From the NCBI GenBank assembly GCA_029953675.1, contig JAMWBK010000011.1:1240001-1304000 (forward strand): a stretch of 64,000 bases of DNA, written 5' to 3'. Source of the stretch: Rhodosorus marinus CCMP1338 (lineage: Eukaryota; Plantae; Rhodophyta). Of this stretch, positions 1 to 64,000 are shown piece by piece. Position 1 is the stretch's first letter, and each line of letters starts with the position of its first letter. The notes beneath the pieces are model-generated. The model saw nothing but the letters and a program-made list of their open reading frames with translations. It had not been told where the DNA came from and did no database searches. The position numbers and the translations under genes were made by a program.

Positions 1-1140
1 CGTGGAGGAGGTTGTTTTGATCGTTGGGTAGTTGCCAAGTCGGGAGAGCTTCTGTGTTGAGGCTTGATCGCGGGGTCAAACACCTGGAACTGGTTTTTCT
101 GGATTCTCATCGTTACATCATCGTCTCGCCTTCTGGCTTAGTATTTGCGTGTACGACAGTGGGCATGGAATGTCCCGAAGCCTGCTTTTGTACATGCGAA
201 GATTAAGGGAGGAGTTGAGCCGGTGGTTCGGCGCTGTGAATCTGTTGGAACCATCTTGAGGTGAACAAGGCCTAACTTTAGCGAGGATTTGGTAAGACGC
301 TGAAGCGAGCAAGGCCTTAGGACTATATAGCACAGATAATCTCCGAGCAGAGTGTGATCGCATGATCACGAGAAGCGTGAACCAAATCCGGGAGGAAGAC
401 GGTTCCCAGCTGGAGGCGCACGCGGTGGAAAGGTATAGATTTGTTCTCGAACACACACTGCACAATAGCCGTGAGCACCTAGACATAGAAGAATCTGAGG
501 GCTAATTAGAAACGTAACTGAGGTGCTCAAGACCGCTTGAACTCCAACACAACCTTCATGATGGGGTTCATATCTGCCTTTGTCTTCGGTGGCTGGGTCA
601 TGAGATGTGGAAATTGATAGAAGATGTGATCATGGAGTCAGCCAGAGCGAATCTGAGGTGCGGAGGTAAGACAGATTCCTCCACATGGCCGCCTGAAGAG
701 CCAAACTAGCCCGGATGTGGTTCATATCTGCCTATTTTGTGGGTGGTTGGGTCATGATGTGACGAAATTCATGGAACAAACGCCCAGAGGAAGGATAGGC
801 GGAACGATAACCAAACGGTAACTCTTACCAAGACGGTACGTGGCAATTTGGTCTAAGAGCTCGTGGCATCACCACTCCAGGATAATAGATTTAGATTGCA
901 ATGTCAAGTCTTTTTGCGGAACGGATTCGTTCATCATGGGCGAGAAGAATCGGCAGCGCCGTTTGCTCGAGCTTGAGTGGAATTGTGCTTTCTGTTAATT
1001 GATTGAACGCGCTTTGGACGTCGTTCGTTGTGAATTCTGACCTCGTCCCGTAGAGCTTTTGAAAGCCGAGATCTGGTTCCCTCGCGATACGGAGACGATG
1101 GAGGTGTGGCCTGAGGTAGCTAACGCTTTTTTTCATCCTG
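1..1140 (-). mobile_element. Possible decayed non-LTR retrotransposon remnant
   Basis: Broken minus-strand frames have weak resemblance to the post-RT region of LINE ORF2 (RRLSVLYSPKALL). An imperfect ~70-bp direct repeat lies at ~556-625 and ~712-775. No intact RT motif is visible. Confidence 0.2.
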
Positions 1141-1162
1141 GAAGCGCGGAAAATCAGGTATC

Positions 1163-2462
1163 ATGGGTGGAAAGGACGCTGCTGTCGAGGACCGAACGGT
1201 AAAAGCAAAGGAAGCAAGCCCAAAACCTGAGGTGGAGCCCTCCAAGAAGTCTGAGAAGACTTATGCTAATTCCGTTGAAAAACTGCCTGAAGCGGAGGGG
1301 AGTGCATCGTTAAAAGTTGAGCTCTCAAGTGAGCAGCCATGGAAGAGTCATGAGAAGGCGAATGAGGTTGATCCAATGGAAGACAAAGCTGTACATTTGT
1401 CGATCCGGCTTGAAGCGGACAAGAATCTATTGTCGTTGCTGAAATCAGTTTCTCGCAGAACGAACCTTGCATTAAGCAGCTCCGGAGTAGCCCTGATAGG
1501 GCCGAAGTGGTTGACGGCAAGACTACGCCCTTGGGAATTCCGACGGAGGTCTCTCACCGGAGTCCAACCCTCGACGATTTGATTGCCAGCAATGATATCT
1601 GGAATGTCCTCGAGGACCCGCTCAGACGCGTAGTCGAAGGCACCTCAACAAAACAATCACATATCTGTCTCATACTGAGCCTCGACGGTTTACTATGTTT
1701 TCGGGAGACCGGAAAACTGTACTCGGGCTGTCAGACCCAGTTTGCCTTGGCTCGTGAGCCTGATTTTCCGGGGAATTCCCAGGGGACCTCTCTAGGAGGC
1801 GTTGGATCCGCAAAAGCACTGGCCTGCTCTTCTTCTACGCGTTCCGCCGCGCCTCCGTTGGATTCTGGAGCTTGGCTGATTCTGGCAATGCTAAGGACAC
1901 TCTGGACGGTCTGCGAACCAGCAAGCTCCTTTCCTCGTTTCAGAAGCCATTGTTCACTTTCAACCGGAACGAGATTGAGAAAGGATCGTGTTTGGAAAAA
2001 CCTTACGCTACGTTCAGGATATTGGATACGGTACGTCGGCGATAACGTACAAGCATTTCAGCCGCCTGATCGCACATCGCTCTCTTCACCTAACGCATAC
2101 TCCTCACCCGCTAGGTTTGGAACAGTCACAGTAAATTTTCACAGAGGAACACACTACTCGTTGACGAGGACGAAGAGAGGACACGCTTCCATAAACTGAA
2201 TCGCGTCGTAGTGCCCGCATTCAGTGTTGATGAGGTCCAGGCGGGCTTTGATGACGATATCTTAGTATGGCTCATCGTGTACCTGGAGTTCTGCGTACTC
2301 GGCTATACCAAAACCGGGTCAGTCCAGAATGCGATCAAATTCATGGACTTTGATAGGTTTGTTTCGTTGGGCCTAGAAACCGACAAGGCAGTCGCACTGG
2401 TTGAACGCGTATCGAAGCTCTATGCAAATGCCCTCGCTAGGGGAAATAGTGGGAAGAATTAG
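1163..2462 (+). CDS. NIF/FCP1-like HAD-superfamily phosphatase domain protein (paralog A)
   Basis: Hand-spliced model: 1163-1390, 1459-1753, 1783-2030, 2115-2462. It aligns along the domain with the 22519-23668 paralog (LDGLLCFRET/LNGLLLFRET, YAFRR..VGFWS, DDDILVWLIVYLEFC/DDDVLIWVIMYLEFC). Intron 2031-2114 is at the same position as the paralog intron. The first two introns are inferred. Confidence 0.7.
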
Positions 2463-2469
2463 GAAGCTA

Positions 2470-3660
2470 AAAAATAAGCCGGGCCAAGGCACACTTGATA
2501 AAACAAGTCACCGACTTCTTGTGAGCTTTTGGAGGACAAGCAGTGGGAGGACAAGAGGTTATTGCCCTTTTCTTGGTAGCATTTATCTTCATCAACACTT
2601 GCATTCCATGGGAAGCTGTAAAAAAAAGGATATCTTCTTTTTTGCACAGCACGGTTTTGCCGTGCTGTCAAGCTGACACCAGCGGTAGTCCACTGCAGAG
2701 CGAGGCAGACAGACATGTAGGGACAGACTACCGAATCACGGGGCTACCAGCCGGTTCACACTTCTTGTCGGCATTGGCCGATAGGATTGGGGTGGTAGAG
2801 GAGGCTCTATCTGTCGAGTTTTCTTCACAGCATGTTTTGCTGAGCATTCGAATTGGGGGAGATGCGATGAGGAAATGCACTCAGGCGTTGGACAGAAAAC
2901 GATGCTGGTACTGCTTGGAGCTGCGTGGTTTGCTAGTTACATTGTCGACCTTCTGTATCCAAAGACCTGAACAACTTTATCAGTATGAGTTTGTAGAGGC
3001 TTCTGCCGAGAACACGGGTATTCTTGGTGGTGGTACCACCAAAACGCTGTCCTAACCGGGACCTCAAGGCCGTATGCGATAGACCAGATTCTGATACGAG
3101 GAGTCAACGCATACAGCGCATAAAACTTACTATATGCTCAAAAGCCCTGAAGTCGCTTCTGGATCTTTTTCTATCACGGCCAACATAATAATATAACAAC
3201 TCCATCCAAGACAGTACCAACCCCAGACGCAGCCATCTAGAATTCTAGGATCAAGCGAAAATCATGCGAGGAAAAAGACGAGGAGCGGATCAAGTTGAGA
3301 AGCAGTTCAGAGCTTGCCAAACGGGAAAATCTGTTTAGTGCAAGCTCCATTTGCCAATTTTCATGCAATGACCACGTTTATGCTCTCGCTGCTCACGAGC
3401 AAGCCGGCCTCAACACGACAAGCTCGCCAACCTCCAGCTTAACAAACAAAAGCTCTTCATGCAGCCAGCTAATAAAACTCCATCTCCCTTTGGACGTAGC
3501 ATTAGCTACTGGACCGTCAAGGACCGAACTGGGTAAGCCCGTGAACCAAACTCGAACGGTGAAAGGGTGCCCGACCCAAAAGATTAAACGAGAGGAACAT
3601 CAAAACCTACTCGGCGAGTGCTGAGACAAACGGGAGTGCAGACTACGAACTAATACCCAC
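2470..3660 (+). mobile_element. Possible decayed non-LTR retrotransposon RT fragment
   Basis: ORF 2543-3055 (LSIRIGG...WYCLEL) and downstream broken frames (HVYALAAHEQAGL) loosely follow LINE RT domains 5-7 and the following GGLGL-like motif. Several stops are present. Confidence 0.2.
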
Positions 3661-4937
3661 CTCATCAGGTAACCTTCCATACAGTTTTACTCCCAATCGA
3701 AACACGGACCAGAGCACTAGGTCTTACCAAGGCATTCTCAACATGAGAAGCCATTATCCCCACCTCAAAAACTAGTAAAGGGACAGCAACGCTTTTGGTC
3801 CAGTGATTTTTTTTTCTACGATAGCAAATCAAATGAATTTACGTACTCCGCCCCACCCGCCTGACATGCAATACAATTTTAATTGATTAACTATATGAAT
3901 TGATTTGCAGATATCCGCTGATTCGTCACACTCTTATTTTTTTCATAGTTTGTAGAAGCGTGGCTAATTTAGGTATTAATACATAGGCGATCCAATTGTG
4001 CAAACTTATGGTACCCCCTTGCGAAGGTATGCCCCGCTGCAAATATATTGACTAGAAAAATTAAATTTGAGTCTACCCAAGTTTTACCCCCCCCCTCGGC
4101 CTCTAGTCCGAAAATTGTCCCGAAGAAAGATCCAACGGATTTTTAGAAAAGTATTTAAAAATGAGATATATTCTACAGCTCTACATGTTTGTATTACATA
4201 AACTTTTTCAGGGTAATCAAGGTCTTCTGAACACTTCCGTTGCGTTTTGTTTTGTGAGAGTTTTTAGATATATAATCATCGACAGCAGAGGTAAGCTGTT
4301 GAGCACGATTCTGACCTGTGAGAATCCGGCTTATTGGCTACTTAAATAATCAACATTTGCATGACCGCGAGAGCGCATTCATCAAGAAGAATTTTCCGTT
4401 TTGCATACCCACAGATTCAGCTTTTTCTTGTTTTGCCGACTTTTTGCTCAGCAAATTGGTTTCGAAAGGGATGTCATCTGATGAACGGGAAAGTATTGGA
4501 AATTCAGTTCTACATGGACACTATTGAGAGAAATCTCTCTTGATATTCATTCAATTCTGTCGTTTTGTAATGGTTTAGCTGGAAGGGTGGCTCGCTCGTG
4601 CTTCACGAGTAGAAATGGAGTTGGATTGGTCGTGTTGATCGAGGTGACGGAACTGATATGTTCGGCGTCAGCGATTTTGTATGGATAGTGTGGAAACACG
4701 GGAAACGCGTTGGTTTTTCTGGAGGATCACAACCGACTATTGCTTAAGATTAAATTTCTTGCTGATTTGCTTTTTAATGTATATCCTTCTAGAAACGTAG
4801 ATTTCGATCCCTACGCGGTATATGCTGGGCGAGCGAGAAATCTGTGAAGTCGTGTTTTTTTTGCAGGGTTTTTGAATGGTCATCGCCTCGGGGGCCGCGT
4901 AGCTGGTTGTCTGCGACCTGAGGACGTGCCAGAAACG

Positions 4938-4945
4938 TATAAATA
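4938..4945 (+). promoter_or_regulatory. TATA box of SDR copy 1
   Basis: TATAAATA lies 130 nt upstream of the ATG; SDR2 and SDR3 show the same spacing. Confidence 0.55.
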
Positions 4946-5067
4946 CTAAAGATGTGGACTGATTTTCTTGGACTGGATGAGGGAGCAACTTATCTGACAA
5001 GAGCAGTACAGTTTAGTGATTGAGTGTGTATTGACGTGTTGTGGAGATTGTGAATATTTGGGAGAAG

Positions 5068-5964
5068 ATGGGTTTCGATTTCAACAAGATACCGGATCAG
5101 AGCGGGAAGGTCGCGATTGTTACCGGCTCGAATATCGGCATTGGGTTTTCTACCGCAAAGCATCTCGTGCTTAACAATGCACACGTCATCATCGCGTCGC
5201 GAACTCCGAAGAAAGGACTTGATGCAGTAGCGGAGCTCAAGAAGATGAAGCCTGACGCCAAGGTGGAGTTCATGCAGCTGGATTTAGCGAATTCGGATAG
5301 CATAAGATCGTTTGCAAACGCGTTTATGGAGAGAGGACTGCCGCTTCACCTTCTCGTGAACAACGCGGGTGTAGCGGGAGTCCCGCACTCCAAGACCGTG
5401 GATGGTTATGAAGTTACGTTGGGGACAAACCATTTGGGGACGTACTTACTAACGATTCTACTGCTAGACACGCTGAAGAAGTCGGCTCCTGCAAGGGTGG
5501 TCACTGTGTCATCGTTGATTGCGAACATGGCAAAGGCCGACCTAGATGATGTGGCGGGAAGGAGCTACGAGAAGAGCAGTATGGGAGTGTATGGGATTAG
5601 CAAGCTGTACAACGTAATGTTCGCGCAAGAGCTTGACAATCGCGTGCGGGCGGACGGAGTTAGGTCGTTTGTGGTGCAACCCGGTGTTGCAAAATCGGAT
5701 ATTCTGAAAAAGACAGAAACAAACGCCCTCACGACGATGATGAAGGGGATGAAGTTTATGATGCAGTCTTCTGACAAAGGTGCAATTTCCACGCTGTACG
5801 CAGCAACATCGGACGAGGTGCTCGCTACTGGAGCATCAAAAATGTATGGACCGAACATGATGAACATGGGAAACACACGAGCAGGGAAGATCTCAAGCAA
5901 GGATGTGACTGCCACCAACAACAGGATCCTTTGGGAGAAGACCCAGGCACTTGTGGGTGTATAA
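5068..5964 (+). CDS. Short-chain dehydrogenase/reductase, retinol dehydrogenase/WWOX-like (copy 1)
   Basis: Intronless, 298 aa. TGSNIGIG cofactor motif, NNAG, GTNHLG, catalytic YGISK. Confidence 0.92.
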   Translation: MGFDFNKIPDQSGKVAIVTGSNIGIGFSTAKHLVLNNAHVIIASRTPKKGLDAVAELKKMKPDAKVEFMQLDLANSDSIRSFANAFMERGLPLHLLVNNAGVAGVPHSKTVDGYEVTLGTNHLGTYLLTILLLDTLKKSAPARVVTVSSLIANMAKADLDDVAGRSYEKSSMGVYGISKLYNVMFAQELDNRVRADGVRSFVVQPGVAKSDILKKTETNALTTMMKGMKFMMQSSDKGAISTLYAATSDEVLATGASKMYGPNMMNMGNTRAGKISSKDVTATNNRILWEKTQALVGV

Positions 5965-7563
5965 GCCTCTGTGAATTTCCCGTTGCTATCGAGGGTTCAT
6001 TGTTAATATTCCGTGCAAATTAAATACACTATCAACTGTTTAACGCTTTGCAACCAGCAACTTCACCGAACGGTTAAGCTTCCGTCTACAAAGGGCTGCT
6101 TGTGATCAGTAGGAGGCTTCTAGCCACAAAGCACCTCCACCCAGTTCGAGGAGGTGATCGCCTGGTGTAAAAGACAACGAGCCTATGCACGTTTCTTGGA
6201 TTTTATGTGGAGATCCATCTCTGTCAACCACGAAGGCCTTCCGCTCCTCTCCGAGAAGATGATTTGCTTTATTGAAAGCGTACTGGGGATCGTGAAGCGA
6301 TGCTGCCAAGACCGCTTCCTAGGCTGTTTCCTATTCGAAATTGATCGACGATGAACGAGAATCCCGTATTTTAACGGAATGAAATTAACTCAGGAAGTTT
6401 AAGCTCCAAGGACCTTGCCTTGGACCTTCTCGAGAAAGTCGTGATCGGCCCATGCACAGCCCTCGAACTCAGACTACGGAAGAACCAATGTAGCTTTTGT
6501 CTGCTACTACATGCCTTTCGGGGAATCTAGGCACGGGTTTGCCCCGCCAGCACAAGGAGACGGAAAACTCGCAAAAATACAAAATTTCAATTTCCGAAGA
6601 AAATCGGAGAAACTAAAGAGGTTTCGGTTTCAGTACTATACGGCCACGAAGGAATTTACAAAGGGTAGAACTTTTTTTGTCTGAGATACAGGTCTGTCCG
6701 ACTCTGATGGCAAGGTGGAAAAACATGTCAAAATCATCAGCAGACCGCTTTTTGTTTAGGTATTAGGTATCCCTGTTTTTACGATTGACCTTACACCTCC
6801 GCCCCACCAGTACAAATGATAAAACGGCGTTTTCATAGTTAACAACTCACAATTGTTAATTGGCGGTAACCCTCAGGTACATCACCCCACTGCATTTATA
6901 TTCATAATTCATACAAGGGATATATTGTTTGGACATTTAAAGTCCTACGATTTCAATTGGCAAGAAAATATCCCCCCCTCCAAACTATTTACTTTGCAAC
7001 TATATCAAATAGAAAAACAAATTGTTTGTATTCTGGGCTCTTGCTGAAGTGCAGGTTGCTGTTAGGGGTGCGCGGAGGACATAATAAATAGTTCCTCTAC
7101 CGTAATCCCGTTTATTAAGTACTTTCTTCATCAAAATTCGGAACTCCGCTTGACCGTACTAAAGGTTAGGGGGTTTCCTCTTTGAGCACAACGCGGTCTT
7201 CTGTTTCCTTCGCTTAGTGTACTCTTTTGAGGAGAAAACTAGTTTTCATGTCAAACTGTATAAATTTTTAGCACTGAGCGAAGATATCAAGTTTTTTGTT
7301 ATTTTTGTTTAGAGACCTCAACTAGACGGGTTAATTGCGTTGAGAATCGTTTTGAGATGCTAATGGTTGTGGCCCATTGCAACTGAAAAATAATGAAAGC
7401 TCCATGGCTCGCTTGGGGATCAACGGCTGTTTTCTGATATATGATTTTTCGTTTTCTTCCTTTTCTTTATGCTACCGGTTTCTAGAACGTAGGCGGAGAC
7501 TTCTGGCAAGAACATGCTGGAGGGGCGGTGCCGCTGTCTGTATGTGAGCAAGTTCCGCAAGGG

Positions 7564-7570
7564 TATATAA
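7564..7570 (+). promoter_or_regulatory. TATA box of SDR copy 2
   Basis: TATATAA lies 130 nt upstream of ATG 7694. Confidence 0.55.
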
Positions 7571-7693
7571 GTCCTCGAGGTACGAACTAGTTTTTCCACG
7601 TTACAAGTAAGGGACTCATTAGAAAAGGGGAATACAGACTAAAGATCAATACCCAAGTTTTGCGTGGATATAGGTGTGATATTTGGGAAAAAG

Positions 7694-8590
7694 ATGGGTT
7701 TCGATTTGAATAGCATACCAGATCAGACCGGCAAGGTCGCGATTGTTACCGGTTCGAACGTCGGCGTTGGGTTCGCTACCGCCAAGTACCTTATGCTCAA
7801 CAACGCACACGTTATCATTGCTTCACGGACCGAGAAGAAAGGACTTGATGCGGTCGCGGAGCTGAAGAAGATGAAGGCTGACGCCAAGGTGGAGTTTATG
7901 CAGCTGGATTTAGCGAGTTTGGACAGCGTAAGGGCGTTTGCAAACGCCTTTATCGAGAAAGGACTGCCCCTTCACCTTCTCGTGAACAACGCGGGTATCG
8001 CGGGGGTAGAACACTCCAAAACGGCTGATGGCTACGAAGTAACGATCGGAACAAACCATTTGGGGACGTATCTTGTTACCACGTTGCTGTTAGACACGAT
8101 GAAGAAGTCGGCTCCTGCGAGGGTGGTGACTGTGTCCTCGCTGCTTGCGAACGGGGCAAAAGCTGATCTTGACGATGTGGGTGGGAAGAGCTACGAGACG
8201 AGCGGCATGGGTGTGTACTCGGTTACCAAACTGTACAACATTATGTTCGCTCAGGAGCTTGATAGGCAAGTACGGGGGGAGGGAGTTAGATCGTTTGTGG
8301 TGCAGCCCGGCGTTGTGAAGTCAGATATTTATAACAAGACAAAACCAACCGCGTTCACAAAGATGATGAAGGGCATGACGTTCATGATGCAGACTCCTGA
8401 CAAAGGTGCGATTTCCACACTGTACGCAGCAACATCGGACGAGGTGCTTGCTACTGGAGCGTCAAAAATGTTCGGACCGAACATGATGAACATGGGAAAC
8501 ACTAGAGCAAGGAAAATCGGAAGCACGGACGCTAATGAGACCAAAAACAAGGTCCTTTGGGAGAAGACACAGGAACTGGTGGCTGCGTAG
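7694..8590 (+). CDS. Short-chain dehydrogenase/reductase (copy 2)
   Basis: 298 aa. TGSNVGVG, NNAG, YSVTK catalytic motif. Confidence 0.92.
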   Translation: MGFDLNSIPDQTGKVAIVTGSNVGVGFATAKYLMLNNAHVIIASRTEKKGLDAVAELKKMKADAKVEFMQLDLASLDSVRAFANAFIEKGLPLHLLVNNAGIAGVEHSKTADGYEVTIGTNHLGTYLVTTLLLDTMKKSAPARVVTVSSLLANGAKADLDDVGGKSYETSGMGVYSVTKLYNIMFAQELDRQVRGEGVRSFVVQPGVVKSDIYNKTKPTAFTKMMKGMTFMMQTPDKGAISTLYAATSDEVLATGASKMFGPNMMNMGNTRARKIGSTDANETKNKVLWEKTQELVAA

Positions 8591-9352
8591 TGGTTGTGTA
8601 GACCGAACAATGAGTGTCATGACCCTGGTCAAGAATTATCTGTTCAAATTTTTCTTCGCAACTACTTTTGATGAGGTTTCCGAATAGCGGGGGAAGTACC
8701 GATGATATAGTACTCTGCCTGTCATTCGACAGAAAATGAGGCCACTCCTGCTCCGGTGCCGTGTGATTGCTTGGTTAACTGCCGGCCTTTTTGGGTTAGA
8801 GCTCCTCAACTTTATATCGGTTTGAGTTTTCTGGGGTTGAGTTGTGGGTATATAGGCAGGCCTCTCTGTGAATCTTCCGTTGCTATCAAGAGTTCTTTTG
8901 TAACATTCCGCGCAAATTAAATACAGTATCAACTAGTAAACGGTTTGCACGTGGCAACCTCACCAAAGGACTACTAACCGGCCAGCTCCAGCCGGCAGAT
9001 ACTTATCCATAGGGGCTTAATCGCAAAAGATCTCCGCCAAAATCGAGGAAGTGATCGCCCAGCGTAGAACAACCTACTAACCACGGAGATCTTTCGTTCC
9101 TCTTGGAGAGGATGATTTGTTTTTGTGAAAATGTAAAGGGAAATCTTGCGGCGACGGGACCTGACCAGTTCCGGGTTGTTTCCTACTCGAAATTGATCGG
9201 TTTTGAACCACGGTCCTACAATTTAACGGAATGAAATAAACACTGGAAGTTTAAGCTCCAATGACCTTGCCTTCAATCTTTTCCTCAACGTTGTCATTGG
9301 TAATGCTGGGCGCGCGAACTCAGGCTCCCAACAACCGACGAAGCGGTGAAAC

Positions 9353-10155
9353 ATTTATAATGGGAATCGACGGAATTTAAATGTCTAGACAATATTTCTG
9401 TTGTACGAATTGAATATAAATGAGGTTGTGTGATGTATGTGAGGGATTCTCGCAAACCAACAGATGTGACTCATTAACAAATGAAAACGCTTTGGCGATT
9501 TACGCGAATAAGAGCAAAGGCCGTGTGAGTTTTAGATGTTTTTCCAATGGTGTCCGTCGGGGTTGGGTGAGGACGGACGTCTTTGTCTTTGGTGGAACTG
9601 AAGGTCAGCGACAGTAGTATCTAACGCTTTTGTAAAATATCGTATTTGTAGTCTACTCATTAGTGCGGATACGAAAACCTAAATCTTGTAATAATTCTCA
9701 CTACCCACACCACCAAGAAGTCAAGCACATACAGTCGCCCCGCCAGCACAGAACGTGTAGGGAGAAAACAGACACAAAATACAAATTTCAGCTTCTGAAG
9801 AAAATCTGAGAAACTAAAAAGATTTAGGTTTTCGTATCCGCACTAATGAATAGACTACAAATGCGATATTTTACAAAAGCGTTAGATACTACTGTCGCTG
9901 ACCCTTTCCCAAAGACAAAGACGTCCGTCCTCACCCAACCCGGACGAACACCATTGGAAAAACATCTAAAACTCACTCGGCCTTTGCTCTTATTCGCGTA
10001 AATCGCCAAAGCGTTTTCATTTGTTAATGAGTCACATCTGTTGTGGGGGGTGGGGGTTGCGACGATCCCTCACATACATCACTCATTTATATTCATAATT
10101 CATACAACAGAAATATTGTCTAGACATCTAAATTCCGTCGATTCCCATTAGAAAT
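9353..10155. repeat. Inverted repeat, ~335-bp arms (9353-9687 / 9819-10155), ~130-bp spacer
   Basis: The arms are near-identical reverse complements. The ORF track shows the same peptide (AIYANKSKGRVSFRCFSNGV) on both strands. Confidence 0.9.
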
Positions 10156-12472
10156 AAAATACACCCCCTCACGAGCTATTTAATTTCAAGCTATATCAAA
10201 TAGAAAAATAAATTGTGCATATTCCATACTGATGCCCCCCCTCAATTTTCGGTTGGAATGTTCAGAAGAACTGTTTGTCGATTGCTAGAGATGACCGTAA
10301 AATCGTATTGAAGAAACTTTTTGTATGGAGGCGATTCTTATGGAGAGAAGTGGTATCGCGGTTGATTTTTGGTGGATTTTAGCTGAACGCTTGCCTGAAA
10401 TTCGTGTCGTTGTGTATCGTTTGAGAAAGCAGTGTAATTCCGCGTCCCACATTCACAAATCCCGTTTATTGAATACTTTCTTCTTCAAAATTTGGACCAG
10501 CAAACCGCGCTAAGAAGACCGGAACCTTGGTCGTCATTCTTTTGTCACTCTTTTGAAGAGAAATTGGTTTTTTAAGTTAACTGTAGGAATTGGAAAGTCT
10601 ATATATGAAAAAGGTCCGTGGTACTGAGCGAAGGTATCAATTATGTTTCTTGTTTTGGGCAGGGTTTTAAGGACTGGAAGCTTTTGACGATACAGAACGC
10701 AACACGTGTTGATTCTGTAGAGTAGAGTGATATCTCGCGCTGCGTGGAGCTTTTAATAGTGGTTTTCATCGCTATATCAGAAAGCTTTATGTACACATAC
10801 ATGAAAACCGAATTTGACTTAACGCATTTGTTTACTTTTTTAATGGCTGTAGGTTTCTAGAAAGTAGGTGAGGATTTCTAAGCAACAAGAGGCTGCAGGG
10901 GCGGAGTGGCTGCTTGCATGTGAGCTCCTTAAATCCCTTCCACGGGTTACTTTCACGATCAACCGTTTTCTTTCCTGGGAAACTGTGCTCTTTAAGGAAG
11001 ATTGTCTCTTTTTTGCATACCACCATGCTAAGACTTTCTTGTTTTGCGACTCTTTCTTACGTGAAAATTGGATGAGAGGGTGAAATGTGGATGCGGACTT
11101 TAGAATAGGAGATTATCCGAATTGTATACGTACTCAAACTGTGGACGATGTTTTGAAGACTAGCCGCGAAGAGCGCATCGGATGAAAGAAGCGCTTGCTG
11201 GAATGACTAGGGGCTTGTCCCGGACGAGAGGGCGTATGTGCGAAGCGTTTATTTATGGGTTAAAATACACCGATTACAGTGTTGGCCAGTGCCTGCAATA
11301 GGAATCGAATCTGTTCGTTAAGTTCCACTCGTTTACACAGTACCGTCATCAACAACCTCGGCTCTCGTTCCGAATAAGAATCTTGGAATTGGACTTGGCT
11401 CTTCAATCGATACATACTGTCATTATTGATAACAATACGAAGTCGAACAAGCAAGTCTTCAACATCATCTACTCACCATCTTGAAAAACAACAAGTTCAA
11501 GAATATGATCATTCCTGCTAATCAATTTTCTGTGAGTCCTCCCCAACCACATCAACAACCGCATTCGTTTTTTCTTAATTCACTAAACCCATTATTGGAT
11601 TTGCCAATAAATATCGAACTTCGCCACAAGTCCTTTGTCAATTATTCATAATTCATTGAAAGGACCCTTGGCGTTCATACTTCCTTGATTCCAAGTAGCA
11701 ATATTTTTATACCCCCCCTACCAAGTCATCTCTAACTCCAAATATTTATAAAACACAAGTTGAGCCTATCCAATTCCCCCTTCTGCTTGTACCAAAAAGG
11801 GGTCTATGGAAAACAACTTAAATATATTCAAATAATAGGTATGAATTCCGGAGCGCGAAATGATTGATTTGGTTTTGGTACTCTTTCGGAGCTACAGTTG
11901 TAGTAACTTGCCAGCGGATAGAATATTGAAATAGAGTAGACATATTGAGGATATGATTGAAATTCTTTAAAGAAACAGGTTCAATTACCCGTCCGACAAA
12001 ACGGGTCAGATAAAAGGGGTCCGATAAATGATCGTCCTATATTCAATCAACGTTAGTCCGGAGAGCGAAAATGGATAAAAGCAACTCTTCCAATACTTTG
12101 CGATGTCTAAAGTACGGATCGGAGCAAATGGATGGATTTGTGGTTGAAGCAGCTTTTTCAATACTGAAGTTGCCTAATCGACAGCGTTCGACAGCGTTCG
12201 ACAGTGCTTGACAGTGCTCGCCCAAACCCATCTGCTTTCTTGTATGCCTTTGGGCGGAAAAATGACTGCGCAGCTTTGAAACGAGTACAAAAAAGAAAGA
12301 GGCCGGGTCTGCGCTGTGAAGCAACGCCCAACTTCCATAGATCGTGTTTATTGATTGCTTTGATTGCTTTCATAGTCATCGTTTTGCGAAGCCATGCCTT
12401 CCGTTGGATTTTTGATGGCCATCGTCTGGATGGGCGGAAAATCTGGTTGTCTATGACCAAGTTCCCGCAGGG

Positions 12473-12479
12473 TATATAA
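12473..12479 (+). promoter_or_regulatory. TATA box of SDR copy 3
   Basis: TATATAA lies 131 nt upstream of ATG 12604, in a context matching SDR2 (aagttcc.gcagggtatataag). Confidence 0.55.
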
Positions 12480-12603
12480 GTAATCGAGATGCGTCCTGAT
12501 GTTTTCATGCTGGATGTGAAGGACACATCAGGCAACGGGAGTACACAGTAGTAGAGATCAAATACCAAGATTTTGTGTTGGTAATTGTGCTATTTAGGAT
12601 AAC

Positions 12604-13500
12604 ATGGGTTTCGATCTGAATAAGATACCAGATCAGAGCGGCAAGGTCGCGATAGTTACCGGTTCGAACGTCGGCGTTGGGTTCGCTACCGCCAAGTACC
12701 TTATGCTCAACAACGCACACGTTATCATTGCTTCACGGACCGAGAAGAAAGGACTTGATGCGGTCGCGGAGCTGAAGAAGATGAAGGCTGACGCCAAGGT
12801 GGAGTTTATGCAGCTGGATTTAGCGAGTTTGGACAGCGTAAGGGCGTTTGCAAACGCCTTTATCGAGAAAGGACTGCCCCTTCACATTCTTGTCAACAAC
12901 GCAGGCATCATGGATGTCGAACACTGCAAGACGGTTGATGGCTACGAAGTAACGATCGGAACAAACCATTTGGGGACTTTCCTTGTTACCTTGGTGCTGT
13001 TAGACACGCTGAAGAAGTCGGCTCCTGCAAGGGTGGTGACTGTGACATCGCTACTTGCTAACGGGGCAAAAGCTGATCTTGATGATGTGGGTGGGAAGAA
13101 CTACGAGACGAGTGGCATCGGTGTGTACGGGATTAGCAAGCTGTACAACATTATGTTCGCTCAAGAGCTTGATTGGCGCAACAAAGCAGAAGGAGTTAGG
13201 TCGTTTGTGGTACAGCCAGGTATTGTGAAATCGGATTTGATAAACAAGGCAAAACCAGGTGCGTTCTCGGTCTTTGGGAAGTGTTTGCAGATAGTAATGC
13301 AGACTGCCGACAAAGGCGCGATTTCCAGCCTGTACGCTGCAACATCGGACGAGGTGCTAGCTACTGGCCCATCAAAAATGTTTGGACCGAATATCGCTAA
13401 CGTGGGAAACACTGGAACAAGAGATATCAAAGCCAAGGACGTTAACAACACAAACAACAAGGTGCTTTGGGAGAGGACCCAGGAACTTGTGGGTCTGTAG
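12604..13500 (+). CDS. Short-chain dehydrogenase/reductase (copy 3)
   Basis: 298 aa. TGSNVGVG, NNAG, YGISK. Confidence 0.92.
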   Translation: MGFDLNKIPDQSGKVAIVTGSNVGVGFATAKYLMLNNAHVIIASRTEKKGLDAVAELKKMKADAKVEFMQLDLASLDSVRAFANAFIEKGLPLHILVNNAGIMDVEHCKTVDGYEVTIGTNHLGTFLVTLVLLDTLKKSAPARVVTVTSLLANGAKADLDDVGGKNYETSGIGVYGISKLYNIMFAQELDWRNKAEGVRSFVVQPGIVKSDLINKAKPGAFSVFGKCLQIVMQTADKGAISSLYAATSDEVLATGPSKMFGPNIANVGNTGTRDIKAKDVNNTNNKVLWERTQELVGL

Positions 13501-15148
13501 CTGCGGTAGGCTGCCCCATGAATATGGCCACGATCAAGAGTTAGTGTTAATATAGCGTGCACAATAAATAAATCATCAACTAGAAAGCGTGTTCCCAAGT
13601 AGCTACCTGCCCAAAACGCTTAACGTTGGCTTTGTCCTGCCTACAGATTAGTGTGGGTTTCTAGTTGCAAAGGTCCTCAACCCAATCTAAGCAAGTTCTT
13701 GCTAGCATGAAGAACTCCGTATGTGTATTAGTACATGGAGGGCCTTCAACCCTTACCCACGTCGCAGATCTAGAGTTTCCAGTTTTATTTTCTTGCTTTG
13801 CGCCGAAAATGTCCAAAATGGGTTGATCAATGCTGTAGCGTCCAGGCGCAATGATTATAGTATTTCAGTAGTTTTTAAAACTATACGAATTTTAGTAGTT
13901 TCTTGGAATGGACAGGTGTCGACGTATTTCAAACAATCGGAGGTCCGGAGGAACACGCTCGACTTTCTTGGGTGGCTGTTGTAAAACGCAGTGATTTGAT
14001 CTGACCTCTACTTCAGAAATAAGTTATATCAAGTACAACCGAAGTGTCTAAGTGCTTAATGGAATCCTTCAGGCAATATCTGATGAAACTTCCCATTCCA
14101 AAACCGCCGGAGAAAGAGGGTTCGACAGGAACAATTCCACTTTCGTGAAATTCCCCTCCACGCAAACCGCTCAATACGATTCAATGGTGAAGCTCACACC
14201 AATACGCAATCGATACAATCCACTTAAGAACTAACTCACCCGTCTCAAGAATTTCAACTTCTGCCTTTACTGCAAACCTCTCCTCCTCTTTTCCCTCTAT
14301 GCCATGCTATCACCCTCGGACTTGCGATATTATACTGAGTCCACTTCTCGCTAATCGACGGTTGCTAACACTCATCATGCACGTAGAAAAATTATTAAAT
14401 TGATATGACAGCTGTCAGATTCAGAAATTATCACTATTCAATGCCAGTGTCCGAACTCCAACAGGGGCAATTGGTCGTGTATTCGAGTTGAAGAAACTCA
14501 TCTCCATGTTGGGTCGAATCCATTTGCCCGTCCCACATGTTTGTTTTTGTAAGCTTTTAGATGGAAAGATCCGGACCGAGGGAGGGAACATTATATGAAT
14601 CATGTTTATTGTGTACTTTTCATAGTAACATTTGTATTCTCGGTGAGCGTGCACTTACTCAATAAGATTTTCGCTGTTTGCGCGTCACCAGTTCAATGTT
14701 TTCTCGTTTTATGTTTGTTTCTTGTTAGAAGATTGGGGGTCGGAAGAGGAATCTTGGTTGCTAAATTTTGCGAAGTATTGGAGAGTTAGTTTCATTTTGG
14801 CGGAAGCGATTTAATTTCGTTTGTTTTGTGAGGGGTTTCCCTGTCGGTTTCCTTACCCGATTTTTTAGAAACGGGTGGCGTCGGGGTTGCTCGGTGGATG
14901 AACTGACATGTTGGTAGTTGATGACGACGATCCATGGATTGCGATGGAAAACACAGGAAGCTGGTCCGTTCATTGGAGCATCATCATGAAATCGTGGCTG
15001 TCTACGAGCAGAGTTGGAAAGGCATAAATACCCAAGGCGTTGACCATGTTTTCGGACTGGCTGTGACAGACCTATCAGACAGGAGCGAGACATAGCAGGG
15101 ACCAAGTACTGTAGTTCTTTGAGCTAAGAGTTTTGATATTCGAGGAAG

Positions 15149-16030
15149 ATGGGTTTCGATTTGAACAAGATACCAGATCAGAGTGGCAAGGATGCGATTG
15201 AGACCGGTTCGAATATCGGCATTGGGTTTTCTCCCGACCAAGTACCTTATGCTTAACGACGCTCACGTTGTCGTTGCTTCACGACCGTCAAGAAAGGGCT
15301 TGATGCGGTAGCGGAGCTGAAGAAGATCAAGCCTGACGCCCAGGTGGAGTTTATGCAGCTTTAGCGAAATCGAATAGCACAAGTTTGCGAGCGCTTTCAT
15401 AGAGAAAGGACTGCCGCTTCACCTTCTAGTCGACAATGCGGGTGTCGCGGCAATCCCACACTCCAAACCGGTTGATGGCTACATGGTAGCACTCGGAACA
15501 AACCACTTGGGGACGTCCCTTCTTACGGTGTTGCTGTTAGACACTCTAAAGAAGTCCACTCCCGCGAGGGTAGTCACTGTTTCCTCGATGGTTGCGAACG
15601 GTGCAATGGTCGATCTTGGTGACGTGGGTGGGAAGAGCTACGAGACGAGCAACATGGATGACGGGACTAGCAAGCTGTACAACACCATGTTCGCCTAAGA
15701 GCTTGATAGGCACTTCCAAGCTGAGGGAGTCAGGTCGTTTGTGGTGCACCCCTTGTGTCGTGAAATCGGATATGCTTAAAAATACAGAAGCAAAGTGCGC
15801 TCACAAAGATAATCAAAGGCATGAGGCTCGTGATGCAGTCTCCTGACAACGGTGCGGTCCCCACCATGTACGCAGCAACATCCGACGAGGTGCTCTCTGA
15901 TGGAGCGTCAAAAACGTTTAGACCGAACATCGTGAACGTGGGAAACACTCGAGCAGGAATCGTCGGAAGCAAGGATGCCAATAACACCAAACACAAGATC
16001 CTTTGGGAGAGAACCCAGGAACTTGTCTGA
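15149..16030 (+). pseudogene. SDR pseudogene (copy 4)
   Basis: Colinear with copies 1-3 from MGFDLNKIPDQ to WERTQELV. It has a frameshift near 15235, further indels, a premature TAA at 15696-15698, the catalytic Tyr lost (MDDGTSK vs MGVYGISK), and the TATA-position motif reads CATAAATA. Confidence 0.9.
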
Positions 16031-16090
16031 TTGTAGGCTGCTCTACAAATTCCCTTCGCGCTCCCAAAATAAGGTGGATTTGTGCTAGTA

Positions 16091-16258
16091 TGTTAGGAAG
16101 TGGTCAGGTCGAGCTGGACATCGACCACGGTCCGACGACTAGTATATGTGGGTTATTGATAGAATTAGTGTTGCGCTGCATTAGGCAGTTGCCGAGTAAA
16201 GTTTACAGTTACGAAACCAAGACTTGTTACGCCTGTTGGCAGAGTTGACATCCTAGCA
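16091..16258 (-). mobile_element. Putative short LTR (~168 bp)
   Basis: Bounded by TG...CA with imperfect terminal inverted repeats (TGTTAGGA / TCCTAGCA). It lies 3' of the minus-strand gag. No matching full partner LTR or TSD was found. Confidence 0.4.
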
Positions 16259-16526
16259 CACGTCCTTGAAACATGTCGATGGAATCTATGAAACGTGTAC
16301 CCCTGGATGGAAACAGACGTGCGGGGCGAGACATATCGTGTAGAGACTCTGAGATGATTTAGAAGAGGTGGAGGAAACCTTGCGAGGCCCATGTAAGGCA
16401 AGTTTGTTAGCATACTCTTGAGGGATACTCCAAGGTGCGTAAGAAAGTGTCAGATACGCAAAAGGTATTGTATGCTCATACACTTTCTGTTCCAAGAGGT
16501 TGGGAGCCCATGTGGCATATTGAATT

Positions 16527-17098
16527 CTAAAGCGTTGGGTTTGATGTTTGCGTTGGCCTTCGGACACCTTCCAGGCGGGCTCTCATGGTTTCCCAGTCGA
16601 GTTGGTCCTTGGAAATGTTCTTCAGGCCTTCCATGGTTGCATCGAAGACGCTTTCATCCTTCAGGATCAGGTATATGTGACCCAAATGCTGTATGGCTTT
16701 GTACTCTGTTGTATCGAGTTTAAATGCTTTAGAGTAGTATTTTTCGAGCCATGTGAGTAGCCCTAGCGTCGTCTCATCCGGTTTCAGTCTCCTTGAGAGA
16801 AAATTCCACTTGCCTCTCGATTTGTGCCGCTATCGTTTTCGTGACATATTTCTTTTCCAGTTTGTTCATAAGTTCTGTTGCATCGGTTGTCTCTTCCGCT
16901 ATCCGCATCGCTTCGGCTCCTAGGTTGAGTTTTATAAGCGACGCAGCTTGGGATCATTTGTCGACGCTATCCTCTCCCAAAAACGGCGTCGTGTAGTCCA
17001 GCCAGCTTGAGTCGTTCGATAATGCTGGATTTCCAGTAGTTGTAGTCGTCAGGGCCCTCCAACTTTGGGCATCTAAGGAAGCATCCCACGGCGTCCAT
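16527..17098 (-). mobile_element. Ty1/Copia gag remnant (frameshifted)
   Basis: Minus-strand MDAVGCFLRCPKLEGPDDYNYWKSSIIERLKLAGLHDAVFG...LGAEAMRIAEETTDATELMNKLEKKY fits the Copia gag N-terminal KL.G..NY..W pattern. Frameshifts and stops are present. Confidence 0.7.
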
Positions 17099-17116
17099 CC
17101 TGCTGCACTAAATCAA

Positions 17117-17173
17117 ACCACCTTTCTTCTTCGTAAGACCACCTTTCTTCTTCGTAAGACCACCTTTCTTCTT
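17117..17173. repeat. 21-bp tandem repeat (2.7 copies) in the Copia 5' leader
   Basis: accacctttcttcttcgtaag twice, plus a partial third copy. Confidence 0.9.
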
Positions 17174-17214
17174 GTCCTTCTCTTCTTTTTTCTTTTTTTT
17201 TCAAACTTAAAGCT

Positions 17215-17225
17215 GGCTCAGAACC
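17215..17225 (-). promoter_or_regulatory. Putative primer-binding site of the Copia element
   Basis: Minus-strand GGTTCTGAGCC, ~115 nt upstream of the gag ATG. It resembles the half-tRNA-Met type PBS GGTTATG(G/A)GCC. Confidence 0.45.
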
Positions 17226-17249
17226 GGTTGACAAAGTAGGTGTTTATGT

Positions 17250-19332
17250 GCCTGTTGCTTTAAACCATAGAGACCCCTGTTTAGCTTGCAGACCTTGCCA
17301 TTGTCTTGTGTGCCTGGGGGTCTCTCCATGTATATCTCCTCATCGAGTTCACCATTGAGGTAGGCCGTCGATACGTCCATTTGCTGCACATCGTAGTTAC
17401 GTTGTGCTGCCAAAGATAGCAGCACTCTGATGCTCTAGAAACTGACCGTCGGTGAGTAGACTTCTGTAAAATCTTGCTGCTGGAAACCTCTTGCAAGCCG
17501 AGCTTTGAATTTCAGCGGCTCCCCGCTCTCGTTCCGTTTCAGTTTGAAAACGAGGTTGTTGCTTAACACTTGCTTATCCTTTGGACTGTCAACCAGTGAC
17601 CAGGTCTGGTACTTGCTCAGACTTTCGAGCTCGTCCGCGATTGCTTTCTCCCAATACTTCGCATGGGGTCCGGTGAGAGCTTCCTCGATAGTTTTTTTTT
17701 TTTTTTGAGGTTCCTTGAGTATCGTTAAGTTGCTCAACTTGGGTTTCGCTATCGCGCCTGACCTTATTTGTCAGGGTAAGTTTGTCACTTCTTTGACTTC
17801 TTTCGCTGTTAGCTCGTTATTTTCACGTTTTTAGGTGTTGTTGTCAGGTTTCACGTCTTCATTGTCAGGTCCGTGATGGGTTTTGTGAACTGGTGTTTCT
17901 AGTTCGTCTTCGAGGCTTCAATGGCTCCTGAATCCGACTGATGTAGTCTTTCGCTTTGACGTAGTCGATGGCTTCTTGAATGTCTGGCGTATGTGCGGTT
18001 TGGGGTTTCTTCAGAGGAAAGGTTTCCTCCTGCACAACGATGTCTTTCGTCCATCGTTTGCGACCATCTCCGAGTTGGATCAGGTGCTTGCCGCTTCGTT
18101 CACAGCGGAGTAAAGTCCCACGCATCGTTGGTACGTCGAGCTTGTCGCGTCGCATGGTACCATGTTCTTTTGGTGCGTGCGCGATCGCTAGGCAGCCGAA
18201 CGGGTACATATTTTTGAAGTCGTCTTGCTTGCCGGTGAGTATTTTCCGGTGGCATTCGTTGTTGCTTCGTCTTGGTGAATTCGCGATGATTGTCTGCTTT
18301 CTGCTTCTTGCCAATGTACGAAATCGGGTTTCCGTATAGGTATGCGACAGCGCCGCTTACGGATTTTCGGTCCTTTGGTGATGCCCATGAAGCGTCTACG
18401 TACAGTGTGATCTCCTCCTGTTCTTGACAAAGAGAGAAACTAGTGATGCGTTGATTGTGCCGCGTAAGTACCTTAATATTCGCTTACCGGCTGACCAGTC
18501 GTCATTATTGAAACGTTGCGCCTTTGTGGCTAGTAGTCTAACCGCGTACGTTATGCTGGTCTGGTTCTTGTGGAGATGTACAGTAGGGCCCCGACAAGTT
18601 CACGGTAAGGGTACTCTTCTTGCCTTCCGGACTTATCCGTTGGTATGTAATACTTCGTCATCGGCGTTGGCACCGGTTTGCTCTCGTGCATTCTGAATTA
18701 CTTGAGTATCTTCTCGATGCACTTCTTCTGCCCCAAGGAGATGGTTAATGCGCTTGGGTCTCTCTCGATTTCTATGCCGAGGTATTCTCTAGCTGCGCCG
18801 AGGTCTTTCAGATCGTACATGGTGTGTAGCTGCTTCTTAACTTTTGCCACCTGCTGTCTGCTTCCGATAATTAGGAAATCGTTGACGTATACGAGTAGGT
18901 AGACGCCTCCTTTACGAACACACACGGGTCTGCAGTTGCTGCCTTGAGCTATGACCTTGTAGGTCTTTCCTTAGCTTCTCGTACCATATTTTTCCTGATT
19001 GGTACAAGAGTACCCGCATGAGCATTAGGATGCTCCGATTGACTCGCTCCGAGATCCCGTTCGTTTCCGCGCTGTATGGGGGCGTCGTGTCCAGCCTGAT
19101 CCCTAGCTTCTTGAGTTTTTCTTGCATGCCAATGTATTCGCCTCCTCCGTCGGAGTGAACGGTAATTATTTTTTTGACACGACAAACGCTCGAAATCCGC
19201 CATATATTCATCGAATGCCCCCTCAGAGACGTCGTTTTTTCTTTGTATCGGGTACATTTTTGTAAATCTCGAGAGTACCCGCATGAGCAGTAGGATGCTC
19301 CGATTGACTCGCTCCGAGATCCCGCTCGTTTC
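17250..19332 (-). mobile_element. Ty1/Copia pol mosaic (integrase, RT and RNase H pieces in permuted order)
   Basis: RT motifs QQMDVSTAYLNGELDEEIYM, LYGLKQ, YLLVYVNDFLIIG and DLGAAREYLGIEI. Integrase motifs VHSDGGGEY and PPYSAETNGISERVNR. RNase H start YVDASWA. Many frameshifts. Confidence 0.9.
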
Positions 19333-20900
19333 CGCCCTGGAGAGACGATTCACACGGACGTCTGCGGAAAGCTGCCCAAATCGAAAGAGGCAGAATACTG
19401 GGTTGCCTTTACAGAGGAAGTATTGAGATTTACAAAAATATACCCGATACGAAGAAAAAACGACGTCTCTGAAGCATTCGATGAATATATGGCGTATTTC
19501 GAGCGTTTGTCGTGTCAAAAAAATAATTACCGTCCACTCCGACGGAGGAGGCGAATACATTGGCATGCAAGAAAAACTCAAGAAGCTAGGGATCAGGCTG
19601 GACACGACGCCCCCATACAGCGCGGAAACGAACGGGATCTCGGAGCGAGTCAATCGGAGCATTCTAATGCTCATGCGGGTATGCTTGTACAAGTCAGGCA
19701 TAGAGAAAAGCTCCTGGACGGAGACCTACAAATTATCCAGAGGATACTGAACGTCGTAACCCCAGGCTGACCAAGACGAAGCAACAACAAAAGCCACCGG
19801 AAAATACTCACCGGCAAGCAAGACGACTTCAAAAATATGTACCCGTTCGGCTGCCTAGCGATCGCGCACGCACCAAAAGAACATGGTACCATGCGACGCG
19901 ACAAGCTCGACGTACCAACGATGCGTGGGATTTTACTCCGCTGTGAACGAAGCGGCAAGCACCTGATCCAACTCGGAGATGGTCGCAAACGATGGACGAA
20001 AGACATCGTTGTGCAGGAGGAAACCTTTCCTCTGAAGAAACCCCAAACCGCACATACACCAGACATTCAAGAAGCCATCGACTACGTCAAAGCGAAAGAC
20101 TACATCAGTCGGATTCAGGAGCCATTGAAGCCTCGAAGACGAACTAGAAACACCAGTTCACAAAACCCACCACGGACCTGACAATGAAGACGTGAAACCT
20201 GACAACAACACCTAAAAACGTGAAAATAACGAGCTAACAGCGAAAGAAGTCAAAGAAGTCACAAACTTACCCTGACAAATAAGGTCAGGCGCGATAGCGA
20301 AACCCAAGTTGAGCAGCTTAACGATAATCAAGGAACCTCAAACCATCGAGGAAGCTCTCACCGGACCCCATGCGAAGTATTGGGAGGAAGCAATCGCGGA
20401 CGAGCTCGAAAGCCTGAACAAGAACCAGACCAGACATAACGTACGCGGTTAGACTACTAGCCACAAAGGCGCAACGTTTCAATAATGACGACTGGTCGGT
20501 CAGCCGGTAAGCGAATATTAAGGTACTTACGCGGCACAATCAACGCATCACTAGTTTCCTCTCCTTGTCAAGAACAGGAGGAGATCACACTGTACGTAGA
20601 CGCGTCATGGGCATCACCAACGGACCGAAAATCCGTAACCGGCGCTGTCGCATACCTATACGGAAACCCGATACAGTAGGTGAAGTAAAACTTACTGGCA
20701 GAGATCGATGTGCCGGCATTACCTACCAACATCTTCTCAGACAACACTGCTTGTCTCACCAGGAGCATAGACCCGGAAAAGCCTCTACCTCAGCATATTG
20801 ATCTTCAGTACCAATTTGCACGATAGCAACACGACCTAGGAAGCTACGAGTTCCTATTCGTCCCAACCCAGGAGCAAGTCGCGGATATACTCACCAAGAC
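19331..20900 (+). mobile_element. Ty1/Copia pol fragment: integrase core, RT start, internal deletion, RNase H
   Basis: PGETIHTDVCG...HSDGGGEY...NGISERVNR, then TIEEALTGPHAKYWEEAIADELESL fused at ~20425 to RPDITYAV, KRILRYLRGT, YVDASWA and ending QVADILTK. The integrase-before-RT order is diagnostic of Copia. Confidence 0.9.
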
Positions 20901-22030
20901 GTGACTCCTTTCACCACGAAGACTTTGTCACAGTTGCTGATACAAATGCCATCCTAGCACGTGGGCCTGGAACGTGCTGATGACCGACAATAAGGGCGTG
21001 CAGACTCTAAGGGAGTTTGATACGGAGAAGCTTGTGATCGTCCTTGATGTGATAATACATCCGGATCTCTTTCCGTTGAAGAAAAAGCGCTCCACCCTGC
21101 CGCTGGTTAATGACCTGGTCCCGCTACCCAATGAAGATGATTCCAATGATGAAGAAATTTTTAAGCTGGTGCATCCGAGTACGCCGAAACCGAAGCCAGA
21201 GGTTGCCTGAGCTCCGCTGTTTTCAGGCGTTCGCAGACCAGCTCCAGGTTACACTGTCCACGTCTCTAGTGATGAGCGCTTCCAACATCCACTCGTATCT
21301 GGAATGTGCACCTTTTGGAGTGTCCAAGGATATACAGTGTCTAGTACAAACAATATCATATAGAAAATTGTCCCCAAGTAGCTATCTCACTGATGGGATC
21401 TTAGGCTTCCCCTTGCGATAGCCAGGGGTAGGATCGGATCGACTACCGGTTTGGTTGCACAGTCGTCGGCGTTGACTATGTTTGAATGGTAGGCGATGCT
21501 ATGATTGAGTGGTAGCTACGACTACGTTTGAAGCAGAGCTGCGACTATGTTTGAGTCGCGCGGAAGGCTATAAAAGCTTGCTCTAGGCCGAACTTGGGAA
21601 GGTAGGAGAAGAGTAAAGCAACGATCTCTGGGTACAAGTGATATCAGACTTGTCTAGGTTTGTTCAGGGGTTCTTGCTTTTGGGAGTCTTTCGGGTATGG
21701 GAGGGCGAAACTTTGTAAGAGTCCTTTATCACCATGTGCGTATACACATGGGGACTCACCTATACGGTATAGCGCACCTACCGGCTGGAGCCTAGGTACA
21801 ATTCAGTTTGGGTTTTTACCTCGAAAGGTTCTCGGCCGAATCCAAGACATGCTTCGCCAGTGTAAAAGATAATGTCTCTTACGTGGAGCGCTGTAACCCC
21901 TAAGGTCAGCCTTGGTGTTGGATATAATTCTTGCTTTGTTGAAATCGTACTCTGGAATGGTGCGGCTTGCTGTCCGACCACTTCGTAGATTGTAACTTCT
22001 GCGAAGTTCATCAGTTATGAACAACGTTTC
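20900..22030 (-). mobile_element. Probable further LTR-element 3' fragment with a chromodomain-like ORF
   Basis: On the minus strand, 20959 starts TGCTAGGATG like the putative LTR at 16258, and 20960-21030 resembles 16260-16370. ORF 21803-22024 has a chromodomain-like pattern. GACTAYGTTTGA repeats and a TATAAAA lie at 21475-21575. Confidence 0.35.
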
Positions 22031-22518
22031 ACTTGGGACTCAATCTTGAAAGTTAGCAAGAGGCTGAGTTTGATTTTTCTCCGCAAGCTGTCATTGACCA
22101 CGTTAAGAGCTCGAACTCAGCCAGCCCACTAGCCCTTGCAACAACAATCCCTCAATGGCCAGAGTTGTCCGGACCGCTCAATCCACTCAAGGCCGCGGAA
22201 GACCCGCTCTTGTTCATGGCCATAGATTGCTGCCGGTTCCATCCATTGAAGACGATGGTGGAATCTCACAAGAGCTTCAAGACCGCTGCCTGCTGCTCAG
22301 ATGATGAAGTTCTTTACTCGAACCTTAAACAGCAAACGAAGCCGCCAACAGATCAGTCCACGATTCCCCTTCTCCAAGTCTTTCCAGTTTTCGCGCTGAA
22401 GAAATCTCACAGCAGACATCATGGCAAACCATAGGCACCACAAGAGCCCGTCGTATCTAGTTTTCAGTCGGAGTATGATAAGACGTCTCTCGACGGTGAA
22501 ATCTGCGGCCTTTGAATT

Positions 22519-23668
22519 GTGGGTGATAAAGTGAAGGATAGATTTAATCGGGAGAAGACGGTTCGATCTATTCCCAGGTCTGCCCAAGGTTCCACGTGTG
22601 AATTGGTTTCTTACGCGCATGAGTTGAATGGATTCGTGATGTCTGGAGCATCATTGGCCATAGAGTTGGAGATCGCAGACGCTGATACTTCTTCCGGACA
22701 GTCGGATGAAGCGAATGAGGACTATCAAGGAGCTGAGGTGTCTCTGCGAGACATGGTTTCTGCGAGAGGAATTTGGGGTCGACTAGAGGAGTCGATCATG
22801 TCATGTATGCATGGAGAAGTTGTCGATCGGTCTTCTTTGTGCGCGGTTCTGGATTTGAATGGGTTGCTGTTGTTTCGTGAGACAAGGAAAGACCGGGTCA
22901 TTGGAAAGCCACCGCCCTTCGACTTCCGCATGAAGACCGGAAGGGCTTGGCTTAGGCCCAATTCGTCGGTGTTTCTGCTCTACGCTTTCAGAAGGTTTCG
23001 TGTAGGGTTTTGGAGCTCTGCCATGTCGCAGAATGTGAAAATCATGTTGCAGCATCTGCTGCATCCATTTCAGAAACCAATTTTCGTCCTGAACAGAAGG
23101 GACACATTGCCTGACTCAGCACCCGGCGCTAAACCTCATGCCACTTTGAAAGACTTGACTCTGGTAAGCACTATGTGGCAAGAAGCTACCTATCGGACCA
23201 CTTCCAGATCAAGTTGTTCTGCTTTCTGACTGATTGCGTATCAAAGTCCAGCTCTGGGAAAGCGTTCCGTACATGTCGGACAAGAACACGGTGATCGTCG
23301 ACGACACACCATCGAAAACGCGCCTGCAAGAGCTCAATCGCGTTATCGTACCGGAGTATACTGGACGCGAAGTCGGCAGCGGCTCTGATGACGATGTGCT
23401 TATATGGGTAATTATGTACCTGGAATTCTGCGCTCTTGGCATTAGCGTAGACGGATCAATCCAATCACCGATTGGATACCTCGATTTTGCAGACTTTGTA
23501 AAGCTCGGGCGCTCGGAGGACAAAGCCGTTGCGCTGTTCAATCGAATTTCAGACTTTGACGCGAATGAGGAGGTCGCTCGAATTTCTTCCACCACAGAGA
23601 AGGAAAAAGTCGCCGATGACCTGCCGCCGCAGACTAGCGCTTCGTTGCAGGAGAGAGACACACACTAA
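22519..23668 (+). CDS. NIF/FCP1-like HAD phosphatase domain protein (paralog B), 5' end uncertain
   Basis: VLDLNGLL motif, LRP, FRVGFWSSA, TLKDL, NTVIVDDTP. GT-AG intron 23164-23251 joins the two ORFs in frame. Confidence 0.8.
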
Positions 23669-24603
23669 CTTCAACAATTGTTTTTCGAAAACTAAATTAT
23701 CAGCGCGTATCAAGTTAGAGGGTATGAGATTGTCGAGTTTCTGCTGAGGGGCAGCATTTTCTGGCCCCCGATGAGCTTTACATGACCTTTCCGTTTCGTT
23801 CTTTTTGTCCGTATATCGGTCGACTCGTCCTCTGAATATTGCTCCGATGACCTCTTAGTCTGGACTGCCGCAGGGCTATCTGAACAGCCGATCTACCTTG
23901 GCGCCAGAGCGCCATCGAATTTCCGGTGTGAGAAAGGCGGATACGCACGTTTCTTTGCGACACTGGAAATCGGAAGCAAACTCTCTTTACATGTTGCTGA
24001 ATAGCTGGTTCAGATGAGCCATTAGCTTCTTCCCAAAAAGCACCGAGAAGAAAACCCCGGTGCGGTCCAAAACAATTGTGAATGTGAACGTCAACCTCAA
24101 ACCTAATTTGCAACCCCGCCGGCGCAAATAATACTCGATATTCAATAACGCGAACCGAAAAATATGAATGTGAATCGTCCGCTTCCAAGTCTTCTTCCAA
24201 GAATTCACAATTAAGAACACGTGTCGCATATCAATTAGTTAAATAGTAGTATCCGTTTGGGGGGTAATGATTCAGTTTACGAAGTGGTTGTTACTACCAA
24301 AACAATTTTAGTTTTTGATATAAGTACGTTTGTTGATATTGGGGAGGGGGTATTCGATCAGTCTTCCGAATTTTTTTTTACGCGGTGAGGGTGTTTTGGT
24401 CTGAAGAAGACGAGGAAAGAGTTGGATGGTTCCCTTTTGTTGGTGGAGACTGGTTTAGAATTGGCGTTCAGGATGCGCAGATCTTAAGCAACTGGTGGAG
24501 AACCGGAGTCGTGTGATTGATAAAGATCAATAGGTGTATCCTGGTCTCAGGATAATTGTATTTATAGGCTGGTTGAGGTTGGGCTCTGCTTGGATTGATA
24601 AGG

Positions 24604-25138
24604 ATGAAGCTGGTTAGGTAAGGCGAAGCGCGCTTATTGGGACTCTTTGATAGGTTGTGTTGGTTCTATTGTATAAGAGAACATGTACTTACTTTGACTG
24701 GCTTTGTAATAAATCTGTTTAGGTTTTTGACGAAATTGAGGAGCGAGACGGTCACGATCGAGCTGAAGAATGGAACTGTAATTCATGGGACGGTGACTGG
24801 TAAGTACAGGTCTTTCTGCAAATGACCGGATAGACTTGATTTTTGGATACTGATGACTCTTTTGAATCGTGGCCATGGTTCTAGGTGTGGACCACGCGAT
24901 GAACGTGCATTTGTCTACGGTTAAAATGACCCTCAAGGGAAAAAACCCGACGACACTGGACAGTTTATCCGTTCGAGGGAGCTCGATTCGTTATGTCATT
25001 CTTCCTGATTCCTTAAACATCGACGCGTTGCTTGTAGATGACAGTATTCGTCAACGAGGTGTTCCAGGCAAGCCGGAAGCGGCTGCGGGTCGGGGTCGTG
25101 GTCGAGGAAGAGGGAGGGGCAGAGGAGTTCGGCGGTAG
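24604..25138 (+). CDS. SNRPD1: Small nuclear ribonucleoprotein Sm D1
   Basis: Exons 24604-24617, 24723-24799 and 24885-25138 give [40 protein letters not shown]...[13 protein letters not shown] with a C-terminal RG repeat. Confidence 0.96.
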
Positions 25139-26410
25139 TCGATTTGAGGATGCTGCAAGAAGAAGCTACTGTTTGCGCTGAGCTGCACATTAAGTTCGGA
25201 ATAGGTCTTTTTTACGAGTGTCTAGACGGCTTGAAATGGTTGAGGATCGCCCAATTTTCCAATGGCGTGCGGTTACTTCAGCACGGATCCTCATGATGGG
25301 CGAGATTTTGGATTAGGTTGGAGGTGGGGCGTGATAGCTCCACGACTGCTGATGAGGAGGTCTGCTGCCGAACAGTTTTCTTCGTCAATAGCTACAGTCT
25401 AGGCTTCCGAGTAGGAAGTTCCAGGCCCCAAGGTTGTTGCCTTTTTCTCCACGCGTTTGGGGAGGAATAAATCTCTGCTGAAGCATAAGTCCAATTATCA
25501 AGTTGCTTTTGTAAAGAGTGCGAGAATATCTAGAGGAATTATAGAAGATTGTAATTTGTGAGAACTGTGCGAGCAACTTGCGGAGGAGGGCTACACTCGA
25601 GGACGGGCAGTGATTCCACTACGAGAAGAAACATACCTCCGCTGGTTGGTGAACAGCGATTCAACTCAATCAGAAGTAGAACCACAATTCTCGGGACCAT
25701 GGAAGGACGCTTTTAAGTGATGCGCTTCTTCTCGAGAACCAAAGCAGGCATAGGACATAGCCTTTGGTCATACCAACTCGACATTCCATGCATTCATCTG
25801 TCTCCAATCGCCAACCCGAAATACGAATACCTATCACAGTGTTAGGCAGAATCCTAACAGGGATACACTAGGAATCAACCAGAGCAGCCGTACACTTCAC
25901 AACCAGCAACAGCGCACGCGATTAGAACATGGCCAAGCACCAATCATTACAAACATATCGAACTAATGCAAACCGACTCCAAACAGAAATCCTTCTCAAA
26001 GCGATAAAAGTCCGTCCCCACAACGATCATAAGAAAATCAAACACAAACAATCAACTTTCACATCTACAAAGCAAACCAACTCCTTCTATCTAAAATTAT
26101 CCGTTATTCTTAAAATAGAAGTGTCCTATTAGTCTCAAGCCATAGTCTTTTTGTTTCTTCAGACTAGCGATAGCATCTACACAGAAATTTGGCCATTTAT
26201 CCTGTTTTCTTCTCGTCGGTTTTCTATTCTAATCTACCAAATTCCATCGAACACCCAAAAAAATTAAACAAGTGTTTTATTTAACAAAACAAAACAAATC
26301 AGTTCTCCGGAAAATTATCCACCAAAAAGTTGGATTGACAGGGTGTCCTCAAAATCTTCAACTGAGTTTTTTCGGTTTTTCATATCAAGTATTAAGAAAA
26401 CAAAAAGGCG

Positions 26411-26703
26411 GCATTTTTGAGTGTTTTTAATTGGATTTTTTTTTTGATTTTCTTCTGGGATTTGAGAAGACTTTGTTTTGGTACTTATCGTAAGGCTGTG
26501 CCAAGTTTGTCGGGTTTTTCGCTGTTTGCCAATCTAAAACCCCACTGTTTTCTCGAGTTTAACCACTTTTGGGTCGTAAACAGAGAAAAACCGGACGGAC
26601 TCGGCAAAAACCAGACGCCCTAGCATTTTTGAGTGTTTTTGAACGGATTTTTTTGGGGGGGTTTTCTTGTTGGATTTGAGAAGATCTTGTTTTGGTACTT
26701 ATA
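26411..26703. repeat. Two ~80-bp imperfect direct repeats upstream of the zinc-finger gene
   Basis: gcatttttgagtgttttt...ggatttgagaaga..ttgttttggtactta at 26411-26489 and 26623-26703. Confidence 0.8.
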
Positions 26704-26936
26704 GTTTAGTATCGATGGGGAAGAGAACATTGTGAGGATTTTGTAGTGTTTGCTTTTTATGTTGGGAAGGAGAAGAAGTTGGAGAGGATAGGATAGACTT
26801 AGTCTAGTTTGAGGTTAGGAAGTTTGAGTTAGTTCAGTCTAGTGTTTTTGTTTTTGGTGGTTTTTTAGGTTTGAGATTTTGAGGAAGTTTTGTGAGAATC
26901 TGTTTGGTTTTCGGTGGGTTTTTTTGGGGGAGAGAG

Positions 26937-27718
26937 ATGGAGAGAGAGGAAGGATGGAAGGAGGCGATGAGCGTTGAGAAAAGGAAGAGGGAGGAGAGGG
27001 AGGGTGGTCTTGCTCGGGGTGGTCCTGTACAGAGGCGTCGTCGTTTTGACTATGAGTTGGTTGAGACGGTGACGCTTCTGCCCGAATGGGATGAGAGGAC
27101 TTTTCGTATGAAGGCTGAGGCCGAGATTCAGAAGTATGCGGCGCCACAGTCAAGAATTCGAAAATCTACCGCAGCGCGTACGAATATGAACGGGGAAGTT
27201 CTACAAATGTACTCCTGCTCTAACAAACGATGCTCGATGCGGATGAGAACAGTACGTGATTTGGCCCTGTTCAGCTCGTTGGAAATGAAACTAAGTACAA
27301 TCTACTACCCTTTCCTCATGACCAGATCTCTCAGAGTTCTACTGTGAAAATCTATGTTGGCCATCCGCACGACTGCAGCTATTCAAAAGCGTATTCGGGA
27401 ACAGTTCCTCAACCAAAGTTTCAGAACTGGGCCTACCCAGCGCCTTCGCCAGTTGATACGCATGTTCCTAGCAGGTACGAGAGGGCAACGGCAACTAAAA
27501 CAGCTCCACCACCGGCACCGAAGCCTTCAACGGAAGCCACGCGATCCCCAAAACCAGCTGCTACCTCTGAGGGGAAGAGACTTGCGAAACTCCGACCTGA
27601 AACTAAGAAGCCAGAGATTGTCCCGGTGGAGCCAGAGACTATCCCCGTACATGGCCTTCGAGCTACTGTTGCATCTGCCTTTGAACGGTTCAGGAAAATC
27701 TTCCTCAGCAGCTCATAG
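26937..27718 (+). CDS. FAR1/FLYWCH/WRKY-GCM1-like zinc-finger protein with Pro/Thr-rich tail
   Basis: Intron 27252-27325 (gtacgt...ccag) joins two ORFs into KYAAPQSRIRKS...MYSCSNKRC-x18-HPH, a C-x4-C-x18-H-x-H motif. Confidence 0.65.
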
Positions 27719-28912
27719 CTAAAGATTGGCCCTTCCTAACCTTAGCCTGTAGCCGCGAATAGGTGACTTGACGCTGGGTGCAGACCACTTCATTCTCGTG
27801 ACAGCAAAATGCCAACTCGAAGCAAACCGGAACTTCACCGCGACTATCCTTTTCCGATCTTGCCTCCTACTACTAAAGAGCTATGTATTTCTTTTTCCCG
27901 CCAACATCACGCACGTGGAACTGAATCAACATTCCGAGCAACGCGAGTGAGACTCTCTCCAAAACCCTAGTCGACAGTTGAGTGAAGATCATAATGATCA
28001 GCTCATCGGCTCATCTTTTGTATGAGAAAACTACTCAATCGAGACTTTCTTCAGAGTTCCAACCTCCGCCAATCCAACCAAACGTTCTTCTTTCTTTTCG
28101 GGCATGCAACAACCTTCCTGCCGGCATCGATAGATAGAATCCGCCCCACCATCATCAGCGTAACGACTTTTGCAAGCCGTTGGATTCTTACGATCGATGC
28201 AAGCCTAGATTTGGAATGCTCTTCCAGTGGATATCTGCATCGATGGTACGAATCCAGCCGCTGGAAACTCACTCCGCACCATCTACCAGTCCATCTAGAA
28301 CTGGAGAGTTCAGGTTTCTGAATATGAAACTCCCTACGGGTCTGGAACTGTTAGCATTGTGCCAATTAAAAATGGTGGCGGGTAGGGGCAAGGGAGGATA
28401 GTCGGCTTCTAACCACCGCTTGCCCACACGACTAGACTCACCATTCAGAGTTTCTCAAGTTTGAAAAGTACTTAGCAGCTATGTTGTTGAGCTTGAGACT
28501 CTCGATGTGAGTCCAAAAGCTCCAGTTTTGAAGCCTTCCAGATAAAGCGCAGGGATTCTCAGTCTCGAATCCGGGAGAGTCGTCTTAATACCTCGTACGA
28601 GACAACACCAAAAATAGGACTCGGCGAGCAGGAGGAGGACATACAGTCAAAGCACCATTAGCATCTCAGGTACGGAGAATTGCTGCAGTGTCAACCGTAG
28701 CCAGCGAAAGCTTGAGGGCAGGGTACATCAATAGAGGTATGCCTGATGAGCTCGGGTAAGAGTTTGAATTCTAGGCTTTCCGAAGCAGCTAAGAGGGAGG
28801 TTGCAGAGTTGATCATGTTCTGTTAGGTATTGGCTGTCGTGGAGGGTGCTGGAGACTACAAGCCCAACATGTTTTTGTTGTCTGCCAAGTAGAGCATCTT
28901 AGCGAGTGGCCT

Positions 28913-31900
28913 ATGGCGTGGTTTTCAAGGTAAGTTGAAGCAAACTAGTCTGCATGGATCTTTAGAGGCTGCAGTATCCAGAAACTGACTAGGCAGGAGC
29001 GCTTGCTTCGAATTCTGCTTCTCAGCGATGAAGATCCGAGCTGGAAAACCACAGGTATCCTCCTGCTCATTGGAGCTATCTACTGGATTCTCGTGTTCGT
29101 CGTTCCCGCGCTTCTGTTTGTTTTCCTGCATCTATGTCGACACCGGAAGGCGTGGGAGCGGGTGAGGCGGGGAAACGAATCTGAAGGAGAGAGTATTTTC
29201 GCACTCATACGACGACTGACCACAGGCTCACTTCGGACATAGTCTCTGAGCAGGTCCGCTTTTAGGAACACCTCCTTTCTCTGGGGCAAGGTCAGGTCTC
29301 GAACGTATGCCTTCGTGCACTACTATGTGGGCAAGTGGATGGATAACGTCAGAGTTGCGTTCATTCTTGCGATTATCATCGCGAATATCGCCACTTCCGT
29401 GCAACAACGGATTGACACAGGCTGGGGAATCACCATGGTAGCGCCGCTTGACCCCGAACATGAATTGTCCATGGTGTTTTGGTTGTTGAGCGGGAGTCAC
29501 CCCTGACGATGCTCTTCGCTTGTTTTTTTTCCTGTCCTAGCTCGTCAGCGGTATCTATTTGACGCTCGATTTTTTCTTCCGGACTACGCTTCTACCTCTT
29601 GAGCGTAGCACATGGTGGTGGCTTGTTTCGTATCACACTGGATGTACTGCGTTCTCACTCTCGTCGGCTATTGCAGTATGCTTATAATCCCATTTCTCAG
29701 CAATGTTGAGGTGTTTGCTTGCTCTTTTACGCAAGGCTGATGTTTCTTGCTCAAAAAATGTGTGATCCGATGCTCAGGCGGGACTTGGCTACGAGTCGTG
29801 GCTCAATCTCAACTTTCTGGTAGTTATTCCTTTCTACTTCGCGGTCGTGAAGGTAATCTATGGATCACTAGCGAAGGACCCACGATTTATGGATGTCGCA
29901 TATGCAGATAGTGGATCTGTGAACCAGTATGTTGTGGCTTGGACATGGTACCTTTTCTTTTTGTGTGTGAGCTTCGCGGGGATGTTTCTCACGGTGAGAG
30001 AAGCGTTGCATCTCTCAACATGAACGCTCTTAACCTGGGCTTCTCCACGATCGCTAGTACCTTAAATTCTCGTCTCTACTTCTTCTTTCCGTGCACCTCT
30101 GTTCAGTTGGAAGTTCTCGGAAATCCGGACGGATTTGCGGAGTGGTCCGTGACTATCAACGGCTGGAACTTTCTCACGGGCACGGTGTTCTCCATGGTGA
30201 CCATAACAACGGTTGGATACGGAAACCTGACCCCAGACTCCTACCCCGGAATCATCTTTATGTCTATGGTTATTGTATATGGAATATTCTACATCGCACA
30301 ACGCCTCTCCATTCTTTTTACGCAGCTATCAAAATTCCGCCAAGGAGGAGGCTCTTATCGAAGGAATTTTCTGACTAGGTGAGCCGAAGACGCAACGCGT
30401 GGCAACCTTACTGAGCTTTTAACTCACTGCTTCATGCGTATGACCGCACACAGTCCACAACATGTTGTTGTTGCTGGAGATTTCAGACCTGGCGATTTGC
30501 TGGCGTTCACCACCGCCTTTTACACACGCCGCTGGAACATGAGCACCAATATCGTGTTGCTCTCGTGGTCAACGCAGCTGAGTGGGAGGGAACGAAACCT
30601 CCTTGCGCGGTCCGAAATCGGCAACAAAGTCTCGTTTATTCGTGGAGAGGCGATGGATCGGAACGATCGCGAAAGGGCTGCGGTAGGTGCAAGTTCAGAC
30701 AGACCCCCACATCGAAAATTTTGTGGGCCGCAGGCGCACGCTTCTGGCTAAGCTCGACCTAGTTTCTTTGTCGGGTGTGCGTTTTCGTGTGTCGTCCTTG
30801 CAGGTGGCAATGGCTGAAGCCTGCGCCGTTTTGTCTCCCATAGAAGCAGAGAATCTGGAGGAGGCCGACAAGATCAACGCGATGCGGGTCCTGGGTATTC
30901 GCTCCAATGCTCCCAAGGTGCTTTTGCGCACCAAAAAAGTCCACTGTAGGGGCGCTCTAGGTTGCTGACCGCCGCTGTGCTCAGGTTCCAATATTTTCTG
31001 TACATCGTTTGACTTCGTCGAATCGGCTTTTCGAAAATGCCTGCTACACGTTCGTGGACAAGGAGGCCCGCGCATACCACAACGGGGAATCTCTAGGTTT
31101 CGACCGGATTATTTCTTTGCTGGTCGTCCTGAACCTTCGCTGCCCGGGATTCAGCACATTCTTCACAAATCTCGTCATGCTTTGGAGATTCAAGCCATCT
31201 ATTGATGACCCTCCGGGCAGGCTCGAATACAAAGCTGGTACCCACATGGGCCCGCGAATGCTATTGAGGAAGGAAACAGAACGAGAGATACCTTGAAAGC
31301 ATTTTGCTGAGACTATCTTCACAGATTATGGAATGGTTTTAATGTGCGTCGTCTCGTCAAACCTCGAAAGGACGGTCATGGTTAACGAACTGGAGGCAGA
31401 CTACATCCTTCCCAATGAGTGCAACATTTCTGTGCTTGGCGCGGAGGAGCAGGTACAGCCGTTGACTCTCGTTTCGATCACCGTGGAAGCAGCCTCTCTA
31501 ACCCGAACGTTTCAATCGCGCAGGTGGACCAGTTTCTGGAGGATTCGGACGAATTCGAGGCCCATGAGTCGATTCACAGACTTCGAATGGAACGGAACCT
31601 TCCACGAGAACCTGGAACTCTCCCGCAAACCGGTGTAGCGGGATCAGAGCCGACGGATGCTGAAGTTGACGACGACATGGCCGGAGCCTCGGCTCATCTC
31701 AGAGTGCTGCATTCAGCAACCCTGTCGGTTGTAGGGCATACTGTCATTGCCGCGTTTTCGAAGAATTCTCTCAGTCTCGTTTTCAACATTCTAGAACGTC
31801 GTACGACATATCCTGCTCACTATCTTTCACTTGAAGATTTCGAACTCTAAACAAGCGTCTCTACGTTTTAGAGCAAGCGCACCTGGAGAGGAAAGTCGTG

Positions 31901-33560
31901 CTCCTGATGCCCGACCTCAACGAGTCGGAAGTCGAACAGCTACAAGCTCGCAATGTCTCCGTGGTTGTTACGGACCCTAGTCGGGCGAAGGCGCTCAGGC
32001 GTGTGAATTTACACAAGGTAACACCTGTTGAAAGAAAAAAGGGACTGGACAAGACACCGTTTGTTTCGCGGGTCTCAAACATCCGTACCCTGTGCGGTTT
32101 CGAAAGGCTTCTGCGGTGATCATTTTAATGGAGGAAACGGTTGGCTCAGACCAAGGTTCAGTTCTTAACGACTCGAAGCCGAGCTACTGCCTATTGCTGG
32201 TTCAGTCGATTGTGAAGAATCTCCATGAAGACCAGGTAAGGGCATGGACCAAATACAACGTTAGGTGATGGCATGCCAAGAGCACTCTTCTGAACCCGGC
32301 AGCTTTCAAAATTGACCCTTCCAGAAACCGATTATTCAAATCTTGTCGCGCGGGCTACATCTTGAGAGCAGCCTAGAGCACGATTTCTTCCTTAAACTTG
32401 ATCAAGTAGCACAGAGCGTTAGCCGAAAGCACGGAAAATCTCTTTGTCCGTACATTTGGCGTCGGAGGGGCTGATCATCTTTCCGTTCCCGTGTTGCTGT
32501 GTGCGGAGCACAGACCGTTAGGGACATCGGCTTGGAGTTGCTCGAAGAGGAAGAAGAGGCTGAGGAGGGCTACTCCAAGGAATCATTGGAGTCATTGCCG
32601 GATCACTATGACAGTCTGTCAACAATGTCTAGAGGAGATCCTCTGCCAGACGTTCATGACCGAGGTAGCACTGGAAGGCGACGACGACGGAAGTTCCTCG
32701 AACAAGCCGGCACCAACGTAATTGAAGACCTTGAGAATATCGAGGTGAGATTGAGCCGTTCGCGTTCTACCCAACTAGGCGAATGGGGCAAAAGCGCTTA
32801 ACCCGAGACGTCTGTACTTGCTTTTTTCTAGATTTTTAGCACATCCACCTACATGAGCGGAAGTCTGGTGATGACAGCAATTCTTCCGGGGATGATTGCT
32901 TCTGAAATTTGTGCTCCAGGCAGTTTTGGACTTTTCAGAAATCTGCTTTCAGCAGAGAACGACGTGTAGGCTAAGAACCCCTGTTAGCTCATCAGCTTCT
33001 ATTAGCATTTTCGCGGTAGCTTACTCGGCGAGTTTTATGCACCTTGCAGGAGCCGCGTACATGCTCTACGAGTTCCAGGTATCTGGTCAGGTCGGACGTG
33101 GATTGAGTTTTTCATTGCAGTGAACAGGAGAAATGGGATCGCGCTTGGTCTTTTTCGCCATCCTACAGCGCAGGTCTGCACCCATCACGTGATGAACTTG
33201 CCGACTCGGAGCAGCGCTTGCGACGGAGACGGGACACAAGCCAGTCTAGGCGATAGATGGTACGTGCGATTTCCGTTCGGTTAGATTGATTTCCGTGGTT
33301 GATTTTCATAACAGTGGAGCCTGCATTCCACGCTTGTTCTTCATAGGATGTACACGAACCCAGCTCACTGTACGGTTCTGAGCTCTGAAGACCTGGCATA
33401 TGTTTATGTTTCAGATGTCCGTAGACTGAACAGGCAACTCAGCAGTTCCAGAGCTTTTTCAAGGCCAAGTATGGCAGCATTCAGTAGGGAAAGCCTTCGC
33501 AGCTCACGGCAGTCGGAGGTGCCCCCTGTTCCGAACGGAGATGAAAGGCCTTCATGCTGA
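28913..33560 (+). CDS. Slo/BK-family potassium channel with RCK domains (multi-exon)
   Basis: Pore TITTVGYGNLTP near 30200. RCK1 motifs HVVVAGD, FIRGEAMDRNDRERA, AEACAVL, EADKINAMRVLGIR and CPGFSTFFTNL. C-terminal LGLFRH...YTNP...EDLAYV. Some exon boundaries and the start are approximate. Confidence 0.88.
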
Positions 33561-34183
33561 TGCATACGTAGACTGTACATAACCGGGGCATTAAATAATT
33601 TCCTACCCTAATGATTAAATCTATATATACCAACAAAATTATCGCCGTTTTGTGGTGAGCGCTTGGCTCCGAATACCTGAATCTCTTGAGGTGTTATGAT
33701 TTGCAGGCGTACAAGGGAATTGATAAGGAAGCGACGCTCCTGAGGAAGTACTCAGCCTCTTTCTTTCATCGGAAGTTTGTCCAAATCGCTCAACCGGAGT
33801 GCGCTGGGTCGATTCACAAGTTCGCCAATGCCCTCCATATTTTATCTCTACGTTAAAAACTCACTTGAGGCAGGCTAGTGCCCAGGGTCTCACCCTCAGC
33901 TACTACTCCATGACCACTTTCTCAGCTGGTTCAGGGCTAGTTGCCGGAACAGCTGCTCAATGTCACTGATTCTGCACGTTTCCAGTCGGATCTCCGCTAC
34001 CGAATCTAGTACGTACAGCATGCTCTTCTGACTCTCCTTTTGTTGATGGATCGATGCCGAGGCATGGCGGTGGACTCTCTCTCTATTATGATTGAGGAGG
34101 TGCATGCTGGAATTGTGTCACTCACAGAATCGTCTGAGCTTTGAAGCAGTTTAGAAAAGATAAGTGAGAATGAGAGTGGAACT

Positions 34184-34889
34184 TTGTTAAAGTGGGTTTC
34201 TCTTGCTGTTGTTTCCTGTGCTCGATATGGTGATGAGCGTGTCGTGAGACAATGTTCTGCAGACGACATGGCCAAATTCCTTTGGCAACGTACGAAGGAC
34301 CGAGATTGGAAGCTTATTAACGAGCTCCACATGATGATTGATTCTGAATCTATCTATGCGTATGTTCGGAGACAGACCGCTCCCATCGCAGAGGCCAATA
34401 CTGCTACTGAACCGCTCCGCACTATGCTCCCTACGCGTGCGGATCGGCGAGCGGCAAGAAAAGTTGGACAGGTCCTTGCCGACCGGCTAGACCACGTAAG
34501 GGTATCCAGATTACATTATCAAGGATGCGTTAGTAAGCAAACCATAATGCCCAAGTCGATGTCTTGTGTTAGCTTTCTCGTTGGTCTCAGTCCCAGTTAT
34601 TCTGCCGACAGGTAACTTCAAAGATGACTTCTCCAGGCACACAGAACTGCTCCTGGGCTTGAGAAGTCGTGGCATCCTAGTGACTGTCGACAGTGAGTGT
34701 TGGAAGAGGCTCAACCCGCCCAGGCAACATTCTCACATTGATAAGGCAACGTCAGCAATGAGGCGCAACGGAATACCGTGCAGTGTTAATTTCCCAACGG
34801 CGGTTAGGCTTTTTAGATCGGATAGATCAAAGCTCCTGAGCAGGCCAGATAGTCAACCTCCACCCCGTCGACAAAAGTCCTCTCACTAA
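34184..34889 (+). CDS. Hypothetical protein (two overlapping ORFs, probably intron-split)
   Basis: Protein-like ORFs 34184-34615 and 34566-34889 with a gtaagg donor at 34496. I could not find a clean splice that joins them or recognise a domain. Confidence 0.3.
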
Positions 34890-35311
34890 GAACAAAGGAG
34901 CGTCGGCAGGAGAGGAACCGCTTTGCAGGCTATTAATGTCCTCAGTTGCTTCCGACCTCATCATCGATACAAGCTATCACACAAGCGGGACGATGAGGTC
35001 AGAAAAAACACTCAAGAGGACTTGATTGTGCCTTGTGAGTTGCTCAAACTCTTGTGAGTCACGTTCTTTTAAAAAAGGCTTGTTCAAAAGAGTCTCTTTC
35101 TCGCTAGTAAAATTATAAGATGAACATGATACGTTCTACGTAATAGTTAACATTCTACGGCGCCGGCCATTGAAGTACAGAAGTTGGAGTCAATCGCAGG
35201 AAAGTTCACCACCTCTTTCAAGCGGTCGCTTCTGACATGTCTTGTCAGTCGGTAAAAGCTGAAGGATATCGGGAAACTCGGAAGCAAAATCGGATAATTA
35301 CGACGTGTTAG

Positions 35312-36200
35312 TTACTTGGGTGCTCCTCTCACGAGATCCATAAACTCTGATCTCCGCCGATCTTCGTTCTTGAAGCATCCCATCATCGACATTGTCACGG
35401 TTTTCGCAGAAGTCTTCTTGACGCCGCGCATAACCATACACATATGCCTGCAAGAACAAGAGATCGAATCTTTCAGCGGAGGGATTCGACGACTAGTGAG
35501 CACGCCGTGGCATCTTACGAGGCTTCCATGAAGACTGCAACACCTAGCGGATCGATAGCTTCCTCGACGGCTTCGGCGATTTCGCGTGTGAGGCGTTCCT
35601 GGATCTGGAGTCTTTTCGAATAGAGCTCAGTAATCCTCGCGAGCTTGCTCAGGCCAATGACTTTTCCGTTGGGAATGTACGCGATGTGACACTATAGCGA
35701 AACGGAAGCACGGATGAATCGCGGTTGAGAAATCACGGCGAAATGGCTCGAGGCCAATCAAGCGAGAGTCAACCAGCCGTAGAGCTCACCTTGCCGTGAA
35801 ACGGGACCATGTGATGCTCACACAGCGAATGCACTTCCACATTGGAAAGGAAAACGATCTCGGAATGGCTCTCCACGAACTCTGCGTCTCCGACGACCTC
35901 CCTCAGGCTCATTCTGTAGCCATCAGTGAAATCCATGAGGGCCTTTGCATACCTAGAAGGCGTTTTTCTAAGACCTTCCCTATTCGAATCCCCTTCTAAA
36001 CACTCCAGAACCGTCTGAATCGCGTCTGCAATTCTCCTCTCCCTTTCCCCTCTGCTGAGTGCTTTCATAATCACTCCCGCACCATCTCCCACGCTATCCG
36101 TCACATCTGAACATGCAGTTTCGGTCACACTTCTCTTCTCCTTCTCACTTCCAACCCCTCCTTCTTCCTCTCGAACCCGTTTCTCGCCAATACTGCCCAT
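35312..36200 (-). CDS. GCH1: GTP cyclohydrolase I (single-domain)
   Basis: Exons 36200-35790, 35691-35519 and 35447-35312 give [36 protein letters not shown] and HMCMVMRGV. Confidence 0.96.
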
Positions 36201-37618
36201 ACTCCCACCCTCTGGCTACAAACAACCCTTCAAACCTGCGAGATCACTCAAAGCCAAAGATCTTCTTACGCAGAAAGGATCCCATTCTCATGGTAGCGTA
36301 GAACTATTCTACCCAGACTGCTCAACCTCTCGCCAAACCCTGCCACTTATTCTCACTACCGCGGCAGAGTAGAGAGCTCTCACCTCCATTAGTTCCATCC
36401 ATTATTGACAACTGGTTTCTTCTTTTTCTCTGCGCATGATTTGGAAGTCAAGCAATCTATAAAACTGGCTTAGATAAAAAAACGATATTTTAAGGATGAA
36501 ATAGTTTTCTTAATAATGAAGATAGCTCCCTAATAATGGACCCACGTCATATTTAGAGAGGTGGACTGGAGGAGTGTTTTTGACATTCGATCCCGTCCGT
36601 TCAATTAGCTTTGGACAGTCTGTCTCTGTATATACGGGCTATTATTTTACAATACAATAGTATATATTATGTTTTCCCGAATGTTTAGGGCATATGAAGC
36701 TCTCCTAAAGTATTGAGTTGGGAAGATTTTGAGAGATAATTCCAGCCCCGATCCTGGTCGGAAGAAAAGGAAGAATAGCTCATTGATATAGGATAAGTAT
36801 CCAAATTTTGGTGCTGGGCTTAATTCAAACAGTGGAGATTCAGAAACGATCCAAAATGAGTCATATGCAGCGATCCTGTTCTACGCGGACCAGCGAACCG
36901 TTCTTTTATTAGTACGCTTGTACTAGACTTAAAATAATTTAGAAGTGTTTCAGTAATATAGCACTCTATGGATTATTGTTTTGAACATAGGAATAAATAT
37001 AGATCACAATAGGTTCCACAAGTAGGAGGATTGAATTTTGTTTGAAAAAGAAGCTAGAATTTATTGGTGGTATATCTGACAGATGAAAAGCTTGTTCAAA
37101 AGGCGATTCACAAGTTGCGGACATGCATGCTGCGCTTTCTCGAAGAAAATGGACATGGGTGACTGGGTCATGTGATCTGTGCTGAACCATTGGCTATGTA
37201 CGACTATGAATGTCCAGCGAGCATCTGTGACGGCACGCGAAGCTCGCGACGGCCTCGTATCAAGAACTCGCGGTGGCGAAGATAGATGGCCAACTCCTTG
37301 CCGATCGCAGTGCTCTGGCAAAGATGGCCGTCAACTTCCAGTTACTATCGTCCCTCTTTCCCGACGATAGGGTACGTGCATGGTCGTCACCGTTGTGAAG
37401 ACGAAACAGATTTCGGTTTGCACCGAACTCCTACGACCTCCAACCTGGCAGTCCAGCAGCCAATCGCCTTCACTGAGAGGGACTTCCATTGTTCCGGCTT
37501 ATACTCTGAGGATATGCTAGGACATGAACATCTACATCGTCATTCCGGTATCAAAAACCTCTTGGTCCTTTAATGAAGTATAAGTAGGAAGCGCGTTCAA
37601 TCCTCAAATGATACCTGG

Positions 37619-37972
37619 TCAAAGCAACGGATTCTTCACAAAAAGCGACAGTCCGTCCTTGCAAAAGCTTTCACCTACACAGCGAACACATAAAACACAG
37701 TTGACCGACGCAACTGATAAAACAGAGTTCACGGATGCAACGGAAAGTACCGTGTTCACGCTCGCAACGGAACCGAACGAAGTAAGTGATACAAGCGAGA
37801 AAGTAGCAAGCCAGCAGAGCAATGAAAAATTGGAGCTCATAGACAATGTGCTAAAAGCCGAATTGCGGCTTTTATACGACATGAACGACTCCTTCCCTCC
37901 AAACAGTTTCCCCCAGCCACCTTTCTTCTCCGTTCTTGCCTCAGCGGCAGGAGCCTGTTCAAAATCCGACAT
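37619..37972 (-). CDS. Small Ser/Val-repeat hypothetical protein
   Basis: Intronless 117-aa ORF with ATG, a repeated SVASVN.VL motif (3x) and a Cys-containing end (CVLCVRCVGESFC). Confidence 0.7.
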   Translation of the reverse strand: MSDFEQAPAAEARTEKKGGWGKLFGGKESFMSYKSRNSAFSTLSMSSNFSLLCWLATFSLVSLTSFGSVASVNTVLSVASVNSVLSVASVNCVLCVRCVGESFCKDGLSLFVKNPLL

Positions 37973-39887
37973 GATGAATCCCTGAACCGTTGTTAGACTA
38001 CAACTTGTTCAAAACAATCCTCCAAAGCTCCTTGTTCTCACACAAAGAATCCAAGAAACTTGTGCCTGTTGACACCTCTCCCCAATATCTCCCGCTCACC
38101 AACAACTCCCGGCTACCCTACAACGCTAGCCAACATGGGACTTCACTGGACTCCAGAAACGAGCATCTAATAAGCAACATCCGAAACACCATCGTACGAC
38201 ATGCTCTCAGATTCAGTGGCTGTAGAGAATATAGTAGAAAAATCCCATCGATCTCTCTTAGAGAAATGGCCGTTTTTTAATTTAATCCTTTCGATCGCTT
38301 TTTTACTGTACTAATTCCTTATATTGCTCTCCATGCTCGATAATACTTTTCGATACGTTTTTCTATTTTGTATATTTCGTTTTAATTCTTTTTGATACGT
38401 TTTATTCGGTTTCTATGTTTGTTTTATGTTTTCTATTCGTTTTAATACTTTTCTGACTTCAGTGATTGAGAGGCGCCGCTTCTTCTCGAATGAAGCATCC
38501 AAGAAAGTTGAGGGTGATGATGACACCTCTCCACAGAGCAGCTCCCGGCCACCAAGAACTTCCGCCCAGCGTAGGCACAAACACCTGCTTTGGTTCGTAA
38601 GCAAACTTTTCGTGAAAAGCTAGTTCGGCTGATATCTTGGTTGTCCTTTCAGAGAAAGTAAAAACTCTGGGGGTTCTGATACCGAATTCCTCGATTTTGC
38701 AATAGGCAGAGAGTTTTGTTAGTCCCCATCGCATGTCCCGTCGCCAAAATGACCTGCTGCTTCGAACAACCCTCATAGAGAAGCTGAGTCATTGACAGAT
38801 GGATGCGACAGGGCTGAGCTTGTAGAACCGTGTATGTTGGGTGTTGGTTAATGGAGTGTGAACACAGATGCCTGGGTTGCGCTAGTCGAGCAAGGATGCT
38901 ATGGCGGGAAGGTGTGGCTGGAGTACACCCGGTAGGTAAGGACATTTAAAGTATGCGGTTTTAGAATCAGGCCGGATGATTTTTCATAATGCAACCGTTC
39001 AGCAAGCGAATAGCTCTTCGTGTTCCAGAGCTAAACGTTTGTGTCTATCGCGTTCTTTGTTGTGAGTCTGTGCTAGTCGGGAGACTTGAAGCTGAGAGGT
39101 CTCTCTATGCGCCGCCCCTGCAGGAGCTATTGAATAGCGTAAAACGTCTATTGCACCAAAGATCCCACCTCGCGTAAAACCCCCGTCCCAAACTCGTGTC
39201 GGTCCTGTATCGCAGGCCTTCGAATTCGCGAAGGAAAGCCAGCAGAGTAGTCTTGCACGTTCAGTGATTCTCTAATATAAATTCGCGAACATCCTAGTCC
39301 TAAAGCCACCTCAAAAATGTTCAGAACTCTTTGCGCCGAGGACGTCAAGTAGTCAGTGCACGGACCGAAACCATACTTCGTGGTTTCCTGTTCACCAAGG
39401 AAAGTAAATCAAAAGACACGTGCTTATTTATAATTGCTTTATATATATGAGAAGGATAAATGATTGGATAAACTTTTCAAAAACTACACGTGGCATATTT
39501 TAATTAACTAAGTTTTGACGCGTGGACAATTTCTACTAGGTGATGGTCGACAATTACACGTGTATATTCACTATTGTAGAAATAATATCGTTTATTGATT
39601 ATTTATGAGAAGACCGGAGATTGCTTGTGGTCGTGGGTATGTACGCTGGAGTCGATGTTGAAGGGGATGGCATAATGATATCGATCAGTGGAGATCGTTG
39701 TTGGCATAAGGGTTGGAGGGCGTGTAATGAGCAACGGAGGTCAAACGTCCTGGAACGGGTGTTATCGTTTCGTCTTTTGGCTGAGGTGTCTATGCGACTG
39801 GGAATTGTTTGGCTGAGGGTTTTTGAGGAAGGGAACAGGCTTCTGAATTTCGAGTTTTGCCAGCGACGCGTGGGAGTGGACTGGACG

Positions 39888-41962
39888 ATGAACGCTGGGT
39901 TTGTTATAGGCAGTGAAGTAGGTTTCCTCGGGCGACTGAAAAAAGATGGGTTGGTCTCGCATGGGGGCAGGCGGTTTATGAGTCGATGGAGCAAAGGTCC
40001 TAGACCCTTTTTGCGAATGTGCGCAGGGTCGGACGATACTCCATTTGCCATCACGACCCCGCTGTTTTATGTAAATGCTGAGCCACATATGGGGTCTGCC
40101 TATACGACAATGGCTACGGATGCGATATCGCGATCCCTTCGGATGAGTGGTAAGAACCCGGTGATGATTACTGGTTGTGATGAGCACGGGGACAAGATCA
40201 GAATGTCAGCCGAGAAGCTGGGGAGATCGCCAAGAGATCATTGTGACAAAATTTCGTCGCAGTTTGTCACCCTTTTCGACAAATTGGGAATTGATTACGA
40301 CAAATTCTGCAGGACAACGAACCCCGTCCACGAGACAATTGTTGAGCAATTCATGAACAGGTAGGCGCATTGCGTTCGACACGATTTGCAATAGCAACGC
40401 AATCCCCGCTGCTGAGGTATTCCCGCCATCTCAAAAACGCTTAGGGTTTGGGACAACGGCGACATCTACAAATCAGAGTACGAAGGACTCTACTGCACAG
40501 GATGCGAAGAGTACAAGGATACCAAGGATCTAGTGAACAAGGATGAGTGCCCCGTTCATCAAACAAAATGCGAGTCTAGAAAAGAGGAGAACTACTTTTT
40601 TGCATTATCAAAGTACCAGAGCCAGATTGAGAAGCTGCTTGAGGAGAACCCAGATTTTGTTCAGCCCGCGCGGTCGAGAAATGAGGTAAGTCTCTGAGGT
40701 CTCTTGAGTAGGCCGTAGATCCAACCAAAAACCTAATCCAATCTTGCCTCATAAGAAGTGCTGACCTGCGCGAGAATCTTTTCTACTCGACCATGAAGGT
40801 GCTCTCGTGGGTGAAAAGCGGTTTGAGAGATTTCTCCGTTTCTCGGGCCAACAATCCATGGGGAATTCCCGTGCCTAAAGACAACTCGCAAACGATATAC
40901 GTCTGGTTTGATGCTCTTCTGGGGTACATATCGTCACTGCTAGAGCCTGGCGACGAGCCGACGATTGAGAATGCGATTGCCCGGGGATGGCCGGCGAAGG
41001 TGCACATCATTGGTAAAGACATCCTGCGATTTCACGCCATTTATTGGCCAGCGATGCTCATGTCCGCGGGTCTGGAGCTTCCCGAGGTGGTCTTTGGTCA
41101 TGGATTTCTCACCAAAGACGGCCTGAAGATGGGCAAATCTTTGGGAAATACCCTAGATCCTTTTGAGCTGGTTGGAACATATGGCGCTGACGCTACGCGA
41201 TATTTTTTCCTTCGATCAATCGAGTTTGGCAGCGACGGAGACTATAATGAGGTAGGAAGTCGGATGAGGCCATTGAGCGCCCTGCGCTTCTTTGCACGTG
41301 GGCGACGCTGAACACTCAAGTGCTGTGTTGTTGTTACAGGAGAGGTTCATAAGCACTGTCAACGCGGACTTGGCGAACAACCTCGGCAACCTGTTGAACC
41401 GAAGCATGAACTTGATTCGGAAGAACTGTGACTTGATGTATGAGCTAGACTCGAGTGATATTGACCATCCTTTCAGGGAGAGGGCATCGCAGTTAGCTAC
41501 GCTCGTCCCCAAGAACCTTAAACAACTGCACTTTACTGGTGCCTGCCAGCCAATCGTAGAGTATCTTGGTCAGGCCAACCTGTATATTGCTGAGGAAGAA
41601 CCGTGGACGCTCTTCAAGCAGGGCGAGAGGGAGCGTGCAGTCCGATGTCTTTGTACCTGCTTGGAGGTTGTTCGAGTGTCCGCTGTTTTGCTCAAACCAG
41701 TCACACCGATGCTGTCCGACCGAATTTATCAATCCCTGGGTCTTCCTGAACAGCAATGGCAAGGTAAGACAGCCAAGACAGTCCGAGAAGATGGTATCAG
41801 ACACGGTCTAAACAAACGATTCAAACGTGTTTCTTCTTGGCTGTTTTCCATTCAGATCTGAGATGGTCCGACGCGGAATGGGGCGGTCTTAAACAAGGTC
41901 ACAAGTTTCCGAAGCCAGTGCCAGTTTTCCCAAGGCTCGAAGCACCCGCACCTGTCGCTTAA
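39888..41962 (+). CDS. metG: Methionine--tRNA ligase, organellar (plastid/mitochondrial)
   Basis: Exons 39888-40360, 40445-40685, 40799-41251, 41340-41763 and 41856-41962. Motifs TTPLFYVNAEPHMGSAY, CTGCEE knuckle, YVWFDAL, GKDILRFH and KMGKS. Transit-peptide-like MNAGFV...RPFLRM. Confidence 0.95.
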
Positions 41963-42313
41963 CTCGAAAAAAAACCTGTGACCGTTTGTCGAACATTTGT
42001 ACCATAAACGAACTACACCTAGGCCTTGTATTATATGCCAACCGATAATGCCCGAGGCGCTGTGGCTTTACCAATCGAATCCATGACGCGATCCGTTCGG
42101 TGCGAGTCGTGGTCGGGTGTTCCGGGCAAGCTCCCCAACGGGTATGGCACATCTACCGCCTCGGGGATTTGTCTGCGACGGACGTTTTCTCAGCTTTCAC
42201 TAATCCATGTCCGATCTGTTGTGAGCGCACGCTCCAGGATTACTAGTGCTGTGGTGACACTCAGCAACGTTGTGTTTCAGTTCATTAAGGCCATACGTCT
42301 AGGAGGGTTTGTA

Positions 42314-43031
42314 TCACTTTCTACTCGTGTAGCTGACAGCGACGAGGCAGAGTATTGCTAGTACCACAGCCTGGGCGAGCATTCGCCTGATGTGATAATT
42401 CGGGTATAGTCGAAACTCTTTTGCGCCGGAAAAGTCTTTCAACGGGCCGGGCTCATCGTGAGTGAGAGAGAAGAGCTATTGGGAAGTTGGAACACCAAGA
42501 AAGGGTGACCAGGATGTCAGAATTGCGTCGCTAGTGATGGCTGGCTGGCTGGCTCATATAGCTTACGTTGGCTGGGGTCACGCATACGGTAAGAGCGAAG
42601 AGTGCATTGGCACTCCATGGGCCAACCCATCCAGGGACGTACGGGACACCGCCTAGCAGAACGCCAAGGCCACCGAGGATCTCAGCTATACCAGACCAGA
42701 TAACATGAAAATTTGGCGATCCAGGGATATACCACCACCCCCATGCTCCCCAACTAGGAACTATCCTTGCGTAGCTCTCCGGGTACACAAAGTGAGCAAC
42801 ACCACCGGCCACGAAGAGCAAACCAGCTATCCTCAAGACCACCCAAACGATCGAACGCTTGCCAAGAATAGTCTCCAAAACCACAACGATCGCGAAAGCT
42901 AAAACCAGTATCCCCGTGGCAATGCCAATGGTTGCCAAGGCCTGCGCCCTCTTCGACAGGCTCGATATGTACCCAGCTTCAAACAGCTTCTTACTCGATA
43001 GAATCCAAGGAGTATCCATTGCTGGCTTCAA
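42314..43031 (-). CDS. DoxX/MauE-like membrane protein (copy A), N-terminus unresolved
   Basis: GGVAHFVYPESYARIVP, WYIPGS..FHVIWSGIAEILGG, TPAN. Intron 42566-42476, then a last exon with HIRRMLAQ ending at TGA 42314. Confidence 0.75.
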
Positions 43032-43369
43032 TGCAACGGTTTCCCTTAACTAGAAAGCTTGTGCTGACCGTCCCTCGCCAAGTTATCCGCCTTGTTTGGA
43101 GACACAGGCCAGTCAGTTCGTCCATTTCCGTAGCAGGAGCAGGTGTTCGTCACGTCGAACATGCGCGGGTTGCCGCTACTTAATCACTAGGTAGAGGACC
43201 GGATGTTTCGGAGCTTTTCCGAAGTTTACTTGCTTCGAGAGGGAAAAAGCAATGGGGCATTTCGATCAACTGGGGTTTGAACCGTCTTGGCTCAGAGGAT
43301 GATGTGCATCCGTTGCTGATTCGAATACAACCGAGGGGGGTTTTGAGAGAAAAGAGGTTGATCCTGGAT

Positions 43370-44182
43370 TCAAATGTGGAAGTCCACTGCCATACTGTAT
43401 AGAGCAGATAGAAGCGCAACTTGGAGGACCATCCTAATCACGTGTTTGTCAGGTGTGAGCGCGGCGTTCTCTCCCAACCAGGCTTTCACTGGCCCCAGCG
43501 CTCCGTGGGTAACCATATACATCTATCAGGGCAAGCAAGAGGTCCTTCTATGTTAAGGGCTTTCAAGGTAGTTTCCTACTCTTAAGGATTGACATTTCTG
43601 GGATTGCCTCACGTTCGAAGGGGTGACGACGACAACTAACAAAAAAAGTCCAGCGGCAGCATACGGGCCCACCCACAGTGGGAGAAAGGGTAGATCACCG
43701 AGGAGCACTCCTAGCCCGCCGAGGACCTCTTCGACACCGGTCCATTTCGTGTGAAACTCGGCAGAACCGGGCAAGTACCAATAGCCCCATGCTCCCTTCT
43801 CGGGCACCATCGACGCGAAGTCTTGCAACAACGTGAAATGCTGGACGCCAGCAGCAGCGAAAAGAAGCCCAAGCGCTCGTGAAAAAACTCGAAGAACTCG
43901 TATCGATCGCATCTTCGGAGCGACAAGTGTGTTCAGCGCAACAGTCGCAAGAGCGATCCCAGCATAAATTAGCAAAGTGACAGCAGCCTGAATTGGCTCG
44001 GACAGGGTGGAGATATACCCTGGATCATTCGGACCCACTTCCATTCTCATGGCTGATCGCCTCAAGCTCGGCCTCAGGTTGAAAGAGCCTACCGTTTTAC
44101 CATACCTCTGCGTCCAAGAGCACTGACCTCGTGTTCCGCGCAGAAGACCATTGCTCGACCAAACAAATCCAAGCTCAACCAT
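43370..44182 (-). CDS. DoxX/MauE-like membrane protein (copy B), plastid-targeted
   Basis: MVELGFV...RRSAMRM transit peptide. AGVQHF, WYLPGSAEFH, TPSN. Intron 43612-43523; exon 2 is MYMVTHG...HVIRMVLQ. Confidence 0.85.
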
Positions 44183-45376
44183 GTTTCACAGCATGCGGTT
44201 TTAAAAAACCAGATGAAAGTCTCCGTCACTTTCACAGGGAAGCAGCAAGTGCTTGACAACCCAAATCGGTGGCTCTCACGTAGCGCGTTTGTACGTAGCC
44301 TAGCTGGAACGGTGAAATCGAATCTTTCTAGCAAGCAAGTTCCCAAAAAGACGACATCAAGTATACTGACCTGAAGATCGAGAGGAGACGTCGCGCCGAT
44401 CGACAAGTCAGAAGAAATGGATAAGCGTCTTGAAATACGTTAAAATGTACAAGACAGGCTGTTGGATCTTTTGGATTGAATATCTCGAGCTTTCGATGAG
44501 TAGAAACACAGAACGGATTCAAAGGTCATCTTTGCAGCTCTGGTAGAGAGGGTTCGTGTGCGGACGCCAGTTCGGATTTACAACATCGGTTTAGTCTTTT
44601 GTTAATGATGATAGCCGGTTGCCATGCTGAAAAAATTCGAAGAACTCGTATCGATCGCATCTTCGGAGCGACAAGCGAGTTCAGCGCAACAGTCGCCGGA
44701 GCGATCCAAGCATAAATTAGCAAAACGACAGCAGCCTGAGTTGGCTCGGACAAGGTGGCTATGTATCCAGGATCACTAGGACCCACTTCCACTCTTACGG
44801 CCGATCGCCTCAAGCTCGGCCTCAGGTTGAAAGAGCCTACCGTTTTACCATTCCTCTGCGTCCAAGAGCACTGACCTCGTGTTCCAAGCCGAAGACCATT
44901 GCTCGACCAAGCAAATCCAAGCTCAATCATGTTTCATAAGCATATGGGTAAAACAGAAGAAAGTCTCCGTCACTTTCACAGAGAAGCAACTTGTACTTGA
45001 TAACCAAAACCAGCGGCTCTCACGCAGCGCGTTTGTACACAGCAAGGCTGGAACGGTGAAATCGAATCTATCTGGCAAGACGCAAATTCCCCGCAAAGAC
45101 GACATCAAGTACACTGAACTGAAGATCGAGAAGAGCTATTGTGCCGATCGCCAAGTTTAGAACAAATGGATAAGCGTCTTGAAATATGTTAAAATAGAAT
45201 AGACAGGCTGTTGGATCTTTTAGATTGAATATCTCGAGCTTTCGATGAGTGAAAGACAGAACGGATTCAAGGTCATCCTATGCAGTTTTGATAGGGCTGG
45301 TTCGCAGCGGACGCCAGTTCGGATTTGCGAGATCGGTTTAGTCTTATGTTAAGGATGATAGCCGGTTGCCATGCTG
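43880..45376. repeat. Direct tandem duplication, ~748-bp unit (43880-44627 / 44628-45376)
   Basis: The two units are colinear and highly similar across coding and intergenic DNA. Confidence 0.9.
44526..44930 (-). pseudogene. Chimeric truncated DoxX-like copy C
   Basis: The 5' part is nearly identical to copy B up to RVLRIFS. It is then fused out of frame to the last codons of copy D (gcatggcaaccggctatcat). The DoxX core is missing. Confidence 0.85.
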
Positions 45377-46153
45377 TACAGGATTGCAAGGAGCCCACAT
45401 TGTAGGAGGGCTCTGAACACGTGGGCAGGAGCTGGGATGGTTGCCTCCTGACCTGTCATCTCCTTAACTGGTCCAGATTCTCCATGCGTGATTGATCTCA
45501 GCTGTTGGCAGAGGAGTAAAAGGCGGTTTGATGTCAATGGCTGGTAAGTTTGGTGCGTGCTTTTCTTGTTTCGGTTGGGGTATTACATTGGCAGGCGTTA
45601 CGCATATGGTAAGCAAGAAGAGACCGGCTGCTCCCCAAGGGCCCACCCATAGTGGAATAAACGGTAGATCGCCACCAAGGACGGCTAGGCCTCCCGCAAT
45701 TTCCGCCACTCCGGTCCAAAGGACGTGGAATTTAGCAGAGCCTGGCAAGTACCACCAGCCCCATTCCCCTCGCTCGGGCATCACCTTGCAAAATCCGTCT
45801 AGGTATTGAAAGTGTCCGAATCCCGCAAATGCGTAGACAAAACCAAGAAGCCTAGACGCTGGAAGAGCATATGGGGCATGACGCAGCACCGGGACGACGA
45901 GATCGATCAACGCGACTGTTCCCAACGCAATCCCAACGCTTATTCCCAATGTGATTGCCGCTTGCTGGCCTTTGGGTAACGTGGAGATATATCCGGAGTC
46001 CAAAGGGCTCAGCTCCGTGGCCATTCTCAATCTCCTATCGATCGCCACCTTCGAACCGCCTCGAAATCTACCCGCGGACGCGCGACCTCGTAACCCGTTT
46101 CCAATCAAACGTGTTGTCGGTTGAACAAAACCTACGCGAGCAATGGCTGCCAT
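45349..46153 (-). CDS. DoxX/MauE-like membrane protein (copy D), plastid-targeted
   Basis: MAAIARVGFV...RRLRM transit peptide. AGFGHF, WYLPGSAKFHVLWTGVAE, TPAN. Intron 45586-45502; exon 2 is LRSITHG...HVFRALLQ. Confidence 0.85.
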
Positions 46154-47525
46154 CCTTACTTCCACAGTGTTCGACGGCCGTGTACTCCCTCAGTTTCAAC
46201 CTGAAACTACTCACAAACTGGTACAGCTTAACACCTGATCGCCTTTCCGTTTCAACAAGCTTCTTCGCTCACCCTTCCATTCAAAGGAGCTAAGTCCAGC
46301 AGCAGAGCTCCAAGTTCGTGCATCAACATGTTACGCCCGATTCACGAAAACTACTCTTTCCGAAAATCAGGTGGGCGATCTTGTTGCGTTAACAAACTCA
46401 TCTGGGAATGTATTCTTGTATCTAATTACTTATATTATTCGATTCTCCGCGCGTTCACGATCTAATTATTTCAATTAGACAAGTAGGGCTTTTTCGTAGT
46501 CTTAGAACATCCGGAGTAGTGTTCTTGTTGGAGATGATGACTGAATGCTGAATAGAATGTTTAAATCGGAAATACGAGGGTTCATTCAAGATTTTGGGTC
46601 AGTTTTTCCGGGCTCGTTGAATTGCTGAGTTACTGAGAGACAGTTTTCCCGTTTCCAAAGGATAATATTCCATTAACATAGAAATGGTGCTGCTGGGGAT
46701 GGAGTCCGCTTTGCACCGTTTCTTTTATTGACCGTTTGGACTTTGGGGAGTCACAGGATGAATGTCCTCTTGCGGCTAATTTGCCTGGCTAACGTTCCTC
46801 GCCAGCAACCGACTGTACTACGTAATACAGGTCCGATAAGCTTTTATCGGACGGAGACGACAACCCTATCTAGGTCGACGTACGACGTAAGCTGATTTTG
46901 CTGTTCCTCATCCTCGGGCTAGTCGCTATTTGACAGTTTGGGGGTTATTCAATCAGCTGGATTATTGGTTTTCCACATGTCAGAACGCTCTGCGGCCCGT
47001 TCAGCAAACGGTTCACGTTACCCGCGTCACCACCAGTTCTACTCTGAGGAAGGCGATGCTCACCTCCACACCCAGACCGATCCTAAATTCAGATAATTCG
47101 ATATTCTCAAGCTGAAATAATCCTATTAAAAACGATACAGTTCAATTTCAGAATTAACTATATATTGCAACCAAGCGTGTACCCCAGGAGTAAACAAAAC
47201 GATTTAGGCTTTAATAGTAAAATATAAGGCTCTATTTCTTCGGTTTTCTTCGAATACCACCCCTGCTGAGAAACGGTAACGACTCAAAGCAATTTATATT
47301 TAACGAAATCTATTCTTCGTGAATGGAATTTAACTTATATTTTATCCGTAAGACTATAGTATAGTGTAGGAAACCTAAAACTCGGCGGCGGTACGTTGGT
47401 GAGAACGGTGACGGGACGATTGGTAAGCAATAGTAAACAGTGTGCGACGGTGTGAGGGGGGGTAGACCTGTGCTGTTAAGAGAAGGCTAGGCAATAGCTT
47501 AAGTTTTGAAAGGGTTTTGATAGTG

Positions 47526-48444
47526 ATGGCTGAAGTGGTGGAAAACGTTGTTACTACGGAAGAGGTGGAGAAAGCAGTGAATGCGAACTCGAGTCCTCGA
47601 CCCGAGAAGCCACGGTTCGAGAAAGTTAAGGCCAGGGATGGAAAGGTGAGAGGAGTTATTTAACTCCGACGTCCGTCGTCGGCGACTGCCTGGCACCATT
47701 GCTGAGTGTTCCTTGTTTACTGTACCTTTCCAGGGGCTTAAAACCCAGTTCAGAAAGGTGCTGGTTCCGGCGCACAGGTATACTCCGTTGAAATCGCAGT
47801 GGACAGAAATCTACAAGCCTCTGGTCGAAAATCTCAAGCTTCAAGTGAGAATGAACCTGAAATCTAGATGCGTGGAAATGAAGGTGAGCTTTTGCGTTCT
47901 CTGACCTTCTTATGAGTTGATACAGCGAGGCTCAACTGACGCTTTTTGAACAGGTTTCTCCGCACACCGAAGACCCAGAGGCAATTCAGAAAGGAGCAGA
48001 TTTCGTAAAGGCGTTCATTCTAGGGTTTGAAATCCGAGATTCGCTTGCTCTACTCCGAATTGATGACCTCTTCATAGAATCCTTTGAAATTCACGACGTG
48101 AAAGTACTCCATGGAGACCACCTTTCTCGAGCAATTGGGCGGCTGGCAGGAAAGGATGGAAAAACGAAGTTCACCATTGAAAATGCGACGAAAACGAGAA
48201 TCGTTCTCGCTGACACGAAAGTACACATCCTTGGGTCGTACCAGAACACTCGACTTGCGCGCAACGCTATTTGCAGCCTAATTCTAGGTATCCCTCTCCT
48301 CGCTCAAGAGGATCCCGACAGAGCAAAAATATGCTTTGCAAGCCTCTCAACAGTGGTTCTTTTTCTTGCTTTACAGGTGCTCCACCTGGAAAGATATATA
48401 ACAAGCTGAAAGTCGTCGCTTCAAGAATGAATGAGAGATTCTGA
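47526..48444 (+). CDS. PNO1: RNA-binding protein PNO1/Dim2 (KH domain, 40S biogenesis)
   Basis: Exons 47526-47645, 47734-47883, 47954-48287 and 48377-48444. Motifs [46 protein letters not shown] and [11 protein letters not shown]. Confidence 0.96.
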
Positions 48445-49464
48445 ATCAACTGTGGGTGTGAGTAGCGAGTGATTGATTTATCTTGAACTAACTGGAGGAG
48501 CACGTTCGAAACGGCGGGGTGTGGAAATAAATACTCATTTAAGCGGGATGAAAAGTTGATATCGGTGCGGTTGTGAAGTTCGCGTACTATGCACCGGCTT
48601 GAAGATTACTTTTTCCTGCTCTGCAAGAGGGCAGCGTCACGCGCTGGTTTTGGGTTCTCTGAAATCAGGGCGGAGTCGAGTACCTCATTTTCTTGCGAAG
48701 GAATTCCTGAAGCAATAATTAACAAGTTCAGTGTTTGTTAACCGCAGGACTTTCGCTATGTATCGCGGAGCAAGATCGACGAGAAAGGCAGTTAATCCCG
48801 AACTGCTCATGTGCGCACGCTGTGCGCGCATGACTTGTGAGCTTTTCGATTCAGGCCCTTTCTACAATTGTTTGCCTGGTGTTTTGTTTCATATCTAACC
48901 GGACCACCAGGGCAAGCCAAGGAATCTCACTTTTGATTCGCAAATCACATGGACCGTCAAGCAAGTGGAAAGGGTCTATAGATCTGGACCCGTCCGGTTC
49001 GGCAGCTGCTGAGTTTCGAAGCTACAAGCTACAACGTCCTATACGCGGAGCCTCGTAGATTCCTCGAGGCAAAAGAGTCGGCTCTTTTACGAATATTTTC
49101 TGTTTTTCCAAAACAGCTTCTTGGCATCAGAATCCGATCCCCGCGTCCAGCCCTGACTTCACAAGGACCTCCATAGAGAGGCCCGACCATGATTGTTGTG
49201 GAACTGCGAAAACGCTTAACAATATCAGCTCATGGGAAGCATTAGTGAAGGGCTTACTTTCCGTCCGTGTCTCAGACCTCGTGCAGACCGATGTCGGGGT
49301 TCAAACCCGTTCGTTCCATTCAAAATAGTCATCTTTCTCCTCTAATTTCGGAGCTCAGGAAATATTGTGTTCTCCAGCAGTCGTCCATTCCTCTTTTGGC
49401 TCAGCTTGCACCGTCAGAATTTCTATAACAATTGACACTATTATGCAACCCGCGCTGTCTCGGC

Positions 49465-49633
49465 CAAGAGTTTTGTGGAACTTACGAAATCGCGGCTCTG
49501 AAAAGCTTACTTTCAGCCCTTGCCTCAAAATTCGTGCTGCCCGATGTGTCCCATTGGTCTGCTCGAAGTCTGAGGCACGGACTGAAAGCAAGCTTTTCAG
49601 ATCCGCGATTTCATGAGTTCCACGAAACTCTTG
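49465..49633. repeat. Long imperfect hairpin (~60-bp arms)
   Basis: caagagttttgtggaacttacgaaatcgcggctctgaaaagcttactttcagccc pairs with ggactgaaagcaagcttttcagatccgcgatttcatgagttccacgaaactcttg. tgcctca/tgaggca extends the stem. Confidence 0.85.
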
Positions 49634-49759
49634 CTTTGCAAGTCCGCGAAAGATTACTGGAACTTCATCATACATCGTCCGTTAACCCCCTCTCATGACA
49701 CAAGTTGCTATCCTTACCACCGTACTTCCGCGTTTTGCCTTGCGCCAAAAAAATGCTCG

Positions 49760-49939
49760 ATGGTTTCGGTGAATGGGTACTTTCGAATGAAGGCTGGAAT
49801 GGAGGGTCAAGCTGAAACTCTCATGAATGTTTTAATTGAGGAGGGCGAGCTATATCCGTACGTGAAATTCTACCAATTACACGTTCGCGTTCATGGTCTG
49901 TGCAGCTCACTAATGTTGTTGAACTGCGCCAGAAGTTAA
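49760..49939 (+). pseudogene. Truncated ABM-like barrel gene (copy 1)
   Basis: MVSVNGYFRMKAG...PYVKFY matches the N-terminal third of copy 2, then diverges. Confidence 0.75.
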
Positions 49940-50742
49940 CAAGCTCAGCAAGGCTGCCACCACCTGAAAAATTAAGCACCTTATCCTTATGACAACAAGG
50001 ATGCTCATCCCGAATGAAACCCACTATCCATCTTCGGAACTTTGGAAAAAAGGTTTGACAAAAGAACCGAAACACAAATTTCCTGACAGTATCTAAAAAT
50101 AGAGAACATTTTTAATTGCACCTGTCCTTGAATTGAATTTAAATGTGAAGGGCGAAAGCTGAAGCTAAGAATAGCACTCCTGGGAGAACGACGAAATTAG
50201 CTTGGCGCATGTGTACGTTGGCTTCAGTCAGTAGCATTCCTTGGTAAGGAGGCTCCCAGCTTTGTTTGCGCAGGTAGCGCTGATGTTGGGACGAGCTGCA
50301 TAACGAAATTACATGCATAGGTTGCGATTGCCCATAGGGCGGTGGTTACGCCGTTGTCTGTGTCCTCCATATCAAGCGATATATTTGGTACCAATCTGGG
50401 CGCGGCTTGATTTTAGCATTGGCTCTGATGTTTCAGGTCACTTGCTGCTCGACAACAGTGTATCGGCCGCGTAAATATGACAAATTTCTTGTTGTTGTTG
50501 AGTTTTACCACAACAAGTGTCATCATCAAGGTATCCGTGTCAGCTTGTGGGTGCTTTCTTGCTGTTGTTGCGGACTACTTAAGGAAGTAGTCTTAAGGAA
50601 GTGAAGCAAGGCGATCTTGGGTTTAACCCAGGAATACAGTTACTACGAAAACTATTAAGGATCAAACCAGAAGTAGTTCACAAATTGAGAAGTGTATTGA
50701 AATCGATTGACTTACCCTTTTACAGTTCAAAAAGCAGAAAGG

Positions 50743-51111
50743 ATGGCAACTCTTGCAGATTCAATGGTTTCGGTGAACGGCTACTTCCGAGCAAAGGAGG
50801 GAAAGAAGATCGAATCCGAGAATAAGATTCAAACGTTCCTCAACGAGGGAAAGGAACATCCGTATTTAAAGTCCTACACTTTTGCCCGTCGCGCTGATGG
50901 TGTGGTGCATTGGACTGAGAGAGCTGAAAGTGCGGAGGAGTACCTTGCTCATCTAGAGACCATTGCGGGTCATATTGATGAGATTGCCGATATCCAAGAC
51001 ATAGAGCGCATTGAAGTAGCTGGACCCGCGTCGGAGATTGAGAAGCTCAAGACAAGCAAATATTTGACTGGTGCCGTCTACTACGAAACTCAAGAGGGCT
51101 GGAACAGGTGA
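50743..51111 (+). CDS. ABM/quinol-monooxygenase-like dimeric alpha-beta barrel protein (copy 2)
   Basis: Intronless, 122 aa. SVNGYFRAKEG...YLAHLETIA...RIEVAGPASEIEKLK resembles, from recall, a bacterial YF.V..G...LAHL....LEVHGP.EL.KL family. Confidence 0.75.
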   Translation: MATLADSMVSVNGYFRAKEGKKIESENKIQTFLNEGKEHPYLKSYTFARRADGVVHWTERAESAEEYLAHLETIAGHIDEIADIQDIERIEVAGPASEIEKLKTSKYLTGAVYYETQEGWNR

Positions 51112-52029
51112 TCGTTTTCTTGAGTTATTGTATCGTGCTTTGCCGACCAATGCGGAAAGGTGCTTGACGCTTTAGTAGTTTAGAAATCACTTGTCAGCCG
51201 GGGGGCTCTCTCCAATATCCTAATAAAAACATCCTTATTTGGCAAAATGTGTGACTACCATCGTCTGTTAAAAGCATTTGTCAAAAAAGAAATATCGACA
51301 CACAGTCCGCTGAATAGTACAGCGATCGGGACTTCCTCTACTTCCTTTTGATAGATAGCAAGGGTCGACTAGGATCAACTGTTTTTCTTGCCAACCTTTC
51401 TATAAGACGTACAATCAGGTGTCCAGGTCAGCAACTAAGCTTTTTTTGGGAGCATAATCCATTCTGAGGAACGTGAGAGTCCGGCCTGCACCGTAAGTTT
51501 TCAGAACCCGATAACCAGTGGGGCCTGAGTGGTAAGCTGTAGCTGTTCTTACAGGTCATGACTACGCCGTTTTAGAGTCTGATCAATGTTTACTTTCGAA
51601 GATCGGCTTTCTCAACGTCCATCTGCAGTTGGATCCATAGAAATCCTGCAGTCGCCAGTGCCGCATGATTACCACATGATTACCACATGACTGAGAATCG
51701 AATTTGACTTTTGACATACCGCTTTCAATTTCTCACAAGCCTTTTCCAGTAGGGGTACAAGGCTGTGATTCTCGTGAATAATGATGTAGACCAATCTCTA
51801 TTCCTTCCCTTGTGGACCCGTAAAGTGGAGCGGGAAGCGACAATGATCGCTTCCGTGTCACGCGTTCCCTTCCTGATCACATTTCCATATACGAAGTTTC
51901 CAATCATGTCTTAGGGTTTGAAGAGTTTTCTTTTAGTAGTATACTTGGTGAACCTAGCAGGACTAGGATAGCGCTTGGGGCTGAGTTACATGCGCTGCTC
52001 AACAACATGAATCAACGATCACCTCCTAT

Positions 52030-52413
52030 AGCCCTCCATATCAGTTACGGAGTAGAGGGTACCAAGATCCCTCAAAATTTCGTAGCCTTGAGTTGCTCAA
52101 TTTCCGATTCCGGTGCTACCACCTCGGTGCGCCCATGGGTTTCCACATAAAACGTCTTTGCAATGATATACGAGATCGTCTCAAGATGAGCGATGTAGTC
52201 TTCCGCATTTTCAGTTCTGTCATTCCATTGTAGCAGACCATCGTCGCGAACGGCGCAACGGTGGAACTTCACATAGGAGTGTGTCTTAGTCTCAATAAAT
52301 AAATTTTATGGAGAGTTGTCGCTTCGCGCTCCATTGCTTTCATACGTGAACTCTCGCTGGGGCTCCGGCGCTTGGCCATTCACTGAAAATATCGAATCTG
52401 TCGCAATCGCCAT
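52030..52413 (-). pseudogene. ABM-like pseudogene (copy 3)
   Basis: MAIATDSIFSVNG, then a frameshift/insertion, then YVKFHR...YIAHLETIS...EVVAPESEIEQLK with an early stop. Confidence 0.8.
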
Positions 52414-54229
52414 CTGCTTTCTGAACTGTTAAAAAACTGCTCCTCAATATATCCATCTCTCAAGTTTCTTGTGATCTGCTTCGGCCGTCTTGGTAGTCAC
52501 TGCTCCTGCCAACAGAAGACCGTCGAGCTGCAGCCCAGAGGTACTCTACGACCACCCCGCCCGGAACAACGCCATGACGGACAGACACTTGCTCGTACCC
52601 AGTACCAGACCGAGCACGCTCTACCTCGATGGTGCTCCCAGTCAGCCACGAATCCTTTCGTGTGCGTCGCACCTGCCTCAGCTCGAAAAGAGCTTAACCC
52701 CCGATAGCTTCGGCACTTTACCGATTGCCAAAAACAAAGACCTCATCCGCCCCTGCCATTGCGGACAATCATAGCAAAAGCTTGTATTGCCTTCGTACAG
52801 CTCGATCGTGACGGACCGGATTGGGCAAAACTAGAATACAAAAGATATTCCCAAGAGAGAAGCTGAGTGTGTACACCGGTTAGAGACCTGAGTACAGACA
52901 AACCTGAATGGATAAGGAGCGATTGACGTGGTCCCTACTGTCGAACTTTCCAAAATAAGAAAATATGAACCCCAGACAAATATTTGTCTTTTCTTGAAAA
53001 CAAAAATCACTAGCCATAGAACTGGTATAAAAAAAATTTAGATTCTCTATACCAATCGGACAGTTTGACCATCGGACACTTCAGAGCTCCTTTTCCTTCG
53101 GCGAAGGGGGTTTTACGTGTGTTACACGGTTTTTGTTTAGGAGCGTCTTGTGAGCGTTGTCCCTGGATTCTTCGGAGGGGAAGATGGCTCTCTAATTTGC
53201 CCGGTCGTTTGGGGTTTGAATTAAACATAAAACTGAACGGTTTGGCATATTCGGTTTGTTGATATTAGAACCATTCTTTGGGTCTGAGCTTGACCTAGCA
53301 CGGACCTGAGTGTGGGAATCGTCCTTGAAAAACAAAAAGTACTAGTAGCTATAAAAAGGTCCTGACTCGAAAATCCTCTTGAACGCAGGCTCTCCGTGTC
53401 AGCGTAGATCAGTTTGATAAATGCCATAAGCGGTCTTTGCACCAAGGATCGCGTCCGCCAGAATTAAGATACCTCCAATCCTTCAAATTTCTCATCTTTC
53501 GACGCTTCTAACCTCCAGTGCGTTCAAACGTTGCAACGTCCAAATTAAAATCCCCCGTAGGCTCTGGATGGAACGTACAGTCTCCAAGTCTCTCGTTTCT
53601 CGCATTCCAATGTGGGAAACCGTCGGTTGGAAAAATAGAAGTTAACCGATGGATTCCCCTCGCCCTCGTTGATAACAACCACCATGGATGTTGTAAAACA
53701 CTCACGCAACCTGCGCAAGTCCATGCTGGATCTATTCCTGTACCTGATAACTTCTCTTTGCCCCCACAGAAAAGTTTTCTTGATTTTGGTAAGTTTCTAA
53801 ATGCGAACCAGTATGATGAATTTCGTTAATCCTTTTTTAATGAATTCAAGTCGAGCAGCGGATCTATGCATTTCGCAGGTGATCGCCACTCTCGCAGTGT
53901 ATTTTCATATATTGATTTTGCGCTACTCGGTCTCTACTATTTTCGTGGTTCTCAACGAGACCACCTGTGGCTTGGTACCTAGTTTTTACAATGGGGCACC
54001 CTTGAGGTTTTAGCGCTTGAACCATTTGTGAGAAATGCCATCCTCGTGGGTCTCCTACCCACGAGGATCTAACTGTCTGTTTGTGTCCCCTTCTTCTGGG
54101 ATACATCAAATAGAGGTGCAATGAGGCAGATTGCTGAAGGATCCACACCACTGCGCGCGGGTATTCTTATTTTGATCAACAGCACCAAGATGTGGTAAGT
54201 AGATCTTAGCTTAAAAGAGTACTTCAGTG

Positions 54230-54751
54230 TTAATGTCGGTTGATCCTGCGGCAGAAGGTGACCTCATCGTAATAAGATGTATCTGGGTATGGAACTAAAA
54301 CAATGCTATGGCTGCTGCAATATCTGCAACCTCCGCGGTATGTTCGACCCATGACCACCACCGAACTCGTTTTCCGCTTATTCCCCTCTCCTTGAACTAC
54401 AAAGTAATGGGCACCCATATCATTTAAATCATTGTTGTCTTTGAGCTTCTGAATTTCCTGCGCAGACGCCGAAACTTCGATCCTCTCGTACATTTCCACG
54501 TTGAATATCTTTGCAATGAGCTCCGATATCGTCTCCAGATGAGCTATACAGTCCTCGGCAGTTTTAGTTCTATCGTTCCATGCTACCACACCATCATCGT
54601 AGGTAACCGAAAAACCGTGGAATTTCACAAACGGCTGTTTCTTGATCTCTCGGAGGAAGCTGTTAATGAGAGTCTTAGCTTCGCTCTTCTTTACATCTTT
54701 CATTCGGAAGTAGCCATTCATCGAAACCATTGAGTCTGCAGTAGACGCCAT
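54230..54751 (-). CDS. ABM-like barrel protein (copy 4), extended C-terminus
   Basis: MASTADSMVSMNGYFRMKD...CIAHLETISE...RIEVSA. The tail is in a different frame from copy 5. Confidence 0.7.
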   Translation of the reverse strand: MASTADSMVSMNGYFRMKDVKKSEAKTLINSFLREIKKQPFVKFHGFSVTYDDGVVAWNDRTKTAEDCIAHLETISELIAKIFNVEMYERIEVSASAQEIQKLKDNNDLNDMGAHYFVVQGEGNKRKTSSVVVMGRTYRGGCRYCSSHSIVLVPYPDTSYYDEVTFCRRINRH

Positions 54752-56955
54752 CTTCTCTACTTTCTGAACCGTAAAAATCTGCAGGCCGATCCCAACACAA
54801 TTAACCCCACACACTGTCAATCCCTCAAGTCTCCTTGACCTTCGCCCTGATCTTCAGGCTGCTTTTGACAGCTTGAGACTGTCCACCTTAACCCCTTAAG
54901 TACTCTACCACCTTTCCACTTGGCTCCATAGGCGAACAACAAGAAATCACGGCCCTGGCGCAAGGCTTGGAATGTATTGGTGGCGCTCATCACCGTCAAA
55001 CAAAATTCGTTCATCACCAGTCTGCAAAGCGCTAGTAAACGTCCACATTCTCCAGTAAACGTCTGCCTCCGCTGAAACTGATAGCAGATATATTTTTAGT
55101 GTATTTCAAGACCAAGGAAAAGGACGACCTTTCCTGATTGGACAATGATCGTCAAGCTTTGCCTTGGTAGCGCCCGTCTATTAATAAACCCTCTCTCGGA
55201 AAGATAGCGGACAAGCGCTTTGGGCCATTGCGACAATCAGTTGGTCTGAGCTCCCACAATACCCGGATTGAGAACTGGTTTGATTGCCTGAAACCCGATT
55301 CTGAAGGCTTCCAAAAAAGGAATCATGTTCCCGCTCAATAATCTACAGAAAAAACCTTTGAGTAGGTCACGCTCCAACCAGAAAGGCTGCACGATCGCCG
55401 CGGCGGCTTTTGGTGAACGTTGCGCAATCAAATAAGAATGTATCCAGCTAGGTTTCATTCATATCAAGTTTTCGGTTTGAATTCAATCTAGTTTTCATGT
55501 TTCCCCAACCCGATTCCTTAACATCAGATCCAATAACAAGGTTCGAGCTTGACGCTTAGTTTTGGACTCTGATTAGGCCTATGCAGGTTGAATTACCTTC
55601 AACGCGAGCATTCGTAGTACGGTGCAATCTATGCTGCTCTGTATGGAACCCGGAGAAGGACTCGCTCAAGGTTTCTCGTTCACGGCCCGTGCGAGAGATA
55701 GCTAGGTCCGAACCTCCGATACGAGTTGGCAATGGACAAAAACCAGCATTCCCTAAATACTTCAGTTTTCTTCTTCTATTCAGTTTCTCAAGTTGTGACG
55801 CTTCTCAGCTCCTTCAGCGCGGTCAAACGTGGCAACGGCAACTACAATCCGCTTTGGACACCGGCTGGAGAGGTCAGTTCTCCGGACAGTCAACTATTTG
55901 ACGTCCATTTTACAAGCGTGCTGCTACAGTTGGACCCGGCAGAACTTGACGCTTGGATTCTCGTCTCATCCACAATGCCCTTGGATGTTGTAAAACATAC
56001 AAAGTATACGATTCCGTGCGAAATCTATTCCTCTACCGAGTGCTGTTCAAAAATGCGGCTTCTACGATGATACCAACCCTCGATCTTGCTAACCAGGCGA
56101 AAGAATTCCCCTTTATTCCCCGTCCTTATCCATTGCGCGCTATGGACTATGCATTGGAAAATAAGGGCCACCCTGCGTGAGGACCGGTTTTGAAGGGGGG
56201 GAAATGAATGATTGGCAAATAAGCAAAATTTTATCGTTTATTCATTGGATGAACGCAAAACGAATAGACAGTACAACTTAGTATTTTATGACTATGAGTA
56301 TCTGTGTATACGCAGATTCTTTATATTAGTACCAATAACGCGGATTTTGAATTCTTAAGGGATTATGACTGCTAAATCTGGACACTAAACCTCTTCTGTT
56401 GGTCATAGAGCTTGCATGTATTTTTGTTGAGTACTTCAATATATTCTGGAGTGGAACACGCAACAGATTTCAAGTTCAGAAGAGGAAATGCTGCATGCGT
56501 CAACCCCATAAAGCTTTTTCAATCGAAGGAAGGCTCTGCTGAACTCTTTGTTTCAGCTCTTCCTATACGAAAGTGATCCGAAGCTTTTGACAATTCAAAC
56601 GAAAAAGCGAAGGAGTTATGATTTCCGTAAATACTCTCAAGTACGAGAAACGAACTCCAGAAGCTTGTCCATCCACAAAGACTTGATGTTGGCAAACTAG
56701 GACAGACTGCTCAAGTATCCGCCGCTTCTGTTTTCGCACTCTCCCCGTTTTTCCCCTCTTCTAAAAGTCAAAGTAGAGCTGCAAGGAGGCCGATGGTTTT
56801 AGGATTTACACCACTGCGTGCGAATATTCCCAATTTTTGTCAATGGTACCAGGAAGAGGTAAGCAGATCTTTGCTTGAGAAATCCGCTTTCGCGGCAAGG
56901 TCGACCTTGCGGCAGAAGATGACTTCACAGTAGTAAGACATCTCTCATCATGCAA

Positions 56956-57402
56956 CTAAATAAACGCTGCAATATCTGCAATCTCTCCAATCCACGACAA
57001 CCACTCAAGCAGTCTTCCTTTGCGTCTCCTGCCCTCTCCTTGAACTACGAAGTAGTGCACACCAACATCGCTTAAGGCTTTGTTTCCCTTGAGTATCTCA
57101 AATTCCGGCGCATGCGCCGACACTTCGGTCCTCTCATGGCTTTCCACGTTGAACGTCTTTGCAATGATTTCCGACAGAGCCTCCAGGTGAGCTATGCAGT
57201 CGTTAGCAGTTTTAGTTCTATCACTCCATGCGACCAGACCGTCATCGCATGTAATTGAAAAACGGCGAAACTTCACATTGGGGTGTTTCTTGATCTCATG
57301 GAGGAAGCTGTTAATGAGAGTTTTAGCTTCCCCCTTCTCTCCATCCTTCAGTCTGAAGTAGCCATTCATCGAAACCATCGAGTCTGTTGCAGCCCTCACC
57401 AT
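56956..57402 (-). CDS. ABM-like barrel protein (copy 5)
   Basis: MVRAATDSMVSMNGYFRLKDG...CIAHLEALSE...RTEVSAH; closest to copy 4. Confidence 0.72.
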   Translation of the reverse strand: MVRAATDSMVSMNGYFRLKDGEKGEAKTLINSFLHEIKKHPNVKFRRFSITCDDGLVAWSDRTKTANDCIAHLEALSEIIAKTFNVESHERTEVSAHAPEFEILKGNKALSDVGVHYFVVQGEGRRRKGRLLEWLSWIGEIADIAAFI

Positions 57403-58662
57403 GTCTTCTTTCTGGCACGTAAACTTAAATCTTTCGAGTCTCTTCTTGACCTACTTTGATTGCCTTGACCGTAACTGCTCTGGGCAGCTTTGGACTGTCC
57501 GGTTTCAACCCTAAGTAGTCTTCCGCCTCTCCGCTTGGCTCCATAACCGAAAAGCAAGAAATCGAGAGACGGACACCTAGTTGTATGCAGGAGCAAACCA
57601 AATACTTAGGATAGCTCGGTAACGCACATCATCAGTCTGCAAAAGCGCTAGTACACGTCCCTCCTGCCTCCGCCCAAACTGATCACGGCCCGGACTGTTT
57701 TTAATGCATTTCAAGTCCGGGGAACAGGACACCGACGACATTTCCTTTGTTAGTGATAGTCAAAGCGTTGTCTTGGCTCCCCTCCATCAACAAACCTGTC
57801 TCGGAAAGATATCTAAACTTTTGATCCGCCGCGCCACGCGGATGGTCTGAGCCGCGGCAATACCCCAAATGAGAGAATATTGACTACCTGCAGCTTGACT
57901 TTGAAACTCACTCAAAATTGAACCGCCTTCCCTCGCTAGCGTCAGGGGAAATAAGTTTGTATTCGTCAACCCCTCAACCAGAAAAGCTTCACGATCGCCG
58001 CTGGCCCGACTTGCTCGAGCTTTGCACCATCTCCGAATACTAAAAACAGTCATCTATTGAATAAGAACGTACCACTTAAACAAGGAAGACGGATCTTATC
58101 CGAATCAAATTTTCAGCAATTTATTATCGACATGTTGCCCAATTTGGTACGTCAGATTCTGAATTTGACAACTATTTTTAGACTTTGCCCAGACCAATGC
58201 AGGTTTAACTTCCAGTCGACCACGACTCGCCCAAGTCCGTTTCTTGCTCTTGGACACTACAAGAACTCAAGTTCAGATCCTTCCGATGAGAGCTAGCAGT
58301 GCCACTGTCAGGAGGGTGGAGCGGTTTCTTGAATATACAACAATATATATAGGGGCTAGTAGACAAAATACTACTCAATTTAATCTTTTTCGTCTATCCA
58401 ATGAATAGCCGTGAATTCCCCTTTTAGCCAATCATTTAATTGCCAAAGCAACCAAATCCAAACCGGTCCTAGGCGTGCTTTTATTTCTTTATAGTCGATG
58501 GGACTGGGAGCAAACCAGGAAACTAACCTCCCGATTCCAGGAACTTTTTATACTGTACTGAGCGTCGGGAAAGGGGAATATTTCGCACTGTATTCCACGG
58601 CCAAAGTTTTGTGGGGAAATACATTCCCCACTCAACCTATTTGCTGTGCTGTTCAATCAACC

Positions 58663-58701
58663 ATATGATTTACTGAGGTACCCTACCTCAGTAAATCATA
58701 T
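58663..58701. repeat. Perfect 18-bp inverted repeat with 3-nt loop
   Basis: atatgatttactgaggta-ccc-tacctcagtaaatcatat. Confidence 0.95.
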
Positions 58702-59192
58702 CTCAGGGTGTTTATGGGGTTGTGCCGGGTGGGTCGGGTTTTTCGCTGTTTACGACCCCCTCCCCCTCGGCTAAACCCATCTGTTTTCGCGGGTTTAAGC
58801 ACTTCTGGGATATATACATATATAGGGTTGGTTCAAGAGCGCCCGGTTTTGGATAATTCCTGCTCCCTAAGTGGGGAAATGAAGAAAAGTGGGTACTGCT
58901 GCAGGTTTAGTGCGAATATGGTGGAGAATAGGGGTGGATTCCAGGGCGTCCGTTCAACATTTGGCTGGGTAAGAAGTGAATTTTAATGGTTATCCCGGGG
59001 TTTTAGCCGGGAATGGGAAAAATGCACCTCTACCATTCATGCTCCATGAAAGAAGATTCAAACGGGTAAACAACAACGAGACGGCTTCGCTTGTGGAGGC
59101 CAATAGCGTTATATTGCAAAGTCCATGTCTCTACAAAAAGTATATAAAAGGGGTTTTATACAAGAGCCACACCCGTACTGGTGTACCAGCTC

Positions 59193-59882
59193 TTATGCCA
59201 TCTTCGTAATTTTGACAGTTCCAACCGGGATGCCGTCGAATCGGCTGCCCAGGATGGAAACAATCGGGTTTCTTGGCCTCTGCCTCTCGTCCTCAGAGAG
59301 GAAGTCCTCTCCAGCGTCCGTACCAGCATCCCATACGCTGAGGTTCTGCTCGTAGTACTCCAAGAACTCGCCGTTCTCGACGTCGCACAGGTTGACGTTG
59401 TCGAAGCCGGTGAACCAGTCGGGACTCGGTACGAGCATGCTGATTCCAGATACGTACGGACGACGACCTTGGACATCGATGTACAGCTCGACGGTCTCCG
59501 ATCCGTCCTCGGTCTCGTCCTCGGTCATATTACGGTCGAAAACGTTGCGGAAGTTTCGAGCACGAAGTTCGTTGATAAGAGTGTAGGGGTGTCCAAGCTC
59601 GGCAATCTCCTGAACTCCCTTTGTGGAGTAGCCCATTGGTGTCCAGATGGTGTATCCCTTTCCATGGGATGCAATGACGGTCGGGGAGAACCTTCCGTTA
59701 GTAGGATAGGCGTTGGGGTGGGTCCTTCCGGTCCAGAGGTAGTCGACTTGGACCTTGTAAGTTGCACGTCCACTGCAGGGGAAGTTGAACATTCTCTCTG
59801 CATCATTCAACTTAACGGGAGCGTCAAACGCGCTCACTGCCAGCATCGCTGCTGAGACTATCATCAACATCTTCGCGGCCAT
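59193..59882 (-). CDS. Secreted Spondin_N (F-spondin/mindin N-terminal) domain protein (copy 1)
   Basis: Signal peptide MAAKMLMIVSAAMLAVSA. Motifs C..RATYKV...W...HP..YP...FSP...ASH, SMLVPSPDWFTG, LC and WDAGTD.G. 229 aa, intronless. Confidence 0.9.
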   Translation of the reverse strand: MAAKMLMIVSAAMLAVSAFDAPVKLNDAERMFNFPCSGRATYKVQVDYLWTGRTHPNAYPTNGRFSPTVIASHGKGYTIWTPMGYSTKGVQEIAELGHPYTLINELRARNFRNVFDRNMTEDETEDGSETVELYIDVQGRRPYVSGISMLVPSPDWFTGFDNVNLCDVENGEFLEYYEQNLSVWDAGTDAGEDFLSEDERQRPRNPIVSILGSRFDGIPVGTVKITKMA

Positions 59883-62361
59883 TTTTTTTCGTCTTTCTCG
59901 GTTCACTGCTCGTAGTATATATAGCTCTCAGGTATTCTTGTTCTTCTTACGTTCTTAGAGCGGTTGGCAACGAGAAGGATTTCTTGCGACTGAAGGCCAC
60001 TATTTATAGTCTCCACCAAGGTCAGGCTCAGCCCTCATCTTCAGCGGAGGAGTGAGAATCTGCGCGAAGATAGCTTGATAGATCTACTCCATGCAGTACA
60101 GGCTAGATTAGCACGATTGGACGAGTGTGAGGTTGATGCGTTAGGCGCGGTGAGCTTTTTGCAATACAGATCTAAAATATGAAGCAGTGAATGTCTTTCG
60201 CAATTTTCCATATGTACAAGACAAGTTGCTGACGTTATCGGTACTCTGTGCTTTTTGGTAGAGTCTACTTAACACCGAAAATCTCCGAGATCTCAACCCT
60301 TTTTTTTGCTCAACGGGCCACGTTGAAGAAACGCCTCCTTCAACCCCGAGGAAAAGCTTTTCGCCCTAAATCCGAACATTCGTCGCCGAGAAACTTTTCG
60401 CTTGCCGACATTTACTTCCGTGGCTGAAGCCTGCTACCAATATTTCTCATTTTGAGGTCGAAACTCGTTCGTGCTGTTGCTCCGTGCCGATGCTAATATG
60501 ACGCGGGAGTGGATCTCCTGACGCCATCAGTGGGAGAGGCACGTTCTAGCGCAAAGGATCGAAGCTGGTGACCAAGCTTCGGCGAGACCTTTGCTTTCGG
60601 ATTGGTCGCATAAGACCATCAATCACCCATTCGGGTGATAATCAAGCTTTTGGCGGGGAGCTAGAACTGCAGAGACTCTAGTTCTTGAATTAAAGTTAGG
60701 GTTTTTTGCACTAAACGGGCTTTTAGTGGGGAACCCGAAAACGCACCTGTTTTTTGTGCTTCAAGTGAGGAATGGGTAGGGAAGCGAATTCCTCACAAAA
60801 GTTAGGAATTCGTGCACCGATATGGATGTCAGGGGTTTCTACCCTTGTAGAACACAATTGTTGTCCCATTTCTACTCCTCCCGCTGAATAGTATAATTGC
60901 TACAAATATCGTATATAAACGACAACTTGGTTTTTGCCAAAACAAATAAGACAGGTTTATGGGTATATTTTTATGATACAGTCTCCCAGCATAACTAACT
61001 GATGCGGTTTGGTTTCAGGCGGCAATTTCAATCTCGAGTTTCATTGGCCAGTTTTTTTTGGAGTGGTTGACTAGCCATCTTGCAGGTTTACGTTTTTTCG
61101 TTTAGTTTTAGATTGTACACGTCCCTGGGAAGGGAAGATGTTTACTGAGCCTTCTGCGGGAACTTCGAAGCCACATAGAGGTTGATGCTGGGTTGCCGGG
61201 AAAATATGGGGAGAAATCACTTTCTCCGTGACGCGTAATCTTGTATTCGATCGTCTTTCAGCGTTCTTTCTAGGTGACGATCACCGAAAGACTCTTGGCT
61301 ATTGTATGTGCCGACGTATCTGACAGGCGTCGTCTAAGAAGATATTTTTCAGCTTACAGACAGCGCTGAAATGGTTTTACTGGATATGTGATGAGTCCTT
61401 GCGGACCCACCAAGCTCTTTGTGAATGATTCTCCCGCAGCGTGAAGAGAGGATCATTTCACTTTTTCGCTGTTCCAAGCGCAAGTCGTTTCAGAATAATA
61501 TTCATAAAAGTCGCGGCACCAATGTAGTTCCACCAATCCTCGGGCGACGTACTAAAGGGTTGATTCCGGACCGCTGGCGCCTGCTTCTAAAGGGAGAGGA
61601 GAACCCGATTCGAAAAAAGTTGGAGAAATGCTTTCTGTCGAATGTAGATAACTGCATTTGATTTCTTTTTGAATTGATTTTATTTAGTAAAACCACGAGT
61701 TCCGGTTTTTTTTGCGGTTCCCAGCATAAATCAACCATTACAAAGTCAGCTCCACAATCTTAGACTTCCCACAGATAAAAAGAGAGGCGAAATCTTGTAG
61801 CCCCATTCGCGAAACCACTAGCCGGCAGTGAGCACAAGGTTTCTCTGGGTTCGGAGTGAGACGGAGACGAGTATTCGGATCTACGGCGAAAAGCTTTTCC
61901 TCATGGGTTGAAGGAGGCGTTTCTTCAACGTGGCCCGTTGAGCAAAAGGGCGAGATCGGAGATTTTCGTGCTAAGTAGTCTCTTCCAAAAAAGTGCAGAG
62001 TACCGATAACGTCAGCAACCTGTCTTGTACATATGGAAGATTGCGAAAGACATTCACTGCTTCATATTTTAGATCTGTATTGCAACAAACTCACCGCGCC
62101 TAACGCCTCAACCTCACACTCGTCCAATCGTGCTAATCTAGCCTGTACTGCATGGAGTAGATCTATCAAGCTATCTTCGCGCCGATTCTTACTCCTCCGC
62201 TGAAGATCTGAGGGCTGACCTCGACTTTGGTGGAGACTATAAATAGTGGCCTTCAGTCTCAACAAATCCTTCTCGTTGCCAACCGCTCTAAGAACGTAAG
62301 AAGGACAAGAATACCTGAGAGTTATATACTACGAGCAGTGAACCGAGAACGACGAAAAAAA

Positions 62362-63051
62362 ATGGCCGCGAAGATGTTGATGATAGTCGCAGCAGCGATG
62401 CTGGCGATGAGCGCGTTTGGCGCTCCCGTTAAGTTGAATGATGCAGAGAGAATGTTCAACTTCCCCTGCAGTGGACGTGCAACTTACAAGGTCCAAGTCG
62501 ACTACCTCTGGACCGGAAGGACCCACCCCAACGCCTATCCTACTAACGGAAGGTTCTCCCCGACCGTCATTGCATCCCACGGAAAAGGATACACCCTCTG
62601 GACACCAATGGGCTACTCCACAAAGGGAGTTCAGGAGATTGCCGAGCTTGGACACCCCTACACTCTTATCAACGAACTTCGTGCTCGAAACTTCCGCAAC
62701 GTTTTCGACCGTAATATGACCGAGGACGAGACCGAGGACGGATCGGAGACCGTCGAGCTGTACATCGATGTCCAAGGTCGTCGTCCGTACGTATCTGGAA
62801 TCAGTATGCTCGTACCGAGTCCCGACTGGTTCACCGGCTTTGACAACGTCAACCTGTGCGACGTCGAGAACGGCGAGTTCTTGGAGTACTACGAGCAGAA
62901 CCTCAGCGTATGGGATGCTGGTACGGACGCTGGAGAGGACTTCCTCTCTGAGGACGAGAGGCAGAGGCCAAGAAACCCGATTGTTTCCATCCTGGGCAGC
63001 CGATTCGACGGCATCCCGGTTGGAACTGTCAAAATTACGAAGATGGCATAA
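62362..63051 (+). CDS. Secreted Spondin_N domain protein (copy 2)
   Basis: Same motifs; differs from copy 1 at 4 residues. Confidence 0.9.
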   Translation: MAAKMLMIVAAAMLAMSAFGAPVKLNDAERMFNFPCSGRATYKVQVDYLWTGRTHPNAYPTNGRFSPTVIASHGKGYTLWTPMGYSTKGVQEIAELGHPYTLINELRARNFRNVFDRNMTEDETEDGSETVELYIDVQGRRPYVSGISMLVPSPDWFTGFDNVNLCDVENGEFLEYYEQNLSVWDAGTDAGEDFLSEDERQRPRNPIVSILGSRFDGIPVGTVKITKMA

Positions 63052-64000
63052 GAGCTGGTTCACCAGCACGGGTGTGGCTCTTGTATAAAACCCCTTTTAT
63101 ATACTTTTTGTAGAGACATGGACTTTGCAATATAACGCTATTGGCTTCCACAAGCGAAGCCGTCTCGTTGTTGTTTACCCGTTTGAATCTTCTTTCATGG
63201 AGCATGAATGGTAGAGGTGCATTTTTCCCATTCCCGGCTAAAACCCCGGGATAACCATTAAAATTCACTTCTTACCCAGCCAAATGTTGAACGGACGCCC
63301 TGGAATCCTCCCCTATTCTCCACCATATTCGCACTAAACCTGCAGCACTACCCCAGATTTCTTCTTCTCCACCTAAGGTGGGGCAAAACCTTTGGCTACT
63401 TGACCGAACTCTACCATTTTACTGAGCGAGTTGAAGAGTTGAAAACCGCAGCAAGGGCGAGTACTATCTAGTTGATGATGGATTTCGAATGCCTACTTTC
63501 TCCTCGAAGAAATGTGAGAGAATTTCCTTGTTTTTCACCGAACCTGCCGAAGCCGTAGCACACCTAATCGGCGTTGTGAACAGGTGGGGAATCCGTTCAC
63601 CCAACACGGACGTCTAGCTCGCGGCTGAACCCGCGAGAACTGTCAACAAATGGATCTCTTGTGCGAACAGAGTTACCCCTTTCTTTTGCTTCCCATCCAA
63701 CTTTAAGCAGAAAGTAATTACTCTGCCCACCACCGCTATCGAAGGAAGGGGGGCCGGTGTGGGGTCGACGACAGGGAGGAGCTCAGAGTTCATCTCTACA
63801 CGAGTCTGAGCAAGACCTGTCTGAACTGTAAGCGTCGGGGCACCTCATAAAGGACTGTAAAGAACAGAGGAGCACTGAATCAGCAGGACCAAGGTACAGC
63901 GCAGCATTAAGGAGAACAAGCGTTGACACCACCTTGTCAACGGACTCAGGGGCATCGGATCATATGGTCAACGACGTGAACAGGGTCGCAACTGCTGAAT

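Follow-up and report, generated by a model that had tools for sequence, protein, structure and literature searches.

A fold-back pair of Copia sister copies with permuted blocks in the red alga Rhodosorus marinus

Introduction

A locus in Rhodosorus marinus CCMP1338 raises the question of how a Copia retrotransposon came to lie opposite its own sister copy with its segments in scrambled order. The locus was studied in a 64-kb window (the whole stretch of DNA analysed, JAMWBK010000011.1:1240001-1304000) from a single Nanopore assembly, for which ONT GridION reads with a 6-kb read-size selection were assembled with NextDenovo and polished with Pilon. To our knowledge, the mechanisms of genome rearrangement in red algae are almost unstudied, and this locus would be a tidy natural case of multi-step template switching in this group, as all of its breakpoints are resolved at nucleotide level and a single 8-nt motif accounts for breakpoint reuse. 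It is a further example of a known rearrangement type, and reveals no new kind of element or function.

Anatomy of the locus

The locus is the remnant of one already-dead Copia lineage, present as two opposed sister copies with no evident function. P is a Copia copy on the plus strand that is 5'-truncated and carries two internal deletions, and M (16533-19339, minus strand) is a set of sister-copy blocks in the order B''-B-D-C-A.

16533-17250, minus: M block A, with U5 end, PBS-like site, leader and gag
17227-17250, minus: U5 remnant of block A, the last ~24 nt of U5
17212-17225, minus: PBS-like site of block A, GGTTCTGAGCCAGC
17117-17173, minus: leader tandem repeat of block A, 21-nt x2.7
17098-16533, minus: gag of block A, with frame breaks (tblastn mapping; weak Pfam match to Retrotran_gag_4)
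17251-18276, minus: M block C, integrase C-terminus (SH3-like), linker and first RT half
18277-19001, minus: M block D, second RT half and first part of RNase H
18994-19270, minus: M block B, integrase catalytic core (rve match), the left palindrome arm
19272-19339, minus: M block B'', in which 68 nt from the end of block B are present a second time, next to the fold-back junction
19340-20983, plus: P, integrase core to pol end, with deletions K2 and K3

Two reference loci from the same genome were used for comparison, L001, a colinear copy of the same family located elsewhere, and L002, a second Copia locus. The canonical order A-B-C-D follows from the colinearity of L001, the Pfam RVT_2 coordinates and the tblastn block maps of both references. 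Block A is 89-93% identical to L001 3940-4377 and 5128-5358. Block C, which has two in-frame stops in its linker, matches positions 1-126 of the RVT_2 profile (E=8e-35) and block D positions 123-243 (E=1.5e-15), both above the Pfam gathering score. Block C is 90.2% identical to L001 9850-10856, and block D is 92.8% identical to L001 10849-11545 and then continues with L001 13238-13266. The C and D segments are thus contiguous in L001, where they overlap by ~8 nt (10849-10856), in agreement with the initial annotation, which had taken C, ending in LYGLKQ, and D, beginning in QSG, to have been joined once; the RVT_2 coordinates agree as well.

P contains the rve core and the SH3-like C-terminus of integrase, followed by the beginning of RVT_2 and by RNase H, and is colinear with L001 6129-6206, 9495-10508, 11281-11533, 13322-13527 and 13624-13680. 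It extends to at least 20960 (the pol end), probably to 20983, beyond the 20900 at which it had been taken to stop, and carries no LTR. As had been proposed, the RT segment deleted from P is retained in M, at 17252-17602 and 18572-19000. Gag and mid-RT are found only in M, and P alone retains the beginning of integrase, the end of RNase H and a 70-nt g segment. Integrase lies upstream of RT (gag-PR-INT-RT-RH) in P, L001 and L002, and M departs from this order solely because of rearrangement. The L003 version of the PBS-like site, GGTTATGAGCCCAG, complements what we take to be the anticodon stem-loop of tRNAi-Met, judging from this tRNA in other eukaryotes.

The two copies are connected by a series of inverted and direct repeats.

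17603-18276 against 20431-19770: inverted repeat, 674 nt, 96.3% identity, E=0
18323-18571 against 20672-20418: inverted repeat, 255 nt, 96.1% identity
18994-19270 against 19698-19425: inverted repeat forming the arms of the central palindrome, 277 nt, 95.3% identity, 154-nt spacer
19272-19339 against 19007-19074: direct duplicate, 68 nt, 95.6% identity

These inverted matches (95.3-96.3%) bear out the close opposed copies described in the initial annotation, and Pfam, translations and tblastn agree with the domain content it gave for the plus copy and the minus blocks. Its core blocks likewise stand, with block A ending at 16533 and not at 16527. The palindrome (18990-19700) has a predicted fold of -560.6 kcal/mol (z=-62), and a transcript crossing its centre, if one is made, would form a hairpin of ~277 bp, a computational potential derived from that predicted fold. 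Because the blocks are permuted, the C and D arms could not pair simultaneously without a pseudoknot. The genes neighbouring the structure are intact; for the R. marinus annotation, two gene models are flagged as probably spurious.

Shared lineage of the blocks

Each block was mapped individually to L001, the one same-family copy in the comparison set, rather than to a family consensus. Measured against L001, M and P share 68 derived sites, with 17 sites specific to M and 9 specific to P, and two in-frame stop codons common to M and P are missing from L001. M and P differ by 2.4% substitutions plus indels, or ~1.2% substitution per lineage since their split, and substitution divergence is homogeneous among the blocks (B 3.5%, C 2.0%, D 1.6%; chi2 p=0.27). 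The shared derived sites, the shared stops and the even divergence identify the blocks as one lineage, not nested subfamilies, and M and P appear to be each other's closest relatives as judged against this one other same-family copy. At one site, both B'' and B read GGGTAC, and both P and L001 read GGGTAT. No RIP-like mutation bias is visible between the M and P arms.

A repeat search of the window placed no LTR or target-site duplication (TSD) at any block boundary, no LTRs of the family were found around L001 or within the window, and no family copies beyond M and P were found in the 64 kb. A search with gag for more copies found, besides the gene in L001, only a 965-nt contig from a family 72% related. 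The initial annotation had described a fold-back in B-D-C-A order rather than simple nesting, and the shared substitutions, the two nonsense mutations and the homogeneous divergence confirm this description. That several copies or subfamilies were inserted independently, nested or adjacent, and truncated later is scarcely credible: pieces of other elements are indeed present in the patch (the 3' end of a non-LTR element, and a pol end and PBS of divergent Copia-like type), but the block boundaries have neither LTRs nor TSDs, every block has the lineage-specific substitutions and stops seen in P, the coordinates of the blocks complement one another (the end of C is the start of D) and the joins lie at microhomologies inside coding sequence.

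The divergence of the arms also bears on whether the structure was created during assembly, with chimeric or fold-back Nanopore reads mis-joined within a repeat. The contig is ONT-based and represents one assembly, and inverted repeats are a known trouble spot. Such a strand chimera, however, predicts near-identical mirrored arms and not a permuted order, whereas the arms observed here are diverged (2.4% substitutions, plus indels) and each includes segments missing from the other. In addition, the total scrambled structure (M and P) measures 4.4 kb, below the 6-kb read-size selection. We therefore consider an assembly artefact very unlikely.

Junctions

Seven junctions, five in M (J0-J4) and the two deletions of P (K2 and K3), were aligned to their parental sequences, with the L001 and L003 versions of the leader used for the leader side of J4.

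J0, 19333-19339, no strand assigned: fold-back, 7-nt patch CGCsCTG in both parents, 6/7 (three-way alignment)
J1, 19270-19272, minus: B'' to B, 1-2 nt microhomology, creating a tandem duplication of ~265 nt
J2, 18994-19009, minus: B to D, homeologous patch, integrase TTGTACC-AGCCAGG against RT TTGTAAAGCAATCAGG
J3, 18271-18277, minus: D to C, microhomology CAyCAAG / ACCAAG
J4, 17247-17258, minus: C to A, CAAnCAGG motif, RT GCAATCAGG and leader CAAtACAGG
K2, 20418-20431, plus: deletion in P, 13/15 patch
K3, between 20672 and 20673, plus: deletion in P, 1-2 nt microhomology

At five of the seven (J0, J2, J3, J4 and K2) the joined sequences share either a microhomology of 2-8 nt or a longer, imperfect patch; at J1 and K3 the microhomology is only 1-2 nt. 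The microhomologies mostly sit inside imperfect patches of 7-16 nt. The CAAnCAGG motif is found at three breakpoints, the end of B, the C/D boundary and the start of A; the C/D boundary was thus used twice, which explains why the end of C is the start of D. B'' is a genuine duplicate, so the process was in part replicative and involved more than cutting and rejoining. J4 connects RT with a position within U5 rather than with an LTR tip, and the other junctions contain no LTR sequence. The surviving parental bases were also read for the direction of synthesis and gave contradictory indications (sense for J2, antisense for K2 and perhaps J3), and this reading was set aside.

Origin of the structure

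We think it somewhat probable that the remnant, with its two opposed sister copies, arose through a replicative chain of template switches guided by microhomology. The chain would have started with antisense copying of P as far as the broken 5' end within its integrase, followed by a fold-back at the 7-nt inverted patch of J0. Sense-strand segments would then have been copied, B'' (a 68-nt piece of integrase), B (the integrase core once more), D (late RT and RNase H), C (integrase C-terminus and early RT) and finally A (U5 end, PBS and gag), with 1-8 nt of sequence shared at each landing point. An equally possible reading runs the chain in the opposite direction. Since M holds gag, mid-RT and leader that P lacks, the template was not present-day P, and an intact sister copy, an ectopic copy or RNA is assumed to have served instead.

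The polymerase may have been one of DNA repair, acting in break-induced or fork-restart synthesis, or it may have been reverse transcriptase, with the aberrant cDNA captured at a chromosome break. Parsimony suggests that all junctions arose in a single event. There is precedent in the microhomology-driven template switching of MMBIR (PMC2621351), in fold-back inverted duplications (PMC3907307), in templated inverted insertions at breaks (PMC11724301) and in Ty1 cDNA capture at breaks (PMC11372161, PMC1976456). Template switching, as first suggested for this locus, fits the junction microhomologies, which accommodate reverse transcription, break-induced replication and circle integration without distinguishing among them.

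A gradual history is conceivable but unlikely, in which the inverted sister pair, inverted repeats being unstable, gained independent microhomology-mediated changes over time, with tandem duplications at J1, J3 and J4, deletions at J2, K2 and K3, and truncations. Every junction type is ordinary on its own, and by reasoning a duplication, a deletion and two further duplications together with two truncations yield M. Simple deletions at imperfect repeats do occur in P, as the 13/15 patch of K2 illustrates, and the ~1.2% substitution per lineage since the split allows sufficient time. Stepwise decay nevertheless calls for some six structural changes in a span of 3 kb, yet the neighbouring genes are intact, and each duplication would have to shed its second copy almost exactly.

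A circle of C and D that closed at J3 and recombined at CAAnCAGG with a linear copy in which B adjoined A would also produce B-D-C-A. When a circle and a linear molecule undergo one crossover, the outcome is always exactly one permuted unit flanked on both sides by the motif, as observed here in the ~8-nt overlap of the C end and D start, and the ACCAAG microhomology at J3 is in keeping with circle closure. This route, however, accounts for J2, J3 and J4 only, leaving the fold-back with P (J0) and the B'' duplication (J1) as separate, extra events, and it requires an unexplained earlier backward junction from B to A. No LTR tip is present at the junctions and block A starts ~24-36 nt inside U5, so the circle would not be one of the usual 1-LTR, 2-LTR or autointegration kinds. 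We regard a circular intermediate as improbable.

Comparison with known systems

The locus resembles MMBIR/FoSTeS and fold-back inverted duplications (PMC2621351, PMC3907307) in its inverted arms with a short spacer, its short templated segments in both orientations, its small duplications and the microhomology at most joins. Those rearrangements are mainly human copy-number variants of kb-Mb scale that were observed de novo, whereas the event in R. marinus is old, spans 4.4 kb within a transposon, is seen in one assembly and was followed by 2.4% of later divergence. It shares with yeast retrotransposon cDNA capture (PMC11372161, PMC1976456) the use of internal sequence only, microhomology joins and the lack of a complete LTR or target-site duplication, but the yeast cDNA insertions reported are mostly tens to hundreds of bp and the R. 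marinus blocks are kb-sized, from a source that already had two stops. R. marinus has also captured much organelle DNA, and NUMTs, which likewise derive from captured extrachromosomal DNA, abound in its genome (PMC10250338). Template jumping by reverse transcriptase is a further point of comparison, and this enzyme may have acted here.

Ty1/copia elements with a half-tRNAiMet primer (Drosophila copia, yeast Ty5; PMC5371799) have in common with this family the RVT_2 domain and the gag-PR-INT-RT-RNase H order of the reference, and the candidate PBS-like site, which would complement the initiator tRNA-Met anticodon stem-loop, may be a further likeness; unlike them, the R. marinus copies are without LTRs, truncated, deleted, permuted and unable to transpose. 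Retroelement circles and autointegration products differ in that an LTR tip is joined either to the other tip or, with a short duplication, to a target inside the element, which is not seen here. Foldback (FB) transposons have long terminal inverted repeats made of tandem subrepeats and a target-site duplication, whereas the arms here are Copia coding sequence and the only tandem repeat in the M/P structure is the leader array. With its near-perfect 277-bp inverted repeat, 154-nt spacer and further 674-bp and 255-bp arms, the locus would, if its predicted pairing forms, resemble transposon-derived hairpin siRNA loci.

L002 has an independent sense-antisense-sense fold-back within RNase H, so that two of the three Copia loci examined in R. 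marinus carry independent fold-backs. It is a tentative, rather doubtful proposal that R. marinus Copia is unusually prone to strand switching and serial template jumps, with an error-prone reverse transcriptase whose cDNAs are captured at breaks. If it is, transposon-derived hairpin loci would arise routinely.

Flanking sequence

The stretch 16091-16532 had been counted as part of the element in the initial annotation, and holds instead a non-LTR 3' end and fragments of a different Copia-like element.

16160-16212, plus: fragment of the 3' end of a non-LTR (RVT_1) retroelement, context and not part of the element
16216-16282, plus: fragment similar to the 3' terminus of pol in a divergent Copia family, context
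16473-16515, plus: motif resembling an LTR end and PBS, from a different Copia-like element, with its end 22 nt short of the block A junction

The first matches the final 53 nt of the insertion in L001 that encodes RVT_1 (6206-9495) at 87% identity. The second aligns to P 20916-20983 with a local score of 21.5, compared to a mean of 11.8 (sd 1.5, maximum 18) for shuffles. Smith-Waterman comparisons with L001-L003, scored against shuffles, gave no further blocks with z>5 in 16041-16215, 16283-16533 or 20984-22500. An ORF at 20974-21210, considered as the integrase C-terminus of another Copia, had no Pfam match and was dropped. A weak Smith-Waterman match in the flanks pointed to the PBS-like motif at 16473-16515, which is the best match in the window of a three-sequence leader/PBS profile (nhmmer, E=0.014) and is identical to L003 240-274 at 26 of 34 positions.

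Block order and domain content

A 5'-truncated Copia copy on the plus strand (P) is met by an inverted sister copy on the minus strand (M), which is divided into five blocks.

Copia segments in the window
19340 to at least 20960, plus: P, integrase core through the end of pol
19339-19272, minus: B'', 68-nt duplicate of part of B
19270-18994, minus: B, integrase core
19001-18277, minus: D, second half of RT and first part of RNase H
18276-17251, minus: C, integrase C-terminus and first half of RT
17250-16533, minus: A, U5 end, PBS-like site, leader and gag

P has two internal deletions, K2 (20418-20431), in which mid-RT is lost, and K3 (20672/20673), which removed ~96 nt of RNase H. The inverted matches proposed between the two strands in the initial annotation were recovered by both repeat finding and BLAST, which detected no further copies of the family in the rest of the 64-kb window.

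Repeat matches within the locus
17603-18276 against 20431-19770: inverted, 674 nt, 96.3%
18323-18571 against 20672-20418: inverted, 255 nt, 96.1%
18994-19270 against 19698-19425: inverted, 277 nt, 95.3%
19272-19339 against 19007-19074: direct duplicate, 95.6%

Pfam domains were called on frame-corrected translations, giving rve and SH3_retrovirus in P, SH3_retrovirus and RVT_2 profile positions 1-126 in block C, RVT_2 positions 123-243 in block D, and a weak gag match in block A. Blocks C and D thus adjoin at one point of the RT, as had been claimed.

The best matches in a protein search with block C were two R. marinus proteins, whose loci served as references. The first, L001 (JAMWBK010000010.1), is a colinear copy of the same family at 88-93% identity, and the second, L002 (JAMWBK010000008.1), belongs to a related family (71-76% identity) and also has the order B-C-D. 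From this canonical order, M reads B''-B-D-C-A on the minus strand.

Colinear segments of L001
3940-4377 and 5128-5358: leader and gag
6129-6206: integrase start
9525-9789: equivalent of B
9850-10856: equivalent of C
10849-11545, resuming at 13238-13266: equivalent of D
13322-13527: RNase H end
13624-13680: pol end

The L001 copy is itself broken up by foreign insertions. A 3.3-kb non-LTR retroelement (730-aa RVT_1 ORF) splits it at 6206-9495, with GGTTACC on the flanks, and 4377-5128, 11545-13238 and 16661-19294 hold several copies of a 0.75-1.7-kb repeat (one pair 99% identical), two of them inside the Copia copy.

One element lineage

Aligning M, P and L001 together across the portions of B, C and D common to all shows M and P in agreement against L001 at 68 sites, with 17 sites specific to M and 9 to P. 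Two in-frame stops in the integrase-RT linker (TAA and TGA) are common to M and P and are sense codons in L001. Substitutions between M and P are homogeneous across B (9/254), C (13/659) and D (4/249; chi-square p=0.27), and a GGGTAC substitution common to B'' and B is absent from P and L001. The common substitutions and stops support the earlier reading of one element rather than simple nesting. No LTR-like direct repeat or target-site duplication was found at any block boundary of M, and this, together with the common derived sites and stops, excludes distinct nested subfamilies that each carry LTRs and duplications.

Junctions and mechanism

Every junction was aligned against both parental sequences.

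Junctions of M (J0-J4) and deletions in P (K2, K3)
J0, 19333-19339: fold-back joining antisense integrase and the integrase start; 6/7 shared over the 7-nt patch CGCsCTG
J1, B'' to B: 1-2 nt shared
J2, B to D: crossover within TTGTACC-AGCCAGG / TTGTAAAGCAATCAGG
J3, D to C: shared CAyCAAG / ACCAAG
J4, C to A: GCAATCAGG (RT) versus CAAtACAGG (leader)
K2: 13/15 patch including ACCAGACC
K3: 1 nt shared

The J4 leader motif is read in L003, a related-family contig of 965 nt, and is partly lost in L001. CAAnCAGG lies where B ends, where A starts and at the C/D boundary. This recurrence at the breakpoints explains why the end of C coincides with the beginning of D, with an overlap of ~8 nt, and no precise cut at that boundary is required.

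As B'' is a duplication, pure cut-and-rejoin is insufficient, and the simplest account of M is one replicative chain of template switches. Such a chain would copy P as far as the broken 5' end, fold back at J0 and then make four more jumps steered by short homologies. This account agrees with what defines MMBIR/FoSTeS and fold-back inverted duplications (PMC2621351, PMC3907307, PMC11724301), and the locus is a fresh example of an already known kind of rearrangement.

An equally mechanical alternative is template jumping by reverse transcriptase, the aberrant cDNA then being captured at a chromosome break, for which Ty1 provides precedent (PMC11372161, PMC1976456). It is slightly favoured by the absence of any complete LTR, by the abundance of NUMTs in the R. 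marinus genome (PMC10250338) and by a second, independent fold-back in L002. There, an RNase H segment (region 11148-11538) is in sense orientation up to 11247, antisense between 11247 and ~11453 and sense again from 11478, the pattern expected of two template switches; its inverted arms, 11148-11225 and 11247-11324, are 92% identical with a 21-nt loop. Parental bases kept in the imperfect patches give conflicting directions between junctions, so the replicative chain and reverse-transcriptase jumping are inseparable here.

A C+D circle integrating at the CAAnCAGG motif would explain J2, J3 and J4 neatly, but requires extra events for the remaining structure, and stepwise decay would need about six structural events within 3 kb. 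Misassembly is unlikely in this unicellular red alga (31-Mb nuclear genome; Oxford Nanopore GridION reads, NextDenovo, three rounds of Pilon; PMC10250338), as the arms diverge by 2.4% plus indels and each contains unique sequence. The observation and the structural interpretation of the initial annotation stand, and the mechanism is narrowed to microhomology-mediated template switching by one or other of these routes. The locus is a dead, rearranged transposon remnant.

If transcribed, 18990-19700 is predicted to form a long, almost perfect hairpin (-560.6 kcal/mol, z=-62; shuffled sequences average -207.7). The block permutation would prevent the arms of C and D from pairing simultaneously as nested helices.

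Putative primer site and flanking sequence

Block A starts ~24-36 nt inside U5, and its LTR end, CTACTTTGTCAAC (17227-17239, minus), is followed by a variable base at 17226, C in M and A in L001; the latter gives CAACA, the typical LTR end of copia and Ty5. Directly after lies a PBS-like site, GGTTCTGAGCCAGC (17212-17225, minus). Its counterpart in the transcript-like L003 is GGTTATGAGCCCAG (260-273; L001 equivalent ~3964-3977), complementary to the initiator tRNA-Met anticodon stem-loop of other eukaryotes. In these red-algal Copia families, the putative primer-binding sites look complementary to that stem-loop, and would be half-tRNA sites of the kind used by Drosophila copia and yeast Ty5 (PMC5371799). 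The block A leader also contains a perfect 21-nt tandem repeat (17117-17173, 2.7 copies), present as a single copy in L001.

Left flank of block A
16160-16212: matches the last 53 nt of the L001 6206-9495 element, the 3' end of a non-LTR RVT_1 element
16216-16282: resemblance to a divergent pol 3' end
16473-16515, plus: LTR-end/PBS-like motif of a different Copia-like element (nhmmer E=0.014)

The first is probably, from this match, a 5'-truncated copy of the L001-type retroelement. The third stops 22 nt short of the inverted gag of block A, so that two primer-site regions are opposed across gag. Given these matches, 16091-16532 belongs to other elements, and the inclusion of 16091-16527 in the scrambled element was not upheld.

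Further left are four tandem short-chain dehydrogenase (adh_short) paralogues with 59-82% protein identity (5041-5964, 7664-8590, 12604-13500 and 15137-16027), three with an intact ORF and the fourth, adjoining the transposon patch, with frame breaks. To the right, a NIF-phosphatase gene begins at ~22519. A locus retrieved by way of this gene matches 12639-33668 at 100% identity, which places the window at 1,240,001-1,304,000 of R. marinus CCMP1338 contig JAMWBK010000011.1 (GCA_029953675.1). Two gene models with introns overlie the transposon blocks in the public annotation (16615-18902, plus; 19223-20732, minus); their products of 206 and 199 aa have no Pfam match, and the models are probably spurious. 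Finally, 56180-56618 shows 67-75% similarity to L001 2951-3488, upstream of the Copia leader, and could be a dispersed repeat, LTR-related or of another kind.
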